This document shows, piece by piece, positions 1-64,000 of a DNA stretch of 64,000 nucleotides. Each line of letters opens with the position of its first letter. Within the stretch, counting starts at the first letter, position 1. Source of the stretch: a virus; the IMG/VR virus record IMGVR_UViG_3300038429_000225, positions 28,428-92,427 of that record; one strand, 5' to 3'. The position numbers and the translations under genes were made by a program. Below the pieces are notes generated by a model. The model saw only the letters and a program-made list of their open reading frames with translations. It ran no database searches and was not told the origin of the DNA.

Positions 1-1423
1 GCAGCGGGCTCTCGTCCTTGTGCTCTTTCGTGGTCAATTGCGGCATCGCGCCAGCCTCGTAAAGCTGATTCTGCGCGTCGAGAAAAGAATCTCCAGAGCC
101 GGTGATACCAAACTTCTCGATCATCGTCGTCGCTTCGTCGTAGAATTGAAGAATACGGGAATGCCTCGAGAAACCATTCTTTATCAAACCGGAGGACGAA
201 GCAAAACTTCCCTGAGCACATCCAATGTTCGAGTAACCGCCATTCTGACTCAGTTCGTACAACAGACCCGTTCCAATAAACAGGTCGCGCGCCCATCGTG
301 CGGCAGAGGTCTTCCCAGTGCCCCCAGGACCGATGAGGACGGTATAGAATCTTGATTCTTGACTGGGGGTCTTGTACGGAAAAATTCGGTGTCCGCATAT
401 TGCTCCTACGACCGTCTTGATAGATTCGATCATGTACTCTTTCGGGACCACGTTATTTTCGCCGCACAACTGTGCGAAGTCTTCGTACAGTGTCCCGTTC
501 CAGCACCAGTATGGATACTCGAACTCTTCTTCACGAACTTCCTGGCCTTCGGCCTCTGCGGCTGAAACTGTCTCAATCGCAACCTGTGCTTGTTCGACGT
601 TTGCTTGTGCATACGATGCCACCACTGTCTGGCCGGCAGGAACACCACCAATCAACACGGTGGGACTCAAATCATCTTTTGGATACCTTGACACGCTGCG
701 CGCAATGCGCTTCACGTCGTCAACGGTCATGGGCGGCTTGCAACGCTCTTCGTTGATGCGCAGCAGCGCGGCTTCAATTTCCGCGTAGTCCAATCCCGCA
801 TGCCGCAGCTTTCCACCGATCGATGTCAACGTGTTGTCACGACCACCCTCAAGAATCGGCCCTATTTCAGTTGTTTCAGGATTCGCTGCGGGTGGTTTAG
901 ATCGTTGAGCAGACAGCCAACCCGCGAACCCATTGGGAGCGGAGATAATCGGAGAAGAGTCAAAAATTTCGTACTTAAGACCGGTATCCGGATGAGTAGA
1001 TCCGGGCGCCACCACAAATTCGTTAGCCTGACGAAATGATCCGAAAGGAAGACCAGTCGCACCACCTTTCGAAGACTGAATAATATTTCCACACTCTCTT
1101 GTTTCGTCCGTTTGTAAAAAGTAATAGTGCAACCGACCGGGTCGAGATTGCACAGTAAACGTTTTTACCGACGTGCCGGTTTCCTTTTCATACCGTTCCA
1201 TGGTGCCAGGAACATCCGACTCAAAGAAACAAACGCCGTCAGGTTTTGCTATACACGCACAGTTTGCCCCGGGCGTCTCCGAATCCCACGCCAAAATCTT
1301 ATCAACATCAGTTGTAGCGAGATTCTGAAAATTTTTCTCCAGGGGGATCTTACTCCGGGGGTGGAGTCTTGCTACCCGGACACCCCTCATTGCGAGAGGT
1401 AAAGCTAAATCCTTAAAGGACAT
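1..1423 (-). CDS. PrimPol primase-polymerase + PriCT-1 + P-loop helicase/ATPase (runs off the window start; not in the ORF track)
   Basis: Manual translation from ATG at 1423: MSFKDLALPLAMRG...ATTDVDKILAW...PGRLHYYF...VVAPGSTHPDTG (PrimPol), GGRDNTLTSIGGKLR...RCKPPMTVDDVKRIARSVSRY (PriCT-1), Walker A GPGGTGKT, Walker B-like QFYDE. No stop before base 1. Confidence 0.88.
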   Translation of the reverse strand, partial: MSFKDLALPLAMRGVRVARLHPRSKIPLEKNFQNLATTDVDKILAWDSETPGANCACIAKPDGVCFFESDVPGTMERYEKETGTSVKTFTVQSRPGRLHYYFLQTDETRECGNIIQSSKGGATGLPFGSFRQANEFVVAPGSTHPDTGLKYEIFDSSPIISAPNGFAGWLSAQRSKPPAANPETTEIGPILEGGRDNTLTSIGGKLRHAGLDYAEIEAALLRINEERCKPPMTVDDVKRIARSVSRYPKDDLSPTVLIGGVPAGQTVVASYAQANVEQAQVAIETVSAAEAEGQEVREEEFEYPYWCWNGTLYEDFAQLCGENNVVPKEYMIESIKTVVGAICGHRIFPYKTPSQESRFYTVLIGPGGTGKTSAARWARDLFIGTGLLYELSQNGGYSNIGCAQGSFASSSGLIKNGFSRHSRILQFYDEATTMIEKFGITGSGDSFLDAQNQLYEAGAMPQLTTKEHKDESPL

Positions 1424-1838
1424 TTTCTCTCCGAATTCTATCTGCCTCTACGTGGTGCTTTTTGCAGAGCCAAATCACCTCTAACGGTTTGTCATAATCT
1501 TCGTGATGTGATTCAACTTTTTCTGCCCCACAAACAACACAAGGCGTCTTCACCAACCGCCTATCTCTAACGGCATTTGCTACAGCCTGTCGTGCTCTCC
1601 TCTCTTTACCGAATTGATGATCTTTGAAATACTTCACTCGTAACGCGATGCGGTGAGGTAAACTCGATCGTCTACGGTCATATTCCTGAATCTCTTTGAG
1701 TTTTTCGCTGCGTCTTTTGTTTGCTTCTTTCTTGCAACACTCAATACACTTCCCAAGCCGACCGTCAGACATACCACGGTGCTCGTAGAAATCTTCGATC
1801 GGCTTAGGAACATTACACTTAAAACAAGTCTTAATCAA
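1413..1838 (-). CDS. HNH endonuclease-like protein
   Basis: N-terminal CxxC...CxxC and C-terminal CVVC...HHEDYDKPLEVIWLCKKHH, typical of phage HNH proteins. Confidence 0.75.
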   Translation of the reverse strand: MIKTCFKCNVPKPIEDFYEHRGMSDGRLGKCIECCKKEANKRRSEKLKEIQEYDRRRSSLPHRIALRVKYFKDHQFGKERRARQAVANAVRDRRLVKTPCVVCGAEKVESHHEDYDKPLEVIWLCKKHHVEADRIRRENVL

Positions 1839-2392
1839 AAGGGTAAATCCTCATCAGCTGTTTCCACGGGCGGTGCCGCTGGTGCTTGTACCGACGCCGC
1901 GGGCTGCGCGGGGGCGGCGGTTGCTGGACGGGCTGCTTGAGTGTTTGGCTGTTGAGTTTTCGAACGATCCTTGTTCCGAACAAAGTCGGCAGGAATCTGG
2001 AAGTTCTGACCAGACTTGGGGGCCAGAATTGCCTTGACATTGACACACGGTGTGCCGTCTTTCTTGGTCGCAGGCACGATCACCAGTTGAAAATTCTTGC
2101 CAATGAGAAGGTCCAATTCGTACGGAATGGACGGGGCTGCACCAAGCATATCCCGAACATCGGCATACAAGTTTGACTTCTCGTGAAGAACTGCGTTGTA
2201 GGATTTCTGCACACGGAAGAAGTTTCCTTCCGAATCCGTCGCGTTGAGAATCCAAATAAGACGCGTCCGAGGCTTGATTCCATACATCCCTTGGACCATC
2301 CCGAGGTCGATCACGTCTGCGAGAACGCCTTCATACAAACCACCCTTCGGTTGCTCGTAGACTTTGTTGCTTCCTGAGACTAGCATAAGCAT
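1835..2392 (-). CDS. Phage ssDNA-binding/replication protein (OB-fold, acidic tail)
   Basis: DVIDLG and HEKSNL motifs, Pro/Ala linker, C-terminus DEDLPF resembling SSB tails; lies next to the primase. Confidence 0.7.
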   Translation of the reverse strand: MLMLVSGSNKVYEQPKGGLYEGVLADVIDLGMVQGMYGIKPRTRLIWILNATDSEGNFFRVQKSYNAVLHEKSNLYADVRDMLGAAPSIPYELDLLIGKNFQLVIVPATKKDGTPCVNVKAILAPKSGQNFQIPADFVRNKDRSKTQQPNTQAARPATAAPAQPAASVQAPAAPPVETADEDLPF

Positions 2393-2438
2393 TGCTCCTT
2401 TTTCATTTTGTCTTTGCATTCAGGCTTGTGCCCGAAAC

Positions 2439-3143
2439 TCAATGTTGTTCGACGTATGGGATGCGCTTGACATCAAAAGGCACAGCCTTCGTCTCGGCTT
2501 CCACGTCCTGCTCCTTCAAATTTTTATACCACACCTTCGTATTTGGATCCCACCGATACTTGGCGTCCTTGGCTTTGTAGTTCGTATCGAATGTCACTAT
2601 CGCTTGCAGGGCCATCCGCGGAGACAGCGCGCGCTCCATAACCTTGTCCAGCGGGTACTCCTCGATCAAGCACAACACTGACAAGGCATCGCACAGCGCC
2701 TGGTGTGGAAATGGATTCAGCTTCCCGTGATCGGCCATCATGTACGACAGCCTATTCTGTTGCGCACCCGGGAGATCAGTTTCAATATCGATCACCGGCT
2801 TCTCAATCGGATCAACCTTCTCGCGCAGGCACCAGTTCTTGTAGAACGGAAGATCGAAGTCCCGAATGTTCTTGCCCGCGATCGTCTCCGCGAGATCAAA
2901 AATGTTCTGCAACCGCGCCAAGGCGTCGGACGAAGTAAGCCCGAACTTTTCCACCATGCCGGTACTGATACCGGTAAGGTCGGTGATGTTCTTGGGAATC
3001 TTGATCTCATTGTCGACCAGATACCCCTCGCTCATCAACGGATGCTTACGGGTAGTACTGTACAGAATGGCGCCCACTTCGGTGACGCGATCCTGGTTGC
3101 GGTCCAGCCCGGTTGTCTCCAGGTCAAAAGCGGCTATTAACAT
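2439..3143 (-). CDS. DnaQ-like DEDDh 3'-5' exonuclease
   Basis: ExoI DLETTG, ExoII N..DFDLPF, ExoIII HQALCDA. Confidence 0.88.
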   Translation of the reverse strand: MLIAAFDLETTGLDRNQDRVTEVGAILYSTTRKHPLMSEGYLVDNEIKIPKNITDLTGISTGMVEKFGLTSSDALARLQNIFDLAETIAGKNIRDFDLPFYKNWCLREKVDPIEKPVIDIETDLPGAQQNRLSYMMADHGKLNPFPHQALCDALSVLCLIEEYPLDKVMERALSPRMALQAIVTFDTNYKAKDAKYRWDPNTKVWYKNLKEQDVEAETKAVPFDVKRIPYVEQH

Positions 3144-3145
3144 GA

Positions 3146-3523
3146 TTATGCTCCTAGTGAATCCATCGACTCTTCGTCGACCGGAACGATCGAACGCTTT
3201 TCGTGAGCGGTAACTGTTCTCCGCTTTATGTCTTGGGTCCAGTAAATCCCGCTGAAATACAAAGTCGTCTCGGTGCCGTCTTTGATTTTTATGCGAAGAC
3301 TTGCCGCCGGCTTTTCAAGACCGGGAACGACCGCAGGCATTGCACCATTCTTGAATGCGGCGTACTCAACAGCTCTCAACTGCGCTCCCGGGCCGTCGAA
3401 GATAGCAATATAAATGCCACCCGTGTCGGTATCGAGAGCTTCAACACGCCACTGGGGAGGAAAGCCCTCCACAACAGCCAACGTGTCTTCCATCGGGATG
3501 TACTTAATCTTTTTAATTGCCAT
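3146..3523 (-). CDS. Hypothetical protein
   Basis: ORF with RBS (GGAGAAG) downstream of a sigma70 promoter. Confidence 0.6.
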   Translation of the reverse strand: MAIKKIKYIPMEDTLAVVEGFPPQWRVEALDTDTGGIYIAIFDGPGAQLRAVEYAAFKNGAMPAVVPGLEKPAASLRIKIKDGTETTLYFSGIYWTQDIKRRTVTAHEKRSIVPVDEESMDSLGA

Positions 3524-3851
3524 CGTCTTCTCCATATCCCATCTCCGCAAGAATACCACCTTCTAGTTTCGGTGTCAAGTCTTTTTTCTCAGGAACTGGC
3601 ACCACTTCTTCGGGTGTCTTTTCTTTTGTAGGATATGATCCCCGAAGCGTAACTCGCGGCACCTTGAGATTCTCTAAAGCGCTGTCAATAAGAGCGTTGG
3701 ACAAATCAACGCCCCACATCTTCGCGAGCATAAGAATCGCAAAAAGCCGTGCTTTGATTTCCTCTGGACCCCACGCTCGCGCGTGACGAACTAGTTCCAG
3801 AAGACGATATTCAATCTCGTCTTTGTCTCTGGTAACTCTTCGGCGCGCCAC
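3513..3851 (-). CDS. Hypothetical protein
   Basis: Translationally coupled ORF in the operon. Confidence 0.55.
   Translation of the reverse strand: MARRRVTRDKDEIEYRLLELVRHARAWGPEEIKARLFAILMLAKMWGVDLSNALIDSALENLKVPRVTLRGSYPTKEKTPEEVVPVPEKKDLTPKLEGGILAEMGYGEDDGN
3550..3578 (-). promoter_or_regulatory. Sigma70-type promoter driving the replication genes
   Basis: TTGACA-17 bp-TATTCT on the minus strand, inside the 3' end of the upstream ORF. Confidence 0.7.
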
Positions 3852-4174
3852 TACAGTTTCCCTGGACGTACTGCGAAATCCTTGACAGCATATGGAGCAA
3901 TTCTTGTAGCAACTTCCATCAAATCAGACCAATCTCTGAAAGGAAGTAAAGCCTGCGCAGACTCAAGAAGTGTCATCCCCCCTAAACAGGCCCATTGAAG
4001 AGTCTTGGCAATACGCTCTTCCCTTGGCAGCCGCGAAAAATAGAATGCTGACGTTGCGTCGTCAAGCTGCGTCTTACGATCGGGTTTCAGATTCGCCGGT
4101 ACTTCCTTCCCGCAGCAGCGCACATGGCTGCTCGGGAGGTTTTTCTGACTGTCTATCTCGATCACTTTCCCCAT
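3851..4174 (-). CDS. Hypothetical protein
   Basis: Fills the operon gap; overlaps the 3' end of the ClpP-like gene by about 100 nt. Confidence 0.5.
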   Translation of the reverse strand: MGKVIEIDSQKNLPSSHVRCCGKEVPANLKPDRKTQLDDATSAFYFSRLPREERIAKTLQWACLGGMTLLESAQALLPFRDWSDLMEVATRIAPYAVKDFAVRPGKL

Positions 4175-4631
4175 CTATCCACCTCATGACTTTTGCATCT
4201 TCCGCAATTTCATCGATCAGGCCCAACTCCAGGGCCCGATTCGCATTGATAAACTTATCGTCAAACATCCCGATCGCTTCTATGAACGGAAGCCCAGCGC
4301 GCTGCGCAGCCATTTCAACAAGCTGGGTAAACAACCGAAACTCCTGATCAGAAACGCCTTCTTCTGCACGATGGAACAGCAGCAAGCTGCTGTTGGTCAT
4401 GGTTCGCCACTTGCCAGCCTGGAGCAGTACAGCCGCAGCCGACTGGGCAAGCCCCACCACATGCGTGTTGATCTCCTGGTGCTTGATCACATCGAACATC
4501 CCGTAGGTCAAACCGGTGTCTCCACCATGCGAAGATATCACAACATCTGTGATAAACCGACCGGCTGCTCCCCTAAAGAACGAGGTGGCCATTGCGGGAC
4601 TGATCTCTCCGACCACGTAGAAGTTACTCAT
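4074..4631 (-). CDS. ClpP-like serine protease
   Basis: ISSHGG, GLAQSAAAVLLQAG (catalytic Ser), LLFH (His), A.ELGLIDEI. Confidence 0.82.
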   Translation of the reverse strand: MSNFYVVGEISPAMATSFFRGAAGRFITDVVISSHGGDTGLTYGMFDVIKHQEINTHVVGLAQSAAAVLLQAGKWRTMTNSSLLLFHRAEEGVSDQEFRLFTQLVEMAAQRAGLPFIEAIGMFDDKFINANRALELGLIDEIAEDAKVMRWIDGESDRDRQSEKPPEQPCALLREGSTGESETRS

Positions 4632-4921
4632 TGAGCTGGTCCTTTTTCTTCAACGTATGGCCGAATGAGGTCTTTCCGCTCCAACCATATTCGACGGAAA
4701 TTGTGCATCGGCCAAAATTCTAGATTATCAAGACTCTTTGGCTTGTTCTCGTCTGCAACTATTGTTAACCCTTGATACGTGAGGACTTCTCCTAAGACAG
4801 CTTGCATCCTCTCCCCAAGCACCTCTTCAGTCGGGTGCTCAACGAGAAACGCTTGCCCTTTCGTTAGATTGGGTCCGTCGGGCCGCTTGAGAAGTCCTCG
4901 AACAATCACCAGGGTCTGCAT
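4628..4921 (-). CDS. Hypothetical protein
   Basis: Coupled ORF. Confidence 0.6.
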   Translation of the reverse strand: MQTLVIVRGLLKRPDGPNLTKGQAFLVEHPTEEVLGERMQAVLGEVLTYQGLTIVADENKPKSLDNLEFWPMHNFRRIWLERKDLIRPYVEEKGPAQ

Positions 4922-4924
4922 CGA

Positions 4925-5254
4925 TTACTCCAAAGTTACTTTTGTTTCTTTCGTCTTCATCGCATCGGCGATCTGCTTCTCAGCGATCGCGCGCTGCAAA
5001 TCAACAGAGCCCGCTTCCTGAATCTGCTTCGGTTCCGGGACGTTATGATTGCCCGTCGTAGCGCCCTTAACTTCACACACATCGGAGCAATACGAAAACC
5101 GAGCATTGTTTCCCAGAGTGATCGTACGAGTCGTCCGCAGCCACGCTGGCAACTCGCTGATCGCCTTCTGATCGCGCGGATCGAATGACACCTCGTTGGG
5201 GCAATCGGGTCCGTCGCACTTAATTATCCTCGTTACTTTATCGTCAATTCCCAA
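4925..5254 (-). CDS. Zn-binding hypothetical protein
   Basis: CDGPDC...CSDVC; RBS AGGAG before a TTG start. Confidence 0.6.
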   Translation of the reverse strand: MGIDDKVTRIIKCDGPDCPNEVSFDPRDQKAISELPAWLRTTRTITLGNNARFSYCSDVCEVKGATTGNHNVPEPKQIQEAGSVDLQRAIAEKQIADAMKTKETKVTLE

Positions 5255-5261
5255 AGTAGTT

Positions 5262-5345
5262 CTCCTTTTGCTTTTTGCTTATTTTCTCAACTTGCTTCAA
5301 AAAATCTTGTTGAGATAAAACACTTTTCATTCGATTACAAATCGA
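5262..5345 (-). pseudogene. C-terminal remnant of an HNH endonuclease
   Basis: Minus strand reads SICNRMKSVLSQQDFLKQVEKI, which resembles the CNxxKS...F tail of the HNH at 43212-43436. Confidence 0.5.
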
Positions 5346-5350
5346 GTTAC

Positions 5351-5827
5351 CTAAATTTGATCAAATACAGGACAGCCACCTCTTAAAACTCCCAGATACT
5401 TATGAAAAAATACACCGAGCTCTTCAAAACCTGAATATACGCCGTCACCACCGAACGCAACAAATGGATGCTCTTTTCGCTTGGCGTCTGCAATAATGAA
5501 AATCAACTTCCCCTTCGCGCGCGAGTACCCAATCTCAAACATAGTACCCATCGAGGGATACCCACTTGCCATTGGCAGAAGATTCGCGACAACAATATCC
5601 GACCGATCAATCAGATCTAGATCCGTCCGATATGTCATGTAGGCAGCCGACCCGAACTTGCGAAGCTTTGATATATCAAGCGTAACTAGATCGGATGGAA
5701 TTCTGAATAAGAGCTCATCCTTGTATTCCTCGACGAACTGCTTTCGCCAAATGTAATCCTCAGGACCGCGTATGGCGCCGGCAAGATAGACTGTCATCTT
5801 TCCGATGTTGGTTTTCAATTTTCCCAC
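5351..5827 (-). CDS. Nucleoside 2'-deoxyribosyltransferase / DNPH1-like N-glycosidase
   Basis: VYLAG, DLDLIDRSDIVVANL, SMGTMFEIGYSRAKGK. Confidence 0.82.
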   Translation of the reverse strand: MGKLKTNIGKMTVYLAGAIRGPEDYIWRKQFVEEYKDELLFRIPSDLVTLDISKLRKFGSAAYMTYRTDLDLIDRSDIVVANLLPMASGYPSMGTMFEIGYSRAKGKLIFIIADAKRKEHPFVAFGGDGVYSGFEELGVFFHKYLGVLRGGCPVFDQI

Positions 5828-6462
5828 TTCCGCACCAGACGCATCTGGTGCTTTAGAATTTCAACTGCATAGGCCTTGACCAATGACATCTGCCCGGACT
5901 TCGCGATGACGCGATAGTCGTAGTTCCAACCATCCAGTTCAATCTCAGACTGGTGGCCGGCGGGTCGACTCTTGTCTAAATACTGCGTACCATCTTCGTT
6001 CAGCCGACGGACGTTGACAGTCGCGCCGCCGAGCTCTGTAATTGCGATCGCCTCGTTGGTGAATCGCATATCCGGGACAACTATCACGCCAACAGATTCA
6101 TCGATTGATCGTTTAAACTGCTCGATCCAATAGTTCGGACGCCACCGACGCCGATACTCTGTTCCCCACCACTGCAAAAGCAACGAATGCTTTCCGAGCG
6201 GCATCATCGGATCTGACATGTCTGGATTTGGATCCGCTTTGACATAATCGGGAAACGGCACTCCTGGCTCCGGACCGTATGCCAACAGCATCTCAATATC
6301 GCCTCCGTGCCGCGTCAAAGCATCATTGACTTCCCTTTTCAACGCGTCCGCGAAACCAACACGCTTACAAGGGGTGCTGTGATCAACACAAAATTCTTGG
6401 ATGCCAGTGGCTGCGGTATCTTTCCCGTTCCTCGCTTTATTACCTAGGCCAATTATAATCAT
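5815..6462 (-). CDS. Deoxynucleoside monophosphate kinase
   Basis: GNKARNGKDT P-loop, FADALK, LLQWWGTE, DMRFTNE, HQSE. Confidence 0.88.
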   Translation of the reverse strand: MIIIGLGNKARNGKDTAATGIQEFCVDHSTPCKRVGFADALKREVNDALTRHGGDIEMLLAYGPEPGVPFPDYVKADPNPDMSDPMMPLGKHSLLLQWWGTEYRRRWRPNYWIEQFKRSIDESVGVIVVPDMRFTNEAIAITELGGATVNVRRLNEDGTQYLDKSRPAGHQSEIELDGWNYDYRVIAKSGQMSLVKAYAVEILKHQMRLVRKWEN

Positions 6463-7239
6463 TTAGACCTTCCTTGCGGAACCCTCAAACCACGATCCGC
6501 AATCCAAACAATGAATACGATCTTTCTTTCGCAGATTCGTAAAACGGCAACCGTCTTGCTTGACGTTGGTCGAGCCGCAGCGCAGACAGTGTTCGATGCC
6601 CCCGAAGTTGACGTTCGGATGCGTTGTGTGCCACGGAAGAAACTTGTAATACAGTTCCTCGAGCAAGAAGATATCGCGCCGATTGTAGCGCTTCATCAAC
6701 GACCAGGACTTCATGTCTCCAGCCATACACGTCAGCCAAAGATGCGCACCTGTGTGGGGCATCTTGCGCCCGATGCCGAGATCACGACAAAGATCATCAA
6801 GCTTGTTAGACTTAAAGTTAAACTTGTGCCGCGCAATCTTCAAGGTATCAACCGTTTGATAAGGCTTCGGGGGCCGCAGTCCAAGAGCGACGAACCGCGT
6901 GTTAATTGTAGCCAAGTCAAACTTGTCGCCGTTGTGGGCCACGACGATATCCGCCTCATCCAAGTCGTGCCACAATTCTACCAGCAAATCGCTGTCATCG
7001 GTTTTACTTTCTGCCCACTTAGGATAGTCAGGAAGGCCGCGAGTTTTCGCGCCTTTCTTACCCGCCTTCTTTAGCGAGTATGACAAGAGGTATCCGTTTT
7101 GCAGAAAATCAATAACGTTCTGTTCCCACTTCCCCCAAACATAGCCAAGCGATGGAGCGGTTTCGATATCAAGAAAGATAATCTTGCTATCGGTGGATCC
7201 CCGCTGTGGCTTGTAAATTAACAGTTCATCAATTTTCAT
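6463..7239 (-). CDS. RNase H-fold (DnaQ/PolB-exo-like) exonuclease with C-terminal Zn ribbon
   Basis: FLDIETAP, HNGDKFD, DTLKIAR, YNRRDI, then CLRC...CLDC. Start moved to the ATG at 7239 (RBS AGGAG). Confidence 0.82.
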   Translation of the reverse strand: MKIDELLIYKPQRGSTDSKIIFLDIETAPSLGYVWGKWEQNVIDFLQNGYLLSYSLKKAGKKGAKTRGLPDYPKWAESKTDDSDLLVELWHDLDEADIVVAHNGDKFDLATINTRFVALGLRPPKPYQTVDTLKIARHKFNFKSNKLDDLCRDLGIGRKMPHTGAHLWLTCMAGDMKSWSLMKRYNRRDIFLLEELYYKFLPWHTTHPNVNFGGIEHCLRCGSTNVKQDGCRFTNLRKKDRIHCLDCGSWFEGSARKV

Positions 7240-7474
7240 ACTTCTCCTTTTCTCGCAAAGCTTGAATGACAACAGGATTTCCATAAAACTTAATGCGATG
7301 GTGATTGTGTACTTTCTCCGTCTGGAACTCTGGACCGATCGAACCCATTGCATAATCGAAGGATCCCGAACGCATGCTAAAACCCAGTTTACTGAGAAGT
7401 TCGCGCCTCGAGTAAACTTCGTCGTTCGGCGCTTCTTTCAGAATTCTCAACAAACGATCAAGAACATTCATCAA
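7229..7474 (-). CDS. Hypothetical protein (possible winged helix)
   Basis: Coupled ORF with RBS. Confidence 0.5.
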   Translation of the reverse strand: MMNVLDRLLRILKEAPNDEVYSRRELLSKLGFSMRSGSFDYAMGSIGPEFQTEKVHNHHRIKFYGNPVVIQALREKEKYEN

Positions 7475-7486
7475 AACCCCTTTTCT

Positions 7487-8212
7487 TTAAATCGCGTGGC
7501 CAGCAAAAACTCCACTAACGAATCCACCAACGAAACCCCACTTGAATCCGTTGAGCCACGACTTTCGCTGCGCTGCTTTCGCTGCCTTGGCATCTACTTT
7601 CCTCGCTGCCGCGGTGTCTGCGATCTGCTTGTTCAGCCCCGCAATCACTTCATCTTTCTTTCCGGAAACTTGATTGCATCCAGCCAACTCCGCATCCGTC
7701 TGCACGATCGTTTCGGTTAGAGCCGGAATATTTTCTAACTGCTTCACTGTAGCACGGGCCCCGGCGTCTGTCAAGAGCAATTTGTTATCGGCCGTCGGTG
7801 TGATATCCCCCGGCTGAAGATTCGCTAGATAGGCCCAGCGGCTCGCCAGATCGGGCAATGGAAGATTCTGGTCGATCGCTTGATGAGCGGCGGCAGCGGC
7901 TTGAGCCACCTTGATCTTCGCAATTTGCTGCGCCGTGTCAATCGCCACTTGCGCGCGAAGCTGGGCCAGTTGACCCACAAGCTGTTGATTCGTAACTGCA
8001 TCGGTGTTAACCACTTGCTGGGCCGCGGTTGCTTGCCGCGCATCACGGCGGTCCAGATAATCGATGCCTTTCGAGTAGAAATGAAACCCCGCGAACAGGC
8101 ACGCCGCAACAATCAAAATCTTCTCGTGCGCCTTAATAAAGGCTGCGTACGTGTGCACCCAATGGGGTAGCAAGGTCACTGGAGGGACTACTGGATTAGA
8201 TGAAGTACTCAT
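7487..8212 (-). CDS. Membrane-anchored coiled-coil protein
   Basis: N-terminal TM segment, Ala/Gln coiled coil, C-terminal Gly-rich hydrophobic tail. Confidence 0.65.
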   Translation of the reverse strand: MSTSSNPVVPPVTLLPHWVHTYAAFIKAHEKILIVAACLFAGFHFYSKGIDYLDRRDARQATAAQQVVNTDAVTNQQLVGQLAQLRAQVAIDTAQQIAKIKVAQAAAAAHQAIDQNLPLPDLASRWAYLANLQPGDITPTADNKLLLTDAGARATVKQLENIPALTETIVQTDAELAGCNQVSGKKDEVIAGLNKQIADTAAARKVDAKAAKAAQRKSWLNGFKWGFVGGFVSGVFAGHAI

Positions 8213-8604
8213 TTGGTGTCTCCATAAGACTGACGGGTTACGGCATGCTGTTTCTGTTCTTCTAACTTCTCTTTCCTCAACATCTTACGGTGCTTCTTGG
8301 TCCCGATCCGTCCCGGATAGCCGTAGTGAGGCGCGCCTAGAGCAGCCTCGGCCGGCGGATTCTTGAGGTACATGAATGCCGCGAGAATCAACACCACGCT
8401 GTCCCCAAAGCGGCCCAGGGCGCGGTTACAACGCGCACACAGGAGCCCGCGGACCAGGCCGTCCGTGTGATCATGATCCGTGTTGGCTTTCTTCAATGGA
8501 TGCCCGCAGATCGCGCAGAGCCCTTTCTGATAGTCCCAAATCTTCTGCCACTTCTCGATCGTCAGCTTAAAGTTGTCCATCAAATACTTGGCGCGTGCCT
8601 TCAT
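8209..8604 (-). CDS. Endonuclease VII-like protein
   Basis: QKGLCAIC...DHDHTDGLVRGLLCARCNRALG. Confidence 0.88.
   Translation of the reverse strand: MKARAKYLMDNFKLTIEKWQKIWDYQKGLCAICGHPLKKANTDHDHTDGLVRGLLCARCNRALGRFGDSVVLILAAFMYLKNPPAEAALGAPHYGYPGRIGTKKHRKMLRKEKLEEQKQHAVTRQSYGDTK
8218..8247 (-). promoter_or_regulatory. 30-bp motif, copy 1 (candidate phage-specific promoter)
   Basis: CATGCCGTAACccGTCAGTCTTATGGAGAC; 28/30 identical to 18673-18702. Confidence 0.5.
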
Positions 8605-9449
8605 CGCAGATACAGCGCCGTCGCCGCCTCGTGTTCTTGAAACGCGTCTATGTCTTGAATGCCAGCCACCTCTCGAAGCTTGTTCTGCTTCATAACGACC
8701 GCACGCAACGCATTCACCTTCTGCTCCAGGGTTCCTTGGGGCAGGATGCCGCCGGTGCGGTGGTAACTGTACCAGCCCATGTGATAGGCACGTGGAACGA
8801 AAGGCCAGAGCGATGAGAGCCCGTATCGTCTCATCATGTTCTGAATGAGAATGTCTTGCTCAACCCCTGGCCCGAACGTCTGATCCTGAATGCGCTCTGA
8901 GTGGAGAAGCAGATCCAAAGATGTTCTGGGGAAACACGTGGCCCAGGACATGTATGCACCTTTCACCCGCGTACACGCATTGACATCCTTGATTGTCTCG
9001 TCCATCGCGTATCGACCGTTTGATTCAAAATTGAGACTACGGTTCAGTCGGCCGGCACAGGAAACCCACGGCCTGAACTTCTCATAAACCTGTTCGTTCC
9101 AGGTGAAAAAATCTTTTGTGATAAGAACGTCATCTTCGATGATATACACTAACCGGTTCTCGCAGAAAGTCGCCTCTTCAAGAGCGGACAACAGATTGTA
9201 GCTATTGCCGTAAGTCGTATGGGGAACAGGCGCAGTGTAGTGAAACTGAAAGCCGAATTCTTTCTCAAAGTATTGAATCGTTGCCAGCATCTCCATCTCG
9301 ACCGTGAATCCCTTCGGCTTATCAGAATGAATATCCTCACAAACCATCACGATCTTGTCTTCTATTCCCTCGGCTGCCAGAAGACTTTCTAGACAGAGCC
9401 ACAGAAACTCCGGACGATCAAATGTGGGAACGATCACGATGTCATGCAT
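8601..9449 (-). CDS. GT-A glycosyltransferase
   Basis: IVIVPTFDRPEFL...IIEDDV; paralog of the next gene. Confidence 0.75.
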   Translation of the reverse strand: MHDIVIVPTFDRPEFLWLCLESLLAAEGIEDKIVMVCEDIHSDKPKGFTVEMEMLATIQYFEKEFGFQFHYTAPVPHTTYGNSYNLLSALEEATFCENRLVYIIEDDVLITKDFFTWNEQVYEKFRPWVSCAGRLNRSLNFESNGRYAMDETIKDVNACTRVKGAYMSWATCFPRTSLDLLLHSERIQDQTFGPGVEQDILIQNMMRRYGLSSLWPFVPRAYHMGWYSYHRTGGILPQGTLEQKVNALRAVVMKQNKLREVAGIQDIDAFQEHEAATALYLR

Positions 9450-10339
9450 CAGAACTCCTCCGTTCTCTTGAGCTCTCCGTTCCATTCATGGAAAGCCGAG
9501 TCCTCAGGAAACATTTCCAAATCATCATACGGGTTGTTGATCTTATTTGCGATCGTCGCCGGATTAGCAATCATCTCACGTAGGCCTTCAATCTTCTGCT
9601 GCAGATATCCGTTCGGTCGCTGGCCATCGCGATGGTAACCATAGAAGCCCATATGGTACGCGCGCGAGACAAACGGAAACGCGGCCTTCTTACCCGAAAG
9701 AATTATAAGACGTTCAATCAGTCCGTCCTGCTCTGTCCACGTGGATCCCAACGGGGTGTTGGGAAACTGCGCCTGAATGTATCCCGGCATATTGGTGTAG
9801 TAAGTGTTGCTTGCATGCCTAAGAAACGCGGGCATGTTCTCCCGCTTCCAACACACACCGTAGGATCCGTACCAACTTGCGGTATAAAACGCGGACGGAT
9901 CTCTCACCGGCCCGATCTTCTCTCGATTGTGCCAGAAACAGTTGTTGCCTACTGTGCAGAAGAAATCACCTTTGTTTTGCACGTTCTCGTGCCACTCAAA
10001 GAAATCTGGCGTCACGAAAACGTCGTCCTCGACCAGATAGACACGCGGCGCTCCGCTAGAGTATGCGCGTTTATATGCCTCTAGAGTGTTGAGACTGTTT
10101 CCGCACGTTGAGTGGACCGGCGCCAAAAAATAGTGAAGGTCCAGTGCTCCCTTCCAAGCGTTGATAACTTCTTGGGTCCAGGCCGCTTCGATCTTGTGGG
10201 CGTGTTCGTCGTCCGGATGATGATCTTGCATCAGCCACACTTGCTTGTCGTTGATGCCCTCGGCTTCCACCAGGTGCTCCAAACAAAGCTGCAAATACTC
10301 AGGACGAAAATAAATTGGAACCAGGACGATATCTTTCAT
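9449..10339 (-). CDS. GT-A glycosyltransferase
   Basis: VLVPIYFRPEYL...LVEDDV...EQDGL...RAYHMG, shared with the downstream paralog. Confidence 0.75.
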   Translation of the reverse strand: MKDIVLVPIYFRPEYLQLCLEHLVEAEGINDKQVWLMQDHHPDDEHAHKIEAAWTQEVINAWKGALDLHYFLAPVHSTCGNSLNTLEAYKRAYSSGAPRVYLVEDDVFVTPDFFEWHENVQNKGDFFCTVGNNCFWHNREKIGPVRDPSAFYTASWYGSYGVCWKRENMPAFLRHASNTYYTNMPGYIQAQFPNTPLGSTWTEQDGLIERLIILSGKKAAFPFVSRAYHMGFYGYHRDGQRPNGYLQQKIEGLREMIANPATIANKINNPYDDLEMFPEDSAFHEWNGELKRTEEF

Positions 10340-11064
10340 TCGACTGACCTCTTCAAATAATCAAACAGACTCCCGGGATAGGATCCGAACTTGTCTATAC
10401 CGCCACGACGCGCCTCTTCATTCCACAGATGAATAGCGTATGCGTCTCCGACACACTGGCTCCCACTTTCGGAACCAAATATGTTGCCCGGTGCATCGAA
10501 GTGATCGAGCGGACAAAACACCCACTTGGACTTCGCATATCTCCCGAGATCAAAACGCGGAACGGCTTCCATTATCAAGGCGGGCCCGATATCGGCCCAA
10601 TCGTTCTTTGTGACGTCTATTTCCGCCACCCGCTCTATACAGTACCGCATTATCTCACTTCCTGCCGGCGCCTTTATAACGCCGCCACACAGGTCCTGGG
10701 GATGACCGGGATTAGAACTTAACTGAGTTGCAAATACATATGGATCCGTGAAATCAAACGGCCGCAAACAAAAGGAGTCCAGGTCTGACCACCAGCTTCC
10801 GTTCTTGTAAAGAAGCAGGTAACGGAAATAGTCCGAGAAGTTGGCTAGGTTCTGAAACTTTTCAATCTTCCACTTCGGTGCAATTTGATTAGCATCTTTG
10901 ACAACCGCACCCGCAGGCACACCCTTGACAGGGCCGTACGTGTAGAGATGAAAAGGGTGTCCCATACGCAGATATGACTTGATACATATCTGCTCCATCG
11001 GGGAAAGCTGATCGCCTACCCACAAGCTTTGAATCGTGTCTAGCTTTACAAATCTCTCGATCAT
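10336..11064 (-). CDS. GT32-like (DxD, Gb3-synthase/capsular-type) glycosyltransferase
   Basis: IQSLWVG, FSDYFRYLLLYKNGSWWSDLD, IGP, AIHLWNE. True start is MIERF at 11064. Confidence 0.82.
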   Translation of the reverse strand: MIERFVKLDTIQSLWVGDQLSPMEQICIKSYLRMGHPFHLYTYGPVKGVPAGAVVKDANQIAPKWKIEKFQNLANFSDYFRYLLLYKNGSWWSDLDSFCLRPFDFTDPYVFATQLSSNPGHPQDLCGGVIKAPAGSEIMRYCIERVAEIDVTKNDWADIGPALIMEAVPRFDLGRYAKSKWVFCPLDHFDAPGNIFGSESGSQCVGDAYAIHLWNEEARRGGIDKFGSYPGSLFDYLKRSVE

Positions 11065-12185
11065 ATCTTCTCTCTCAGCCTTTCGAACTCCGCGAGACTC
11101 ATCGCCACGACCTGGTCCATATTGAGATACTTGTACGTGGCCAGCCGCCCCACGAAAGTTACGTTCGAAAGCTGCTCCGCTCTCGCCTCGTACATCTTGT
11201 AGATTGACTTCGCCTCCGCATTCGGAATCGGATAGTAGGGCGTGTCGCCCGGAACAAACTCTTTCGGATACTCGCGCACGATGGTGGTGTTGGGGCACTT
11301 CTGTCCGGTCGCGTGCTTGATCTCGACGATTCGCGTATAGTCGAAGTCGTTGGGATATGCCACCGATGTCGTCGGCTGCCAAAATCCCCTGACCAGATGC
11401 TCCGGGCCGATCGTCTCGTGCTCGAAGCGCAGCGTTCTGTACGGAAGGCGCCCGTGCTCGTACAGAAAGAATTCGTCGATCGGGCCTGTGTACACCAGGT
11501 GCTTGTATATGCACTGCCAGGAGAAGTCGTAGAACGACATGTTCGGAATGAACTCAATGTTCTGCGAACTGTGCAACATGTTCTCAAACATCGCAGTGTA
11601 CCCGGCGACTGGCATCATCTGATAGGTGTCGTTGAAGTAAAGATCGTTCCGATTCGTGCGGATGGGAATCCGCGCGCAAACCGACGCGTCCAGATCCTTT
11701 GGGTCGCGTCCCCACTGCTTCTTCGTGTAGCCCTTGTAAAACATCTCGTACAACTCGTGGCCCACCTGAGAGAGGATCGCTTCCTCAGAATTCTTCGGGT
11801 TCGGAATCGATATGCGGTTCTTCGCCAGATAGTCTTCCATCTCCTCCGTCGTGCTGGGCCGGCCGATCAACTGTTCGTACGTTTTCAAGTTGACCGGAAA
11901 ACTCCAGTGCCGCCGATGCGTAAAGCTGGAAGCCGTGTAGGCTGTGGGGATGAAGGTCGTAAACTGCGACAAGTAGTCGGCCACCCTCTTGGAATTCGTG
12001 TGGAACAGATGCGGCCCGTAAGCATGTACAAGGACACCGCCCTGGTCAATGTAGTCGAACGCATTGCCGCCGATATGCGCCCGCTTGTCAATCACGATGC
12101 AGCGCTTGCCGATCAAGGCCAGCCGTTCCGCCATCACCATGCCCGCAAGTCCCGCCCCAACAATCAGAACGTCGCAATAGTTCAT
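11061..12185 (-). CDS. glf: UDP-galactopyranose mutase
   Basis: FAD motif GAGLAG, HIGGNAFD, YGPHLFHTN, GYTKKQWG, TRIVEIKH, PYYPIP, GRLATYKYLNMDQ. Confidence 0.95.
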   Translation of the reverse strand: MNYCDVLIVGAGLAGMVMAERLALIGKRCIVIDKRAHIGGNAFDYIDQGGVLVHAYGPHLFHTNSKRVADYLSQFTTFIPTAYTASSFTHRRHWSFPVNLKTYEQLIGRPSTTEEMEDYLAKNRISIPNPKNSEEAILSQVGHELYEMFYKGYTKKQWGRDPKDLDASVCARIPIRTNRNDLYFNDTYQMMPVAGYTAMFENMLHSSQNIEFIPNMSFYDFSWQCIYKHLVYTGPIDEFFLYEHGRLPYRTLRFEHETIGPEHLVRGFWQPTTSVAYPNDFDYTRIVEIKHATGQKCPNTTIVREYPKEFVPGDTPYYPIPNAEAKSIYKMYEARAEQLSNVTFVGRLATYKYLNMDQVVAMSLAEFERLREKI

Positions 12186-13030
12186 AAGGTCACCAAGACA
12201 TCTCGCCAGCGTTGTAGAGCCGCATCATACGTCAGATAGTTTTTCGCGAAGTCCGTCGCGCCTGCGCTCAGGCACGCGATCGCGCCGGGGTCCGACTTCA
12301 CTTCCGCAACCAGGTCCGCGAGATCGGCCATGTCGGCCCGCACCGGGATGTAGTTCTCGTACGGGCGCAGACCCGGATGGAAGAACTCTGAGAACGGACT
12401 CTTGACGATGAAGACAGGCCGATTCGCGTGCATCAGCATCTTCAAGCGGCCGGAGTACCCATTGCCGCGGATGTCGATCAACATGCTGTACTTGCAGTGG
12501 TCGGGCAGCGACACGAACTTGGTTGTGTCCTGCTTCCTGCCGGTGTACGTTGCGTGCCAGTCCATGCCGACGAAGTGCATGTCGTCCGGGTGCTGCGCGC
12601 CGATGTCCAGCAGCGTTTGCCGCGATGGGTGTGTGGCCACGCAGCCAATCCAGAAGATCTTATCGATCGTGGGCGCTGGGAGCCCCGCCTGCGCAATAGC
12701 GGCCGTGCTCTCCGCGTACGAATTGATTCCCGCTTCCGGCCACCCGCCATAAATGTGATCGGGAATCGCCTTGACGTTGGCCGCACTGCAACCGGTTGTT
12801 GAGTAAGCCAGTACGGGAATGTCCGGGCCCAGAGGCGCCGCACGTTCCGGGTTGTCGCCGGTGTAGATGTAAAAGTCGAACGTCCAGCCGATGAGCTCGG
12901 ACGCATACCTCGCGATCGCATCGTGCATAACAGAAAGCGTGTGCTCATGACGGCTTTGGTAGCCGCCGAAATCATCAACCATAAAAGAGTCACGAGACGA
13001 ACGCACTCGAATGAATTCGTGCATGTTCAT
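12182..13030 (-). CDS. GT90-like (CAP10/POGLUT-type) glycosyltransferase
   Basis: KIFWIG, FVSLPDHCKYSMLIDIRGNGYSGRLKML, PYENYIPV..DMADL. Confidence 0.82.
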   Translation of the reverse strand: MNMHEFIRVRSSRDSFMVDDFGGYQSRHEHTLSVMHDAIARYASELIGWTFDFYIYTGDNPERAAPLGPDIPVLAYSTTGCSAANVKAIPDHIYGGWPEAGINSYAESTAAIAQAGLPAPTIDKIFWIGCVATHPSRQTLLDIGAQHPDDMHFVGMDWHATYTGRKQDTTKFVSLPDHCKYSMLIDIRGNGYSGRLKMLMHANRPVFIVKSPFSEFFHPGLRPYENYIPVRADMADLADLVAEVKSDPGAIACLSAGATDFAKNYLTYDAALQRWRDVLVTL

Positions 13031-13608
13031 CACAGCACCTTCCACCAAATCCGACACGTATCGTACGTCGTGCCTTCCGCCACACCGCGAAGCACCTGCA
13101 CGTCAGGAACCTGCTCATCAACAGCGCGGTTGACGGACGGCGTGTAGTCAACCGTTCCTGGGTCGGCGTAATCGTGCCCGCACAACAAGCCGCCCGGTTC
13201 GAGCACCTGACGCCAAAGTCGGATGTCTTCGGAGACGTACTCGTAATCGTGGTTTCCGTCGATGAACACCATGTCCACCTTTTGCTTCGCCGCTATAAAC
13301 AGGTTGGCGGCGTCGATAGACGGCATGTGTACCACGAAAACTTTCTTGTTCAAAAGGTCAACTAAGTTCTGTCCGAAGCGTTGAAATGCCTCTGGCTCCC
13401 GGGGCCAAAAGTCGACCGCGTAAACAAGCCCGGGGGTGTTGTCAGCTAAGGCTCTCGTACTGCGCCCCATCCAACAACCCACCTCAACAATCCTCGTGTG
13501 AGTGCGCGCGTGTTCGGCTAGCCACTCGAGCTCCGGTATCGACATGACCTGGTTAGGAAATCTTTCATCTTGATGAATCAAACGCGCTTTAGAAATGTCA
13601 ATATCCAT
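13030..13608 (-). CDS. Class I SAM methyltransferase (Methyltransf_24-like)
   Basis: VEVGCWMGRST, FIDGNHDYE, GGLLCGHDY. Confidence 0.88.
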   Translation of the reverse strand: MDIDISKARLIHQDERFPNQVMSIPELEWLAEHARTHTRIVEVGCWMGRSTRALADNTPGLVYAVDFWPREPEAFQRFGQNLVDLLNKKVFVVHMPSIDAANLFIAAKQKVDMVFIDGNHDYEYVSEDIRLWRQVLEPGGLLCGHDYADPGTVDYTPSVNRAVDEQVPDVQVLRGVAEGTTYDTCRIWWKVL

Positions 13609-13613
13609 TTTCT

Positions 13614-14465
13614 TTACCTGTACTTGTTCGCCACAACGTCGCGCCACAAACCTGACCGATCGTACTGGTGAACGATCGCAAACGGCACCCCTGTCTCAGG
13701 TGCGCGCACGAGCCCGGACGCCGCGTCAAACACCGGCAGCTTGTCCGTACACTGCGCCAGTCGATACGCCTTGTTGGCCGGCTCTTCCCACTCTTCGGCC
13801 ACAATCCACGAAACCGTCGCGGTCCAGGCGTCTTCTGGCTTCGGAATCGTGGTGACTTCACGCAACGGACTGGTCCGTATCAAATAGTTGAAGTACGTTT
13901 CATCCCACAGATTGGGGTCGGGATGCGTCGCGATCGCGGACATCAGATACACCATGTTCATCGGGTCGCCGGCAATCGTGCCGCTGCAACAACTTGCATA
14001 TTCTCGAAGCCACGAATGAATGTCTGGCCCCAACAGCCGTGCCTCTCGATCTTCACCTGGGCCCGCCTTGATGGGCCAACCGCCCATATTTGCCGCCACG
14101 ATGCACGGAGCCGTCGCATGATTATCCAACCACGCTGACGGGTCAGTTTGGAAGATCAGGTCCCGCGCATCAACCCAAATCACGTACCGAAAGTTGTTCA
14201 GCCGCGGGCGTAGGTAGTCGCACACGGGAACAAATCTTTTCTTGTAGTAGAAGTGTCGAGGGCCGCCCTTCTCAAACACCGTGTCGATCAGCTTGAATCC
14301 CAGCGCTGCGAGGTTCTCCCGGGCGTCACCGGGGATGTTCTCGATGAGCAACACCTTCTCACCCTTGAATCCGGTCTGAGCCAACGACACAGCGAACGGT
14401 TTCAGTTGAGCCCAATTGTAATCGTGAACGGCTGCAATGATCAGGTCTTCCATCTGTTGTGACAC
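13614..14465 (-). CDS. GT-A glycosyltransferase
   Basis: WVDARDLIFQTDP, SGTIAG, DETYFNYL, IVHQYDR. Confidence 0.72.
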   Translation of the reverse strand: MSQQMEDLIIAAVHDYNWAQLKPFAVSLAQTGFKGEKVLLIENIPGDARENLAALGFKLIDTVFEKGGPRHFYYKKRFVPVCDYLRPRLNNFRYVIWVDARDLIFQTDPSAWLDNHATAPCIVAANMGGWPIKAGPGEDREARLLGPDIHSWLREYASCCSGTIAGDPMNMVYLMSAIATHPDPNLWDETYFNYLIRTSPLREVTTIPKPEDAWTATVSWIVAEEWEEPANKAYRLAQCTDKLPVFDAASGLVRAPETGVPFAIVHQYDRSGLWRDVVANKYR

Positions 14466-15058
14466 TCCCTTATTTGATCTGGAACCAACTGCGTAAGCAC
14501 GATCGTGTCGTTCGTCACTTCTGAACCGACGAGAAGATAATTCGGAAGGGGCTTCACGAAAATTCCTTCCCGTCCCAACACCTGGCCGTCCCAGCGATCG
14601 GAGAAGAATGTCTCTTTGAATGCGGGCACGTCACTAAGCCAAGGGGACGCCTGCGAAAGAATCTGCAACGACCGCTCCGAAAACCAGCATGCGCCGCCAG
14701 AAGCGTAGTCAAACCGAATAACACCTGGGGGCGGGGGCGGTGAACCGCCTTCATTCGCCTTCGTGACGATGCCAGCATAGTCATCTTCGACCGCGCGCAA
14801 ATTCCGGGCCCAGACGTACATGTCGTCGTCGCACTTCAAAAGATGCTTGTATCCGTGGTCCAACGTCCACCGATAGATGGCTTTCGCTTTCGTGACACAG
14901 GCTTCGTATCCGTCTGGAACGCCAAGCCTCTCACCGTCGAATACCTCGACGCGGAAGCCGGCCGCCCTCACTTCGGGAATCCACGTCTCCTGCTGCGCCT
15001 GGAGCCGGTGGGCATACTTCTTACACGTAAAGATCGCAACAAGGGTGTCGTTGATCAT
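14441..15058 (-). CDS. GT31/Fringe-like glycosyltransferase
   Basis: QETW, LLKCDDDMYV, DYAG, YASGGACWFS. Confidence 0.75.
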   Translation of the reverse strand: MINDTLVAIFTCKKYAHRLQAQQETWIPEVRAAGFRVEVFDGERLGVPDGYEACVTKAKAIYRWTLDHGYKHLLKCDDDMYVWARNLRAVEDDYAGIVTKANEGGSPPPPPGVIRFDYASGGACWFSERSLQILSQASPWLSDVPAFKETFFSDRWDGQVLGREGIFVKPLPNYLLVGSEVTNDTIVLTQLVPDQIRECHNRWKT

Positions 15059-15603
15059 AGTTCCTTGTACCAGATAAACTGTCCCCCGACTTTGTGATCG
15101 GGAAGCAACTCGTCAACCGCTTGCGTGACGCCATCCCAGGAGCCATAATCGTGACCGCTTATGATTCCTCTCGGAGCGATCAGCGGCTGCCACGCCCGGA
15201 TATCTGCCGCGACGTTTTCATAGTCATGCGCGGCATCCAGAAAAACCATATCGAAAGTCACACCCATGTGGCGGTAATATTTCGTGGCATCCACCGACAG
15301 GCCGCGGAAGGCGTAGAGCCGCCCCGTGGGGAGGCCTTCCATGTTTTTGGCAAACTCTCCGAACAGCCAGTTCTCCGGCTTCCCCGCCAAGATCGCCCGG
15401 TGCGCGTCTTCGTCGCTGCCTTCCCAGGTGTCAACCGCCACAACCACGCCGGTTGTGTTGTCGACGATCGCCCGCGTGCTGCGGCCGAACCACGAACCCA
15501 CTTCCACGATCTTCGAGTGTGTGGACGCCTGTTCGGCCAGCCACAACAGGTCCGGGTCTTCCATCCACCCCTCGATCCTCTGCGCGCGGGTGATATCAAC
15601 CAT
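15055..15603 (-). CDS. Class I SAM methyltransferase (Methyltransf_24-like)
   Basis: VEVGSWFGRST, VDTW, FLDAAHDYE, GIISGHDY; paralog of 13030-13608. Confidence 0.88.
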   Translation of the reverse strand: MVDITRAQRIEGWMEDPDLLWLAEQASTHSKIVEVGSWFGRSTRAIVDNTTGVVVAVDTWEGSDEDAHRAILAGKPENWLFGEFAKNMEGLPTGRLYAFRGLSVDATKYYRHMGVTFDMVFLDAAHDYENVAADIRAWQPLIAPRGIISGHDYGSWDGVTQAVDELLPDHKVGGQFIWYKEL

Positions 15604-16579
15604 TGGCGATCACCTCTTGGACACGCTGATGGAAGTATTCTCGCTGGGCCAGGAACGCAGCTCGAGCCCCCTTCTGAATTTCCTCAATACACTGTGGAGA
15701 CATACGCCACGCGTTATCGATCGCACTTTTCACGTCCATGGCGCCTACCCACGCAAACCGTCCCACTTGATTCATCGGATCCCATTTCTGCGAATGAACC
15801 AATAGTTTCGGATCAACACCGGCGTATTCATTCATCGGGGGAAAGTCCGTTGTAATCATCACAGCGCCACATCCGAGACCTTCGTGAATCACATGTCCCC
15901 ACCCTTCTGCTCCGGATGGCATGATGTGAAACATGCATTCGTTCATCAAACGCTTTAACTCAGATTCTCCGGCGCGCTCAATGTATAAGCAATTCGGACG
16001 CCCTTGAATCATATTCATATGGCCGCAATCGGATGAAACGAGAATAAAAGGTATATTGTATCCCTGATTCCACGGACCCTGAAAGGGGTTATAGAAAAAC
16101 TTTGCAAAAGTGTATATGACTTGCATTGTATTTTTAGAAGCACTTCCGCCGGCAACATGAAGAAACTTACGCAAGCGGGGGATAGATGGGTCATACAAAT
16201 CCCTCGACTCCCACCCGACGTGACGACATCTATCACCAAAACCCTTTTCGGAAAAGGCACGAAAGGCTTCGTGCGTCTTACATAAAATCTTGTCGATCCG
16301 CAGAAGGATAGGATCCCAGCAAGCATGATACCATTCCTGATTGGGCACAAACCAGTTCTGCTTTGCCTTGTTCAACCCAATCACATAGGAAGAAAGAAGC
16401 TCGAGAAATATGTTGACGTCAGCTTCCGGAATCTCTTTATCAAAAGATTCGCCACTCATACCAGCAATCTTCACGCCATGAACTTCGTGGCCCAGGCTCT
16501 CGAGCAAACTTCGCAAAAGTTTGTAGTCGGACTCGAGCCCAAAGCAGTTATCGATCAATGTGCAAATGTTGAACTTCAT
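15596..16579 (-). CDS. GT-B (GT4-like) glycosyltransferase
   Basis: FLHVAG..K, PSGAEGWGHVIHEGLGCG (ExxxxxxxE), TTDFPPMNE. Confidence 0.82.
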   Translation of the reverse strand: MKFNICTLIDNCFGLESDYKLLRSLLESLGHEVHGVKIAGMSGESFDKEIPEADVNIFLELLSSYVIGLNKAKQNWFVPNQEWYHACWDPILLRIDKILCKTHEAFRAFSEKGFGDRCRHVGWESRDLYDPSIPRLRKFLHVAGGSASKNTMQVIYTFAKFFYNPFQGPWNQGYNIPFILVSSDCGHMNMIQGRPNCLYIERAGESELKRLMNECMFHIMPSGAEGWGHVIHEGLGCGAVMITTDFPPMNEYAGVDPKLLVHSQKWDPMNQVGRFAWVGAMDVKSAIDNAWRMSPQCIEEIQKGARAAFLAQREYFHQRVQEVIANG

Positions 16580-16851
16580 TTGAACCTCGGGTCAGGGCTG
16601 CCCCAAAATTGGTAGATCAGATACAACTGAATCCCACAGAGTGTACTCTGGACGATGTACCAGGCCGACAGATAAGGCGCCTTCTCCGCGATCGCCAGAA
16701 TCAGATTGTTCACCTGGACCAAGAATATGAACCAGCTTGAGATCTTGCTAAAATCCCTGGTATGCTGGCGCTTCCAAATCCGCTTGAAGGCGGGGTAATA
16801 GATTCCGATCGTCATCAAGAGGCTGACTGCTATCAAAACATTCTTGATCAT
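16576..16851 (-). CDS. PQ-loop/SemiSWEET-like small membrane protein
   Basis: 91 aa, three hydrophobic helices, YP.FKRIWKRQHTRDFS pattern of the PQ-loop family. Confidence 0.6.
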   Translation of the reverse strand: MIKNVLIAVSLLMTIGIYYPAFKRIWKRQHTRDFSKISSWFIFLVQVNNLILAIAEKAPYLSAWYIVQSTLCGIQLYLIYQFWGSPDPRFK

Positions 16852-17060
16852 GCTTTCGGTTCCTTGCCTGCGATCGCGGCATCGGATTTCTTGATGACCT
16901 GCTTCCGCTTTGCCTCGCGCCAATCCGCTCGTTCCTTCTCCCGCTTCGACTGAATTTTATGAACGCCCTTTTCGTAGTAGATGATCTTCTCACCTTGAAC
17001 AACGATCCAGACGAATAGCAGCAACTCCATGATAGTCGTGGTGCGTTCGAATGTGAACAT
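16848..17060 (-). CDS. Small membrane protein
   Basis: N-terminal hydrophobic stretch and basic tail; RBS present. Confidence 0.55.
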   Translation of the reverse strand: MFTFERTTTIMELLLFVWIVVQGEKIIYYEKGVHKIQSKREKERADWREAKRKQVIKKSDAAIAGKEPKA

Positions 17061-17068
17061 GAGATCTC

Positions 17069-17440
17069 CTAGAGCAAGCCATCGTAAGCGCCGGCGCGCA
17101 GTAGCCGGCAGATCTCTCCCTGGAAGCGGGTCCCGTGCCCCTCGTCTGCCTTGTACCCAACATAGCAGTCAGAGGCGCTTTCGAGATCGGCGTGGATCAT
17201 TTCATGAAGCATTAAAATGTAGATAGAGTTCCATCCCGTCTGCATCATGCAACGGTCAATTTTTATCTCACGCTCATAGTCATTCCACATCCCGTTCGCT
17301 TTTTTCTTGCGAAGATCTGCCCACCGAACTCTGATCGTCGGATGCAGCCGGCCCGCGAAAAACTTGTGGTTGAGAAATCCGAAAGCTCTTTGAAGCTCCT
17401 TATTTGAGATATGCAGACGGCGTTTTGTTTTGTGTGCCAT
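17069..17440 (-). CDS. SprT-like zinc metalloprotease
   Basis: LNHKFF.G.L, LMLHEMIH, HGTRF. Confidence 0.8.
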   Translation of the reverse strand: MAHKTKRRLHISNKELQRAFGFLNHKFFAGRLHPTIRVRWADLRKKKANGMWNDYEREIKIDRCMMQTGWNSIYILMLHEMIHADLESASDCYVGYKADEGHGTRFQGEICRLLRAGAYDGLL

Positions 17441-17664
17441 CAGTTTTCCTCAAACAAGTCCAGCAGTTCTTCGGTCACATCGTCGATCGCGTCATCATAG
17501 ATATCGACGTCTGTGCGATCGTCGTCGAGATCTGCGTTGGCGTCGTCGAAGAATTCTTCGAATCGAGATTCGATCAGGTCCAGGTGCTGTTCGAGCATAT
17601 GCTCGCGCGCGCCTTGCTGATCCTCTTCGAACTGCTCCCCGCATTCGCAAACATAGTATGACAT
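17440..17664 (-). CDS. Acidic C2H2-like Zn-finger protein
   Basis: CECG...H...H followed by a very D/E-rich tail. Confidence 0.65.
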   Translation of the reverse strand: MSYYVCECGEQFEEDQQGAREHMLEQHLDLIESRFEEFFDDANADLDDDRTDVDIYDDAIDDVTEELLDLFEEN

Positions 17665-17760
17665 CGGAATCTCCTGTATTATTTGTCGTTCACTGCATCA
17701 TTACTAATACTCGAGAACTTCTGGGAACACTCATTACAAAATCTTGTCATACGTGGTGCT

Positions 17761-17970
17761 TTACTCATCTTTCTTCTCCTCGACGTCTTCAACTTCTTCC
17801 GGTGGTTCTACAACTGGTTCTCTCTTGACCGAAGCATAACAAGCGGCCGTGATCACGAACGCTATTCCAAAGCAGACTCCCGAACTGACGAATGGGGCAT
17901 AGACGCGAAGCAGGCCACCGATGCACATGGCAAGTAGTAGAGACAGAAGTGCAGATTGCCAAAACTTCAT
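17761..17970 (-). CDS. Small two-TM membrane protein
   Basis: Two hydrophobic helices and an acidic tail. Confidence 0.6.
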   Translation of the reverse strand: MKFWQSALLSLLLAMCIGGLLRVYAPFVSSGVCFGIAFVITAACYASVKREPVVEPPEEVEDVEEKKDE

Positions 17971-18209
17971 CGCTTGTCCTCCAACATGGTACTGAGCTCC
18001 TGGCTTGTGCGTGGGTAATGCTTCTTTCCTGAATCAAACACGCTAATGTGAAGCCGCGGGTCAACCTTATTTAGAACAGGACACAGGAAGTTGTTCTCAT
18101 TCCAGCCGGCCGCTTTCAAATTGAGGACGCGCTGAATATCCAGATGGTTACGAAGGATCAGTTCGGCCTTCTCAATTGCATTACGGACTCTCGATGATCT
18201 CGCTGCCAT
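17967..18209 (-). CDS. Hypothetical protein
   Basis: RBS AGGAG; coupled ORF. Confidence 0.55.
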   Translation of the reverse strand: MAARSSRVRNAIEKAELILRNHLDIQRVLNLKAAGWNENNFLCPVLNKVDPRLHISVFDSGKKHYPRTSQELSTMLEDKR

Positions 18210-18224
18210 TACTTCTCCTGATCC

Positions 18225-18392
18225 TTATTCAACTTTGACTGGAGCATCGGTGTAAACAATCGTGACGATTGCACCGGCTTGTGTGAAAGCCGTTTCAATC
18301 TCTTCCTTCGTGGCATTTGCCGCACGATTCAGAAAAACAATATAGTGATAGCCGAACATGATTCGGAAAATGCTTGATTCATTTGTGTTCAT
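18225..18392 (-). CDS. Hypothetical protein
   Basis: RBS AAGGAG before MNTNESS. Confidence 0.5.
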   Translation of the reverse strand: MNTNESSIFRIMFGYHYIVFLNRAANATKEEIETAFTQAGAIVTIVYTDAPVKVE

Positions 18393-18672
18393 CGCTTCTC
18401 CTTGCCGGGATCGTGGGAGAGCCCTCACCGCGGTATCAGCCCGCCACCGCGTGCGAATCGCGGCACGGAGGGCGTCATCGATGTACATTCGATGGGTCCC
18501 AATGCGGAGCGACTCTCCCGATCCCGTGTACCGGTACTGCTTATATTCACGAGGCTTCGGAGGCGCTTTGGCATCTCCCTATCCTCGCGCGGACGCTGTT
18601 CGGTCAGGATGCGGTTCCCACTCCTGGGAGATCTTGAGGTCTCAGTCTGCCTTTCGTAGGCTCCCGAGATCG

Positions 18673-18702
18673 GTCTCCATAAGACTGACCAGTTACGGCA
18701 TG
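18673..18702 (-). promoter_or_regulatory. 30-bp motif, copy 2 (candidate phage-specific promoter at the head of the leftward operon)
   Basis: CATGCCGTAACtgGTCAGTCTTATGGAGAC; matches 8218-8247. Confidence 0.5.
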
Positions 18703-19427
18703 GCGACAACCCTTTTCTTTTCAGTGATGGCTCCCGAGCGGAGCGGCCTCAGTTGTGCCGAAGGTCCTTCGGACAGAAGCCCCTTCGGGGCGCCGAAACC
18801 CTACGTTCGTAATTCGCGATTCGCGAATAGCGAATGTCACCGCACTTCCCTCCGCGCTGCCCTCCGCGTCCGATCTAAATCATTGATAATAAAGGACAGC
18901 GTGTCGCTACTGTGCCCTCATGATCCAAAACCGCTAACAAGGATCCAAGGACACTAAGATTCGCTGGTCTATAGACCACAGAACTCGCTGACACGCCATA
19001 TACCCGCTGGAGGCTCCGGTATATAGGATGGATGGCGATCGCGCGCCTGCGAGGCTGCCCGGGCGCTGGGAGCCCCGACTACATAATGTGTCACAAAACC
19101 CCCCGATTCGAGGGGTTTCGTGCATCATCGAAGGAGCGTGTTTCAACATACGCTGAAACTACCACAATTGGTGAACAGGCGGTGCACCCGCGGAGCACCC
19201 GCGGAGCGCCCTTACGGGGGTGCGACAGAGGCGCGACAGAGGCGCGCGGCGGGCGCGATGGACGGGCAGGAAGGGCGCTGGGAGCCCCCAGTGTATAATC
19301 AGTAACGTTATAGATATCGAGTCTCGACCCATGGGTTGAAGAAAAAGCGAAAGTCGAAAAGTCAAGTAGTTGGAAGCAAAGGACTTAACCCAAAACAGAA
19401 AGTCTATTTTCGTGCAGTGGGGTCGAA

Positions 19428-19649
19428 TTCTTACCCTGTGTGTGATCGAAGAATCCCTACAATACCCGTGACTCTCTCTCTCTCTCTCTCTCTCTCACAC
19501 CTAGGGTAAAAATGGAGTATATAATAAGTGTCTTTATTTTCAACAACTTCAATACGGAGTTCTTACCCGCGCAAGAAAGGGGTAAATATCCAAATAGGAT
19601 ACTAATGAATATTTACCACACATTCCCCCACATCTTTCTGGGGTAAGAA
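19428..19649. repeat. Iteron-like TTCTTACCC/GGGTAA repeats flanking a (CT)12 tract
   Basis: TTCTTACCC at 19428 and 19560, inverted copy at 19641, variants at 19504, 19579 and 19611; CT tract at 19472-19496. Confidence 0.7.
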
Positions 19650-19654
19650 GTCCG

Positions 19655-20008
19655 TCACCCAATCCAGGTGTAAAGTAGTCCTTTTCGACCTCTTCCTTTG
19701 TGAAACAAGTTCGGTTCTTCGGTTACCCTACCGGATTCGACCAGGCGCCGGAGTGGGGCGGCATTCTCTGTTCCGCGGAAGGATCGATTGATCTCCCACA
19801 ATTGAACGGATCCTTTCGATCGAAGGAAGTTTGAGAGTGTCTCTTCGGTAGTCTCAAGAAGTGTTTTCAAAATAGGTTTCGGCCGGGACGCAGTGATGTG
19901 GTAGTCGCACAGGACACAGTGAAGCATGAGTCCTTCAGCACGCGCGTCAGCAATTACTTCCACGACCGAATTGTATTCATTTAGTTCTTTCATCAGTGAG
20001 TCCTCCAT
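19655..20008 (-). CDS. Small protein with a C-terminal winged-helix-like domain
   Basis: LRRLVESGRV...KGRGRKGLLY wing pattern; has its own promoter. Confidence 0.55.
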   Translation of the reverse strand: MEDSLMKELNEYNSVVEVIADARAEGLMLHCVLCDYHITASRPKPILKTLLETTEETLSNFLRSKGSVQLWEINRSFRGTENAAPLRRLVESGRVTEEPNLFHKGRGRKGLLYTWIG

Positions 20009-20021
20009 TGAACTCGAGAGT

Positions 20022-20050
20022 AGATTATCACCGAATTGGATTCATGTCAA
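20022..20050 (-). promoter_or_regulatory. Sigma70 promoter
   Basis: TTGACA-17-TAATCT. Confidence 0.65.
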
Positions 20051-20593
20051 GAACTATTTTGAGGGGGCCCCCAGCTCCCTACCCGGGCTCTCCCGCGGCG
20101 CCCCGCGCGGCCGGCGATGGCGAGATTGATGGCGAGATGGCGGCGAGATCAGGTTTGATCTAAATCATCTCGGAATACGACAAAGGAGATCTACTTGTCA
20201 ATTCATAGTATTACAATCAGATCCGTGGATTCATAGATTGACATATTCCCATATCAGGACATTTATGTACAAGACAGACATCTATGTCCAGATCGTGACA
20301 AGCTGGAGTTGTAAGGTGGCGACAGTTGGGGCTCCTGACCACCCTAAGGGACATAAAGTGCCCCCTGGGGGGCTAGGGTCCCCTAAGTGCCTAAATATGG
20401 TCATATTATTTATGAAGTACGCATTAATACTATTTTGTAGTAATTTTGTCGGGTGACCGGGTAGTCGCGGCACAAACCCGGAGGCCCTGGCCCCCAGGGT
20501 GACTAGGGTCCCCTATCGACTCTAACTATAATATAATCAATAAGATAGACGCGAGAAGATCACGCGCTATAATTATAATTGGATATTAACATA

Positions 20594-20615
20594 AAATGTG
20601 ACGCACGTCACAATT
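20594..20615. promoter_or_regulatory. CRP/FNR-family consensus site
   Basis: AAATGTGA-CGCACG-TCACAATT (TGTGA-N6-TCACA). Confidence 0.55.
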
Positions 20616-21164
20616 TGTGCGAAAAAACTGTATATAATGATAGAAAAATTCGTTGCAAGTTGTTGAAAATAAAATACTTGTGAGCGAATTTTCAAAAGTG
20701 TAGTAAAAAGTACACAAAACACAGAAAATGCGTCAGACAACATTCTATCCCATATACCTATGAACATATGATACTATGTTTGCGTGTCCTGTCCTGTCAC
20801 TGCGGGCACCCAGCACGCTCAGAACACGCCACCACAAGACATTTCACACAAAACGACTCGCACACAGCCGTCAGGACGCACGATCTCCACTGGGCTGGAC
20901 TCACAGATCAAGGCCGTTCTATGAAGAATTAACAACTTACAGATCTGCTGCGATTGGGTATTCAACTACCCATTTGGGATATCAGCAACTAACAGACCGG
21001 CCGCAATTACATACCCCGTGTAAATTCTACACTCAAATAGAATTCAGTCAACTTGTCAACAATCAAGCGATTAGAAAACGTGGTATGTAGAATGTTCTTG
21101 GCAGTTTAGAGAAGTGTGTAGAATTTTCCTGTTACCGCGACAGGTCCACACACAAACAAAGGAC

Positions 21165-21194
21165 TTGACTTTGGCACAGCGATTGCACTATGCT
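21165..21194 (+). promoter_or_regulatory. Sigma70 promoter at the start of the early region
   Basis: TTGACT-18-TATGCT with an A-rich upstream tract. Confidence 0.55.
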
Positions 21195-21477
21195 TGAGCG
21201 TCTGGCAACAGACAAAGTAAGTCAGTCGGGTGGAATCGGGGAATCGAAACAAAGCACACGCCACACTGACAAGCCTAAGACGCCGAGACAAAGCTAGCAG
21301 GACTAGCCCAGTCTAACCGAAGCGAACGGCGCATTCAACACCCAAAGGAACGGCACACTGGATGTCAGATAACCAGTCACTTTTGGGTAGGCGGAATTGA
21401 GAGCCCCAAACAAAGTTAACAACACCGTCCAGCTTCTTAATAGTGGCTGGACGCCGATGTTCACTTTCGGAGACATT

Positions 21478-21873
21478 ATGACGAGCACAAATTGGATTCA
21501 GCAACACCGCAAGATAGACGCGGAGTTCGATGAACAGATGAAACAGTTTCCGTCAACCATTCTTTTCTACACTCCCGAAGGACAAGAGACATTTAAGGCT
21601 ATTCAGCGAATGCAAGGTAAGCGCGAAGTAGCCCACTACATGCTGAACAAAGAGTATGAAGCCCAATTAGCGGCCGTTCCTCTTACCAAACAGGAACAGC
21701 AAGCCAAAGGCTTTCAGGAAGCCTACCCTGAATTTTGTGCTACAGCTATTGAAACTAGCACCTTCCTCTCGCAGCATTGGTTTACGATATTGATTGTTGT
21801 AGCAGTTGTGGGTCTTTGTTTTGGCTGGTTTGGTTATGATTACTCACACGTAGGCGGAGCAGACACCCCGTAG
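21478..21873 (+). CDS. Early membrane protein
   Basis: RBS GGAG; C-terminal TM helix. Confidence 0.6.
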   Translation: MTSTNWIQQHRKIDAEFDEQMKQFPSTILFYTPEGQETFKAIQRMQGKREVAHYMLNKEYEAQLAAVPLTKQEQQAKGFQEAYPEFCATAIETSTFLSQHWFTILIVVAVVGLCFGWFGYDYSHVGGADTP

Positions 21874-22116
21874 TAAACAAGAAAGGATACCTAATGTCAC
21901 CCTCAAATCAAGCTATCCGCGCATCCTATCTCAAACTGGTCTTCACAATCAACCCTATGTGGCGTAGGTTCCTGTTGGACGTGTTCCTAAACGCGCACAT
22001 CCAAGCTTTTTGAGAGAGAGAGCACGTAACGCCCGCGACCTTGAGAGCGTGGGCGTTGCTGTTCCTTCTCCACAAAGAGGGGGCACCCAGCTCCACAGGG
22101 AAATTAGGAGAACACC

Positions 22117-22590
22117 ATGTCGATCAAGGATGCATTGTGGTTCACCATGCACGCAGATGCCAGCAGCGCTTCCGTCCGCAACGAAGCGCTAGAAAGCCTA
22201 CGACGTGCATTCGAAGAGCAGGACGATTCCATCTATGTCCGCGAAGACTTGCGGCATAATCCAGAGTTTGTTCAGGAAAAAGACAATGTCAAGGCATTGG
22301 TTGCCCGTATCGCCGAAGAGTACGCCCACTCCGCGCCACCTACGGCCGTTAAAGAAATCAAGCTGCCTGCACCGGCACCGCAGCCAACATACAACGGGGC
22401 AACCAAGGCGAAAGAATCCTACAAAGACAAAGTCATATGCGGAACATTTTTCCCTATTTTACTTTTTGGCGGTGGGTGGCTTTGCACCGTATTGGCTTCA
22501 GTAGTTGGCCCTTGGCCAGCAATCTTTATCACGGGGGTGGCCTTTTGGCTCTGGTCACAATCTTTGTCACGGGGGTGGCCCTTTGGCTAG
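22117..22590 (+). CDS. Early membrane protein
   Basis: RBS AGGAG; two C-terminal TM helices; 3' end altered by a tandem duplication. Confidence 0.6.
   Translation: MSIKDALWFTMHADASSASVRNEALESLRRAFEEQDDSIYVREDLRHNPEFVQEKDNVKALVARIAEEYAHSAPPTAVKEIKLPAPAPQPTYNGATKAKESYKDKVICGTFFPILLFGGGWLCTVLASVVGPWPAIFITGVAFWLWSQSLSRGWPFG
22520..22588 (+). repeat. 31-bp direct repeat, period 38
   Basis: CAATCTTT(a/g)TCACGGGGGTGGCC(t/c)TTTGGCT at 22520 and 22558. Confidence 0.85.
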
Positions 22591-23291
22591 GGATAATGCC
22601 CAAAGATCTTTGGAGAACACCATGTATACGTGGCTGCTGTTGTGCATGGGCTTCCGCTTGCTGTTTGTCCGTGGCGCTGGCCTTGCTGTCCTGCGCATTC
22701 TTGCGTGGCCTCCATCGCGCGCAAGATTTGATCGAATCGTCAACGGAGGCAACGCATGATTACGCTTGTGTTCTTTGCTGTGACACTGTGGCCGCAGCCT
22801 ACCTTCACGGTATTCCCAGGCTATGAACCACTTCCAAACCCTAAGCCGGCGGATTGCATCATCATTCCGTTGGACAATCCGCAACCAAAAGATATTTCTA
22901 TTGTCCACGACCCAGTTCTGACAGCGTAGGAGTACATCATGATCCCATTGTGGTGGCTGTTCTGTGACTTTTGTCAAAAGGAAACGCAACACGAACACGA
23001 ATATTCTTGCTGGTGGCGTTGTCTTCTTTGTTGCCACACACGCAAGGCGTGGAGGTCGCTGTGATATATGCTCTTGGAGTCTTTGCAGGTCTGGTGATTG
23101 GCTGGAGTCTGTGTCTGTGCCGAATCGCAGCCAAGTTTGAGCCTAAACCGCGGCCACGGAGTTAGTGCGGGTCTCCCAGAGACGAAACCCCTTTCCCTAC
23201 TACATCACAGAGCACAGAGCACAGAGCGCCACATGCGCCACATCCTGAGAGAGTGTGGCGCGCGAGTCACTCTGTAGAGACTTAGAAAGCA

Positions 23292-23945
23292 ATGAGGCTA
23301 ACGATAATGACACTCATACTTAGAAAGTATATTCCGAAAGTAGGAGCAAAAGTCAAATTGCGCGAGTGGCAGGATTACACTTCGCGCAACTTGCACGTGT
23401 GGGCGTGGTTTGAAGTCTTGCGCGTCAATTCAGACGGAACTGCGGTACTCCAGCATGATAACGCGGGGGAAAAACTTGAGATAGTCACTCTCCCTTGCGA
23501 GACAATCGCGGCGCCGATAGGGTGGGAACCCAGATATACAATCTATTGCAAACCAGAGCAAGCCGAAACGATAGTGAGTAACTGGTTCACTCGCGGTATC
23601 GTGGTCCGACAGTCTCACGATATGGGCAGTCACATGCCGCAAGTATTCCAACCTGCCGATAACGCTGGGCAACCCAGTTGGCAGTTTCCAGAGGTAACAG
23701 ATTCAATTCCCGCATCCGAGTGTGCACGTTTGTTTCGCGTGGTCTCGGTGGTCACTCAAGAGATTAATCACTATTCAGACCCAACCTTGCCAGACTTGCG
23801 CGCAATGGGCAGGACTAAACGCGGGAAGGCAATCAAGGCCATGCGCGCCGATGGGTGGAGTGTGCGGTATGTTCCCTATGCGGGCGGATTTTGGGAACGG
23901 CAGAGAGAGACCGTAGTGCATGAATGGGAAGAGGTAAAACAGTGA
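23292..23945 (+). CDS. Hypothetical early protein
   Basis: 217-aa ORF; its TGA stop is part of the IS target motif TGAA. Confidence 0.65.
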   Translation: MRLTIMTLILRKYIPKVGAKVKLREWQDYTSRNLHVWAWFEVLRVNSDGTAVLQHDNAGEKLEIVTLPCETIAAPIGWEPRYTIYCKPEQAETIVSNWFTRGIVVRQSHDMGSHMPQVFQPADNAGQPSWQFPEVTDSIPASECARLFRVVSVVTQEINHYSDPTLPDLRAMGRTKRGKAIKAMRADGWSVRYVPYAGGFWERQRETVVHEWEEVKQ

Positions 23946-23946
23946 A

Positions 23947-25089
23947 CCCGCTAGCGAGCACAATCCCAGACTTTAGTCTGGGTAAGCGAGCGATATTATG
24001 ATCCAAGCTCAACTCAAACTTCGACTCAACAAAAAGCAGGAAGCCTTGCTTGTGGGGTGGCTGTGCAACTTGACAGGCGTGTGGAATTGGGCTGTGCGCA
24101 AAATCGAACTCAATGCCAAGGACAAGATATACTTCAGTGCAAAAGATTTTCAGAATTTACTTGCAAACCATGGCGAAAAACTGGAGATACCTTCGCACAC
24201 GTTGCAAGGCATTCTTTCACAGGCGCATCTGGCGTGGACACGTTGTTTCAAGAAGATTGCCAAGCGTCCGCATCTCAAAGGGCAAAGAAACAAGCTCAAT
24301 AGCATCCCGTTTCCAGACCCCATCAAACCGCCGAAGGATAACTACATCGGCTTGCCGGGGCTTGGGAAGGTTCGTTTCCACAAACAAGAGTTGCCGGAAG
24401 GGAAAATCAAGTGTGGTCGTATCGTTAGGCGTGCCAGCGGTTGGTATCTGTGCTTGTTCATCGCAACTGACCGCGAACCTATCAAACGTGTTGGATACGG
24501 AAAGATTGGTATCGACCCCGGATTCAAGGCGTTGCTCACGATGTCGGACGGGGAAGTCGTAGACCATCCTCGGGAACTCGAAGCCATCGAACATCGGTTG
24601 GCTCAAGCGCAACGAGGGCACGACAAAGTGTTAGCGGCTCGTCTCCAAGAGAAGAGAGCGAACCAAGTCAAAGACCGCAATCACAAACTTTCGTTGCGTC
24701 TTGTTCAAGAGAACGTAGTGATTCGTTTTAGTGCAGACAACCATAGGGGTGTGGCACACAAGTTTGGGAAGTCAGTTTCATCGTCTTCCCATTATCAGTT
24801 GCGTCAGATGCTTTCGTACAAGAGCCGTGCAGGCGGTACGGAATACGACGAACCTGATTCCAAGTTTTCCACCATGACCTGTTCTGTATGTGGGAGCCGT
24901 TCTGGTCCCGCAGGATGGGGCGGGCTTGCGGTAAGGCAATGGCGTTGCTCAGAGTGTGGAACTCTGCATGACCGCGACGTAAACGCGGCTCGTAACACGC
25001 TGTTTGTCGGGGCAGGATATGCCCACGAGGTGCAACATGCCAACGCATGATGCAGTCAGGAATCCCAGAGCTTGCTCTGGGAGTATCAA
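23947..25089 (+). mobile_element. Non-autonomous IS200/IS605-family (tnpB-only) element
   Basis: Left end TGAA|...CAAT + hairpin CCCAGAC-TTTA-GTCTGGG; right end GAAT + hairpin CCCAGAG-CTTG-CTCTGGG...TCAA. This matches IS608-type guide/cleavage pairing. No tnpA. Confidence 0.85.
23998..25050 (+). CDS. tnpB: TnpB RNA-guided nuclease-family protein (RuvC-II Glu not evident)
   Basis: RuvC-I GIDPG, Zn finger TCSVC...WRCSEC, RuvC-III HDRDVNAARN. Confidence 0.92.
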   Translation: MIQAQLKLRLNKKQEALLVGWLCNLTGVWNWAVRKIELNAKDKIYFSAKDFQNLLANHGEKLEIPSHTLQGILSQAHLAWTRCFKKIAKRPHLKGQRNKLNSIPFPDPIKPPKDNYIGLPGLGKVRFHKQELPEGKIKCGRIVRRASGWYLCLFIATDREPIKRVGYGKIGIDPGFKALLTMSDGEVVDHPRELEAIEHRLAQAQRGHDKVLAARLQEKRANQVKDRNHKLSLRLVQENVVIRFSADNHRGVAHKFGKSVSSSSHYQLRQMLSYKSRAGGTEYDEPDSKFSTMTCSVCGSRSGPAGWGGLAVRQWRCSECGTLHDRDVNAARNTLFVGAGYAHEVQHANA

Positions 25090-25305
25090 TATAACCGGCG
25101 CATGCAAGAGCGCTGGGAGCGCGAGCAGGAACGGCTGCACAAGAAAGAAGCACGCATCGTCGAACGCGTGGAGAAACTCTGCGAAACCATAGGCTGCAAA
25201 CCCATTTTCCAAGGCGACCCAAGGGGAAACACTCTCAAAATCCAAGTCCCAGACGGTTATACAAACGACTGGGGCAAAAAAGGGTTGTGCGTCCCAACAT
25301 CCTAA
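25090..25305 (+). pseudogene. 3' fragment of a divergent allele of the gene at 25452-25868
   Basis: 25142-25256 is identical to 25705-25819 (115 bp); the upstream 52 bp differ but stay in frame. Confidence 0.8.
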
Positions 25306-25387
25306 GTAAGTGTTTCGCTAGTGCTCACTCTGGTGGGCACAGTGGGGAACACCCCAGAAAGCAGGAAAGACGCCACGCAAAACAAGA

Positions 25388-25435
25388 AACGCATGATGCA
25401 GTCAGGAATCCCAGAGCTTGCTCTGGGAGTATCAA
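25388..25435 (+). repeat. Second exact copy (48 bp) of the IS right end / omegaRNA 3' scaffold
   Basis: AACGCATGATGCAGTCAGGAATCCCAGAGCTTGCTCTGGGAGTATCAA is identical to 25042-25089. Confidence 0.92.
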
Positions 25436-25451
25436 AATAAACGGAGGAAAT

Positions 25452-25868
25452 ATGCAACGATGCACGCAAAAAGCACGGTACGAATTCATTAGCCTACTTA
25501 AGAAACACACCGCAGTCACCCCGGCGAATTTTACCGCCAATACCCCGAAACTGGTGCCACTGGTGCCAGAGGAAACGGTCGAGTGGGTTGCATTGCGCCT
25601 ACTGCACTACGGCGCAACACTCGGACGCATCGCGGAGAATCAGTGTAACGGTTACCAGACTTGGGATTATAAGTGGGATGAGAAGGCCGCGAAGAAAGAC
25701 GAAGAGAAAGAAGCACGCATCGTCGAACGCGTGGAGAAACTCTGCGAAACCATAGGCTGCAAACCCATTTTCCAAGGCGACCCAAGGGGAAACACTCTCA
25801 AAATCCAAGTCCCAGACGGCTATACGAATGACTGGGGCAACGAAGGGTTGTGCGTCCCAACATCCTAA
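25452..25868 (+). CDS. Hypothetical early protein (gene X)
   Basis: RBS GGAGG; motifs CNG and FQGDPRG. Confidence 0.7.
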   Translation: MQRCTQKARYEFISLLKKHTAVTPANFTANTPKLVPLVPEETVEWVALRLLHYGATLGRIAENQCNGYQTWDYKWDEKAAKKDEEKEARIVERVEKLCETIGCKPIFQGDPRGNTLKIQVPDGYTNDWGNEGLCVPTS

Positions 25869-25941
25869 ACAAGTGTTTCGCTAGTGCCCACGTTCGGGCA
25901 GTCAAGCAGGAACAAACAGAAGAACTTAAGGAGGCAACAGC

Positions 25942-26229
25942 ATGAATGCAACACTCAGATGTGGGAAATGTGGCACAGATACCATTGTGACCAATTGCAA
26001 CATAGCGCGCATTGCTGTCAAGTGTCCGTGTTCGAACTGTGGTTTTCCAAACACGCTAGTCCAGATGTTGGAAAACTATTATGGCACTACACTAGGCAAC
26101 GCGGTGCGCCGCGAGATGAAGCCATTGGAGAGGGCAAAGTCTAACGATGCGGTCACATCCCTGATCGCCCGGTTAGAGGCCACTGTTCAAGGCTTGATTG
26201 ATGCCAGCGTACAGCTTGCGCAAATGTGA
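25942..26229 (+). CDS. Zn-ribbon protein
   Basis: CGKC...CSNC; RBS AAGGAGG. Confidence 0.65.
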   Translation: MNATLRCGKCGTDTIVTNCNIARIAVKCPCSNCGFPNTLVQMLENYYGTTLGNAVRREMKPLERAKSNDAVTSLIARLEATVQGLIDASVQLAQM

Positions 26230-26290
26230 GTGTGCGCGTAGACCCTGCTCTGGTAGGGTCTGCGGGATACACTCCCAGGAAGGTAAATCT

Positions 26291-26959
26291 ATGAAAGAAG
26301 CACCGAAAGGTTGGCATAATCATTCAAATGGTGGCGGGTTGGTTCAAGATACCGCTGAAGTTAAAACGACGGTCTTTATCGAAGAAAATGCGCAGGTGTA
26401 TGGCAACGCGCGGGTGTACGGCAACGCGCGGGTGTCCGGCAACGCGCGGGTGTACGGCGACGCGCAGATGTCCGGCAACGCGCGGATGTTCGGCAACGCG
26501 CGGGTGTACGGCAACGCGCGGGTGTCCGACGACGCGCAGATGTCCGGCAACGCGCGGATGTTCGGCAACGCGCGGGTGTACGGCAACGCGCGGGTGTCCG
26601 GCGACGCGCGGATGTTCGGCAACGCGTGGGTGTACGGCAACGCGCGGGTGTACGGCAACGCGTGGGTGTACGGCAACGCGCGGGTGTACGGCAACGCGCG
26701 GGTGTCCGGCAACGCGCGGGTGTCCGGCAAAGCGCGGGTATTCGGCGACGCGTGGGAAACTTCTCCACTCTATATCCAAGGCTCAAAACACGCTTTGACA
26801 AACTCTCGTAAAGGTTACATTCAAATTGGATGTTACGAAAAAACTTTCGAAGACTGGAAAAAGCACTACGAAGCAATCGGACGCGCCGAGGGCTACACTC
26901 CAGAACAAATTAAAGAGTACGGTCAGTTGATTGATTTATTTATCGCAATCGGAAAATAA
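26291..26959 (+). CDS. Hexapeptide-repeat (left-handed beta-helix) protein
   Basis: About 20 tandem (V/M)(Y/S/F)G(N/D)A(R/Q/W) hexapeptides; C-terminal IQIGC domain. Confidence 0.82.
   Translation: MKEAPKGWHNHSNGGGLVQDTAEVKTTVFIEENAQVYGNARVYGNARVSGNARVYGDAQMSGNARMFGNARVYGNARVSDDAQMSGNARMFGNARVYGNARVSGDARMFGNAWVYGNARVYGNAWVYGNARVYGNARVSGNARVSGKARVFGDAWETSPLYIQGSKHALTNSRKGYIQIGCYEKTFEDWKKHYEAIGRAEGYTPEQIKEYGQLIDLFIAIGK
26396..26755 (+). repeat. 18-bp coding tandem repeat
   Basis: GTGTACGGCAACGCGCGG and variants. Confidence 0.9.
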
Positions 26960-27254
26960 TCTAGGAATGAACGCATAGAGCCCACCTCTCATCCTAGTGG
27001 GCTCTGCGGGTAACATTCCTGGAGGCCATATGCGGCACAAAGATCAGAGAGGTATTCGAAAGCTTGTGCGGCACGCGAGACGGCTAGCGAAGTTCATGCG
27101 CCAGCTATACAAGACGCAGGACGCCAAAGCCGAAATCACTTGCAGAAAGGACCGAAATGCGTAATCTTGTGCGAGCAATCAAGTTTGCCTGGAAACGCTA
27201 TCGCTTAGAGCGCGACATCCGCGCCTTTGAGCGCTGGCAACGGAGCACGTCCAA

Positions 27255-27461
27255 ATGATCGACAACGAAACAGGGGAAGTCGTGCAGGACAACGGCTGCA
27301 ACATGATACCGGCGCGCCCCGGCGAGCCCGTCACAGAGATGTACATCTGCGAAGTGCCGCATCTCTTTCTCCACGTCAATCAACTTTACATCTTCCGAGT
27401 TCACCCGGAGTGTGATGAGTGTAAGGCCCTGGCCCTGCATACGCCGAAAGAGCAATCATGA
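27255..27461 (+). CDS. Small Cys/His-rich protein
   Basis: RBS GGAG; C..C motif. Confidence 0.5.
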   Translation: MIDNETGEVVQDNGCNMIPARPGEPVTEMYICEVPHLFLHVNQLYIFRVHPECDECKALALHTPKEQS

Positions 27462-27547
27462 CACACAGCGGTAGAAGCCGGCCAGGATAGCAAGAGAACT
27501 CTGCGCCTCTGGTGGGACTAATCCGCGAGTGTACGCGCCAAGGGGAC

Positions 27548-27576
27548 TTGACAAAGTCCCTTTGTCGGGCTACACT
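27548..27576 (+). promoter_or_regulatory. Sigma70 promoter
   Basis: TTGACA-17-TACACT; the -35 box sits within an inverted repeat GGGACTT-GACA-AAGTCCC. Confidence 0.75.
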
Positions 27577-27596
27577 AGCTCAAAAGGAGTGTGTAA

Positions 27597-28340
27597 ATGA
27601 AATTACTATCCGTCAGCGCTGACGCAAAGACGGTCAAGGGCGAGAAAAAAGGATACCTCACAGGAATTCTCTATCTTGCACCGGCCGACACGTCCGGCGT
27701 CGCAAACGTTTGCGCCAATTCTTCGCCGGGGTGTCGGGCCGCGTGCCTGTTCACCGCGGGGAGAGCCGCGTACTTTCCGAAGATCAATCAAGCGCGCATC
27801 CGGAAGACACAGTGGTTCTTCCAGAACCCTCTGAGTTTTCAGATGCAACTACACGATGATATCATGGCCCTAATACGTCAAGCCAAACGTCTGGACCTAA
27901 AGCCTTGCGTGCGACTGAACGGGACCAGTGATCTTCCCCGACTAGCGCACATGATGGCACAGCATCCGCACTTCAAGCACGTGCAATTTTATGACTATTC
28001 GGCCCACCCCCGACCGTGGCTGCGGACGCTTTCAAATTATCACTTGACATTCTCCTTAAAAGAGGATAACCTGGAGGATGCGCTCGAATGCCTCCGTCAC
28101 AAAATCAATGTGGCTGTGGTTTTTGATAAGAAGCCATTTCCAAAAATGTTCCTAGGTCGCAAAGTGTATGACGGAGACGAAAACGACTTGCGATTTAAGA
28201 CTTCTAGGAAAGGTATTATCGTCGGCTTGATAGCGAAAGGTCAGGCAAAGAAAGACCGGACAGGGTTTGTCCAAAGGAATTCTACATGCGAAAACAATAC
28301 ACTCGTGCAGATCACAGAAAGTGGCGCAGGAACAGACTAA
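27597..28340 (+). CDS. GP88-family protein (radical-SAM-like)
   Basis: LYLAP, CANSSPGCRAACL..AGR, RLNGTSDL, FYDY, YHLTFS, GDENDLRF. Confidence 0.8.
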   Translation: MKLLSVSADAKTVKGEKKGYLTGILYLAPADTSGVANVCANSSPGCRAACLFTAGRAAYFPKINQARIRKTQWFFQNPLSFQMQLHDDIMALIRQAKRLDLKPCVRLNGTSDLPRLAHMMAQHPHFKHVQFYDYSAHPRPWLRTLSNYHLTFSLKEDNLEDALECLRHKINVAVVFDKKPFPKMFLGRKVYDGDENDLRFKTSRKGIIVGLIAKGQAKKDRTGFVQRNSTCENNTLVQITESGAGTD

Positions 28341-28747
28341 GTAAAGACGCCCCACGTCAACGAGCGGTAGAACTTAGGCAGTTTGCTAAATACTACTGTA
28401 CCACAAAAGGGCGCGCCGAACACATGTTTAACAACGCCAAGGCTCGCGCGAAAAGACACGGAAAATCGTGTAACCTAACGCGCGAGTGGATTAAAAATCA
28501 ACTAGAGCTGGGAACCTGCGCAGTTACAGGAATCCCCTTTGTGTTTGTTATGAACGGCGGCAAAGGCCACCGAAACAATCCATTCAGTCCTTCTCTTGAT
28601 CGGATTCGACAAGAAGGCGGATACACAAAGAAAAACTGCCGCGTTGTATGCTGGATTTACAACCGCGCTAGAGGTGCCTTTTCTGATAGCGCAATGAATC
28701 AGATGTTAGATGCGCTAATAAGGCAAAGGCAAAAAGAGAAAGGATAA
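28286..28747 (+). CDS. HNH homing endonuclease
   Basis: CAVTGIPF...SPSLDRI...GYTKKNCRVVCWIYN. Confidence 0.8.
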   Translation: MRKQYTRADHRKWRRNRLSKDAPRQRAVELRQFAKYYCTTKGRAEHMFNNAKARAKRHGKSCNLTREWIKNQLELGTCAVTGIPFVFVMNGGKGHRNNPFSPSLDRIRQEGGYTKKNCRVVCWIYNRARGAFSDSAMNQMLDALIRQRQKEKG

Positions 28748-28771
28748 CCCGTGGATAAAGAATCGGCACCC

Positions 28772-28800
28772 TTGACATACCCCGGGCCCTGGTGTATCCT
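28772..28800 (+). promoter_or_regulatory. Sigma70 promoter
   Basis: TTGACA-17-TATCCT with extended -10 TG. Confidence 0.6.
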
Positions 28801-28896
28801 GTGCTGTGCAGCTCTGGAAGAAGGGGAAGAAGCGGTCAATTTCTGCACTCTGTGTGAACAGGACATGCTCCTGTGCATCTTGAAGGAGGAAATGCA

Positions 28897-29115
28897 ATGA
28901 AGACGTTTGTAGCGCGCTGTAGTTTCACAGATCGGCGCCAAGGTCCTGGCACGGGCCGCACCATAGAAGTACAGGCCACGAGTGTCCCTAGCGCCGTGGG
29001 TAGGGCTGGCCGGCAGTTCTGGGCCTCTCTAAGCCGCAAGGAACGATGGGACGCATCCCACTCAGGCCTCAACGTCACAGTGACAGAGCGAAAGGAACAT
29101 CATGAAGTGGATTGA
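28897..29115 (+). CDS. Hypothetical protein
   Basis: RBS AAGGAGG. Confidence 0.55.
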   Translation: MKTFVARCSFTDRRQGPGTGRTIEVQATSVPSAVGRAGRQFWASLSRKERWDASHSGLNVTVTERKEHHEVD

Positions 29116-29641
29116 AGCCAACGACGATAAATGTTTCTTTTGCAAAGGACCAGACCCCGGTTACTCGTACAACGATGATCAGGGAATCGAGCGCGCGGCC
29201 TGCTGGAAGTGTGCCAAGAAGCACGCCAAAGAAAAGACAGAAAGTCAACCGAAGGAGTCCACATGAAAACTACCAACACCAACCCCTCGGTGGTTTGCGC
29301 GGCTTGCGTAAAGCCATTGACAACACTCAAGGAACAGGTTAGAATAGGTCGGTATATCTATTGCGCCGGCTGCGCAGGGAGGAAGTCGTGAACAACATGC
29401 CGGAAGAACTCAGGATGATGGCCGAAGCCCTGATTCATTCAGCTACCAAGCACGGGTTTGCGTTTGTAGGAACGCTCTTCAAGGACGACGAAACTGCCCC
29501 CGTCATCGCAGTGATCAGAAACACGAAAGAGAAGAACCCCGCCGAGGTGTTTCGGGCTATTGCAAACATCATAGACGACAAGGTTACGGCGGGTGAAGTT
29601 GTAGAGCATAGGGTTAGTCCGTTAGCTTAAGGAGAAGAAAG

Positions 29642-29890
29642 ATGAGAATTAGAATTCGAAAGTCTCAAAATTGTCACGGCCGAGTGAAAATTTATGCCAA
29701 TGTCATCCGTCAGGACGGGGCTTCGCGTCACACAGTTGTTAGGCTACGCACCAAAGGTATGAAGCGTTGGCTTTGCGACTGCGAAAACTTCCTGTTCAAC
29801 AAGGCAGGCAAGCGCCGTCACTGTCGTCACCTTCGTGCCGCTAAACTCAAGGCTATGAAGCAGTTCCATATGAAGTGGGCCAGTCTGTAG
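29642..29890 (+). CDS. SWIM-type Zn-finger protein
   Basis: WLCDCENF...CRHL. Confidence 0.7.
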   Translation: MRIRIRKSQNCHGRVKIYANVIRQDGASRHTVVRLRTKGMKRWLCDCENFLFNKAGKRRHCRHLRAAKLKAMKQFHMKWASL

Positions 29891-29897
29891 AAAGGGC

Positions 29898-29926
29898 TTG
29901 ACAGCCCTTCGGGCCTGTGGTACAGT
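29898..29926 (+). promoter_or_regulatory. Sigma70 promoter
   Basis: TTGACA-17-TACAGT with TG. Confidence 0.7.
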
Positions 29927-29962
29927 CTTAGTTGTAGGCAGTACAAATTCACTGGAGGAAAG

Positions 29963-31330
29963 ATGGCAACATTCAAACTGAAAGACGTAAAGCCAAATCC
30001 GTTTCGTCGTACCGAGAAGTACCCGCTGATTGCTGGAAAGGTGGAGTTCCTCAAAACGTCCATCGAAAACACGGACTTTTGGGAGAACATCATTGGTCGT
30101 GAAGTTGATGGAAAGTTGGAAATTGCTTACGGTCATCATCGTCTCGAAGCGCTGAAAGCCCTTTATCCACCTACGAAAGAGTTTGATTGGCGCGTCAAGA
30201 AACTCTCTGATGCCAAGATGATTCAAATCATGGCTGCAGAAAACGACGATGCCTACTCCTGCGACCCCCGCGCCCTCATCGAATCCGTCCGCGCCACCAT
30301 CCAAGCCTACGCCAAAGGTTTAATCACACCGGATGAAATGCCAGCCCCCTCAAAGGACACGTCAAACACGAAGCTGCGATTCGCTCCTTCTTTTATTGCA
30401 GGCTCAGAACGGTCCTGCGGCGAACAGGACCGTCCGTACACAGCAACAAGTCTTGCTAAGTTTCTTGGCTTGCTGCAGGGCAATAAGCGCGACGGCGAAC
30501 AAGCCGCCACCCGCCTGCTTACCGTCCTCAACGCCTTGGAACTAAACGAGTTAGGCTTCCTTTCGGATGCCATCTTGGCCAACTGCACGACGATCAACAG
30601 CCTGGAAGCCTCGATGCGCCAGAAAGACCCCCTGGACGTAGACGTTCGGTCGGCAATCGAGAAGCGGGACATCAAGCGCGCTATGGATGCGCGGAAAGCC
30701 CGAGAGAAAGAGGAAGCGGAAAGGGCCCGCGTTCGCCAGGAAGAGGAACGCCGCAAGGCCGCGGAAGCCCGTAAGAAGGCTGAGGAAGCCCAGAAGCTAG
30801 CCGAGCACGAAGCAGCCCAAGAAAAGGCGCAGAAGAAGGCCGAAGAGGAAGCCAAGCGCAAGGAGCAGGAAGCCGAACACGCAAAGGCAGAAGCCAAGAA
30901 AAAGCAAGACGAGGTCTTCCAAAAGGCTGCGTTAGCAGCCAAGAAGAAGGCCGAGGAAGCTCGCGAGAAAGCTCAACAGGAAGAGAAAAAGCGCAAGCAA
31001 GCCGAGGCTGATCGCAAGGCGGCAGATGAGGAAGCCGAGCGTGCTGAGAAGGCCGCGCAAAAGGCCAAGGAAGAGAACGAGCGCAAGAAAAAAGCAGCCG
31101 AGGATTTTGAGCGGCAGAAAGAAAAAGGATACAACGAAAAGCGCGAGCAAGAAAAAAAGGAAGAGAAAAAGGCCGAACGAATCCAAGGCTTGAAGATTCT
31201 CATCGTCAAGACCGGATACAAAACCCTATCTGTTCCTATGCATCCTGAAAATGGCGGAACCAAGGAAAGTTTTACAGAACTTGGCGAAGCCCGCAATCTT
31301 CTGCTGGAACTTCTTAAGGAGGAAAACTGA
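29963..31330 (+). CDS. ParB/Srx-like N-terminal domain protein with a long charged coiled coil
   Basis: KPNPFR...IAYGHHRLEALK...AENDD; K/E/A/R-rich C-terminal half. Confidence 0.75.
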   Translation: MATFKLKDVKPNPFRRTEKYPLIAGKVEFLKTSIENTDFWENIIGREVDGKLEIAYGHHRLEALKALYPPTKEFDWRVKKLSDAKMIQIMAAENDDAYSCDPRALIESVRATIQAYAKGLITPDEMPAPSKDTSNTKLRFAPSFIAGSERSCGEQDRPYTATSLAKFLGLLQGNKRDGEQAATRLLTVLNALELNELGFLSDAILANCTTINSLEASMRQKDPLDVDVRSAIEKRDIKRAMDARKAREKEEAERARVRQEEERRKAAEARKKAEEAQKLAEHEAAQEKAQKKAEEEAKRKEQEAEHAKAEAKKKQDEVFQKAALAAKKKAEEAREKAQQEEKKRKQAEADRKAADEEAERAEKAAQKAKEENERKKKAAEDFERQKEKGYNEKREQEKKEEKKAERIQGLKILIVKTGYKTLSVPMHPENGGTKESFTELGEARNLLLELLKEEN

Positions 31331-31560
31331 TGAATTACAACACGTTCGATACCACCACCGGCCCGCAGTTGATTGCCTTGGATAGGCAAGACGATGACTT
31401 CACGTACACAAGCCCTAAAGTTGTAGATGCGGAGCCCGACCGTTTTGTACCCTATAACTTCGTGATTGAGAAACGCGGCTTGGTCGAAGAGAATGAATGC
31501 ACGTATCAACGCTACGCGCGTATTCCAACCGAACCTACTAAACAAGAACTGGAGGGATAA
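31330..31560 (+). CDS. Hypothetical protein
   Basis: Coupled ORF with RBS. Confidence 0.55.
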   Translation: MNYNTFDTTTGPQLIALDRQDDDFTYTSPKVVDAEPDRFVPYNFVIEKRGLVEENECTYQRYARIPTEPTKQELEG

Positions 31561-32060
31561 TGAACGTTAGCGATGATGCCAACCAGGAAGCCATTCGCAA
31601 ACAAGAAACACGCGAAGACGTTAGTAACGAGACGCTCAGCAGCGAAGCCTTAGTAGACTTCGAAGCCTATCAGATAGGCTTTCGCCGGTTGCGGCCTCGC
31701 ATCGAAGAGATGCAAAAACGCTTCAAAACTCTGCCGAAGGGTAGCAAAGTAGGGGGCGCTCCACAAATGATTGAGGGCTGCACTACCTTCAAGCAGTGGT
31801 GTGAGGAAATTCTCGGTAAGCCTGTGGGCGTTGTTTACTTTCTGTTAAGAGGCGGCCCGAAAGAAAAAGAGTCCGCCCCAACGGAACCTTCAAACGAACT
31901 GATGTATTTGAAGTTCAACAAAGACGAGCGAAAAGCCTTGTGGACTCTTTTCGCAACGCATCTTAGTTCTGACGCCACCAAGAAAGACAAGGAAGAGCTC
32001 CTTCACACTCTGTTTGCAGAAATGTTAAACACGATTGTACCAAAAGGGGAAGGTGCATGA
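31560..32060 (+). CDS. Hypothetical protein
   Basis: Coupled ORF with RBS GGAGG. Confidence 0.6.
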   Translation: MNVSDDANQEAIRKQETREDVSNETLSSEALVDFEAYQIGFRRLRPRIEEMQKRFKTLPKGSKVGGAPQMIEGCTTFKQWCEEILGKPVGVVYFLLRGGPKEKESAPTEPSNELMYLKFNKDERKALWTLFATHLSSDATKKDKEELLHTLFAEMLNTIVPKGEGA

Positions 32061-32381
32061 ATAGCACAAAAATTCAAGAAGAGATAGTGGATCTTGAAAA
32101 GCAATTAGAAGAGATTCCAGCGCCGCAGAAATACAAGCACCCTCTGTTTCGGCGGCTTGTAGCGTTATGGAATCTGCTTCATCCAGAGGCACGAACATTG
32201 TGTGAATCGGAGGATAAATGAGCAGAGAAGACACCACCAACAAGAAAGGCAAGCCCCACCGCGATCGCAAGAACCCGCACGCGGCCGAGGAGTTCCAGAA
32301 GCAGAGACACGAGCACAATGTAGCGCGCGGTAAGCAAGTGTTCGATGTCGAGACGAAAACTTACGGCCGGGAGGCAAACTA

Positions 32382-32651
32382 ATGGCGATGCAAGTGTTGA
32401 CAATGGCAGACAAGGCGCAGCGCGACGAGCTGTTTGACAAGCTGCGTACGTCAGATGATCCGCTGGAACGCCAGGTCACGAAGTTTTCGGGCGTTCGGCA
32501 GATCACGGAAACCGACCCTGAAACGGGTGCAGACGTACCCAAAATAGTTACACTACCTAATTACGCGGGACGGACCTGTCTCAAGCCCCGCAACTACCGT
32601 TTTAAGACAGTCTACGAATCGACGTGGTCGGTGGCTTACCCATGTCTGTAG
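32382..32651 (+). CDS. Hypothetical protein
   Basis: RBS GGAGG. Confidence 0.55.
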   Translation: MAMQVLTMADKAQRDELFDKLRTSDDPLERQVTKFSGVRQITETDPETGADVPKIVTLPNYAGRTCLKPRNYRFKTVYESTWSVAYPCL

Positions 32652-32715
32652 ACACAAAACTAAAGATCGCCGGCCTCATCCTGGGGGCCGGCCTGGTCTT
32701 CTACTGGCTCGCAGG

Positions 32716-32949
32716 ATGGAGGCTTTCTTGACGCCGCAAGAACTAGCAGCGCTGCCGAAGGGCACGCGTGTTAAATTTGATCTAAACCCAGACGAAGGCT
32801 TTGATTACGGCACCGTCGTTCAAGCGGGCTCAGTTGTCCAGATTACCTGGGATGAAGACAGCGTGACAAGCATCATTGACACCAAACGTGGAACCTGGGA
32901 AAATTTTATTGTGGATATTTTGCTTGACACGCCACCCGAAAGTGTGTAG
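32716..32949 (+). CDS. Small SH3/Tudor-like protein
   Basis: GTRVKF...GTVVQ...VQITWDE pattern. Confidence 0.5.
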   Translation: MEAFLTPQELAALPKGTRVKFDLNPDEGFDYGTVVQAGSVVQITWDEDSVTSIIDTKRGTWENFIVDILLDTPPESV

Positions 32950-32952
32950 TAT
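32924..32952 (+). promoter_or_regulatory. Sigma70 promoter for the tRNA
   Basis: TTGACA-17-TAGTAT. Confidence 0.7.
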
Positions 32953-32958
32953 CAGGGC

Positions 32959-33033
32959 GTGGCCCAAGCCAAACGGTGCGGCGCCTGACTGTGGCTCAGG
33001 TTCTACCGGGTTCGACTCCCGGGGGTCACTCCA
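32959..33033 (+). tRNA. tRNA-His(GUG), atypical
   Basis: Acceptor GTGGCCC/GGGTCAC, anticodon arm CCTGA-CTGTGGC-TCAGG, T arm CCGGG-TTCGACT-CCCGG, encoded CCA. Confidence 0.85.
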
Positions 33034-33267
33034 GTTTTGGAGGAAGAATGATCACGTTGTTTGGTAAAAGATCACTGACATTGATTGAGCGGCTGTTTCC
33101 GCCTCAGCTTGGCAGGATTGACGGCGTCTTCGTTGAAGACTCGGAGTCCAAGGAGCAAGGCTGGGCCGGCAATGTGCAAGAGAAGCCATATCGCGACGGC
33201 ATCGACCGAACATTCAAAGAGGGACTAGCATGAAACGCTACTCAACTGTCCGTGCCATAAATAAAGC

Positions 33268-33296
33268 TTGACACAGGCCCTGTAGTTTGGTATTCT
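33268..33296 (+). promoter_or_regulatory. Sigma70 promoter
   Basis: TTGACA-17-TATTCT with TG. Confidence 0.7.
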
Positions 33297-33316
33297 AAAT
33301 TTGAAAGAGAGGCTTC

Positions 33317-33727
33317 ATGAAAGTGATGTTTGCAGTTTTAGTCTTAGCTCTAGCGACGTTGTTCACGGCAGCCAAGCCAGCGAGTGCAGCCACCACAGCC
33401 GGTGAATTGCAATCGTACTGCAAGACTGCCGAAGAGAATCACGCCAAAGGGACTTTGACAACCGAGAACGGTTATTGCATCGGTTACGTTTCCGGCTTTT
33501 TCGATCTGGTCAGCCAAGGCACAATTTTCCGAATCAAAGGAAAATTTTATGGTTTGATAATCGTTAAAGAAACCACCACAGGGAATGCGGTTATCATCTT
33601 TGCGAAGTACATGACAACTCATTCGGAAAATCCTAACGAAGACGCAACCGGCGCTTTGCTTGATGCGCTTTATGAGGCTAAGATACTGGCCGTTGTTCCC
33701 GTTGCGGAGAACAGTCAGGTACAATGA
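33317..33727 (+). CDS. Secreted Rap1a/Tai-like immunity-family protein
   Basis: Signal peptide, TAGELQSYC...CIGYVSGFFD...KYM..H.E...A..LLDAL. Confidence 0.68.
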   Translation: MKVMFAVLVLALATLFTAAKPASAATTAGELQSYCKTAEENHAKGTLTTENGYCIGYVSGFFDLVSQGTIFRIKGKFYGLIIVKETTTGNAVIIFAKYMTTHSENPNEDATGALLDALYEAKILAVVPVAENSQVQ

Positions 33728-33972
33728 AACTCGAGTGGAGAAAAATTGCCGTCATCGGTGCAATCGTCTTAGCTGCGGAAGCCATCGGGCTGGCCGCTAC
33801 GCGAAAGAAGGATGCACCCAAGCCATACAAGGCGCTTGTACATTGCGACAAGTGCTGCGCCATGGTGAAGCTACGAATGGTTCGAATGTGGGTTCATCAT
33901 CTGGTCGAGGCCCACGGTGTTCCTAATGAGGACGTCGAAGCAACCATTCGTTGGGTGTTCGGGAAAAGCTGA
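33724..33972 (+). CDS. Membrane-anchored Zn-finger protein
   Basis: TM segment, then CDKC...H....H. Confidence 0.5.
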   Translation: MKLEWRKIAVIGAIVLAAEAIGLAATRKKDAPKPYKALVHCDKCCAMVKLRMVRMWVHHLVEAHGVPNEDVEATIRWVFGKS

Positions 33973-34023
33973 TTCAGTAGTTTCTCAATGGAAGCCTGGA
34001 GCAGGGCTTCCGTGGAGGTACTA

Positions 34024-34590
34024 ATGAAAACGACCATCGTAGCAGCATCCTTGCTGATGATTCTATCAGCCCTGGCCGGTTCCATAGTACGTTATGGAGA
34101 ACCCGACGCGCCAAAACCTATCTCAGTGCGGATCTTAGCTGAGAAGGATATCAAGGAAGGATTCAAGCATGACCAAAAAAGAAAGCAGATACAGCGCAGT
34201 ATTAAAATCGCGAGACTCGTTTATCGACAGCTTGGCTGCCGCCCGACTTACGCGGAAGCAACGGGAAGAATTGCTGTTGAGTACAATCTCCCTGCTCGTT
34301 TACTTGCAGCGGTTGTTTTTGTCGAGTCGTCATGCAACCCGAACGCGGTCTCCGATCGCTACTCAGTTGGGCTTACGCAAGTCAACCCAAAATATCACCG
34401 CTACACTCGCGCGGAGCTCAAAGACCCGCAACGTAATCTCGAGATCGGTGCCAGCATACTTTCGACATACATTAGGCGATATGGTTTAATCGAAGGCCTT
34501 CACGCATACAACGGCTTTGGCAATCCGACGGATGAATACTCCACGAAGGTTTTAACGGCAGCGGGAATCAAGATTGAGGCGAAAGGATGA
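34024..34590 (+). CDS. Lytic transglycosylase (SLT domain)
   Basis: AVVFVESSCNPNAVS, GLTQV, NLEIGASIL, AYNG; N-terminal TM. Confidence 0.88.
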   Translation: MKTTIVAASLLMILSALAGSIVRYGEPDAPKPISVRILAEKDIKEGFKHDQKRKQIQRSIKIARLVYRQLGCRPTYAEATGRIAVEYNLPARLLAAVVFVESSCNPNAVSDRYSVGLTQVNPKYHRYTRAELKDPQRNLEIGASILSTYIRRYGLIEGLHAYNGFGNPTDEYSTKVLTAAGIKIEAKG

Positions 34591-34714
34591 ACCGTAAATA
34601 CATCGGCATTATGTGGGCGATCCTAGCTCTCGTGCTTACGATTGTCTGCGTGAAGCAGCGGGAGACGATCGAGAAGCAGACACAGCTTATTCGAACCCTA
34701 TGGCGGGATTGTCA

Positions 34715-36817
34715 ATGAGAATTATTTGGCGTAACGAACGATTCGAGATGGAAGGTGAGGATACTTATGCTGCGCGCGAAATACTCAAACAACACGGCTT
34801 CTGGTGGGACCGGGAAAAGAAAGCATGGTATCTTGTCGCCGGCGCACGTCTGTCCGGTCTTCGGGGACTTCTACAGTGTACCATCTCGTCGGAAGCGTAC
34901 AAGCACTACCAAGAAGCCGCGAGTATTGCACAAAAAGCCATAGAGGCATCGAGGGCGACGGACGCAGAGATCAAGATTCCGTGTCCTCCAGGCTGTGAGT
35001 TTCTCCCGTTCCAACGCGCCGGGATAGCGTATGCCATTAACCACAAGGACACGTTGTTCGGAGATGAAATGGGGCTTGGGAAAAGTATAGAAGCAGTGGG
35101 GGTTGTCAATGCCGATCCTTGTGCTCGAACGATTCTTATTATTTGTCCTGCGACTCTCAAGCTTAACTGGAGGAACGAATGGATGAAGTGGGACATTAAA
35201 GGGCTTGAAGTTGAAATTATCAAGCCAGACACTAAAAAGTTTCCTGACACTTCGGTGGTCATTTTGAATTATGAATTACTTCCTAAGTGGCAGAAAGAAC
35301 TTCGGCAGCACGAGTGGTCAGTGATGATTGTTGATGAGGTCCACTATGTAAAGAATCCCTCAACGACCCGGGCCCAGGAGATATTCGGTCGAAAGCGCGC
35401 GGTCAACAAAGAGAAGCCCGATGGTTCAATCATTAAGTGCGAGCAACTCGATCCCATTCCTGCGAAGCGCCGACTGTTCCTTACCGGGACACCAATCCTC
35501 AATCGTCCGATCGAACTCTGGCCCATCATTAAGGCTTTGGCTCCGAAGTTTGAAAAAGACAAACGAGCTTTCGGAATGAAATATTGTGCAGCTCATCACA
35601 ATGGTTTTGGGTGGGATTTTAAAGGTGCATCCAACCTAGATGACCTGCAACTTAGGCTGCGCGCTTTATTCATGGTGCGCCGGCTCAAGAAAGACGTGCT
35701 CAAGGAACTGCCCTCAAAGAGGCGTCAGGTTCTGGTGCTTGAGTCCAAGGGCTTAGATGAAATTCTTGAAAAAGAAAAGCAGACCTATGAGCAGTATAAG
35801 GAGGCTCTTGCTGAAACTAATTTTGAAACGCCGGCGTTTGCGGAGATGTCCAAAATTCGTAAGCAAGTAGCAATAGCAAAGATACCGTTTGTAATAAACC
35901 ACGTTGAAAATATTTTAGAAGAAACAAGCAAGATCATTATTTTTTGTCACCACAGAGAAGTAGCTACACAATTAGCGGAGAGACTCGATGCCACCCTTCA
36001 AAGACTTAACAGGAAAGAAACACGGCAGATGGACAATTTTAAGACGCGGATCAAATTCACTTGCAGGAGTAGTTCAATGGGAGTGCCGATGTCAGTGCGG
36101 CAGAACCCAGATAGTGGCTCTATCAAACAAAACGATGGGGCGCATGAAATGTCGCCCTCGAAAACACGGACTAGCCAGAACACCGATGTATCGGCTATGG
36201 ATCAATGCTCGGGTACGTTCTCTAAAGAACGGAACGGAATTCACGATTCAACCCCAGGACATCACGATTCCCAAGTACTGTCCATTACTGGGAATACCTC
36301 TGAAGGCAGGAGGAAGAACACACCCAGCGAATCCATCACTAGACAGACAGGATCCAACGAAAGGGTATACTCCAGACAACATTTGGGTGATCAGTTGGCG
36401 AGCGAACTTGATGAAGAGCAACACCACAAAAGAACAACAACTGCAATTTGCAAAAAGTTTGCTTCAGTTGTGGTCATCACTGGAGAAACGAAAAACGAAG
36501 ATCGCCAAGAAGCAGTCGATCGTTTCCAGAATGACCCCAATTGTCGAGTCTTCGTTGGTAGCATAAAAGCGGCTGGCGTCGGTCTAACACTAACTGCATC
36601 AAGTACTGTGATCTTCGCGGAGTTAGATTGGGTACCCGGCAATGTTTCGCAATGCGAGGACAGAGCACATCGCATCGGTCAAGTTGACTCCGTGCTGATT
36701 CAGCATCTGGTCCTTGAAGGATCTCTTGACGAGCGCATGGCCCAGCTCATCATCCAGAAGCAGGAAGTAATTGACAAAGCGTTAGACGAACCGGAGGGAA
36801 AAAGTGCTAGCATTTGA
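34715..36817 (+). CDS. SNF2-family (SMARCAL1/HARP-like) helicase with an ~158-aa insertion
   Basis: DEMGLGKS, DEVH, LTGTP, MVRRLKKDV, IFCHH, ITG, GVGLTL, QCEDRAHRIGQ. Confidence 0.92.
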   Translation: MRIIWRNERFEMEGEDTYAAREILKQHGFWWDREKKAWYLVAGARLSGLRGLLQCTISSEAYKHYQEAASIAQKAIEASRATDAEIKIPCPPGCEFLPFQRAGIAYAINHKDTLFGDEMGLGKSIEAVGVVNADPCARTILIICPATLKLNWRNEWMKWDIKGLEVEIIKPDTKKFPDTSVVILNYELLPKWQKELRQHEWSVMIVDEVHYVKNPSTTRAQEIFGRKRAVNKEKPDGSIIKCEQLDPIPAKRRLFLTGTPILNRPIELWPIIKALAPKFEKDKRAFGMKYCAAHHNGFGWDFKGASNLDDLQLRLRALFMVRRLKKDVLKELPSKRRQVLVLESKGLDEILEKEKQTYEQYKEALAETNFETPAFAEMSKIRKQVAIAKIPFVINHVENILEETSKIIIFCHHREVATQLAERLDATLQRLNRKETRQMDNFKTRIKFTCRSSSMGVPMSVRQNPDSGSIKQNDGAHEMSPSKTRTSQNTDVSAMDQCSGTFSKERNGIHDSTPGHHDSQVLSITGNTSEGRRKNTPSESITRQTGSNERVYSRQHLGDQLASELDEEQHHKRTTTAICKKFASVVVITGETKNEDRQEAVDRFQNDPNCRVFVGSIKAAGVGLTLTASSTVIFAELDWVPGNVSQCEDRAHRIGQVDSVLIQHLVLEGSLDERMAQLIIQKQEVIDKALDEPEGKSASI
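35988..36566 (+). CDS. HNH homing endonuclease nested in the +1 frame of the helicase
   Basis: DLTGKKHGRWT...WECRCQCG (N-terminal domain), HG.ARTPMY, CPLLGIPL...PSLDRQDPTKGYTPDNIWVISWRANLMK; SD GGAG at 35977-35980. Confidence 0.88.
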   Translation: MPPFKDLTGKKHGRWTILRRGSNSLAGVVQWECRCQCGRTQIVALSNKTMGRMKCRPRKHGLARTPMYRLWINARVRSLKNGTEFTIQPQDITIPKYCPLLGIPLKAGGRTHPANPSLDRQDPTKGYTPDNIWVISWRANLMKSNTTKEQQLQFAKSLLQLWSSLEKRKTKIAKKQSIVSRMTPIVESSLVA

Positions 36818-36842
36818 AGCATGCGCGTTTGGACTTGTTCTC

Positions 36843-36871
36843 TTGACATCTGTCATCATTGCGAGTAAGGT
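36843..36871 (+). promoter_or_regulatory. Sigma70 promoter
   Basis: TTGACA-17-TAAGGT. Confidence 0.5.
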
Positions 36872-36892
36872 AGTAGAGAGGAGCAACAAAAG

Positions 36893-37378
36893 GTGAAAGC
36901 TAGCACCATCACCAAAATTCATCTCGTCTGCCCGGTCTGCAAAGAGCCCGGGCATTGCATTGATTATCTCGAGGCCGGCCGTTCGACAATTGCGGATTGT
37001 GATCACTGCGGCGCCTACTTCAAACTGTCACGCCGCGCGACCACCCTGGCTCCATCCTACGAGATCGAAGTGCTGAAAGAAAAGAAGCAGCGAGTAGTTG
37101 TCACTCTTCAATCCACTACCGAACCACCAATCACGCTTAAGGTGAATGATTGGATGTACCCAAGTCCTGACGTGCTGTTTTATCAGTCCAGGGAAAGCGG
37201 AGTCCGATCTGAGACCCTCCAGGAGTTTTGGGAGAACAAGAAATATTACTACAATTTTCATATTTGCCCCTCGTCAATGTTCAAACAGGTCGAAGAAGTC
37301 ATCGTTGAAGACGGGGCTGATCCGCACGGATTGTTTCAATTTGTTTCGGTAGAACTCCCGAAGGAGGAAGATCAGTGA
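36893..37378 (+). CDS. Zn-finger hypothetical protein
   Basis: CPVC...CDHC; RBS GAGGAG. Confidence 0.6.
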   Translation: MKASTITKIHLVCPVCKEPGHCIDYLEAGRSTIADCDHCGAYFKLSRRATTLAPSYEIEVLKEKKQRVVVTLQSTTEPPITLKVNDWMYPSPDVLFYQSRESGVRSETLQEFWENKKYYYNFHICPSSMFKQVEEVIVEDGADPHGLFQFVSVELPKEEDQ

Positions 37379-38526
37379 GCACCGCAACACACAGAGTTGA
37401 CATTGTACGCATCAAGGAAGTTCGGGTCCACCCGAATGCTGACAAACTAGAGATCATCCCGATCGAAGGCTACCAGGCAGTCGTGGGCAAAGGCCAATTC
37501 AAGGTGGGCGACCTAGGATACTACATTCCGCCGGACAGCGTTGTGCCTGATCGGCCGGAGTACGATTTCCTATGGAAAGGCGCGGTTGAGGGGCCAGTGC
37601 CTATAAAGCGGCGCCGTATCGCAGCCAAGCGACTCCGCGGCGAGTGGAGTGAAGGCCTACTCATGCCAATAGAATGCTATGATATGAAGGACGAAAGCGT
37701 GTGGTTGGTCACAAAATCAGACCACGAAAACATGCGGGTAAAAGAGGGAGATGATGTTGCCGAGTTCCTGGGCATCACGCACTACGACCCGCCCGAAGAT
37801 CAGGTTGCCACGGGCACCAACGAAGGCGCGGTACGCGGCCCGAAGATTCCCCGCACGTTCCGCGGATGGGTCAACTTCATTAAACGGTGGGCGCACGGCG
37901 AACGCCGCGAGGGCGGTCCAGCCCTGCCAGTCTACGACGTGGAAGCGCTCAAGAAGTATATGCACGTCTTTGAGGAAGGTGAGCAGGTTTACGCCAGCGA
38001 GAAGATTCATGGCAGCAACGCCCGCTATTCCTACAGTAAGGGCTTCTTCGGTTGGGGCCACATGTACGCCGGCAGCCGTCAGCTTTGGAAGGCACTCAAC
38101 TCCAACTGCACCTGGCGCCGTGCGCTTAAGGACAATTCATGGATTGAAGAGTGGTGCAAGAAGCACCCAGGCTATGCTCTCTATGGCGAAGTGACGCCAA
38201 CCCAGAAAGGATTCGAGTACGGGTCGAACAAGGTGCAATTCTTCCCGTTCGACATTCGGACGCCCGATGGTAAATGGGCCGAAGTGTGGGGCCCGGAGTG
38301 GGGTTGGGAAAAGATCTTTACTCACAGTCCCGCTATGCTTTATGATGGACCTTTCGACTTCGAGAAGTTAAAGGCGCTGGCCGACGGCCCCTCGCATGTT
38401 GAAGGCACCAAACACATGCGTGAAGGCATCGTGATCAAGGCTGTGCCGGAGCGTGAGGCCCACAACCTGGGTCGCGTGCAACTCAAGATCGTGAGCAACA
38501 CGTTTTTGGAGAAGGATGCCAAGTGA
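37375..38526 (+). CDS. ATP-dependent RNA ligase (DRB0094-like, N-terminal OB fold)
   Basis: HPNADKLE, SEGLL, motif I EKIHGSN, LYGE, FDI, REGIVIK, LKIVS. Confidence 0.88.
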   Translation: MSTATHRVDIVRIKEVRVHPNADKLEIIPIEGYQAVVGKGQFKVGDLGYYIPPDSVVPDRPEYDFLWKGAVEGPVPIKRRRIAAKRLRGEWSEGLLMPIECYDMKDESVWLVTKSDHENMRVKEGDDVAEFLGITHYDPPEDQVATGTNEGAVRGPKIPRTFRGWVNFIKRWAHGERREGGPALPVYDVEALKKYMHVFEEGEQVYASEKIHGSNARYSYSKGFFGWGHMYAGSRQLWKALNSNCTWRRALKDNSWIEEWCKKHPGYALYGEVTPTQKGFEYGSNKVQFFPFDIRTPDGKWAEVWGPEWGWEKIFTHSPAMLYDGPFDFEKLKALADGPSHVEGTKHMREGIVIKAVPEREAHNLGRVQLKIVSNTFLEKDAK

Positions 38527-38628
38527 ATGTCTAGCCCACTTAAGAGGGCCGGGTGTGCGTTGGGCAACGCACAACTTGGTTAGACCCGGTCCTCACAAAT
38601 TTTTGGAGGGTAAATGATTTTGGGTATC

Positions 38629-38657
38629 TTGACAGTCGCCGCGGTTTGTGCTATCGT
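38629..38657 (+). promoter_or_regulatory. Sigma70 promoter upstream of the integrase
   Basis: TTGACA-17-TATCGT with TG. Confidence 0.6.
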
Positions 38658-38699
38658 TATCTTGTTTGTGGATGAGGTTGCTGAAAGGCAGGTTGGAAA

Positions 38700-39623
38700 A
38701 TGAAGTTCGTGGAGCAGGCGCCAATCTTTTTTGAGCGGATCCAAACGCGCAAGCGGCACCCGGTAAAACCGGCGACGCTATCGGCGTATCGGAATGCGAT
38801 CAACAGTTGGATCCTTCCATCGATCGGTCAGCAGGATCTGGAGACGTTTAGCAACGGCGCTCTCAAAGCCTTCATCCACAAGTTGACTGTGTTGCGCAAG
38901 TCTCCGGCCACAATCCAGCAGATCGTTACCGTTGTGAAGTCGATAGTAGCCTCCGCAGTCACGCCGGAAGGGGACCTGTTGTATCCTCGAATCTGGAACA
39001 ACGCCTTCCTCGATCTTCCAGATATCGGGCCCCAGAAGGCTCCTACGCTCACCCAGGAGCAGCTTAGAGCTGCCCTGCGGTCTGAGCACGGCGTATTCTA
39101 TGCCTTCCTGGCAGGTACTGGCCTTCGTATTGGGGAGGCCCTAGCCGTACGATGGGGAGATGATGGCACGCATACCTGCCTGGACCCCGAAAACGCTGTG
39201 GTGCGTGTCCGGACAAAGCTCTGGTACAAGCAGGAAGGGACCCCTAAAACCGATGCCGGTATTCGAGAAGTCGACCTGGACCCTCGATTGAACGCCCTTC
39301 TGTCGTGTGCTACAACCACTGTGGCAGGCGAGCCTATATTTAACAAGGATGGAAAGTTTCTGTGCGAGGGAACTATGCGGGCCCATCTTAAGTCCCTGGG
39401 TATTTGTGGCTTCCATACCTTTCGACGTTACCGCATCACGCGGCTCCGCGAGCTAGGGACGCCGGAAGACATTGTTCGATACTGGGCAGGCCACGCTGGA
39501 GGCGGCATCACCGATCGGTACAGCAAGTTGGCCGAAAACAAAGAGCTTCGGAAGCAATGGGCCGTCCGGGCCGGCCTGGGATTCGAGTTGCCGGAAATTA
39601 AGAAGGAGAAAAAAGATGAATGA
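38700..39623 (+). CDS. Tyrosine recombinase/integrase
   Basis: TGLRIGE (R), PKT (K), HTFRR, AGH, DRY (Tyr); SAM-like N-terminal domain. Confidence 0.9.
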   Translation: MKFVEQAPIFFERIQTRKRHPVKPATLSAYRNAINSWILPSIGQQDLETFSNGALKAFIHKLTVLRKSPATIQQIVTVVKSIVASAVTPEGDLLYPRIWNNAFLDLPDIGPQKAPTLTQEQLRAALRSEHGVFYAFLAGTGLRIGEALAVRWGDDGTHTCLDPENAVVRVRTKLWYKQEGTPKTDAGIREVDLDPRLNALLSCATTTVAGEPIFNKDGKFLCEGTMRAHLKSLGICGFHTFRRYRITRLRELGTPEDIVRYWAGHAGGGITDRYSKLAENKELRKQWAVRAGLGFELPEIKKEKKDE

Positions 39624-39653
39624 ACATACATCAGGCTGGAGGCGGTTTTGAAA

Positions 39654-39680
39654 CGCCTTTTAATGGGCAGTTAAAAGGCG
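39654..39680. other. Perfect 10-bp inverted repeat with 7-bp spacer (candidate recombinase core site)
   Basis: CGCCTTTTAA-TGGGCAG-TTAAAAGGCG, 30 bp after the integrase stop. Confidence 0.45.
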
Positions 39681-39695
39681 AAAGGAGACTTACAA

Positions 39696-40223
39696 ATGAA
39701 TGCCACTCGACACGCCAAGCTGTTGACGCTCTTGCAAGAATGTACGCCAATCGATCCGCGGGATCTGAAACAGATGGGAATTCATTATGAGTTTTTGGGC
39801 GATGGAGTCTATCGGGAAGTCTATTGGTTGAAGGGATACAACGCCGTGATCAAGTTTCCGTTTCCCGACGGAAATATCCCATATCGCGATTCCGAAGACA
39901 GTAGTCTCGGTCACGCACAGCGAGAGATGGACGGATTTGAAAAGATTCGCGCATCAAAAAGTCCACTTCGAAATCATCTGCCAAAAATCTACTACCAGAA
40001 CCGTGAAAATGGGGTGATTGTGATGGAGAAATACAACACCGATTGGATGGCAGCCTATAATACCAAGACCGATAAATCCCGAAACCGGAAAGTTATGGAC
40101 TTGAGACGACGCTTGTGTAGATTTTTTAAACTGAACGACGAAAACTCCGATTATGGAGCGGATAATTTTGGGCTTGACAAACACGGGAAATTTGTTATAG
40201 TAGATCTTGGGATATCAACGTAA
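39696..40223 (+). CDS. Minimal protein-kinase-like protein
   Basis: LGDGVYREVY, VIKFP, RE, PKIY, VMEKY, DYGADNFG, VIVDLG. Confidence 0.72.
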   Translation: MNATRHAKLLTLLQECTPIDPRDLKQMGIHYEFLGDGVYREVYWLKGYNAVIKFPFPDGNIPYRDSEDSSLGHAQREMDGFEKIRASKSPLRNHLPKIYYQNRENGVIVMEKYNTDWMAAYNTKTDKSRNRKVMDLRRRLCRFFKLNDENSDYGADNFGLDKHGKFVIVDLGIST

Positions 40224-40230
40224 GGAGAAG

Positions 40231-40866
40231 ATGATGGAAAACGAACGTTGTATCGAACATGGAATCACGCGGTGTCCACACCCGAAGTGTCGATCGAAGC
40301 TGTTGACGGAGCTGGTGACGCCGCCGAAACCGCGGCCCGTTGTGCTGCTGGCTGGAAAAGCGGGGCCCCCAGCGCCCGCGTTGGCACCGCCCTCGATCAC
40401 CAACGCCGCTCCCGCCGACATTGAAATGATGGACGCGCCGGCCGTTCGTGAAGAAGCGACCGAACTACGCAAGGCGCAGGGCGTGTATGACAAAGAGATG
40501 GAAGATCTGCTGGCAGCCAAGGCGCGCCAGGAAGCCATCAATGCTGCAGCCGATATTGGGATCAAGTCCGAACCCGCACCCAAAACAGACATGGGACACG
40601 CAGAAGCGAGCATAGATCCCGAGATAGATTATGTGAAGATCGCCGGCTTCGAAACACTGCCAGTTGATGATTCTCATGCATCCCAGGTGATGCGGGCAGC
40701 CTCAGCATATGCCGACGCGGCACGGGACTATGCCCTCAAGCTGGCGAGCTACACCAAGGTTGCGGAGGGGCTTAAGACAGCTGGGGATCGGTTGACTGAG
40801 GCTATCAATTTACGCGACCAGCGAGAGCGTGAACTTAAAGAGATCGTCGACGGAGGAACAAAATGA
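40231..40866 (+). CDS. Hypothetical protein (Cys/His N-terminus, coiled-coil C-terminus)
   Basis: RBS AAGGAG. Confidence 0.6.
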   Translation: MMENERCIEHGITRCPHPKCRSKLLTELVTPPKPRPVVLLAGKAGPPAPALAPPSITNAAPADIEMMDAPAVREEATELRKAQGVYDKEMEDLLAAKARQEAINAAADIGIKSEPAPKTDMGHAEASIDPEIDYVKIAGFETLPVDDSHASQVMRAASAYADAARDYALKLASYTKVAEGLKTAGDRLTEAINLRDQRERELKEIVDGGTK

Positions 40867-40939
40867 GTGAAACAGTTGATTCTGTGGCCCAGGGATTCTT
40901 AAAGCATCTGTCGGCGAAAGGAATGAAGTCCGTTCCAGT

Positions 40940-41542
40940 ATGGGTGATTCGATGACAACACAGGAAGAAAAAGCTAAAGAGATTTTGAAACGTTGGCAAG
41001 AACTTTATCCAGCTCAGGGTCCTACCACTCTGTCCGTCGCGGACCTACGCGCAGCCAAAGAACAGCTTGTGTCCACTAATATTAAGCCATCCGGGGGATC
41101 CTTGTGTCCTAAATGTAAGTCGGGCAATCTAACATTCGATACTTTGACGGGTATTACTCGATGCCGAGATTGCAAGGCGTGGCGGTCTGTTGGTGATGAA
41201 CCGGGAACATATCGTACAGGTGGAGAGCCTATCAATTCCAAGCCGCCGTGGACCCCCATTGATTGGGAAGAGTGGCGCAAGAACATGGGATCAGCCATCA
41301 ACAAGACAGCGATCCTTTTGGAGGGAGTGGCGCGCGGCAACAGGAACCCGCGTCTCGAAAACCTTAGAGCTCCGGTGCTGTGGTTTGAGGGCATCGCAGT
41401 TGGAGAGAGACCGGAATACGAATTCCAGATGTGGAGCGTGGTGCCGCCGCAAGGATGTGAGATAACATTCTTTGGTGAGCAAGCGAAGGATCGTGCCATG
41501 AAGATGGCACAATTGATGTTGGATGACGGGAAGAAGAAATAA
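40940..41542 (+). CDS. Zn-ribbon hypothetical protein
   Basis: CPKC...CRDC. Confidence 0.55.
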   Translation: MGDSMTTQEEKAKEILKRWQELYPAQGPTTLSVADLRAAKEQLVSTNIKPSGGSLCPKCKSGNLTFDTLTGITRCRDCKAWRSVGDEPGTYRTGGEPINSKPPWTPIDWEEWRKNMGSAINKTAILLEGVARGNRNPRLENLRAPVLWFEGIAVGERPEYEFQMWSVVPPQGCEITFFGEQAKDRAMKMAQLMLDDGKKK

Positions 41543-41551
41543 GGAGAAGAC

Positions 41552-41785
41552 ATGGCAAGCATAAGCAAGACCGCGAAAGCGTCAGTCAAGGCAGGACAAA
41601 TGGCAGCGAAAGACGGTGTCGTTCTTTCGGATACAGAGCGCATTCGACTGATACGCATTGAGTGTGCATCCCATATTTACCCAAGCTGCGAAAACGCGCA
41701 CGCTTTGCTTCGGAAATATGACGAAGCACTCATTCGAATCGCTGAATTGGAAGCACAAGCTACGGAAACGGATATACAGAAATGA
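41552..41785 (+). CDS. Hypothetical protein
   Basis: RBS AAGGAG. Confidence 0.55.
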   Translation: MASISKTAKASVKAGQMAAKDGVVLSDTERIRLIRIECASHIYPSCENAHALLRKYDEALIRIAELEAQATETDIQK

Positions 41786-42222
41786 GGACTTGCTGGAGAG
41801 TTTTGATTGCGGTGGGGCTGGTTGTTCTGTGTTCCTACTGGGTGCAACTATGCGGAGCCCCTATCCCGACAACAGGCGCATTATCCGTATCGCAGCTCCA
41901 GCAAACGTACGAGGAATTCAACGAAGAATACTTTGCTAATTCACTACCCAAGGACACCGTGGTTGACTACGGTGAGTACGATTTCAATGACATGGCGTCT
42001 ACACAAAGACTTCCCGACAGACGATTTCACATTGCTCTAAATGAATCATACACCGGCGGCGCCCGAGTGGCCCGACTGATGATTCTTCACGAAGACTGTC
42101 ACATCAAGACGTGGCTTCAAGAACCTGCTAAACACGGCAAGCTGTGGCGATCGTGCATGTTGCAGTTGGATTTACAAGGGGCTTTTCGGGAGCAGTTGAT
42201 TGATGGATACAGGGAGCACTAG
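41782..42222 (+). CDS. Exported SprT-like metalloprotease
   Basis: N-terminal TM/signal, FNEEYF.N.LP, ILHEDCH, HGKLW. Confidence 0.72.
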   Translation: MRTCWRVLIAVGLVVLCSYWVQLCGAPIPTTGALSVSQLQQTYEEFNEEYFANSLPKDTVVDYGEYDFNDMASTQRLPDRRFHIALNESYTGGARVARLMILHEDCHIKTWLQEPAKHGKLWRSCMLQLDLQGAFREQLIDGYREH

Positions 42223-42476
42223 CGATCGTGCGGCTTCGGCTCCGGATAAAGAGCAGCCTCAATAAGATCCACGTCGAACAGCTTGCAGCCATAGGCATCT
42301 TCAATTGGGCCGGCAACAATTCCGCACTCCATATTTTCCGTCCCCGGGACGTGTAGATGATAGACGCAGATGCCGCAACGGTGCTTGCAAGGCTCATCGG
42401 ACTTCTTGTAATCTACCTGAGCCTTCGTGTACTTCGGGCCTGAGGATAGCTTATCTGTTTCGTTTCGGTCACACAT
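42219..42476 (-). CDS. HiPIP-like small four-Cys protein
   Basis: KAQVDY...RCGICVYH...CGIVAGPIE..YGCKLF; RBS AAGGAG. Confidence 0.65.
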   Translation of the reverse strand: MCDRNETDKLSSGPKYTKAQVDYKKSDEPCKHRCGICVYHLHVPGTENMECGIVAGPIEDAYGCKLFDVDLIEAALYPEPKPHDR

Positions 42477-42487
42477 GAGACGTCTCC

Positions 42488-42664
42488 TTAAAAATTCGGG
42501 TCGTTCGCTGCAGCAGCAACCAGCAGTTTGATGATCCACGCGCTGCCTACAGCAATTGACATAACTGTGATAGCGCCGATGATGAGGGTCGGCCACGTGA
42601 GACCCCAGTAATAATAAATTCTCTTTACTCTGGGTTTTTGTTCAACAACTTTACGTTCAATCAT
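42488..42664 (-). CDS. Small single-TM protein (not in ORF track)
   Basis: Manual translation MIERKVV...WPTLIIGAITVMSIAVGSAWIIKLLVAAA; RBS GAGGA. Confidence 0.55.
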   Translation of the reverse strand: MIERKVVEQKPRVKRIYYYWGLTWPTLIIGAITVMSIAVGSAWIIKLLVAAAANDPNF

Positions 42665-42673
42665 TTCATCCTC

Positions 42674-42772
42674 TCAATCTTTGTCTTTTGGTACTGGATG
42701 TTTCAAGAAATCTAAAACTACTATGAGCACCAGCAAGTCGATGACAAGCAGAGCAATCGCGATACCGATCAT
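42674..42772 (-). CDS. Very small TM protein (not in ORF track)
   Basis: MIGIAIALLVIDLLVLIVVLDFLKHPVPKDKD; RBS AAGGAG. Confidence 0.5.
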   Translation of the reverse strand: MIGIAIALLVIDLLVLIVVLDFLKHPVPKDKD

Positions 42773-42784
42773 GATGTGCTCTCC

Positions 42785-43225
42785 TTATCTAAAACAACTG
42801 ATACGTCCTACTGTCGCGATCATCGGGTGCTGGTCCAGGTGGCGTACGATCGTCTCCCGAAACTTCTCTGAGCATTCATTGAGTTTGCAGTACCACAGAG
42901 CGCCGCCGACACCGCCTTTGCCTACGTCAGTGATGTCTCGTTCGCGACCATTATAAATGTTCTCGGCGATCGCGAGGCAGCGGCGGAAAAGTGGATCGTG
43001 ATGGGGGTCTCCCAATTTCGTGATTCGTGGAGGCGTTCCGTCGTCCGGCATGTTGTAGCTGTCGTGTTTCTCGATCAGCCTAAGCCACTGTCCGTCTTCC
43101 CAACCGGCAAGTACGCGGTTACGCACGATCAGGCCGGCCACGGTCATGCCGAGTATTACGTCGTCGTGGGATTCATTCCACATAAGCGTCCCGAGTGCGG
43201 AAATGAGATAGTCAGAAGGAGTCAC
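42785..43225 (-). CDS. SleB/CwlJ-like cell-wall hydrolase (endolysin candidate)
   Basis: LMWNES, GMTVAGLIVRNRV, DIT..GALWY, ATVGRISCF. Confidence 0.72.
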   Translation of the reverse strand: MTPSDYLISALGTLMWNESHDDVILGMTVAGLIVRNRVLAGWEDGQWLRLIEKHDSYNMPDDGTPPRITKLGDPHHDPLFRRCLAIAENIYNGRERDITDVGKGGVGGALWYCKLNECSEKFRETIVRHLDQHPMIATVGRISCFR

Positions 43226-43436
43226 GGTGCACCTCGTAGACTGCTTTAATCCAGTCAAAGAACTCTTGTTCAGTCATTGAACTTTTTGCTTGATTGCAAC
43301 GAAAACAACACGGACGAGAATTTTCAATCGTATATCCTTTTGTGTTGTCGACACGATCGATTCCATGTACCAATCCATTTTTAGTGGTGCTCGCTAGCTT
43401 CGTCTCGGCACCGCAGCCACATTCGCAGAGAGTCAT
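43212..43436 (-). pseudogene. Internally deleted HNH endonuclease
   Basis: CECGCG N-terminus fused directly to GIDRVDNTKGYTIENSRPCCFRCNQAK. Confidence 0.65.
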
Positions 43437-43568
43437 ATTTTATTCCTTCAACTTTAAAGAGATTAGACTTCCAACCACACGAGCACAAAAACTGGTCCTC
43501 ATGTTTTTGCTTCCAGATAAGTTTACGACAAACAGGACACACCATGGAATCCATAATGGCTCCCTATG

Positions 43569-46500
43569 TTACCTCAAATCGCCGTAGACACTTTGCAATT
43601 TGCGCCACGTCGGATCATCCGCGCGTTGAGCCGCGGTATGTTGTTTCATATATTCAACACGCTTTTTCCACAACATATTCGACAACTGATCCTTCTCGGA
43701 TTTTCCCGCAGCATCCCAGACGTTGATCGCTTCGGATAATGGGAGTCGATCGAAGCGCGCTTGCAGCGGAGACAGGGGGGCGCGACGAATGATCTCATCG
43801 GCGCGGCGCTTTGAAACATGCTGCATGATCTCGCCCTTGCCAATCTTTCCGGCGCGGTATGCGTCTTCAAGACGGATATCTTGCTGGTGGGCCTTAAGAT
43901 GTTCCGGGTCCACGGGTCCGGTCGGCATTCGATCGGAGGCATATTGCTCAGCGAGTTTCTCCGCTTCTGTTTTGTAACGACGAACGGTTGCACCCATACC
44001 TTTGTAGACTTGATCGAACGCGCTAACATCGCCGCCCTTAATAATCCCTTGGCCCACAATAGGAATGATGTTTCGAACAAGATCCGAAGCCTGTTGATCG
44101 AACGGAGCACGTCGTCCCATCGGGTCGCGTCCAGTGAGACCTTCCACCACAGGACGAACTGTCAATGGATTAACACGACCAAAGAGAAATTCTCGAGGAG
44201 AACTCATAGCATGGATAAGGTCCGTAGGCAATGTACGAATGCTGTAGATTTTTTCGTTACCCTTCTCGTCCTTAGAAGCAACGCCGAACGGAGCTTCGTT
44301 GTGCATCTGTCCGCTGGTGAGCATATTGATTACGCGAGCACCTAGCCAGATCGCAGCCAGTTGCTTGACCATAATCTTTCGGGAATATGCACCTGTCTCT
44401 TTGTCCATTAATCCAAGTGCTCGAGCACCCATTCTCATTTCGGATAGTAGCCAATCAGGTGCCAGGGCTATCATGCGCGCGAAGTCTTGCTGTGACGCAG
44501 ACCAGCCAAGCTTGCGCCAGTTCTGTCCACCGAACACGTCATTGACGGTATCAGCCGCTCGAGATGCCGCTTCGTCCGCGGTAAGATGCGGATGGTCGTT
44601 ACGCATATCGTCGAATATTTTTAGATATGCCCGGTCCTTAAGACTGGGGATGTAATCGTTGAAAAGGAAACTCTGTAACTTTCCTTGGAATTGTTTGAGG
44701 CCTGGGATCGCATTAATGATACTGGAGTGACTGGCCATACCTGTGGAGAATTTGTCCTGGGCTTTGTAGTCGTTGCGAATCAAGCCTTGCCGAACACCGC
44801 GACGCAAAGATTCACTGATCGCGGGGTCATTAATATCCAGATGTGATTTATCTAAAGGATTGATACCGACCATCATCGCGCGCAAAGATTCCTGCACGAG
44901 GTGGAACGGAGAGATAGACAACAGAAGGCCTTTTGCCTCGCCGGCCGCTCTGTTGGCAGCAGAAAGTGTGGGACTATTGCGCACGACGCTTCGATCGGCG
45001 TCAATCACTTGCCGAACAAACTTCTCGTAGTCTGGGTGGACCAGTAGATCGCCTCGCATGATTGCGGGATTGCCGGCCGTGTCCTGGCCCGCGTAGCCCC
45101 AGGCGCGCGTGTGCTGACTGTCAATCTTCACGTAGCCGTCAGACGAATACGCGTATGCTGGGATCTTCTCGCCTTCCTCGTTCTCAATGGTCCAGGGCAG
45201 CTTGTAGATGATGCCCTTGTTAAGTCCGTCCTGTAAGTCGTTGGTGCCCGTCTTCGGGTTGATACCCTCTCGCATCTTCTCCACGATCTCGGGAGATATG
45301 TTGATTGTTTTCACGGACTTAGGGTCAAGAGCTACCGCGGGGTTATTGGTCTCAGCACCCATGACGCGCGCGGTTCCGGCAAGGACAGCGGCTGGCCGCC
45401 CGTCCGGTCCCTTCGCACCCTTGGTGCGCAGGGCTTCCAAGAACTTCCGTCCGGCGATCGCACGATCGATTCCGACCATGTGGTCGTAGGCGTGCTTCGC
45501 CAAATCGTCGTGTTTGAAAACTTCGCCCGCCATCACGCCCTCGAACTCTGTGTTGTAGACGCGATACTTGGCTTGATTGATGTTCGTGGAGAAGTGTCCA
45601 GCGTCAGCGTCATAGCGCAGACGATTGAGCGCCTGGTTGGTAACCTTTTCAGGAGCCTTCCCAAACACCTTGTTCCACATGCTGTTGTCTTCGCCAGCCC
45701 AGGCCTGGGGATGATAGGCTTCCACCCATTGATGGATCAAACCGTTCTCATAGGCCTTTTGGAATGAGTTGTCATAAAGCTGACGCAGCATCTTGGCCAT
45801 TGATTTGTCTTCTTCGGTCATGCGGTTGATTGCATAATCGAGGCCGGCGAGATACTGATCACGCTGCTTGGGTGTTAGCTGACTGTTGAACCGAGAGTTG
45901 TCACCCGGTAGATCTTCCGCGCCTATTGGACGCAGCGGAGTAGAATGACTAGTGAGATTGCCCTCTTCGTCGCGCTCCAGTATGTGACCGGGCATGTGAC
46001 GTTTCGAGGCGACCAACATGTCGTCAGGCACAGGGCCCGGACGCAGAGCTCGAGGCGCAAGTTTCTCTATTGGGATTTTGTCAAGATCGATACTGTACTG
46101 AGGGCCTAAAAAGTCCTTTTCTCCCGTAGGATTGTGGTGCTCAACATCAAACTCTTTATCGAGAGACTCCCACACATGGCGCGCGTCAAGAGATGTAGCA
46201 CCATTTTCGTCGCTGGTAAATTTGTGAAGGCCATGTTCTTTCGCGATCCGCATGGCTTCGATGTACGCGGCTTTCGCATAACCACGGCCACGATACGAGG
46301 ACTTCTCGCCAGATTTAAGGTCAGATTCAACACCAGAAATATTCATGTGCGCAACATCTTCAGCATCTACGTTTACAAGGAATCGCCCGACTCTGTCATT
46401 CTTTATGTTGTGCAAGCCAACTTCATAACTTCTTCCTTCCGCCGCCCCTTTATTCAAACCTTTTGTCTCTGACCGAAGCTCTACACCCGGATAAACTTCA

Positions 46501-48332
46501 ACCGGGCCCGCGGCACCGCGAGGAGTTTTCCCCATCGTCTTAGCATTCGATTCGCGCACGTCAGCTTCGATCTCCGCGCGCGGAACAGCCAAGACTGTAA
46601 GATCTTTTCTGTTTCCACTGTCAGGAAGAGTCGCTTTCTTGAGTGCTTCGTCTGGTGTAGCAAAATACTGAATGTTGTTCTTCTCTGTGCTGACACCGAT
46701 ACCCGAAGTGCGAATCTGCTGCATGTTCTTTTTGTCGACCGCGACATAAGCGTGCTCGCGATTCCAAGTTGTGTTCGCGGCCTTCTCGTAGTCCGCAACC
46801 GGACGATACTGGTCGTTCTCCAGAGCGATTACCTTCTGTGCTCCGTCTTTTGCTTTGAAGGTGATGCCGTCATAACCAGAGTCTTTCAGCTTCTTCCGCA
46901 TAGCCTCTTGCGCATCGGCCCACGCCTCTTTCGTTGGCTCCGCAACACCCTCGCCTTTCTTTTCGAGAATTCCTTCTTGCTCCCCTATCTGTTGAATGTA
47001 CTGAGTGAGGCCTGCCTCGCCGCGCATATTGATAGGATTCTCAATCCGAACGTACTGCTGATCGCCGGCTTCACCGGTGGCAGACAGCGTCTGGCCAAGT
47101 TTGTGTGTACCCGGTACGGCATCGGAAACGTAGAGCTCGACCGGTTTTCCGTGTTCATCTTTATAGAGGCTCTTCGACGCCCATTGGCGCAATTCGGTCC
47201 CGGCATCTTCATTCGCCTGCTCTTCGGGCGTCAATGCGCGCGCCTTGAGTGTACCTTCTGCGATACCCTTCATCTTTGCGATACGGGCCGCGTCTCCGTC
47301 CTGGGTGACCCAGTGTCGGATGCCAGCTTCACGAATAGGATCATCCCCGCCGCTGGCTTTAAGCAGTCGTAAAATTTCTTCCTGACGTGCGCGCGCAGCG
47401 TCGGAGCCCATTTGAACTTCTTCGTCATGCAATCCGGCCGCTTCCTGGACCAGTTTGAGGCGTTCGTTTGTAGTCAGATCCTTGCCGTTGATGTAGCTCT
47501 TGACAGCCTTGACGTCTTCAAGGCCGTGCTTCATGCCTTCTTGGATGAAGGCGACGCTGGCTAGGATGTTTGTTCCAAGACGAGTAGCGTTCTCCACGTC
47601 CCCATCTTTCAGGGCATCCAAGAACTGAGGCGACTGGGTCATCAAGCCACCAAGCATTTGTGTAGTGAAGCCAGCTGTTAGAAGACCCTTGGCTGTACGC
47701 GCCACGATCGGTGCAGCATATTCGTTAACGCCGATGCTCTTAAGGATTCCAATTCCAGCGCCTTCAACTGTGGAACCGCCGAAGGATGCGATTGTCAATC
47801 CGATCATCAGGGGAGATGTGAAGCTGGATCCGATATCCTCGAGACCGGTTTCAAGACCACGTTCAAATGAGCCGGCGCCTTCGCGCGTGCCCCACTTGTG
47901 CAAATCGTAGAGAGGAGAATTCATCCACTCCCACGCCTTGCTGTACCAGGGCTCGTCGTCCATTTTTTCAGGATTCGTTTGACCGTAGGCTCGCTCTTCG
48001 CTAGTAAGGCCGCGAGTTGTGGCGCTGTTTGAATACTTGTCGGTTGTGTCGTGTGTCCCGAGACCGGCAACAGGTAGGCTCATCCAATCTGACGTACCCG
48101 ATACGACGGGCGCAGCGGCGGTCATAGCAGCAGGCTGTTCGACGGCTCCGGTTGTCGGAAGTGACATCCAAGAAGGTTTTTCTGTTGCTACAGATGTACT
48201 TCTAGCTGTTGGTAAAGACTTCCAATCTAAATCGTCCTTAGCCGCAGCAGGGACACCAGAAGGTGTATCCGCGGCTGGGCTTGCTGATCCGCCTGCTACC
48301 GGAAGATTTTTCCAATCATCTTGGGGCGCCAT
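43569..48332 (-). CDS. Large internal-virion/ejection polyvalent protein (degenerate ART-like modules + GNAT)
   Basis: 1587 aa; N-terminal W.SLP repeats; YVRIENP...GYDGI; GNAT motif YRGRGYAKAAY...A..VWESL; helical C-terminal region. Confidence 0.72.
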   Translation of the reverse strand: MAPQDDWKNLPVAGGSASPAADTPSGVPAAAKDDLDWKSLPTARSTSVATEKPSWMSLPTTGAVEQPAAMTAAAPVVSGTSDWMSLPVAGLGTHDTTDKYSNSATTRGLTSEERAYGQTNPEKMDDEPWYSKAWEWMNSPLYDLHKWGTREGAGSFERGLETGLEDIGSSFTSPLMIGLTIASFGGSTVEGAGIGILKSIGVNEYAAPIVARTAKGLLTAGFTTQMLGGLMTQSPQFLDALKDGDVENATRLGTNILASVAFIQEGMKHGLEDVKAVKSYINGKDLTTNERLKLVQEAAGLHDEEVQMGSDAARARQEEILRLLKASGGDDPIREAGIRHWVTQDGDAARIAKMKGIAEGTLKARALTPEEQANEDAGTELRQWASKSLYKDEHGKPVELYVSDAVPGTHKLGQTLSATGEAGDQQYVRIENPINMRGEAGLTQYIQQIGEQEGILEKKGEGVAEPTKEAWADAQEAMRKKLKDSGYDGITFKAKDGAQKVIALENDQYRPVADYEKAANTTWNREHAYVAVDKKNMQQIRTSGIGVSTEKNNIQYFATPDEALKKATLPDSGNRKDLTVLAVPRAEIEADVRESNAKTMGKTPRGAAGPVEVYPGVELRSETKGLNKGAAEGRSYEVGLHNIKNDRVGRFLVNVDAEDVAHMNISGVESDLKSGEKSSYRGRGYAKAAYIEAMRIAKEHGLHKFTSDENGATSLDARHVWESLDKEFDVEHHNPTGEKDFLGPQYSIDLDKIPIEKLAPRALRPGPVPDDMLVASKRHMPGHILERDEEGNLTSHSTPLRPIGAEDLPGDNSRFNSQLTPKQRDQYLAGLDYAINRMTEEDKSMAKMLRQLYDNSFQKAYENGLIHQWVEAYHPQAWAGEDNSMWNKVFGKAPEKVTNQALNRLRYDADAGHFSTNINQAKYRVYNTEFEGVMAGEVFKHDDLAKHAYDHMVGIDRAIAGRKFLEALRTKGAKGPDGRPAAVLAGTARVMGAETNNPAVALDPKSVKTINISPEIVEKMREGINPKTGTNDLQDGLNKGIIYKLPWTIENEEGEKIPAYAYSSDGYVKIDSQHTRAWGYAGQDTAGNPAIMRGDLLVHPDYEKFVRQVIDADRSVVRNSPTLSAANRAAGEAKGLLLSISPFHLVQESLRAMMVGINPLDKSHLDINDPAISESLRRGVRQGLIRNDYKAQDKFSTGMASHSSIINAIPGLKQFQGKLQSFLFNDYIPSLKDRAYLKIFDDMRNDHPHLTADEAASRAADTVNDVFGGQNWRKLGWSASQQDFARMIALAPDWLLSEMRMGARALGLMDKETGAYSRKIMVKQLAAIWLGARVINMLTSGQMHNEAPFGVASKDEKGNEKIYSIRTLPTDLIHAMSSPREFLFGRVNPLTVRPVVEGLTGRDPMGRRAPFDQQASDLVRNIIPIVGQGIIKGGDVSAFDQVYKGMGATVRRYKTEAEKLAEQYASDRMPTGPVDPEHLKAHQQDIRLEDAYRAGKIGKGEIMQHVSKRRADEIIRRAPLSPLQARFDRLPLSEAINVWDAAGKSEKDQLSNMLWKKRVEYMKQHTAAQRADDPTWRKLQSVYGDLR

Positions 48333-48344
48333 ATTTTGTCCTTA

Positions 48345-50342
48345 TTAACGCGCGATTGTTAGTCCTTGGTTGAGATACTTATCTACGTCGGTTGGTGGTA
48401 CTTGTCTGATAGTCCCGTCGGGAGCGAGCATGTTGACCGGTTCTGCTGTAGCTTCTTTTTCCGATCCGCCGGCGGCGTTCCGAAGCTTGGTTTTCTCGTC
48501 GTCGCTGATACTAAGTTTACCAATGTAGTCCAAGCGTTCCGGTAAAGCTTTCATAGCATCAAGATCACTAAACACTTTGTTTGACTGATCGCCGCTTAGT
48601 CCTGGTATTTTCGCAGTCAGTGATCCAAGAGGTCCACCCGTTAAAGCGGAAGGAAAAGACCCCCGCTCAACTGGCTTCAGTTTATACCCTTTTGCTGGTG
48701 GTGCCGCTGCCGAAGCTGCCGGTGTAGTAGTTTTCTTGAGTTCCCCAAGAACCTTATTACGAAGAGGCTCAGGAACCAATTTCATGTCCTTTTCTGCAGC
48801 GTCAAGATCAACCGTGCCTTTCGCCACATCGGTCGTGTGCTTGTCCCGCATGTTCTGAATAAGGAGTTTTTCTGCGTCGCGGTGTCCTTCAAGAGCAAGG
48901 GCCATGTTTTGGTGTTGACTCATTACCGCGGTTGCTTGATCTCGAACAGCTTGAGCATTTTTGTAGTCTTCGCTGCCAACAGGATACATACCCATCTCTT
49001 TGATGGCTGCAGAATATGTGGCAATGGCTTGGTCTTTGCGAGCAGAAAACTCTTTGTCAAGAACCCACAAGTCTTTTTGAGTTACGATCGGTGTGCCTTG
49101 GGCGTCCAACTTGGTTACGTCGCCACCGGCTGCTTGCCAATGGTCCATAGCCAATTGGTGTTCTTTGTCTTCCTTGACCATCTTATCGTAGCGATAAGAC
49201 GCCTCCAATCTCTGGGCCGCAGTCGCTGCTTCCAGTTCACGCTTCGCGTGAGCATCCAGAGATTTCATGTTTTGGTCGCGGAATTCTCTTTCGGTCATTT
49301 GTCCAGGCGGAAGAATCGCCTTGCCATTGTCATCTAAATATGGGTGAGCCTTGTCAATGATCATCTGCCCGTCTTTCTTTTTTGGAGTAATTCCGTCAGA
49401 TTCCATTTCAACGCCGAGGTATTGCTTGGTATCAAAATTCCACGGCTTGCGGAAGATATAAACATCCTTAGTGGTAGGATCTTGTACGATCTGGGTGTCA
49501 AACTTTCCGGGCCGAATGGCTTGATTTGGGTTGCGATGTGCAAAATCATTCGCCTCTTCAGCCGAATGGAATGCACCGCTCTCTGTCGCCGGATTTTTGA
49601 TCAGGGTATCATGATTTACATGATCTTCAAACAGGAGTCGTTCTTTTTCGGCGCCTTCTTGGTCCTCACGAGCAGCCTTTTTCAAATCGAAATTTCCCTT
49701 GGCAATTTGAATCTTATCGATTTGTTCTTTTTGAAATGACGCAGTAAGATCGGAAATCGATTTCATTTGCTCACGCGCGTCCCTGTGTAGCTGTAAGGCG
49801 CGCTCTTCGGCAATGCCTTCGTTGTGAAACTGTTCCTGAGCTTCCTTCTCTTCCTTTCCTTGCTGCTTCTCGACACGCTGTTCGTTGGCCTTAAACCCGC
49901 CGGCGAACGCGGATGCCATTGCTGGACCTTTCCCGCGATTCGCAGGATCATACCCGCCCGCGAGCCCGGTGATCGCCGCAGCCAGGATGCCGCGCGCCAT
50001 CTCGCCGGGTGCCAGGTCCCGATACTGGGCCACAGGACCCTTTTCGGTTTGGACCCATTCCTTCTTCTTCCCGCCGGCCAATGTCTGGAAGATCTCGCCG
50101 AGGATACCATGATGCTGATCGGCCGCAGCTTGGGTTCCAGGTTGCGGAGTCTTCGGCGCGTTTGGATCTCCACCCGGAAGAGACGATCGATCCAGGTTTG
50201 AGACAGACGGTGGCGCTTGCGAGACATCAATCGGAGAGGTCGCGGGCACCGCAGCCGCTGACGGTATGACCTTATCAGGTGACACGTCTTGATCCGGTGC
50301 TTGAGATGCTTGCGTCACGGGTAGAATGGGTGCTGTTGACAT
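48345..50342 (-). CDS. Putative DNA ejection/internal virion protein
   Basis: 665 aa; low-complexity N-terminus, Gly/Ala hydrophobic segment, coiled coils; position among virion genes. Confidence 0.6.
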   Translation of the reverse strand: MSTAPILPVTQASQAPDQDVSPDKVIPSAAAVPATSPIDVSQAPPSVSNLDRSSLPGGDPNAPKTPQPGTQAAADQHHGILGEIFQTLAGGKKKEWVQTEKGPVAQYRDLAPGEMARGILAAAITGLAGGYDPANRGKGPAMASAFAGGFKANEQRVEKQQGKEEKEAQEQFHNEGIAEERALQLHRDAREQMKSISDLTASFQKEQIDKIQIAKGNFDLKKAAREDQEGAEKERLLFEDHVNHDTLIKNPATESGAFHSAEEANDFAHRNPNQAIRPGKFDTQIVQDPTTKDVYIFRKPWNFDTKQYLGVEMESDGITPKKKDGQMIIDKAHPYLDDNGKAILPPGQMTEREFRDQNMKSLDAHAKRELEAATAAQRLEASYRYDKMVKEDKEHQLAMDHWQAAGGDVTKLDAQGTPIVTQKDLWVLDKEFSARKDQAIATYSAAIKEMGMYPVGSEDYKNAQAVRDQATAVMSQHQNMALALEGHRDAEKLLIQNMRDKHTTDVAKGTVDLDAAEKDMKLVPEPLRNKVLGELKKTTTPAASAAAPPAKGYKLKPVERGSFPSALTGGPLGSLTAKIPGLSGDQSNKVFSDLDAMKALPERLDYIGKLSISDDEKTKLRNAAGGSEKEATAEPVNMLAPDGTIRQVPPTDVDKYLNQGLTIAR

Positions 50343-50344
50343 GA

Positions 50345-50758
50345 CTATTTATCCTCTAAGAAAAACGAAAGTTGCGTCTGGGCCGTAATGTCCGTCCCAG
50401 ATAAAGCCTTGTTCAAGAACTCAACCAGGATGAAAATATTTCCATCCGCGATGTTGTCTAGGTTGTACGACTTGAGAAGATCACTGAGGGTATCGGTGCT
50501 ACTCAGCTTTCCGTGGTAGCCTTTTGCCCGCGTGTTACCGGAACACTTCCACTCCAGATCCTGTATTAGAAATCTGTATCCGCCGATGAGAGATGTGAAG
50601 ATTCGCCTACCTTTGTTGTCGACTTCCCCAAGATGCCGGTAGCTATAAGCTTTGGCAAGCGCGGGGTTCCGGAGTTGAAAACTATCCGAAGAGGGATCAT
50701 GCATCTTGTTCAAGAATGCGATACCATCGGCAAGGGCTTCAATCTTTTTGATAGCCAT
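50345..50758 (-). CDS. Possible lysozyme-fold virion protein
   Basis: RNP...G.RIF.S..GGYR.L..DL...TLSDLL..Y pattern. Confidence 0.45.
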   Translation of the reverse strand: MAIKKIEALADGIAFLNKMHDPSSDSFQLRNPALAKAYSYRHLGEVDNKGRRIFTSLIGGYRFLIQDLEWKCSGNTRAKGYHGKLSSTDTLSDLLKSYNLDNIADGNIFILVEFLNKALSGTDITAQTQLSFFLEDK

Positions 50759-50780
50759 GACTTTTCTCCTGTAGAACTAT

Positions 50781-51500
50781 TTACGAAGTTACTGTGCCAC
50801 CGAAAGTTCCGTCGTTACCACCTGTTATAGCTTTGGCTGTACCCTTTGCGGCTTTCGCAACACCGCCTATTCCTCCGGTCAAGCCACCAACGGCCGCGTC
50901 CGCAAGACCGCCAACCATGCCAACCCACGAACGGCTTTCTTGTGCGTTCGTATTGGCTTGCTCTTGGGTTACTTGCTCTGCTTTCGTAACGTCGCCAGCC
51001 ATCTGAGTAGACGGTTCAAAAACTTTTCCGAGATTCTCTTCGGCGTTGATTGCTTTGTCTCGTTCTTCGATGCCGAGTTGGGCATTCTTTTGTGTAATGT
51101 CAGCTTGTTCGTTGGCCATGGTGCCCATGACTTGTGTCGCTGCACCAGCTTTTTCCGCCTGCACAATACCAGACTCAACACCAGGAGTGACGCTGCCTTT
51201 CGCAGCATTCCGTCCGATTGAAGCGTTAAGCTTGGCAATATTCGCCGCAGCCGTGTTCAAGGTCTGCGCGTTCATCGAGGCAAGCACAGGAGCAGAGTAG
51301 GCGCTCGTTGAAGAAACGATCGCATCCAAACCGCTCTTCAAGCTTTTATACATAGCCGACGCATCACCGAATGTCGTGCTATATGAGCCCTTCATAGTGC
51401 TCTCCCAATTCGTATCGTTCGAGAGAGCTTGCTGCTGGGCCGCAGACGGCTTGCAGTTCTTGTAGGTCGGACTCACGTATTTGAAATTGATCGTGCTCAT
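50781..51500 (-). CDS. Putative pilot/internal virion protein
   Basis: Ala/Gln-rich with a Gly-rich hydrophobic C-terminus. Confidence 0.6.
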   Translation of the reverse strand: MSTINFKYVSPTYKNCKPSAAQQQALSNDTNWESTMKGSYSTTFGDASAMYKSLKSGLDAIVSSTSAYSAPVLASMNAQTLNTAAANIAKLNASIGRNAAKGSVTPGVESGIVQAEKAGAATQVMGTMANEQADITQKNAQLGIEERDKAINAEENLGKVFEPSTQMAGDVTKAEQVTQEQANTNAQESRSWVGMVGGLADAAVGGLTGGIGGVAKAAKGTAKAITGGNDGTFGGTVTS

Positions 51501-51501
51501 T

Positions 51502-51936
51502 TTAAAGCCTCACTAGGAAATTGTCTTCGGCCGGCTTGAACCCAAACTTCGTAAAGATGTTGATCAACCCGTCGGACTTTGAATCAAAAATAATCTCTTT
51601 GTATCCCATCTTCCTGGCGCCAGAGGCGACAGTGTAGAACGCGTGCTTGAGGGCGAGCGACGTACGAAGTTTATCCCGCTCACCTTCGGGAGGAAACTGG
51701 ATGTAGGCACGCATCACGTTTTCGAGTTTGAGGTAGTAAATCACGCCCTCTTCATCATAGACCGTGAGATACTTCGTATACTTATCTTTCGGAGTCCCGT
51801 CTTCGTTCTTCTCCGGCACCCAAAAATCAGCGGGTACGGCGTGCTGCGGACAAGCATCCCGCGCAATCCAGTTGGTCAACTGCGAAATATCCGAACTGTC
51901 AGTATCCCGACATTCGATTTTCATGTTAGGGCTCAT
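51502..51936 (-). CDS. GNAT-like protein in the virion module
   Basis: IECRDTDSSD...GYKEIIF...KFGF; position analogous to the acetyltransferase-like gene of podoviruses. Confidence 0.55.
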   Translation of the reverse strand: MSPNMKIECRDTDSSDISQLTNWIARDACPQHAVPADFWVPEKNEDGTPKDKYTKYLTVYDEEGVIYYLKLENVMRAYIQFPPEGERDKLRTSLALKHAFYTVASGARKMGYKEIIFDSKSDGLINIFTKFGFKPAEDNFLVRL

Positions 51937-52273
51937 TCCGGCGACGAGTCATGCGTTCAGCCATCACCGCGATATTTTTGTCAATACTCTGCAGCACTTC
52001 AAGATTTTTATCGAGCACTGCTTTTTGGTCTGTGACCTTTTCTGTCAAATGATGCAAATCGTTGTCACGAATTTGCGTTGTAGTTCCGTGAATGTCCATA
52101 ACCATTTTCTCCACTGCTACCGTCTTGTTTTCAACTGATGCTAGACTATCTGCCCACTTATCGACTGCATGACGGAAGCGCCAAACGATGCCGAGCGCAG
52201 CAACCCAAAAAGCCAAGTGAACGTGGTCCAGCGCGTAGCTTAACCACGGTACTGCGTTAGGTTCGACGAACAT
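51926..52273 (-). CDS. Single-TM coiled-coil protein (holin-like candidate)
   Basis: LAFWVAALGIVW, NDLHHL, coiled-coil tail. Confidence 0.55.
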   Translation of the reverse strand: MFVEPNAVPWLSYALDHVHLAFWVAALGIVWRFRHAVDKWADSLASVENKTVAVEKMVMDIHGTTTQIRDNDLHHLTEKVTDQKAVLDKNLEVLQSIDKNIAVMAERMTRRRNEP

Positions 52274-52284
52274 AAAATTTCCTT

Positions 52285-52491
52285 TTACTTTTTGATTGGT
52301 GGCTGAATAGCCTCGAAACGTTTCTTCCACCTAAACTCTTCTGCTTCTTTACGAACAGCTTGCAGATGACGATGAATTTCGACGCGATGGATCCGCCCAG
52401 TTCCCTTGTCCAAAATGTGGGTGGGGACGGAAGACGAAGACTCACCTTTCGTCAGTTGTTTATGAATTTCGCCAATCGTTTTGGTCTTCAT
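52285..52491 (-). CDS. Hypothetical protein
   Basis: RBS GGAGG. Confidence 0.5.
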   Translation of the reverse strand: MKTKTIGEIHKQLTKGESSSSVPTHILDKGTGRIHRVEIHRHLQAVRKEAEEFRWKKRFEAIQPPIKK

Positions 52492-52493
52492 GT

Positions 52494-52600
52494 TTACTTT
52501 CCTCCGCGCCGTTGGGGCGCGCGGTCAACCAATATTGCAATATTTCGGTTGATGCTCTACAAAACTTCAAGATGCTTATCCATCGTTGTGAGGTACATGG
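52494..52600 (-). pseudogene. Remnant paralog of the 51926-52273 C-terminus
   Basis: MDKHLEVL*SINRNIAILVDR versus LDKNLEVLQSIDKNIAVMAER. Confidence 0.6.
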
Positions 52601-52681
52601 TTTCCTGGGGCCGAGGGAGAAACACTCAGCAGGTTTATTTTTAAGTTGATGCTTTGTGTTTCGTACTTCTAACATCTTTTC

Positions 52682-53506
52682 TTATCGTCCCTTTTTCTTT
52701 GGTGTCTCTGCGGTCGCTTGACCTACGGAATCGAAAACTCGCGTGACCTTTCCGTCTGGCTCAACAAGATGGAGACCGTCGGCATCAACAACGTAAACGT
52801 TGATATGATTCTCTTTAGCAGTTGCCTTGTCCTGTTCGGACGGTCCACCAGTTCGAGGGTGCGTGTGAATCACATCTTCTGCGCCTGGGGGTCTCGGACC
52901 AAAATTGATTTGTCCTTTACCACTTTCAAGGTTTTTCGAGACGACTGGTTCTGAATATTTCTCATTCCAGTCTAGAAAATTTCCAGCCTCTGCACGTGAA
53001 TTAGGACCGCCAGCCATAGCCCACAGACGGCGTACGTTGTCCTTAAATTCTTTGGAGTGCTCCAGCGAGCCTTCTGGTGTCGGACGGTTGTACTTCCCGG
53101 CGGCGTAATCTTCTTTCATTTGCTTTGCATAAGCATCAGCGTGCTCTGGCGATTCGAAGATTCCAAGGTGTTTACCTGTATTGTAATACCGGATTTTTGC
53201 ACTCCGGTCAGATAGGGTTTCACCATCAACTGTTGTTGGAACTAAAATGCTTCTTCCGTTGTCGTCTCGGAAGCTTGTGGTAGAAGGACTTGGCTGATTG
53301 TACAGATGGGCGTTACCAGGGGTGATAAGACCTGGTGCGTCTCCGGCCCACGTAGCCGCTCTACCGTAACCTGCATCCATTAGCGCGCTATGCAGTTCAC
53401 CAGGATCTGTATCTTTTGGAACCGCAACATTGTGAATTTCACCGTCGGAATGTTTGATCGGCATAACAACATGCGTTGCACTGCTATAATCTTTATCGTC
53501 TGGCAT
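52682..53506 (-). CDS. JAB/MPN+ metallopeptidase-domain protein
   Basis: E(AG)...IHTHP...PSEQD...VYVV JAMM motif. Confidence 0.72.
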   Translation of the reverse strand: MPDDKDYSSATHVVMPIKHSDGEIHNVAVPKDTDPGELHSALMDAGYGRAATWAGDAPGLITPGNAHLYNQPSPSTTSFRDDNGRSILVPTTVDGETLSDRSAKIRYYNTGKHLGIFESPEHADAYAKQMKEDYAAGKYNRPTPEGSLEHSKEFKDNVRRLWAMAGGPNSRAEAGNFLDWNEKYSEPVVSKNLESGKGQINFGPRPPGAEDVIHTHPRTGGPSEQDKATAKENHINVYVVDADGLHLVEPDGKVTRVFDSVGQATAETPKKKGR

Positions 53507-53511
53507 TGGAG

Positions 53512-53796
53512 TTACTCCAAACTTTTCGCTAATTGCTTGGCACGAAGTTTTGATTCTGCCAACTCCGCGTGTTTCTGACGGAATGTGTCGAGGTCTTTCT
53601 GCAGTGCAGCAGCGTCGTACCCCGCAGGCAACGGCTGGTCTACCGCACCAATGGTCATAATGTGGGTCATCTCGACTGCGTCGGAACCGCTACCTGCTTT
53701 GACAGTCAGATGGATGTAAGTGTGGTGCGTTTTCTTGTCTACTTTGATTTCATGGTTGCACACCACATCAGTGTCGTTCACTCGAATTGTTTTCAT
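53512..53796 (-). CDS. Small protein downstream of the fiber gene (chaperone-like)
   Basis: RBS GAGGA; position. Confidence 0.55.
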   Translation of the reverse strand: MKTIRVNDTDVVCNHEIKVDKKTHHTYIHLTVKAGSGSDAVEMTHIMTIGAVDQPLPAGYDAAALQKDLDTFRQKHAELAESKLRAKQLAKSLE

Positions 53797-53804
53797 AAAT
53801 CCTC

Positions 53805-56800
53805 TTAAATGATTCCTTCCACCCATGCCTCATATAAGCACGCATGAGCCGCCGAACTAGCCGTTGTTCTGTGAATCGTTATCTGCACCCGAACAAGAGA
53901 TAGATTGGTGTTTACTGGGATGGCAAAAGAATCCGTTGTCAAGGCCCGCGTAGTTCCTGTAAGCGAATAAACAGTGGTTACAACGACTCCTGCTGTACCA
54001 TAACCTAAAGTCACCACGTTGTCACCGGAAGAGGTGTTTACGGACGACCGTATATAAAGCGTCAAACTGGTCCATGGAGCAGAAGTTGGACTTGCGGCAG
54101 ACAATGTAAATGTAAACGTTGCTGCTGAAGTTGTTGACCCAATTACTTCTGCGTAGGTTGTCAAGTCTCCATCGATTGCGTTATTCGGGTTATTTACAGT
54201 AGCGCCCGCAACGCTATTGTTAACCGCTGCGCCAAAAAGAAAGATTGAAGTTGCACCACTTTGAGCGCCAACTCCACCGTCGTTATTTCCGACCGTATCT
54301 GGGCCACCCGCCGCTGGAGTCACAATCGACCCGACAAAGAATCTTCCTGCACCATTGATAGCTGTAGTTTTTGAAGTTGTTGCAGCATACGTAACTGCAC
54401 CGCCCGCTAAAGTCGCATCATCAAAATAGATGTAATAGAGCGTCGAATAAGAAAGTGCAACAACACTGCCAGAATTTTCGTTTATATCGCCTTTGCTACT
54501 AGTGCGCATCGTAAACGCAGCAATCGAAACCGTAGCACTTGACCCTGCATCTGTTGCGGTCAAAGGGTTCGTTAACGGACGATACGTCAGCGTGCTGGCT
54601 GTTGCGCTGAAATTCGCTGGGCCGTCCTTCGTATCCGTACCTAACTCAGAAACAAACGTAACATTATGATTATCGAACTCCACAACGCCGCTTGCTGTGT
54701 CACCATAAAGCTCGAATGTGGCGTAGACAGTTCCAGCGGGCGCAGTGTAGGTATTTGAAATAAAGGTCCATGAACTTGAAGTTGTTCCTTCTACCTGCTG
54801 TCCGACTGCTGTGCCTGTTGCGTCACGAAAACTAACTTGCACATAAGCGTGGCCGCCGCCCGAATTGACCTTAGCGTAAGCACTAGCATAGAATGTGTCG
54901 CCTGGCTCACAATAGACTTGACCCAACGGGACAACGCCGCCATAACTGCCCACTGTTGCTGATGCGGTGATTTTTAAACTTTGAGTGCCCGCGTATTGCG
55001 TGCTAGTGTCATACGCATAAGTTGCAGTATGATTGCTGTAAGTGCTATAGCCTGGGGGCGGAAGAATCGTGGCGCTCGATTCAAAATTTCCGTTTTGAAT
55101 TACCGAGTCGCCGACGTTGAATGTTCGTTTACCATACACTGAACCGTCAGCAAGATTATCTAGTGTTGCGGGACCAACCAACTGCCAATATGCGCTTGTG
55201 GCGGGTGGTGTTGGAGGCGTATTTCCCGTTGTTGCCTGGAGGGCTTGAAAGATGTTGCCGTTGTATGTGACTTCCATACCTTGAAGATAGGCCGTTCCTC
55301 CAGCATACGCACCGATCAGAATGGTTGATGTGCCAAGCAGTGTCCAGTAGGAAGATGCGATTGAAGGTGCATTCCCTGTCGAGGCAAGAATGCAGATCCA
55401 GAATGACCCCTCGTAGCTCACTTGGTTACCGGCGACGTAAGCCGTTGCGCCGTTGTATGCCCCCAGATAAATTTCAGAAGTGGCTATTTGCTGCCAGTAT
55501 GTTCCGTTCGTAGGAACATTTCCGGTTGACGAAAGGATGCAGGTATAATAATTTCCGTTGTAAGTAACTTGGTTACCGGCGACGTAAGCCGTTGCGCCGT
55601 TGTAGGCACCAATAAAGGCACTGTTATTAATATTGACCAATTGCCAATACGTAGCGTTTGTAGGCGCATTTCCGGTTGACGCAAGAACACAAACATAGAA
55701 ATTGTTCTGATAGGTAACTTGGTTTCCAGCCACATAAGCCGTGCCTGCATTGTAGGCTCCCAGAAATTGACTATTTGTTCCTATCAGTGTCCAATAAGTT
55801 TGATTCGTCGGGAGGTTTCCAGTTGACGCCAGAATGCACTTGTAAGTCCCACCCAAATAGGTGACTTCGTTTCCAGCCACATATGCCGTGCCGCCGGCGT
55901 AGACGCCAAGAAGAACAGATGACGTTCCGGTCAATTGCCAATACGTTACGTTCGTTGGAAGATTCCCAGTCGAGGCGAGAATGCACTGATAAACGTTGCC
56001 GAGATAAGTAACTTCGTTGCCTTGAACATAAGCCGTTGCGCCGTTGTAGACGCCTAGAAGAATCGCACTGGTCCCAACCAAAACCCAGTACGAACTGGTT
56101 GTGCTAGGCGCGTTGCCTGTGGTATTGCTGACGCAAATCCAGTACGAACCTTGATAGGTAACCTGATTTCCCGGGACATAACTTGTTCCATTATTGTAAT
56201 TCCCTGTGTAGAGATAAGTGCTTACGGATCCTACGATCTGCCAATAAGTTGGAGAGATGTCTGGTTGGTCGTTGGTGGAGGCAAGGGTGCAGATGTAATA
56301 TCCACCACTATACGTGACCTGATTTCCTGGGACATATGGCGTTATGCTGGACCAACCACCAAGAAAAACGTCATTCGAACTTGAACCTGTGCTCTGCCAA
56401 TAAGTCGCGTTCGTTGGGAGATTTCCTGTGCTCTGTAAAATACAAGTGTAGAACTGACCGCTGTAGGTGACGCTCGACCCCGGGAAATAGGTAATCGATC
56501 CACTGTAGGCGCCCTGATAAGCGATTGTGCCGCTTTGAACCGCTCCGCTTTGCGCAGCCCTAAGCGTAGATTCAAGTTGCTGTAGGTTCTCACAAGAAAC
56601 CCAGTAATAATAAACAAGTCCCGCGGCTACAACATCCGTGAACACGTTTGTGCCGGTTCCGGTGGCCGGCTGAGGGATGGTAGCAATGAGAGTCGCTGTG
56701 GCTGAATTGTTGACCGTGTTCCTGTACACTCTGTACGAATCAATTACATCGTGCAGAGGATCTGACACGATGTTCCAAGAGAAAGTCAAACCTGAATTAC

Positions 56801-57527
56801 ATGGAGCCAAAGCAGATGCAATCGTAGGCGCCGCAGGCGCGGTCGTCACGCCATCCAAAGTCACATTGATCGTTGGGCAAGAACTAAAATCGTTATCGAC
56901 GCCATTCACAGAATAGGACTGAACCGTTAGAGTCACGATTGATCCGTCGATTGGCAACTGACAAATCACCGGAGAAGTAATACCAGTTCCAAGACCTCTA
57001 GGTTCGTCTCCAGGATAAGTCACCCAAATACTTACTCCCGCAAACACGTCTATAGTAGGATCACCTGTAAGAGCCGGAGGAGTAAATGATATTTCAAGAG
57101 CTTGCCGAAGCACGCCCGTACTGTCCTTGAAGACAGACTTTGAAACAGCGAGTCCCGTAACAGACCCTGGCTGTGCGCCCGCGGCTGCGATAGCCGCAGT
57201 ATTTGCCTGCACTTGTTTGTGGACAGGACCAAGCTGCTTCGAAGTAACAGAAGATGATGCCGCATTCGTTGCCGGATTTGCTTTAGTAGGAAGAGGAGGA
57301 AAACGACTTTGAGACACACCGCTGGGACGAACGAACTGACGGATGCTATCATACGGCGTTGTGAAAGAAGATGGCGCAGGGCCCATTGAACCAACAGCAA
57401 GACCACCCTCTCCGCGAGGATTTGGAACATAGGGAACCGGGGACGGCGCACCCGCCACTATGGGCGCAACTTCTATCTGCTCACCAACGTTCGCGGGTTT
57501 CTTTGTCGCGTCCTTAAGACTTGGCAT
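53805..57527 (-). CDS. Tail fiber/host-attachment protein: Fn3-like + 9 CBM5/12-like repeats + CBM4_9-like domain
   Basis: Fn3-like SYRVYRN...YYYWVS; nine ~49-aa Y..GN.VTY.G..Y.C..STGN.P...YW repeats; IQNGNFES...GTQSLKIT. Confidence 0.8.
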   Translation of the reverse strand: MPSLKDATKKPANVGEQIEVAPIVAGAPSPVPYVPNPRGEGGLAVGSMGPAPSSFTTPYDSIRQFVRPSGVSQSRFPPLPTKANPATNAASSSVTSKQLGPVHKQVQANTAAIAAAGAQPGSVTGLAVSKSVFKDSTGVLRQALEISFTPPALTGDPTIDVFAGVSIWVTYPGDEPRGLGTGITSPVICQLPIDGSIVTLTVQSYSVNGVDNDFSSCPTINVTLDGVTTAPAAPTIASALAPCNSGLTFSWNIVSDPLHDVIDSYRVYRNTVNNSATATLIATIPQPATGTGTNVFTDVVAAGLVYYYWVSCENLQQLESTLRAAQSGAVQSGTIAYQGAYSGSITYFPGSSVTYSGQFYTCILQSTGNLPTNATYWQSTGSSSNDVFLGGWSSITPYVPGNQVTYSGGYYICTLASTNDQPDISPTYWQIVGSVSTYLYTGNYNNGTSYVPGNQVTYQGSYWICVSNTTGNAPSTTSSYWVLVGTSAILLGVYNGATAYVQGNEVTYLGNVYQCILASTGNLPTNVTYWQLTGTSSVLLGVYAGGTAYVAGNEVTYLGGTYKCILASTGNLPTNQTYWTLIGTNSQFLGAYNAGTAYVAGNQVTYQNNFYVCVLASTGNAPTNATYWQLVNINNSAFIGAYNGATAYVAGNQVTYNGNYYTCILSSTGNVPTNGTYWQQIATSEIYLGAYNGATAYVAGNQVSYEGSFWICILASTGNAPSIASSYWTLLGTSTILIGAYAGGTAYLQGMEVTYNGNIFQALQATTGNTPPTPPATSAYWQLVGPATLDNLADGSVYGKRTFNVGDSVIQNGNFESSATILPPPGYSTYSNHTATYAYDTSTQYAGTQSLKITASATVGSYGGVVPLGQVYCEPGDTFYASAYAKVNSGGGHAYVQVSFRDATGTAVGQQVEGTTSSSWTFISNTYTAPAGTVYATFELYGDTASGVVEFDNHNVTFVSELGTDTKDGPANFSATASTLTYRPLTNPLTATDAGSSATVSIAAFTMRTSSKGDINENSGSVVALSYSTLYYIYFDDATLAGGAVTYAATTSKTTAINGAGRFFVGSIVTPAAGGPDTVGNNDGGVGAQSGATSIFLFGAAVNNSVAGATVNNPNNAIDGDLTTYAEVIGSTTSAATFTFTLSAASPTSAPWTSLTLYIRSSVNTSSGDNVVTLGYGTAGVVVTTVYSLTGTTRALTTDSFAIPVNTNLSLVRVQITIHRTTASSAAHACLYEAWVEGII

Positions 57528-57720
57528 TTACTTTTCCTGATTCGGAGGATTGTTTACATACTCGATTGCATTTCTAAGATTGGTTTCGTTGTCGTGAAAC
57601 GAACCCAACCCCCAATTGCAGTTGGCACACAAGATACCACGAACACACTCGTCCTCCTTTTGGTTGAACGTATGTGTTTTCTTCTGTGTACTCGTGGCCT
57701 CTAGGGCAATGAGTTTTCAT
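57528..57720 (-). pseudogene. Deleted and frameshifted EndoVII/HNH endonuclease
   Basis: MKTHCPRGHEYTEENTY...GRVC, then in another frame VRGILCANCNWGLGSF.DN...L.NAIEY. Confidence 0.7.
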
Positions 57721-57722
57721 AC

Positions 57723-60700
57723 CTAGCGCTCCTGGTAAAGGGCTCCGAAAATGCTGAATGCCTGAAGCTCGTTCTGAACAGTGTCGTTCCCGAAATCCAC
57801 CTTGATCTGCAGGAACTTACACCACGCCGGAACAGGTTCGTTGTTTGGGTTTCCTGGAGATGTTTGGCCAAAATAATACCTGTTCATCCACAGGGTTTTC
57901 GGTGTTGCCAACGGCCCATACATTTCAGGAGGATCGGAAATGAATTCGTTTGAGATGGCTTCGAATGTTGCTCCGTTTGTAGCAGACATCTCGTCGAGCA
58001 AAACCAACACGGTGGGCTGAGTCCCAACTTGTGTGAAGTCGCATTCTATGAACGCGAGTTCAGCCATTTGCCCCGGGTGGGCTAATACAATGTTACCCAT
58101 CGCGAGCCAAGAATCATACGAGCTTCCGTTATCTTCGAAAACGGTGAAGTTAGAATCGCGCGCAAGAATGTATCCGGCCGCAGACGGGCCGATCAAAAGT
58201 TGTTTTACGCCCGGTGATGTTTCGATCGACATAACAGCTTTGAAACCGGCCGCCACGACTGCTTTTGGACTCCAGATGGGTCCGGTTAACTGGCTGTCAG
58301 GCGTTGGGTTTGGATCGCAGCGATACCATTCACTGATGCCGTCAGCAATAAATAAAGCATGCTCCTGGTCCCCAAAGCTTTGATACGTCACGTAAGTAGA
58401 CGCAGGATCGTAGGCAACAAGTTTGTTTCCGATCGGATGGCCGATTCGAGTAAACCCGCCACTAGGATCAATCGTTATGAATTGACGGTCGGATGAGAAA
58501 AGATAAGGAAGCCCGAGCATCATTGTTACCGCGTTCCAGAATAGCAGCCCAACTCCGGGAGCCAGCAATTGAGAGTAGAAGTCTGCTATCGCAGGGCCAC
58601 CGCCAATCAAAAAGACATCGGTGGTCGTGAAGACGAGCAAACACGACGCTGTGGGCATTAGCCGTAAGACTTTGCTATCAAAAGGAAATGCGTTGATTGC
58701 CGGCCAAGCTACGAATCCGTTTGCGTTGCTGGTGTCCGGACCTCCGGAAGCAAATACCGTGTTGCCAATGAAACCCCACAGTCGACCGAGATAATAGACC
58801 AAACCAATCATTCCGGTTCCAGCAGCCGCAGTTGTTGAGCCACTAGATGCGGGCGTAAACTCTGAAGAGCCAAAAGATCCCGGAGGCGGAGAATTTTCTT
58901 GATCAACCGCAGCCGTCTCAAGAGGGTCCAGACCTGGTAGTAAATTTGTTGGTAGATCTGGCATGAAGTCGATAATCGAAATAGTACCAGGAAGCGCACC
59001 CTGCATAGGCGGCATGTTAAGTGCAGTCAAGAACAAATACGGGCCGGAAGCCCCAAAGCCATCCGCAGATCGAAACACCAAAATAGTATCGAACTGAGGA
59101 TCGGTAGATCCAACCATCGTGATTCTAACTTGTTCCGCACCCACGCTAGGGCCTATGATTTGAGTTAACGGAGACGCGTTTGTAACAGTTCCGCTTTGGT
59201 TTCCGAACGGAGGGCCGAGAGGGCCGGTGATGTTCGGAGAATTTGTGTTTGGCATCTGTAACGGAGGAGAGTTCGTGTTCCAATAATCTGACGCTGCGCG
59301 CGCAGCATAAGCATAAACGTAGCCGTATCCGTTTGTCCAAGTAAACCCTGCTGCCGTGAATACAGACGCCGCAAACCACGTAACAGTGTTATCTGTGGTG
59401 GTAGATCCAATAGCCTGCCAGGTTGGATGCGGAGCAGTTTTGCTTTTACCAGAATTGATGACATACTGGTTGACTCCATTGGTGTCGACCAGCGTAGCCC
59501 CGCCGTATGCTTGTGATTGCTGTGGCGGAACAAATCCGCCATCTGGATAATACCACTGTGTGGCCGGAGCCCACGAAAGTGAAGTTCCTACGCAGGTCCA
59601 CGTGACGCCGATAAATGCCGCTGTTCCGGGGTTGGTTCCATCTTGTGTCTGCTGCCCGTATCCTGTCTCAAACGTTGGTGGCGCAGCGCCACTGGGACCC
59701 GTTGCAGATATACAAACATGAAGATTTCCGCCATCAAGAACAACCGAAAAATTAGTTGAACCAAAACCCCAAGCAAGATAGTTGTGGTGAGCAGCCCACG
59801 TCGAAGAGCCCAAACAATTCCACACTAAATCGCCGTCCAAAGTTGGGTTGCCTGCACTCGTATCCCAGCTGGGTATATAACCAGCAGAATTTCCAGACGT
59901 TCCACCAGAGGAAACCCACAAATAAACCGGTGTTGCATTTGGAGACCCGAGGCCGGCCGCTTGAATAGTTGTAGGTTCAACGACGCAGTGTGTCGCCCAC
60001 GAACTACCGGCCGCGTTTCGCGCAGGATAGGCGTGACTTTGAAGCCATACACCAGGAACTTCAGTACCAGGTTGACCGAGACAATACCACTTTATGCTTC
60101 CGTCATTAAAAATAGATCCATTGACGCCATTGAATTGCGGTTTCGTTCCGCCGCTGACTCCAGAAGCAAAGCCAGGATTGTCTACGAAATAAATTGAGTT
60201 AGAAGCAGGATCATAAACTACCGATGGGGCAATATCCGTTCCACCGATCGTGTAGTTTGTATACGCGTGATTTGGAAGCCACGTAGAAATCGGACCCCAG
60301 TTTGTCCAGGTAATAGGGGTGCCGGTGGATTCCGTGACCGACGTTCCCGAACCGCCGCTGAAATCCGGAGCCCCGTTTCCGCTTGTTCCAAGATTGGTAG
60401 AATTGGTGCCAGAAGCATTCACAGAAACAAGCTGTTGAACGTTTCCATTAGCGTCAACAATCAATCCCATGGTGGTCCACATCGTGCTGGCAGCCCAAGA
60501 AACGCCCGCAGAGCCTGTCGGAGTAAGCGCCAAGACAGGAGCTACCGTTGGTCCCACCCCACCCATGTTCCATACAGGCGTGCTAGTTTGAGGGTTCGTG
60601 ATGCCTGGGGTGTATGTTACGAAATCAACGCCGTCAGAAATATACAAAGTCTGACCGATACCCTGAAAATAGCCTTCACCGGCACCGGCAGATTTCGTAA

Positions 60701-61073
60701 AGATTGATGTAATCGTGGTGGGTGTCACTACTTCTACGTCAGTCAAACTGTCGGCAATTACTTGAATCGTTCCGTCGGAATGATGGAAAGAATAAAAATT
60801 GTCGATCGCAGCCGCGGTCTGCTGTGTACAGAATTTGGGATTTCCAGGTCGACGAATGGCGGTTTGACGGATTGAGATTTCAGAATTCAATCCATCGCAC
60901 AAAGCATCCGTGGCACCGAGATGATAGAAATCCGAATAGATCGCCTGAAGAGGGCCGCGCAGTAGACTTCGATTAGTGTACAAGCCTGAAATAAAACGAG
61001 ACGTGAAAAGACTTACGAATCTCGTTTGTTTCTGCTTCTGGCCGCCTTGGGCTTCTATTAGATTTTGAGCCAT
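57723..61073 (-). CDS. Virion structural protein (tail nozzle/stabilisation protein-like) with inserted Trp-rich repeats
   Basis: 1116 aa beta-rich; YLGRLWGF propeller-like segment; repeated DG..W.CLG units; adjacent to the adaptor gene. Confidence 0.62.
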   Translation of the reverse strand: MAQNLIEAQGGQKQKQTRFVSLFTSRFISGLYTNRSLLRGPLQAIYSDFYHLGATDALCDGLNSEISIRQTAIRRPGNPKFCTQQTAAAIDNFYSFHHSDGTIQVIADSLTDVEVVTPTTITSIFTKSAGAGEGYFQGIGQTLYISDGVDFVTYTPGITNPQTSTPVWNMGGVGPTVAPVLALTPTGSAGVSWAASTMWTTMGLIVDANGNVQQLVSVNASGTNSTNLGTSGNGAPDFSGGSGTSVTESTGTPITWTNWGPISTWLPNHAYTNYTIGGTDIAPSVVYDPASNSIYFVDNPGFASGVSGGTKPQFNGVNGSIFNDGSIKWYCLGQPGTEVPGVWLQSHAYPARNAAGSSWATHCVVEPTTIQAAGLGSPNATPVYLWVSSGGTSGNSAGYIPSWDTSAGNPTLDGDLVWNCLGSSTWAAHHNYLAWGFGSTNFSVVLDGGNLHVCISATGPSGAAPPTFETGYGQQTQDGTNPGTAAFIGVTWTCVGTSLSWAPATQWYYPDGGFVPPQQSQAYGGATLVDTNGVNQYVINSGKSKTAPHPTWQAIGSTTTDNTVTWFAASVFTAAGFTWTNGYGYVYAYAARAASDYWNTNSPPLQMPNTNSPNITGPLGPPFGNQSGTVTNASPLTQIIGPSVGAEQVRITMVGSTDPQFDTILVFRSADGFGASGPYLFLTALNMPPMQGALPGTISIIDFMPDLPTNLLPGLDPLETAAVDQENSPPPGSFGSSEFTPASSGSTTAAAGTGMIGLVYYLGRLWGFIGNTVFASGGPDTSNANGFVAWPAINAFPFDSKVLRLMPTASCLLVFTTTDVFLIGGGPAIADFYSQLLAPGVGLLFWNAVTMMLGLPYLFSSDRQFITIDPSGGFTRIGHPIGNKLVAYDPASTYVTYQSFGDQEHALFIADGISEWYRCDPNPTPDSQLTGPIWSPKAVVAAGFKAVMSIETSPGVKQLLIGPSAAGYILARDSNFTVFEDNGSSYDSWLAMGNIVLAHPGQMAELAFIECDFTQVGTQPTVLVLLDEMSATNGATFEAISNEFISDPPEMYGPLATPKTLWMNRYYFGQTSPGNPNNEPVPAWCKFLQIKVDFGNDTVQNELQAFSIFGALYQER

Positions 61074-62018
61074 TTACATACCCCTTGCCTGCGCCCCTTG
61101 GGCGACTGAAGTATGCTTTGATTCTTCTTCTTGTATGATATCCAGCCAGTTCCCAAGGAACAGGTTGCGATCAGTTTCCGACAGACCGGATTGCCGGCCC
61201 AGCAAAGACGCGACCGCGAGTTGGCGGTAACGAGCCGCGCGCGGATCATCAAAATAATCCAACACGAAGAACAGGAAGAAGTAGTTGTAAATGTATTGTA
61301 GTTGGTCGGGGATTCCCCACACAGCATTCAAATTGCTGGGCGAAAACGCACCGGGAGATTTCTGGTAGGTAAGATTGACGCGATAGATTTGATCAGGCAC
61401 AGGCATCAGCCGGAAGGTAAACGTTGTGCCGCTCAAGTCGCACTCTTGGGTAGAGATGAACGTCGGACGATCGGTCGCGCGCTCTTCATTTAGGGCTTCC
61501 CAATGCAATGTCAGTCCCATCGCCAATCCAGCAACTGCGATCGCGCCAAATTCAATTTCGGCGACGTCAGGGGTTACGATGTTGACTGTGAAGTCTGTTG
61601 CGCTTGCAGAAACTATATCAAACATTCCATTCAGCGAAGAGGTAGTGCATCCGGAAATCGAAACACTTTGACCATGACCACCATTCGGAAGAGTACTGAA
61701 TCCATTCACCGCGTAGAACGTAGCTGTATGACTTATAACTTGTGCAGCCGTAATGACTCCGCAGAGCTCGATCGACGCCGCCTCCAGGTAACCGAAATCA
61801 GCTATGGAAGTGTTGTAGTCTTGCTGACCAATTGCCGTGATGAAACTAGTATTACTTCTGTTCCACGGCCAAATGAACGGAGGCCCTACGATCGTCTGTA
61901 GAGTCTGATTCGCGCTCGTAATCGCGGGCTCGCTGTTGATTCCGATCGTAACAGAGGCCCAGTTGATGAACGGCTTGACCCAATTGATGCTGTCGTTAAG
62001 TGAACGTGTCGCTGCCAT
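61074..62018 (-). CDS. Head-tail adaptor (tail tubular protein A-like)
   Basis: AN.....PF.WPWN, GQQDY, RP, FRL.PVPDQ.Y...Y. Confidence 0.62.
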   Translation of the reverse strand: MAATRSLNDSINWVKPFINWASVTIGINSEPAITSANQTLQTIVGPPFIWPWNRSNTSFITAIGQQDYNTSIADFGYLEAASIELCGVITAAQVISHTATFYAVNGFSTLPNGGHGQSVSISGCTTSSLNGMFDIVSASATDFTVNIVTPDVAEIEFGAIAVAGLAMGLTLHWEALNEERATDRPTFISTQECDLSGTTFTFRLMPVPDQIYRVNLTYQKSPGAFSPSNLNAVWGIPDQLQYIYNYFFLFFVLDYFDDPRAARYRQLAVASLLGRQSGLSETDRNLFLGNWLDIIQEEESKHTSVAQGAQARGM

Positions 62019-62026
62019 AGTGCCTC

Positions 62027-62659
62027 TTATGAACTCGGATGCTGCTTCGTGTCGAACGAAGAGTCGTCAGTGCCCGGACGGAAAATTGGCCGGTGCTCGA
62101 TCTCCCCATTCTCCATATAAACTTCTACGACGCCACCGGGTTTCACGGCAACGTCCTTGTGCCCTTCGCCCTCGAGAAGGTGATTGAGGGCGTGAATCAA
62201 ACTGGAGTGCGTCACGAGAACGCATGGCGTCCCCTGCTCCCACCCTAACTGAATACCTTCGGCCATCAGTGGCCAAACGCGGTGTTCGAAATCGTGCCGG
62301 CTCTCACCGTCTTCCGGCGTCTCTTCTGGATTCTCAACGTAATAATCCATCTTCTTCTTGTTCTCGGCGTTCTTCGGAAGGCCCGTTAAGAAGCCAATAT
62401 TCCAGGGCTCAAGCCCATCAGTCGTTTCCGGCTGATAGTCTTCCTGGTCGTCGCAAATGATTGTAGCAGTCTGAATCGCGCGAGTGAGCGTCGAACAGAA
62501 AATACGATGCCACTCCTTCTTACTGAAAAACTCGCGGAGTGTATGGGCGTCTCGGAAGCCGTCCTTGTCCAGGGCGGAATCCCGTTGACCCCTAAAAATT
62601 TTGAATTTGCTATCAACGGTACTGCCGTGCCGAGCCAAAAACAAAAGTGGTTTACGCAT
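62027..62659 (-). CDS. Histidine phosphatase (PGM family)
   Basis: ARHGST, STLTRAIQTA, PEDGES, VTHSS. Confidence 0.88.
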   Translation of the reverse strand: MRKPLLFLARHGSTVDSKFKIFRGQRDSALDKDGFRDAHTLREFFSKKEWHRIFCSTLTRAIQTATIICDDQEDYQPETTDGLEPWNIGFLTGLPKNAENKKKMDYYVENPEETPEDGESRHDFEHRVWPLMAEGIQLGWEQGTPCVLVTHSSLIHALNHLLEGEGHKDVAVKPGGVVEVYMENGEIEHRPIFRPGTDDSSFDTKQHPSS

Positions 62660-62733
62660 ATTAACCCCACAAATTCTCCTGTTTATTACTCAATTAGTAG
62701 CCGCCCGTAAAATCACAACCGCGGTCGTCGTCA

Positions 62734-64000
62734 TTAGTGACCTCGACGTCTTGGAATATCTTCTAAACTCGATTGATCGGCCATCAACCATGCCGCGCCG
62801 CCCCCGCCAGACGGTATATTGATTACGTAAGCGGCTAAACCAACCGCACTATTAACGTAACCAGCCTTCTCCGCAATGGCGTAGATAGTCTCAGATGCAG
62901 AAACCGTGATAGGCCCGGTATAAAGAGTATCGCTAGACGTGGGCGACCCCGTGGTGTTCCAGTAGATGCTCGCGCCTGCTGTCGTTGAACTGATTGTAAC
63001 TGTCTGCGCTGAGGTGTACGTTCCAGCGACTGGCGAGAACGTCGGCGTGGCAACCGCGCCGTTGATTGTGTACGCAGCATCAGCTTCCGTGCTGTTCGCA
63101 TAACTCGTTGCAGATGCAACGGCCTTTATCGTTAGTGAAGAAGACACAACAACAGGCGTTGAATATACCGTGCCATGAGAGCCGGGAACAGGCGTTGTGC
63201 CGTCCACAGTATACGTAATGGCGAATCCGCTTAATCCCGAATCCGTGCTTGAGATTGTTACGTTCTGCGTTGGCCCATAAGAACCAGCAACAGGGCTGAA
63301 AGTTGGTGTGGCAACTAGAGTCTGGGTCGCCCCAAAATCCACGCCCGTGATGTCCGCTCCGCTGACCGTTTCGCTCGCGCTGGTTGGGGAGAAAGTATAA
63401 CCAGTTTTGGATGGGGTGATCGTGTAGTTGCTGTTTGCAAGCCCGGGAATAGAATAGTTTCCACTTCCGTCCGCTGTCACTGTACCGCCTGCGCTACCTT
63501 CAAGAATCAAGTTATCGGCAGATTCAAGCAGGACGTTACCGCTTCCATCTTCTAGCTCGACCATCCCGACAGCATAAGTAATTGTCGTTCCGCCAACGCC
63601 TGCGTTTCCAGAGATAGAATAAATCGCAGTAGCAGTAAAATTAGAGAAATTGTAGTTACCACTAATTGTGGCAGTTTTACTTGTGGGAGAGAAAATATAA
63701 CCTACAAGTGAGGGAGTTACGGTATATGTACCTGCAATCAACCCCGAAATTGAGTAATTACCGCTGCCATCTGCTGTCACGGAACCGGAAGCCGTTCCAG
63801 AATAAAAAACTGAGGCCCCTGCAACGCCCGCGTGGCCAGTGACCGTATAGACAGGAGTGGCGGTAAAATTAACACCCGTGATGTCGGAAGTGGTGATAGT
63901 CTCGTTCGTTGATGTCGGCGAAAAGGCGTAGCCCGTAAGTGTGGGCGTGATGGTGTAGGAACCCGGCGATAGATTGCCTATCGTATAGTTCCCGCTTCCG
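62734..64000 (-). CDS. Virion protein with repeated Ig-like domains (5' part beyond the window)
   Basis: Repeats of TADGSGNYSI...YTITP..GY.FSPTS and VATPTFSPVAG...Y (Fn3-associated/CHB_HEX_C-like). The frame stays open to base 64000. Confidence 0.75.
   Translation of the reverse strand, partial: GSGNYTIGNLSPGSYTITPTLTGYAFSPTSTNETITTSDITGVNFTATPVYTVTGHAGVAGASVFYSGTASGSVTADGSGNYSISGLIAGTYTVTPSLVGYIFSPTSKTATISGNYNFSNFTATAIYSISGNAGVGGTTITYAVGMVELEDGSGNVLLESADNLILEGSAGGTVTADGSGNYSIPGLANSNYTITPSKTGYTFSPTSASETVSGADITGVDFGATQTLVATPTFSPVAGSYGPTQNVTISSTDSGLSGFAITYTVDGTTPVPGSHGTVYSTPVVVSSSLTIKAVASATSYANSTEADAAYTINGAVATPTFSPVAGTYTSAQTVTISSTTAGASIYWNTTGSPTSSDTLYTGPITVSASETIYAIAEKAGYVNSAVGLAAYVINIPSGGGGAAWLMADQSSLEDIPRRRGH

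Follow-up and report, generated by a model that had tools for sequence, protein, structure and literature searches.

An HNH-like ORF overprinted on an insert in the SNF2 helicase gene of uncultured phages

The helicase gene and the ORF within it

The window analysed here, a stretch of 64,000 nucleotides from a virus record (IMGVR_UViG_3300038429_000225), carries a gene for an SNF2-family helicase of 700 amino acids (34715..36817, + strand, as are all the features described below). The longest ORF for this gene would begin at a GTG codon (34613..36817, 734 aa), but the ATG at 34715 is the likely start; metagenome gene calls give 700, 701 or 734 aa. The product has both of the domains by which an SNF2 protein is recognised, an SNF2-related N-terminal ATPase domain (Pfam SNF2-rel_dom, PF00176, 2.5e-28) and Helicase_C (PF00271, 8e-15), and its PHROGs match is to phrog_62, DNA helicase (5e-102). 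A blastn search of cultured phages with the helicase gene gave a single short match only.

The helicase sequence is interrupted soon after motif IV. The motif IV strand and the helix that follows it (KIIIFCHHREVATQLAERL; 35930..35986) can be aligned with insert-free homologues and form the 5' flank of the interruption; in the AlphaFold model of the 700-aa protein, the native part of which has high pLDDT, they are the strand at residues 407-411 and the helix that begins at residue 414. Then come 159 extra codons in the helicase frame (D459-A617; 35987..36463), placed after ...LAERL and before SVVVITG by alignment with the insert-free proteins P0002, P0003 and P0004 (75-93% identity). A sequence-only reading of the window had already proposed an insert of about 473 nt at this point, and the alignment bears it out. 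Beyond the insert, the Helicase_C match picks up again at profile position 34, and the helicase motifs on the 3' side remain conserved (invariant alignment columns). Of the 119 helicase homologues that matched best, 110 are without the insert, as is a sister allele, L093.

As read in the helicase frame, the insert is hydrophilic (GRAVY -1.2), contains no domain recognised in a Pfam search, and is modelled at a pLDDT of about 30, compared with more than 90 for the helicase core. It is predicted to be a disordered loop of the helicase, in keeping with the disorder-like character first suggested for it, and its site is best explained as a surface loop of RecA-like lobe 2, leading from the helix after motif IV to the next beta-strand.

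The second base of the insert is also the first base of another ORF, in the +1 frame relative to the helicase, which would specify a putative homing endonuclease of 192 aa, HNH-like and of PacI-like beta-beta-alpha-metal type (35988..36566). A Shine-Dalgarno sequence, GGAG (35977..35980), lies 7 nt upstream of its ATG and is made from the helicase codons A455-E456-R457 (GCG-GAG-AGA), just as the sequence-only reading had it. At the other end, the HNH C-terminal tail is read from the resumed helicase codons (SVVVITGETKNEDRQ...; 36464..36566), and junction comparison marks this tail as a lineage-specific extension: relative to the 3' junction, the HNH stop lies at +100 nt in the window, but at -2 (L001), +1 (L088), +13 (L085) and +31 nt (L084) in other loci with the same layout. 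The overrun of about 100 nt that had been noted from the sequence is therefore real here, but is not a general trait.

The PHROGs match of the +1 ORF is to phrog_3322, 'endonuclease' (E = 1.9e-31), with weaker matches to HNH families; a Pfam search of the ORF found no match, HNH included. Its AlphaFold model has a pLDDT of 87, and both structure searches ranked PacI first (Foldseek, E 6.8e-3 and prob 1.0; VIA, Z 7.1 and rmsd 3.2 A over 89 aa), a further structural match being to Gme HNH (Z 5.3). The models thus give moderate grounds for assigning the ORF a PacI-like beta-beta-alpha-metal fold. Across the family, N131 does not vary, and D119 and N140 hardly do. The first His of the canonical HNH motif is absent, D-R being found there in all members. 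Because of this missing His and the lack of a Pfam match, nuclease activity is an assumption, drawn from PHROG names and the moderate PacI fold match. The possibility that the ORF is spurious was rejected.

Five lineages and their codon choice

Comparison at the DNA level picked out the most constrained dual-coded stretch of the insert (36384..36407; WVISWRAN as HNH, LGDQLASE as helicase), in which the window and L001 agree at 22 of the 24 bases despite an identity of only about 42% between their HNHs; among 81 loci compared, its codon pattern was present only in the embedded L001. This pattern was the seed that found the remaining lineages, so that every lineage but those of the window and L001 was recovered by a search not conditioned on an open helicase frame. 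The same layout, as judged from the DNA, is present in five independent lineages (the window with L083; L001; L084 with L087; L085; and L086 with L088), in all of which the insertion site is the same, the ORF is in the +1 frame and its start codon falls at the 5' junction. The inserts are 159-172 codons long, all of 3n bases. GGAG or GAGG is found 6-7 nt before the ATG in four of the five (window, L001, L084 and L088), while L085 has TTG instead of ATG and a poor Shine-Dalgarno sequence.

The embedded HNHs group in a single clade (support 0.86) and are 42-56% identical between lineages (42-45% for the window's HNH against the other four). When the two frames of the same DNA are compared between lineages, the HNH frame shows 42-55% identity and the helicase frame only 23-35%. 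The host helicases diverge to about 40% identity across the carriers, and none of the five lineages has a broken HNH ORF.

How has the helicase frame stayed open? In the window, it has no stops over the 158 codons overlapped by the HNH ORF, compared with 12 in the third frame, and all five lineages are alike in this respect (0 stops over 158-170 overlapped codons, with 4-14 in the third frame). The sequence-only reading had put the naive chance of such an opening at 5e-4, and synonymous-codon permutation of the window's HNH ORF comes to much the same (P(0 stops) = 4e-4). Lineage by lineage, the permutation values are 4e-4, <1e-4, 2e-3, 0.035 and 0.13, the last two belonging to GC-rich lineages that are weak when taken alone. 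When the five lineages were pooled, T-ending HNH codons (NNT) made up 0 of 191 before AA, AG or GA codons, against 112 of 622 elsewhere (Fisher 9e-15), a test that is not fully independent because the lineages share ancestry. Among 57 free-standing relatives, by comparison, NNT accounts for 33% of codons before AA/AG/GA and 36% elsewhere, and the frame matching the helicase frame has 3-41 stops (median 20). This supports the view that the helicase frame is kept stop-free by selection on HNH codon choice: the helicase would be usable only with stop-free inserts of 3n bases, so that T-ending HNH codons before AA/AG/GA would be purged. Purging of stops from the alternative frame was part of the original proposal, and counting helicase-frame stops in homologous inserts, a test set beforehand, gave 0 in the four further lineages.

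Distribution, flanks and the question of splicing

On a helicase tree of 124 sequences, 14 insert carriers fall at nine separate places (nine state changes), and the nearest relatives of the window's helicase are insert-free (support 0.997). Some carriers are known as protein only (P0007, P0038, P0040, P0049, P0054, P0064, P0065, P0080 and P0091). The HNH and helicase trees disagree, in that the L001 HNH is closest to that of L085 but the helicases of L001 and L085 are not sisters. Two of the carriers, P0007 and P0038, have shortened inserts, which, to judge from the protein sequences, may be decayed homing endonuclease genes in which the helicase frame would still be open (a scan of viral contigs with P0007 did not recover its own contig). 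The insert-bearing allele of the window itself recurs in contig L083 and, from several sources, in 14 metagenome proteins that are nearly identical; it is therefore not a one-off assembly artefact, a suspicion that the sequence-only reading had itself raised.

The flanks of the insert are mosaic. Up to position 35626, the window helicase gene has 98% nucleotide identity to that of the insert-free sister L093; from there to the insert (35627..35986) identity drops stepwise to 44% at the junction, and we presume this diverged flank to be a co-conversion tract. At the protein level, comparison with P0002 gives 98-100% identity for residues 46-377 and 55% for residues 378-458. The downstream diverged flank takes in the rest of the helicase gene (36464..36817; 53-69% nucleotide identity to L093 up to the stop codon), and the sequence beyond the stop codon also differs between the two. 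Patchy carriers and mosaic flanks are consistent with homing, although the mosaic could owe as much to an HNH of L093's own as to the embedded one, since the diverged flank reaches the end of the gene and that HNH is encoded just downstream.

Might the insert be spliced out after all, by an unrecognised intron or an atypical intein, the open frame being needed for the precursor only? Inteins too must keep the host frame open, true inteins are present in the related helicase L085, and there are known cases of an intein whose endonuclease is out of frame (bioRxiv 10.1101/2025.01.02.630785). However, the HNH ORF spans the whole of the 159-172-codon insert, so that no separate coding is left for splicing domains. 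Pfam searches found no Hint or Intein domain in the inserts of any of the five lineages (E <= 0.1 for the four further lineages, E <= 0.01 for the window), but did detect the true inteins elsewhere in the L085 helicase, which served as a positive control. The junctions are variable, the first residues of the inserts being D, S, N, G and N, the last two FA, GV, TG, YP and SP, and the residue after them S, M, I, C and V; the five lineages thus share neither a Cys or Ser as first residue nor a His-Asn end. With the low conservation, hydrophilicity and low pLDDT of the helicase-frame peptide added to this, an intein was rejected. A group I or group II intron was also rejected, there being no intron family in Rfam cmscan searches (E <= 10 for the window region, E <= 0.1 for four loci) and no room beside the ORF, and a stop-free frame being neither needed by an intron nor expected of one. 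Splicing of some cryptic kind seems to us very unlikely, and the original view that neither intein nor intron is involved has held up well.

Scarcely credible is the idea that the insertion inactivated the helicase and that the open frame is a coincidence or an assembly artefact. One window alone gives a P of only about 4e-4, and it was among many windows read; but the frame is open in five lineages out of five, always with inserts of 3n bases, the downstream helicase motifs are conserved, and the allele is present in metagenome proteins from several sources. Rather more thought is due to a domesticated partner, that is, an HNH serving as a conserved accessory nuclease that is co-expressed with the helicase and benefits the phage, and that is not (or never was) engaged in homing. 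Non-selfish roles of phage HNH proteins are noted in the report on hidden HNH ORFs discussed below (PMC11855218), and a beneficial function would suit an ORF that forms a single clade and has stayed intact, at a constant site and in a constant frame, across helicases of about 40% identity. It sits badly with carriers that are only nine of the 119 best homologues and so scattered on the tree, with a sister allele that is nearly identical upstream yet has no insert, with the shortened inserts and mosaic flanks, and with the discordance of the L001 and L085 trees; we consider domestication unlikely, if less so than splicing or a dead gene.

The probable explanation, in our opinion, is that the insert is a minimal HNH-like homing element, dual-coding in the helicase gene and read through as a loop without splicing. 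The element would consist of little beyond the HNH-like ORF, its start codon being at the 5' junction, and one helicase mRNA would have two readings. Ribosomes in the helicase frame would pass through the 159 extra codons to give a helicase of full length whose extra loop, of about 160 aa, is hydrophilic and disordered, neither RNA nor protein splicing taking part, while other ribosomes would initiate at the internal GGAG-N7-ATG to give the 192-aa HNH protein. In co-infections, this protein would cleave the insert-free helicase alleles of related phages, and repair templated by the insert-bearing allele would copy the ORF and, along with it, a few hundred bases of helicase flank.

Relation to other hidden and free-standing endonucleases

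The free-standing homing endonucleases of phage T4 (seg and mob) carry out intronless homing: they have no self-splicing carrier, and flanking markers are co-converted, giving rise to mosaic genes. The seg and mob genes sit between genes or split a gene, unlike the HNH ORF of the window, which is inside an intact reading frame that is probably translated through it.

A closer parallel is provided by the hidden out-of-frame HNH insertions described for the DNA methylase and helicase-methylase genes of mycobacteriophages (the ShiLan domain and Pacc40 gp60; Arsenault, Gosselin and Gogarten, Genes 2025;16:178, PMC11855218). In the account given there, as in the window, an alternative-frame endonuclease ORF fills the insertion without bringing a stop into the host gene, signatures of an intein or intron are not reported, the in-frame product is predicted to be a loop or disordered, and a disjunct distribution suggests homing; moreover, a similar free-standing HNH adjoins the uninvaded gene (in Tiff81 and Sashimi in that study, in L093 here). 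A splicing-free layout with a hidden HNH is therefore already known, and the helicase case adds a member. The sequence-only reading was right about a dual-coding insertion without intron or intein, but the 'another route' that it took to be new to the literature had been published in 2025.

A tblastn search of cultured phages with the window's HNH found many free-standing relatives; among the matches listed, none lay inside an SNF2 helicase, and the published hidden ORF of Pacc40 gp60 was alone in lying within a host gene. That ORF is a distant homologue of the N-terminal module of the window's HNH (E 3e-7, 31%, 129 aa), but belongs to another HNH subclade. A Ralstonia phage match under 'primase/helicase' was rejected as embedded, since the ORF in question is free-standing, lacks an annotation and lies upstream of that gene.

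The cases also differ in other ways. The host site is lobe 2 of an SNF2 helicase, after motif IV, in the window, and lies before Helicase_C of a helicase-methylase in Pacc40; the window type is found in uncultured environmental phages, ShiLan and Pacc40 being actinophages. The frame is +1 in the window and the third frame in ShiLan and Pacc40, for which the authors propose leaderless initiation at GTG with no ribosome-binding site (PMC11855218), whereas in the window host codons supply a canonical Shine-Dalgarno sequence and an ATG. Selection was tested here by permuting synonymous codons, by NNT avoidance and by comparison with free-standing controls; in the sections of that report consulted, we found no such codon-level test.

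Non-canonical inteins with a separate out-of-frame endonuclease ORF have also been described (bioRxiv 10.1101/2025.01.02.630785; for cyanobacterial dnaX, bioRxiv 10.64898/2026.09.14.751524). They resemble the window in having an endonuclease overprinted in an in-frame insertion, in a replication or helicase gene, with both frames open, but their host-frame product is an intein that excises itself by means of Hint domains, whereas the window's insert has no Hint signal, no conserved junction residues and no room for such domains.

The helicase case is a further, independent and statistically well-supported example of how selfish genes can persist by a means that was not recognised until 2025, in which the selfish gene resides within a host gene without intron or intein and the host frame is made readable. 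New to it are a host gene at the core of replication and repair, for an SNF2 helicase in uncultured environmental phages; persistence of the arrangement across helicases only about 40% identical; initiation signals of the ordinary kind, Shine-Dalgarno and ATG, built from host codons; and a clean codon-level footprint of selection, with no T-ending codon before AA/AG/GA. Gene callers report the 700-aa helicase only and overlook the nuclease, so 'disordered inserts' in phage enzymes merit reading in other frames, and NNT avoidance offers a simple screen for further hidden elements.

In L093, the insert-free sister allele from the same phage lineage, a free-standing HNH of the same clade as the embedded ones directly follows the helicase stop codon, and has 5 stops in its former 'helicase' frame against 12.2 expected (P = 0.002). 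This depletion looks like a relic of embedded life, and suggests that homing endonuclease genes may leave or enter the host frame; we tentatively entertain the idea, while rather doubting it, that a single HNH clade targeting the helicase can pass back and forth between embedded and gene-adjacent positions. In free-standing HNH relatives, too, the corresponding frame is hydrophilic (median GRAVY -0.82), and the hydrophobic fraction follows GC content; measured against this, the helicase frame of the insert gave no clear sign of extra selection for hydrophilicity. A hydrophilic alternative frame may pre-adapt this HNH family to being read through.

Gene structure and the overlapping reading frames

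The SNF2-family helicase ORF (34613..36817, + strand; Pfam SNF2-rel_dom and Helicase_C) probably starts at ATG 34715, to give a protein of 700 aa. Within it the Helicase_C profile shows a gap, after which the match picks up only from profile position 34. A search of 5.8 billion proteins retrieved close helicase homologues (P0002, P0003 and P0004; 529-540 aa, 75-93% identical) that do without 159 codons of the window helicase, and alignment with these insert-free alleles places the insert at 35987..36463 (+ strand), between ...KIIIFCHHREVATQLAERL and SVVVITGETKNEDRQ, in the loop of RecA-like lobe 2 that leads from the helix after motif IV to the next strand. An insertion at this point in the helicase, as had been read from the sequence alone, is thus confirmed, with defined junctions.

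The second base of the insert is the first base of a 192-aa HNH-like ORF (35988..36566, + strand), one base out of step with the helicase (+1 frame). Seven nt upstream of it is a GGAG (35977-35980, + strand) that does, as proposed, come from the helicase codons A-E-R. From evidence that is computational throughout, we infer that both frames are translated. In the window's lineage alone, the HNH stop near the 3' junction has been lost, and the ORF continues for about 33 extra codons across the helicase strand and helix VVITGETKNEDRQEAVDRFQ... (36464-36566); this is a true double-coding stretch, with conserved or structured protein in both frames.

The +1 ORF has no Pfam match, and among PHROGs it is assigned to phrog_3322 'endonuclease' (E = 1.9e-31), HNH and Endo VII families scoring more weakly. 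When its AlphaFold model (pLDDT 87, based on 22 relatives) was compared with solved structures by two independent methods, the HNH restriction enzyme PacI came top in both (Foldseek E 6.8e-3, probability 1.0; VIA-align Z 7.1, rmsd 3.2 A over 89 residues), with the Gme HNH nickase next (Z 5.3). Free-standing HNH relatives are common in cultured phages, where they are labelled 'endonuclease' or 'HNH endonuclease'. Since all family members have D-R in place of the first histidine of the classical HNH motif, the protein is treated here as a presumed nuclease, with a presumed target.

The helicase has phage-like or mobile neighbours: genes for a transglycosylase (33988-34590), an RNA ligase (37375-38526; phrog_968, 3.5e-41), a tyrosine integrase (38700-39623; phrog_1) and a transposase (23998-25050; phrog_506). 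Several large ORFs on the - strand lie at 43569-48332, 53805-57527 and 57723-61073. The window resembles a temperate phage or an integrative element of metagenomic origin.

An open helicase frame, probably without splicing

Over the 158 overlapped codons of the window there are no stops in the helicase frame and 12 in the third frame, and when synonymous codons of the HNH ORF were shuffled (5.7 stops expected), a stop-free frame arose in 4 of 10,000 trials. The HNH protein as query matched 80 loci in IMG/VR, and in one of these (L001) it is embedded in a helicase as in the window. A DNA pattern search for dual-coded WVISWRAN codons, a gap and helicase D/E-R-F-Q codons, in which an open frame was not required, gave six metagenome contigs representing four lineages, the window's own among them. 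The embedded HNH is accordingly found in five independent lineages (window/L083, L001, L084/L087, L085 and L086/L088), with HNH proteins 42-56% identical. In every one the HNH occupies the +1 frame and its start codon lies at the 5' junction (ATG from helicase codons N-G or D-A; TTG in L085); GGAG or GAGG lies 6-7 nt upstream of ATG in four of the five. No homologous insert carries a helicase-frame stop, against 4-14 in the third frame (permutation P 4e-4, <1e-4, 2e-3, 0.035 and 0.13 for the individual lineages), and the depletion of T-ending codons that the sequence-only reading had suggested looking for is complete: 0/191 before AA/AG/GA codons in the pooled lineages vs 112/622 elsewhere (Fisher 9e-15). 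Free-standing relatives (57 distinct) have 3-41 stops in the equivalent frame (median 20), and T-ending codons make up 33% before AA/AG/GA codons vs 36% elsewhere. We take this comparison among relatives as the decisive evidence that the open helicase frame exceeds chance. Between lineages, the same DNA is 42-55% identical in the HNH frame vs only 23-35% in the helicase frame, indicating that the HNH is the protein under purifying selection; the helicase reading of the insert is constrained mainly to stay open.

An intein or intron could be rejected. The HNH ORF takes up the whole insert and leaves no space for splicing domains or a ribozyme. The junction residues vary (D, S, N, G and N at the first position; S, M, I, C and V after the insert), and there is no His-Asn end. 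In none of the five lineages did Pfam detect a Hint or intein signal within the insert; two other L085 helicase inserts (matching LAGLIDADG_3, Intein_splicing and Hom_end_hint) served as positive control for this search. Rfam covariance models found no intron. AlphaFold modelled the 700-aa helicase with a core above pLDDT 90; inside the insert, model residues 449-561 and 568-577 stay under 50 (about 30) and adopt no confidently predicted structure. The sequence-only picture of a loop lacking intein and intron hallmarks therefore holds, and we infer that the insert is not spliced out.

The L085 helicase (L085:5468-10225, - strand, Ga0163144_10007410) is a single open frame of 1586 codons with three insertions: one intein-like in the GLGK P-loop (LAGLIDADG_3 match), one intein-like before MVRRLKKD (weak Intein_splicing match), and the out-of-frame HNH, with its TTG start and poor SD.

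Distribution, mosaic flanks and adjacent HNH genes

The insert is present at the same site in 9 of the 119 best helicase homologues; in P0007 and P0038, represented by protein sequences only, it is shortened and the helicase frame is open. In a helicase tree of 124 sequences (insert columns removed) the 14 insert carriers fall in nine places, the nearest relatives of the window being insert-free (support 0.997). Compared with insert-free P0002, the window protein shows 98-100% identity across residues 46-377, then 55% for the 80 residues preceding the insert and 69% following it. L093 (IMGVR_UViG_3300037993_000292), an insert-free allele from the same phage lineage with downstream genes syntenic with the window, matches the window DNA at 98% identity as far as 35626, with a stepwise fall to 44% at the junction and 53-69% beyond it as far as the gene end. 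To judge from these identities the window helicase gene is a mosaic, of a pattern that flank co-conversion during homing would leave; since L093 has its own same-clade HNH just past the helicase stop, the exchange may be due to either element.

This free-standing HNH (L093:874-1443, 189 aa) begins 17 nt upstream of the helicase stop codon and is followed by an extra 75-aa ORF (1440-1667). The window has neither, its helicase and the following gene being only 75 nt apart. In the HNH tree the adjacent L093 copy groups with the five embedded ones in a single clade (support 0.86). The former helicase frame of the L093 HNH has only 5 stops against an expectation of 12.2 (P = 0.002), perhaps left over from a time when the gene was embedded; stop counts in free-standing controls are mostly at expectation. 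The deficit hints that copies have moved between the embedded and the adjacent site.

Among other relatives, L073:3001-3486 and L074:3001-3486 are HNH-family ORFs of the Pacc40-like subclade. The first nine residues in L073 (MPPFKDLTG) are identical to those of the window's HNH, and its equivalent frame has only 3 stops vs 9.3 expected (P = 0.003). L020:2932-5134 and L021:2296-4498 each show a stop-free run of 696 codons that begins within a free-standing HNH ORF, in another frame; it may represent a large downstream gene whose start overlaps the 3' part of the HNH.

Published hidden HNH elements

The sequence-only reading had presented this arrangement as another route for homing endonucleases, a novelty that does not survive the literature. 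A recent paper describes the same layout for two insertions, the ShiLan domain of a mycobacteriophage methylase and one in the helicase-methylase gp60 of Mycobacterium phage Pacc40. Each is an HNH ORF lying out of frame with its host gene; it brings no stop into the host reading, lacks an intein or intron signature and is predicted as a loop, and in related phages a similar HNH adjoins the uninvaded gene (Arsenault, Gosselin and Gogarten, Genes 2025;16:178, PMC11855218). Inteins with out-of-frame endonucleases are a further published layout, related to the window's but different from it (bioRxiv 10.1101/2025.01.02.630785). Distant homology links the hidden ORF of Pacc40 (L089:3474-3953) to the window HNH, in its N-terminal module (tblastn E 3e-7). 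The Pacc40 ORF falls in another HNH subclade and lies before the Helicase_C domain in the third frame; the window HNH uses the +1 frame. The window has a canonical SD/ATG start; for the published elements the authors propose a leaderless GTG (PMC11855218). Host gene and site are new in the window's case, which also offers the canonical SD/ATG and explicit codon-level evidence of selection. Pacc40 gp60 (L089:2710-6735) also gives weak matches to Hint_2 (residues 931-975) and LAGLIDADG_3 (1133-1184) before the methylase motif, and so probably hosts an intein as well as the hidden HNH-like ORF.
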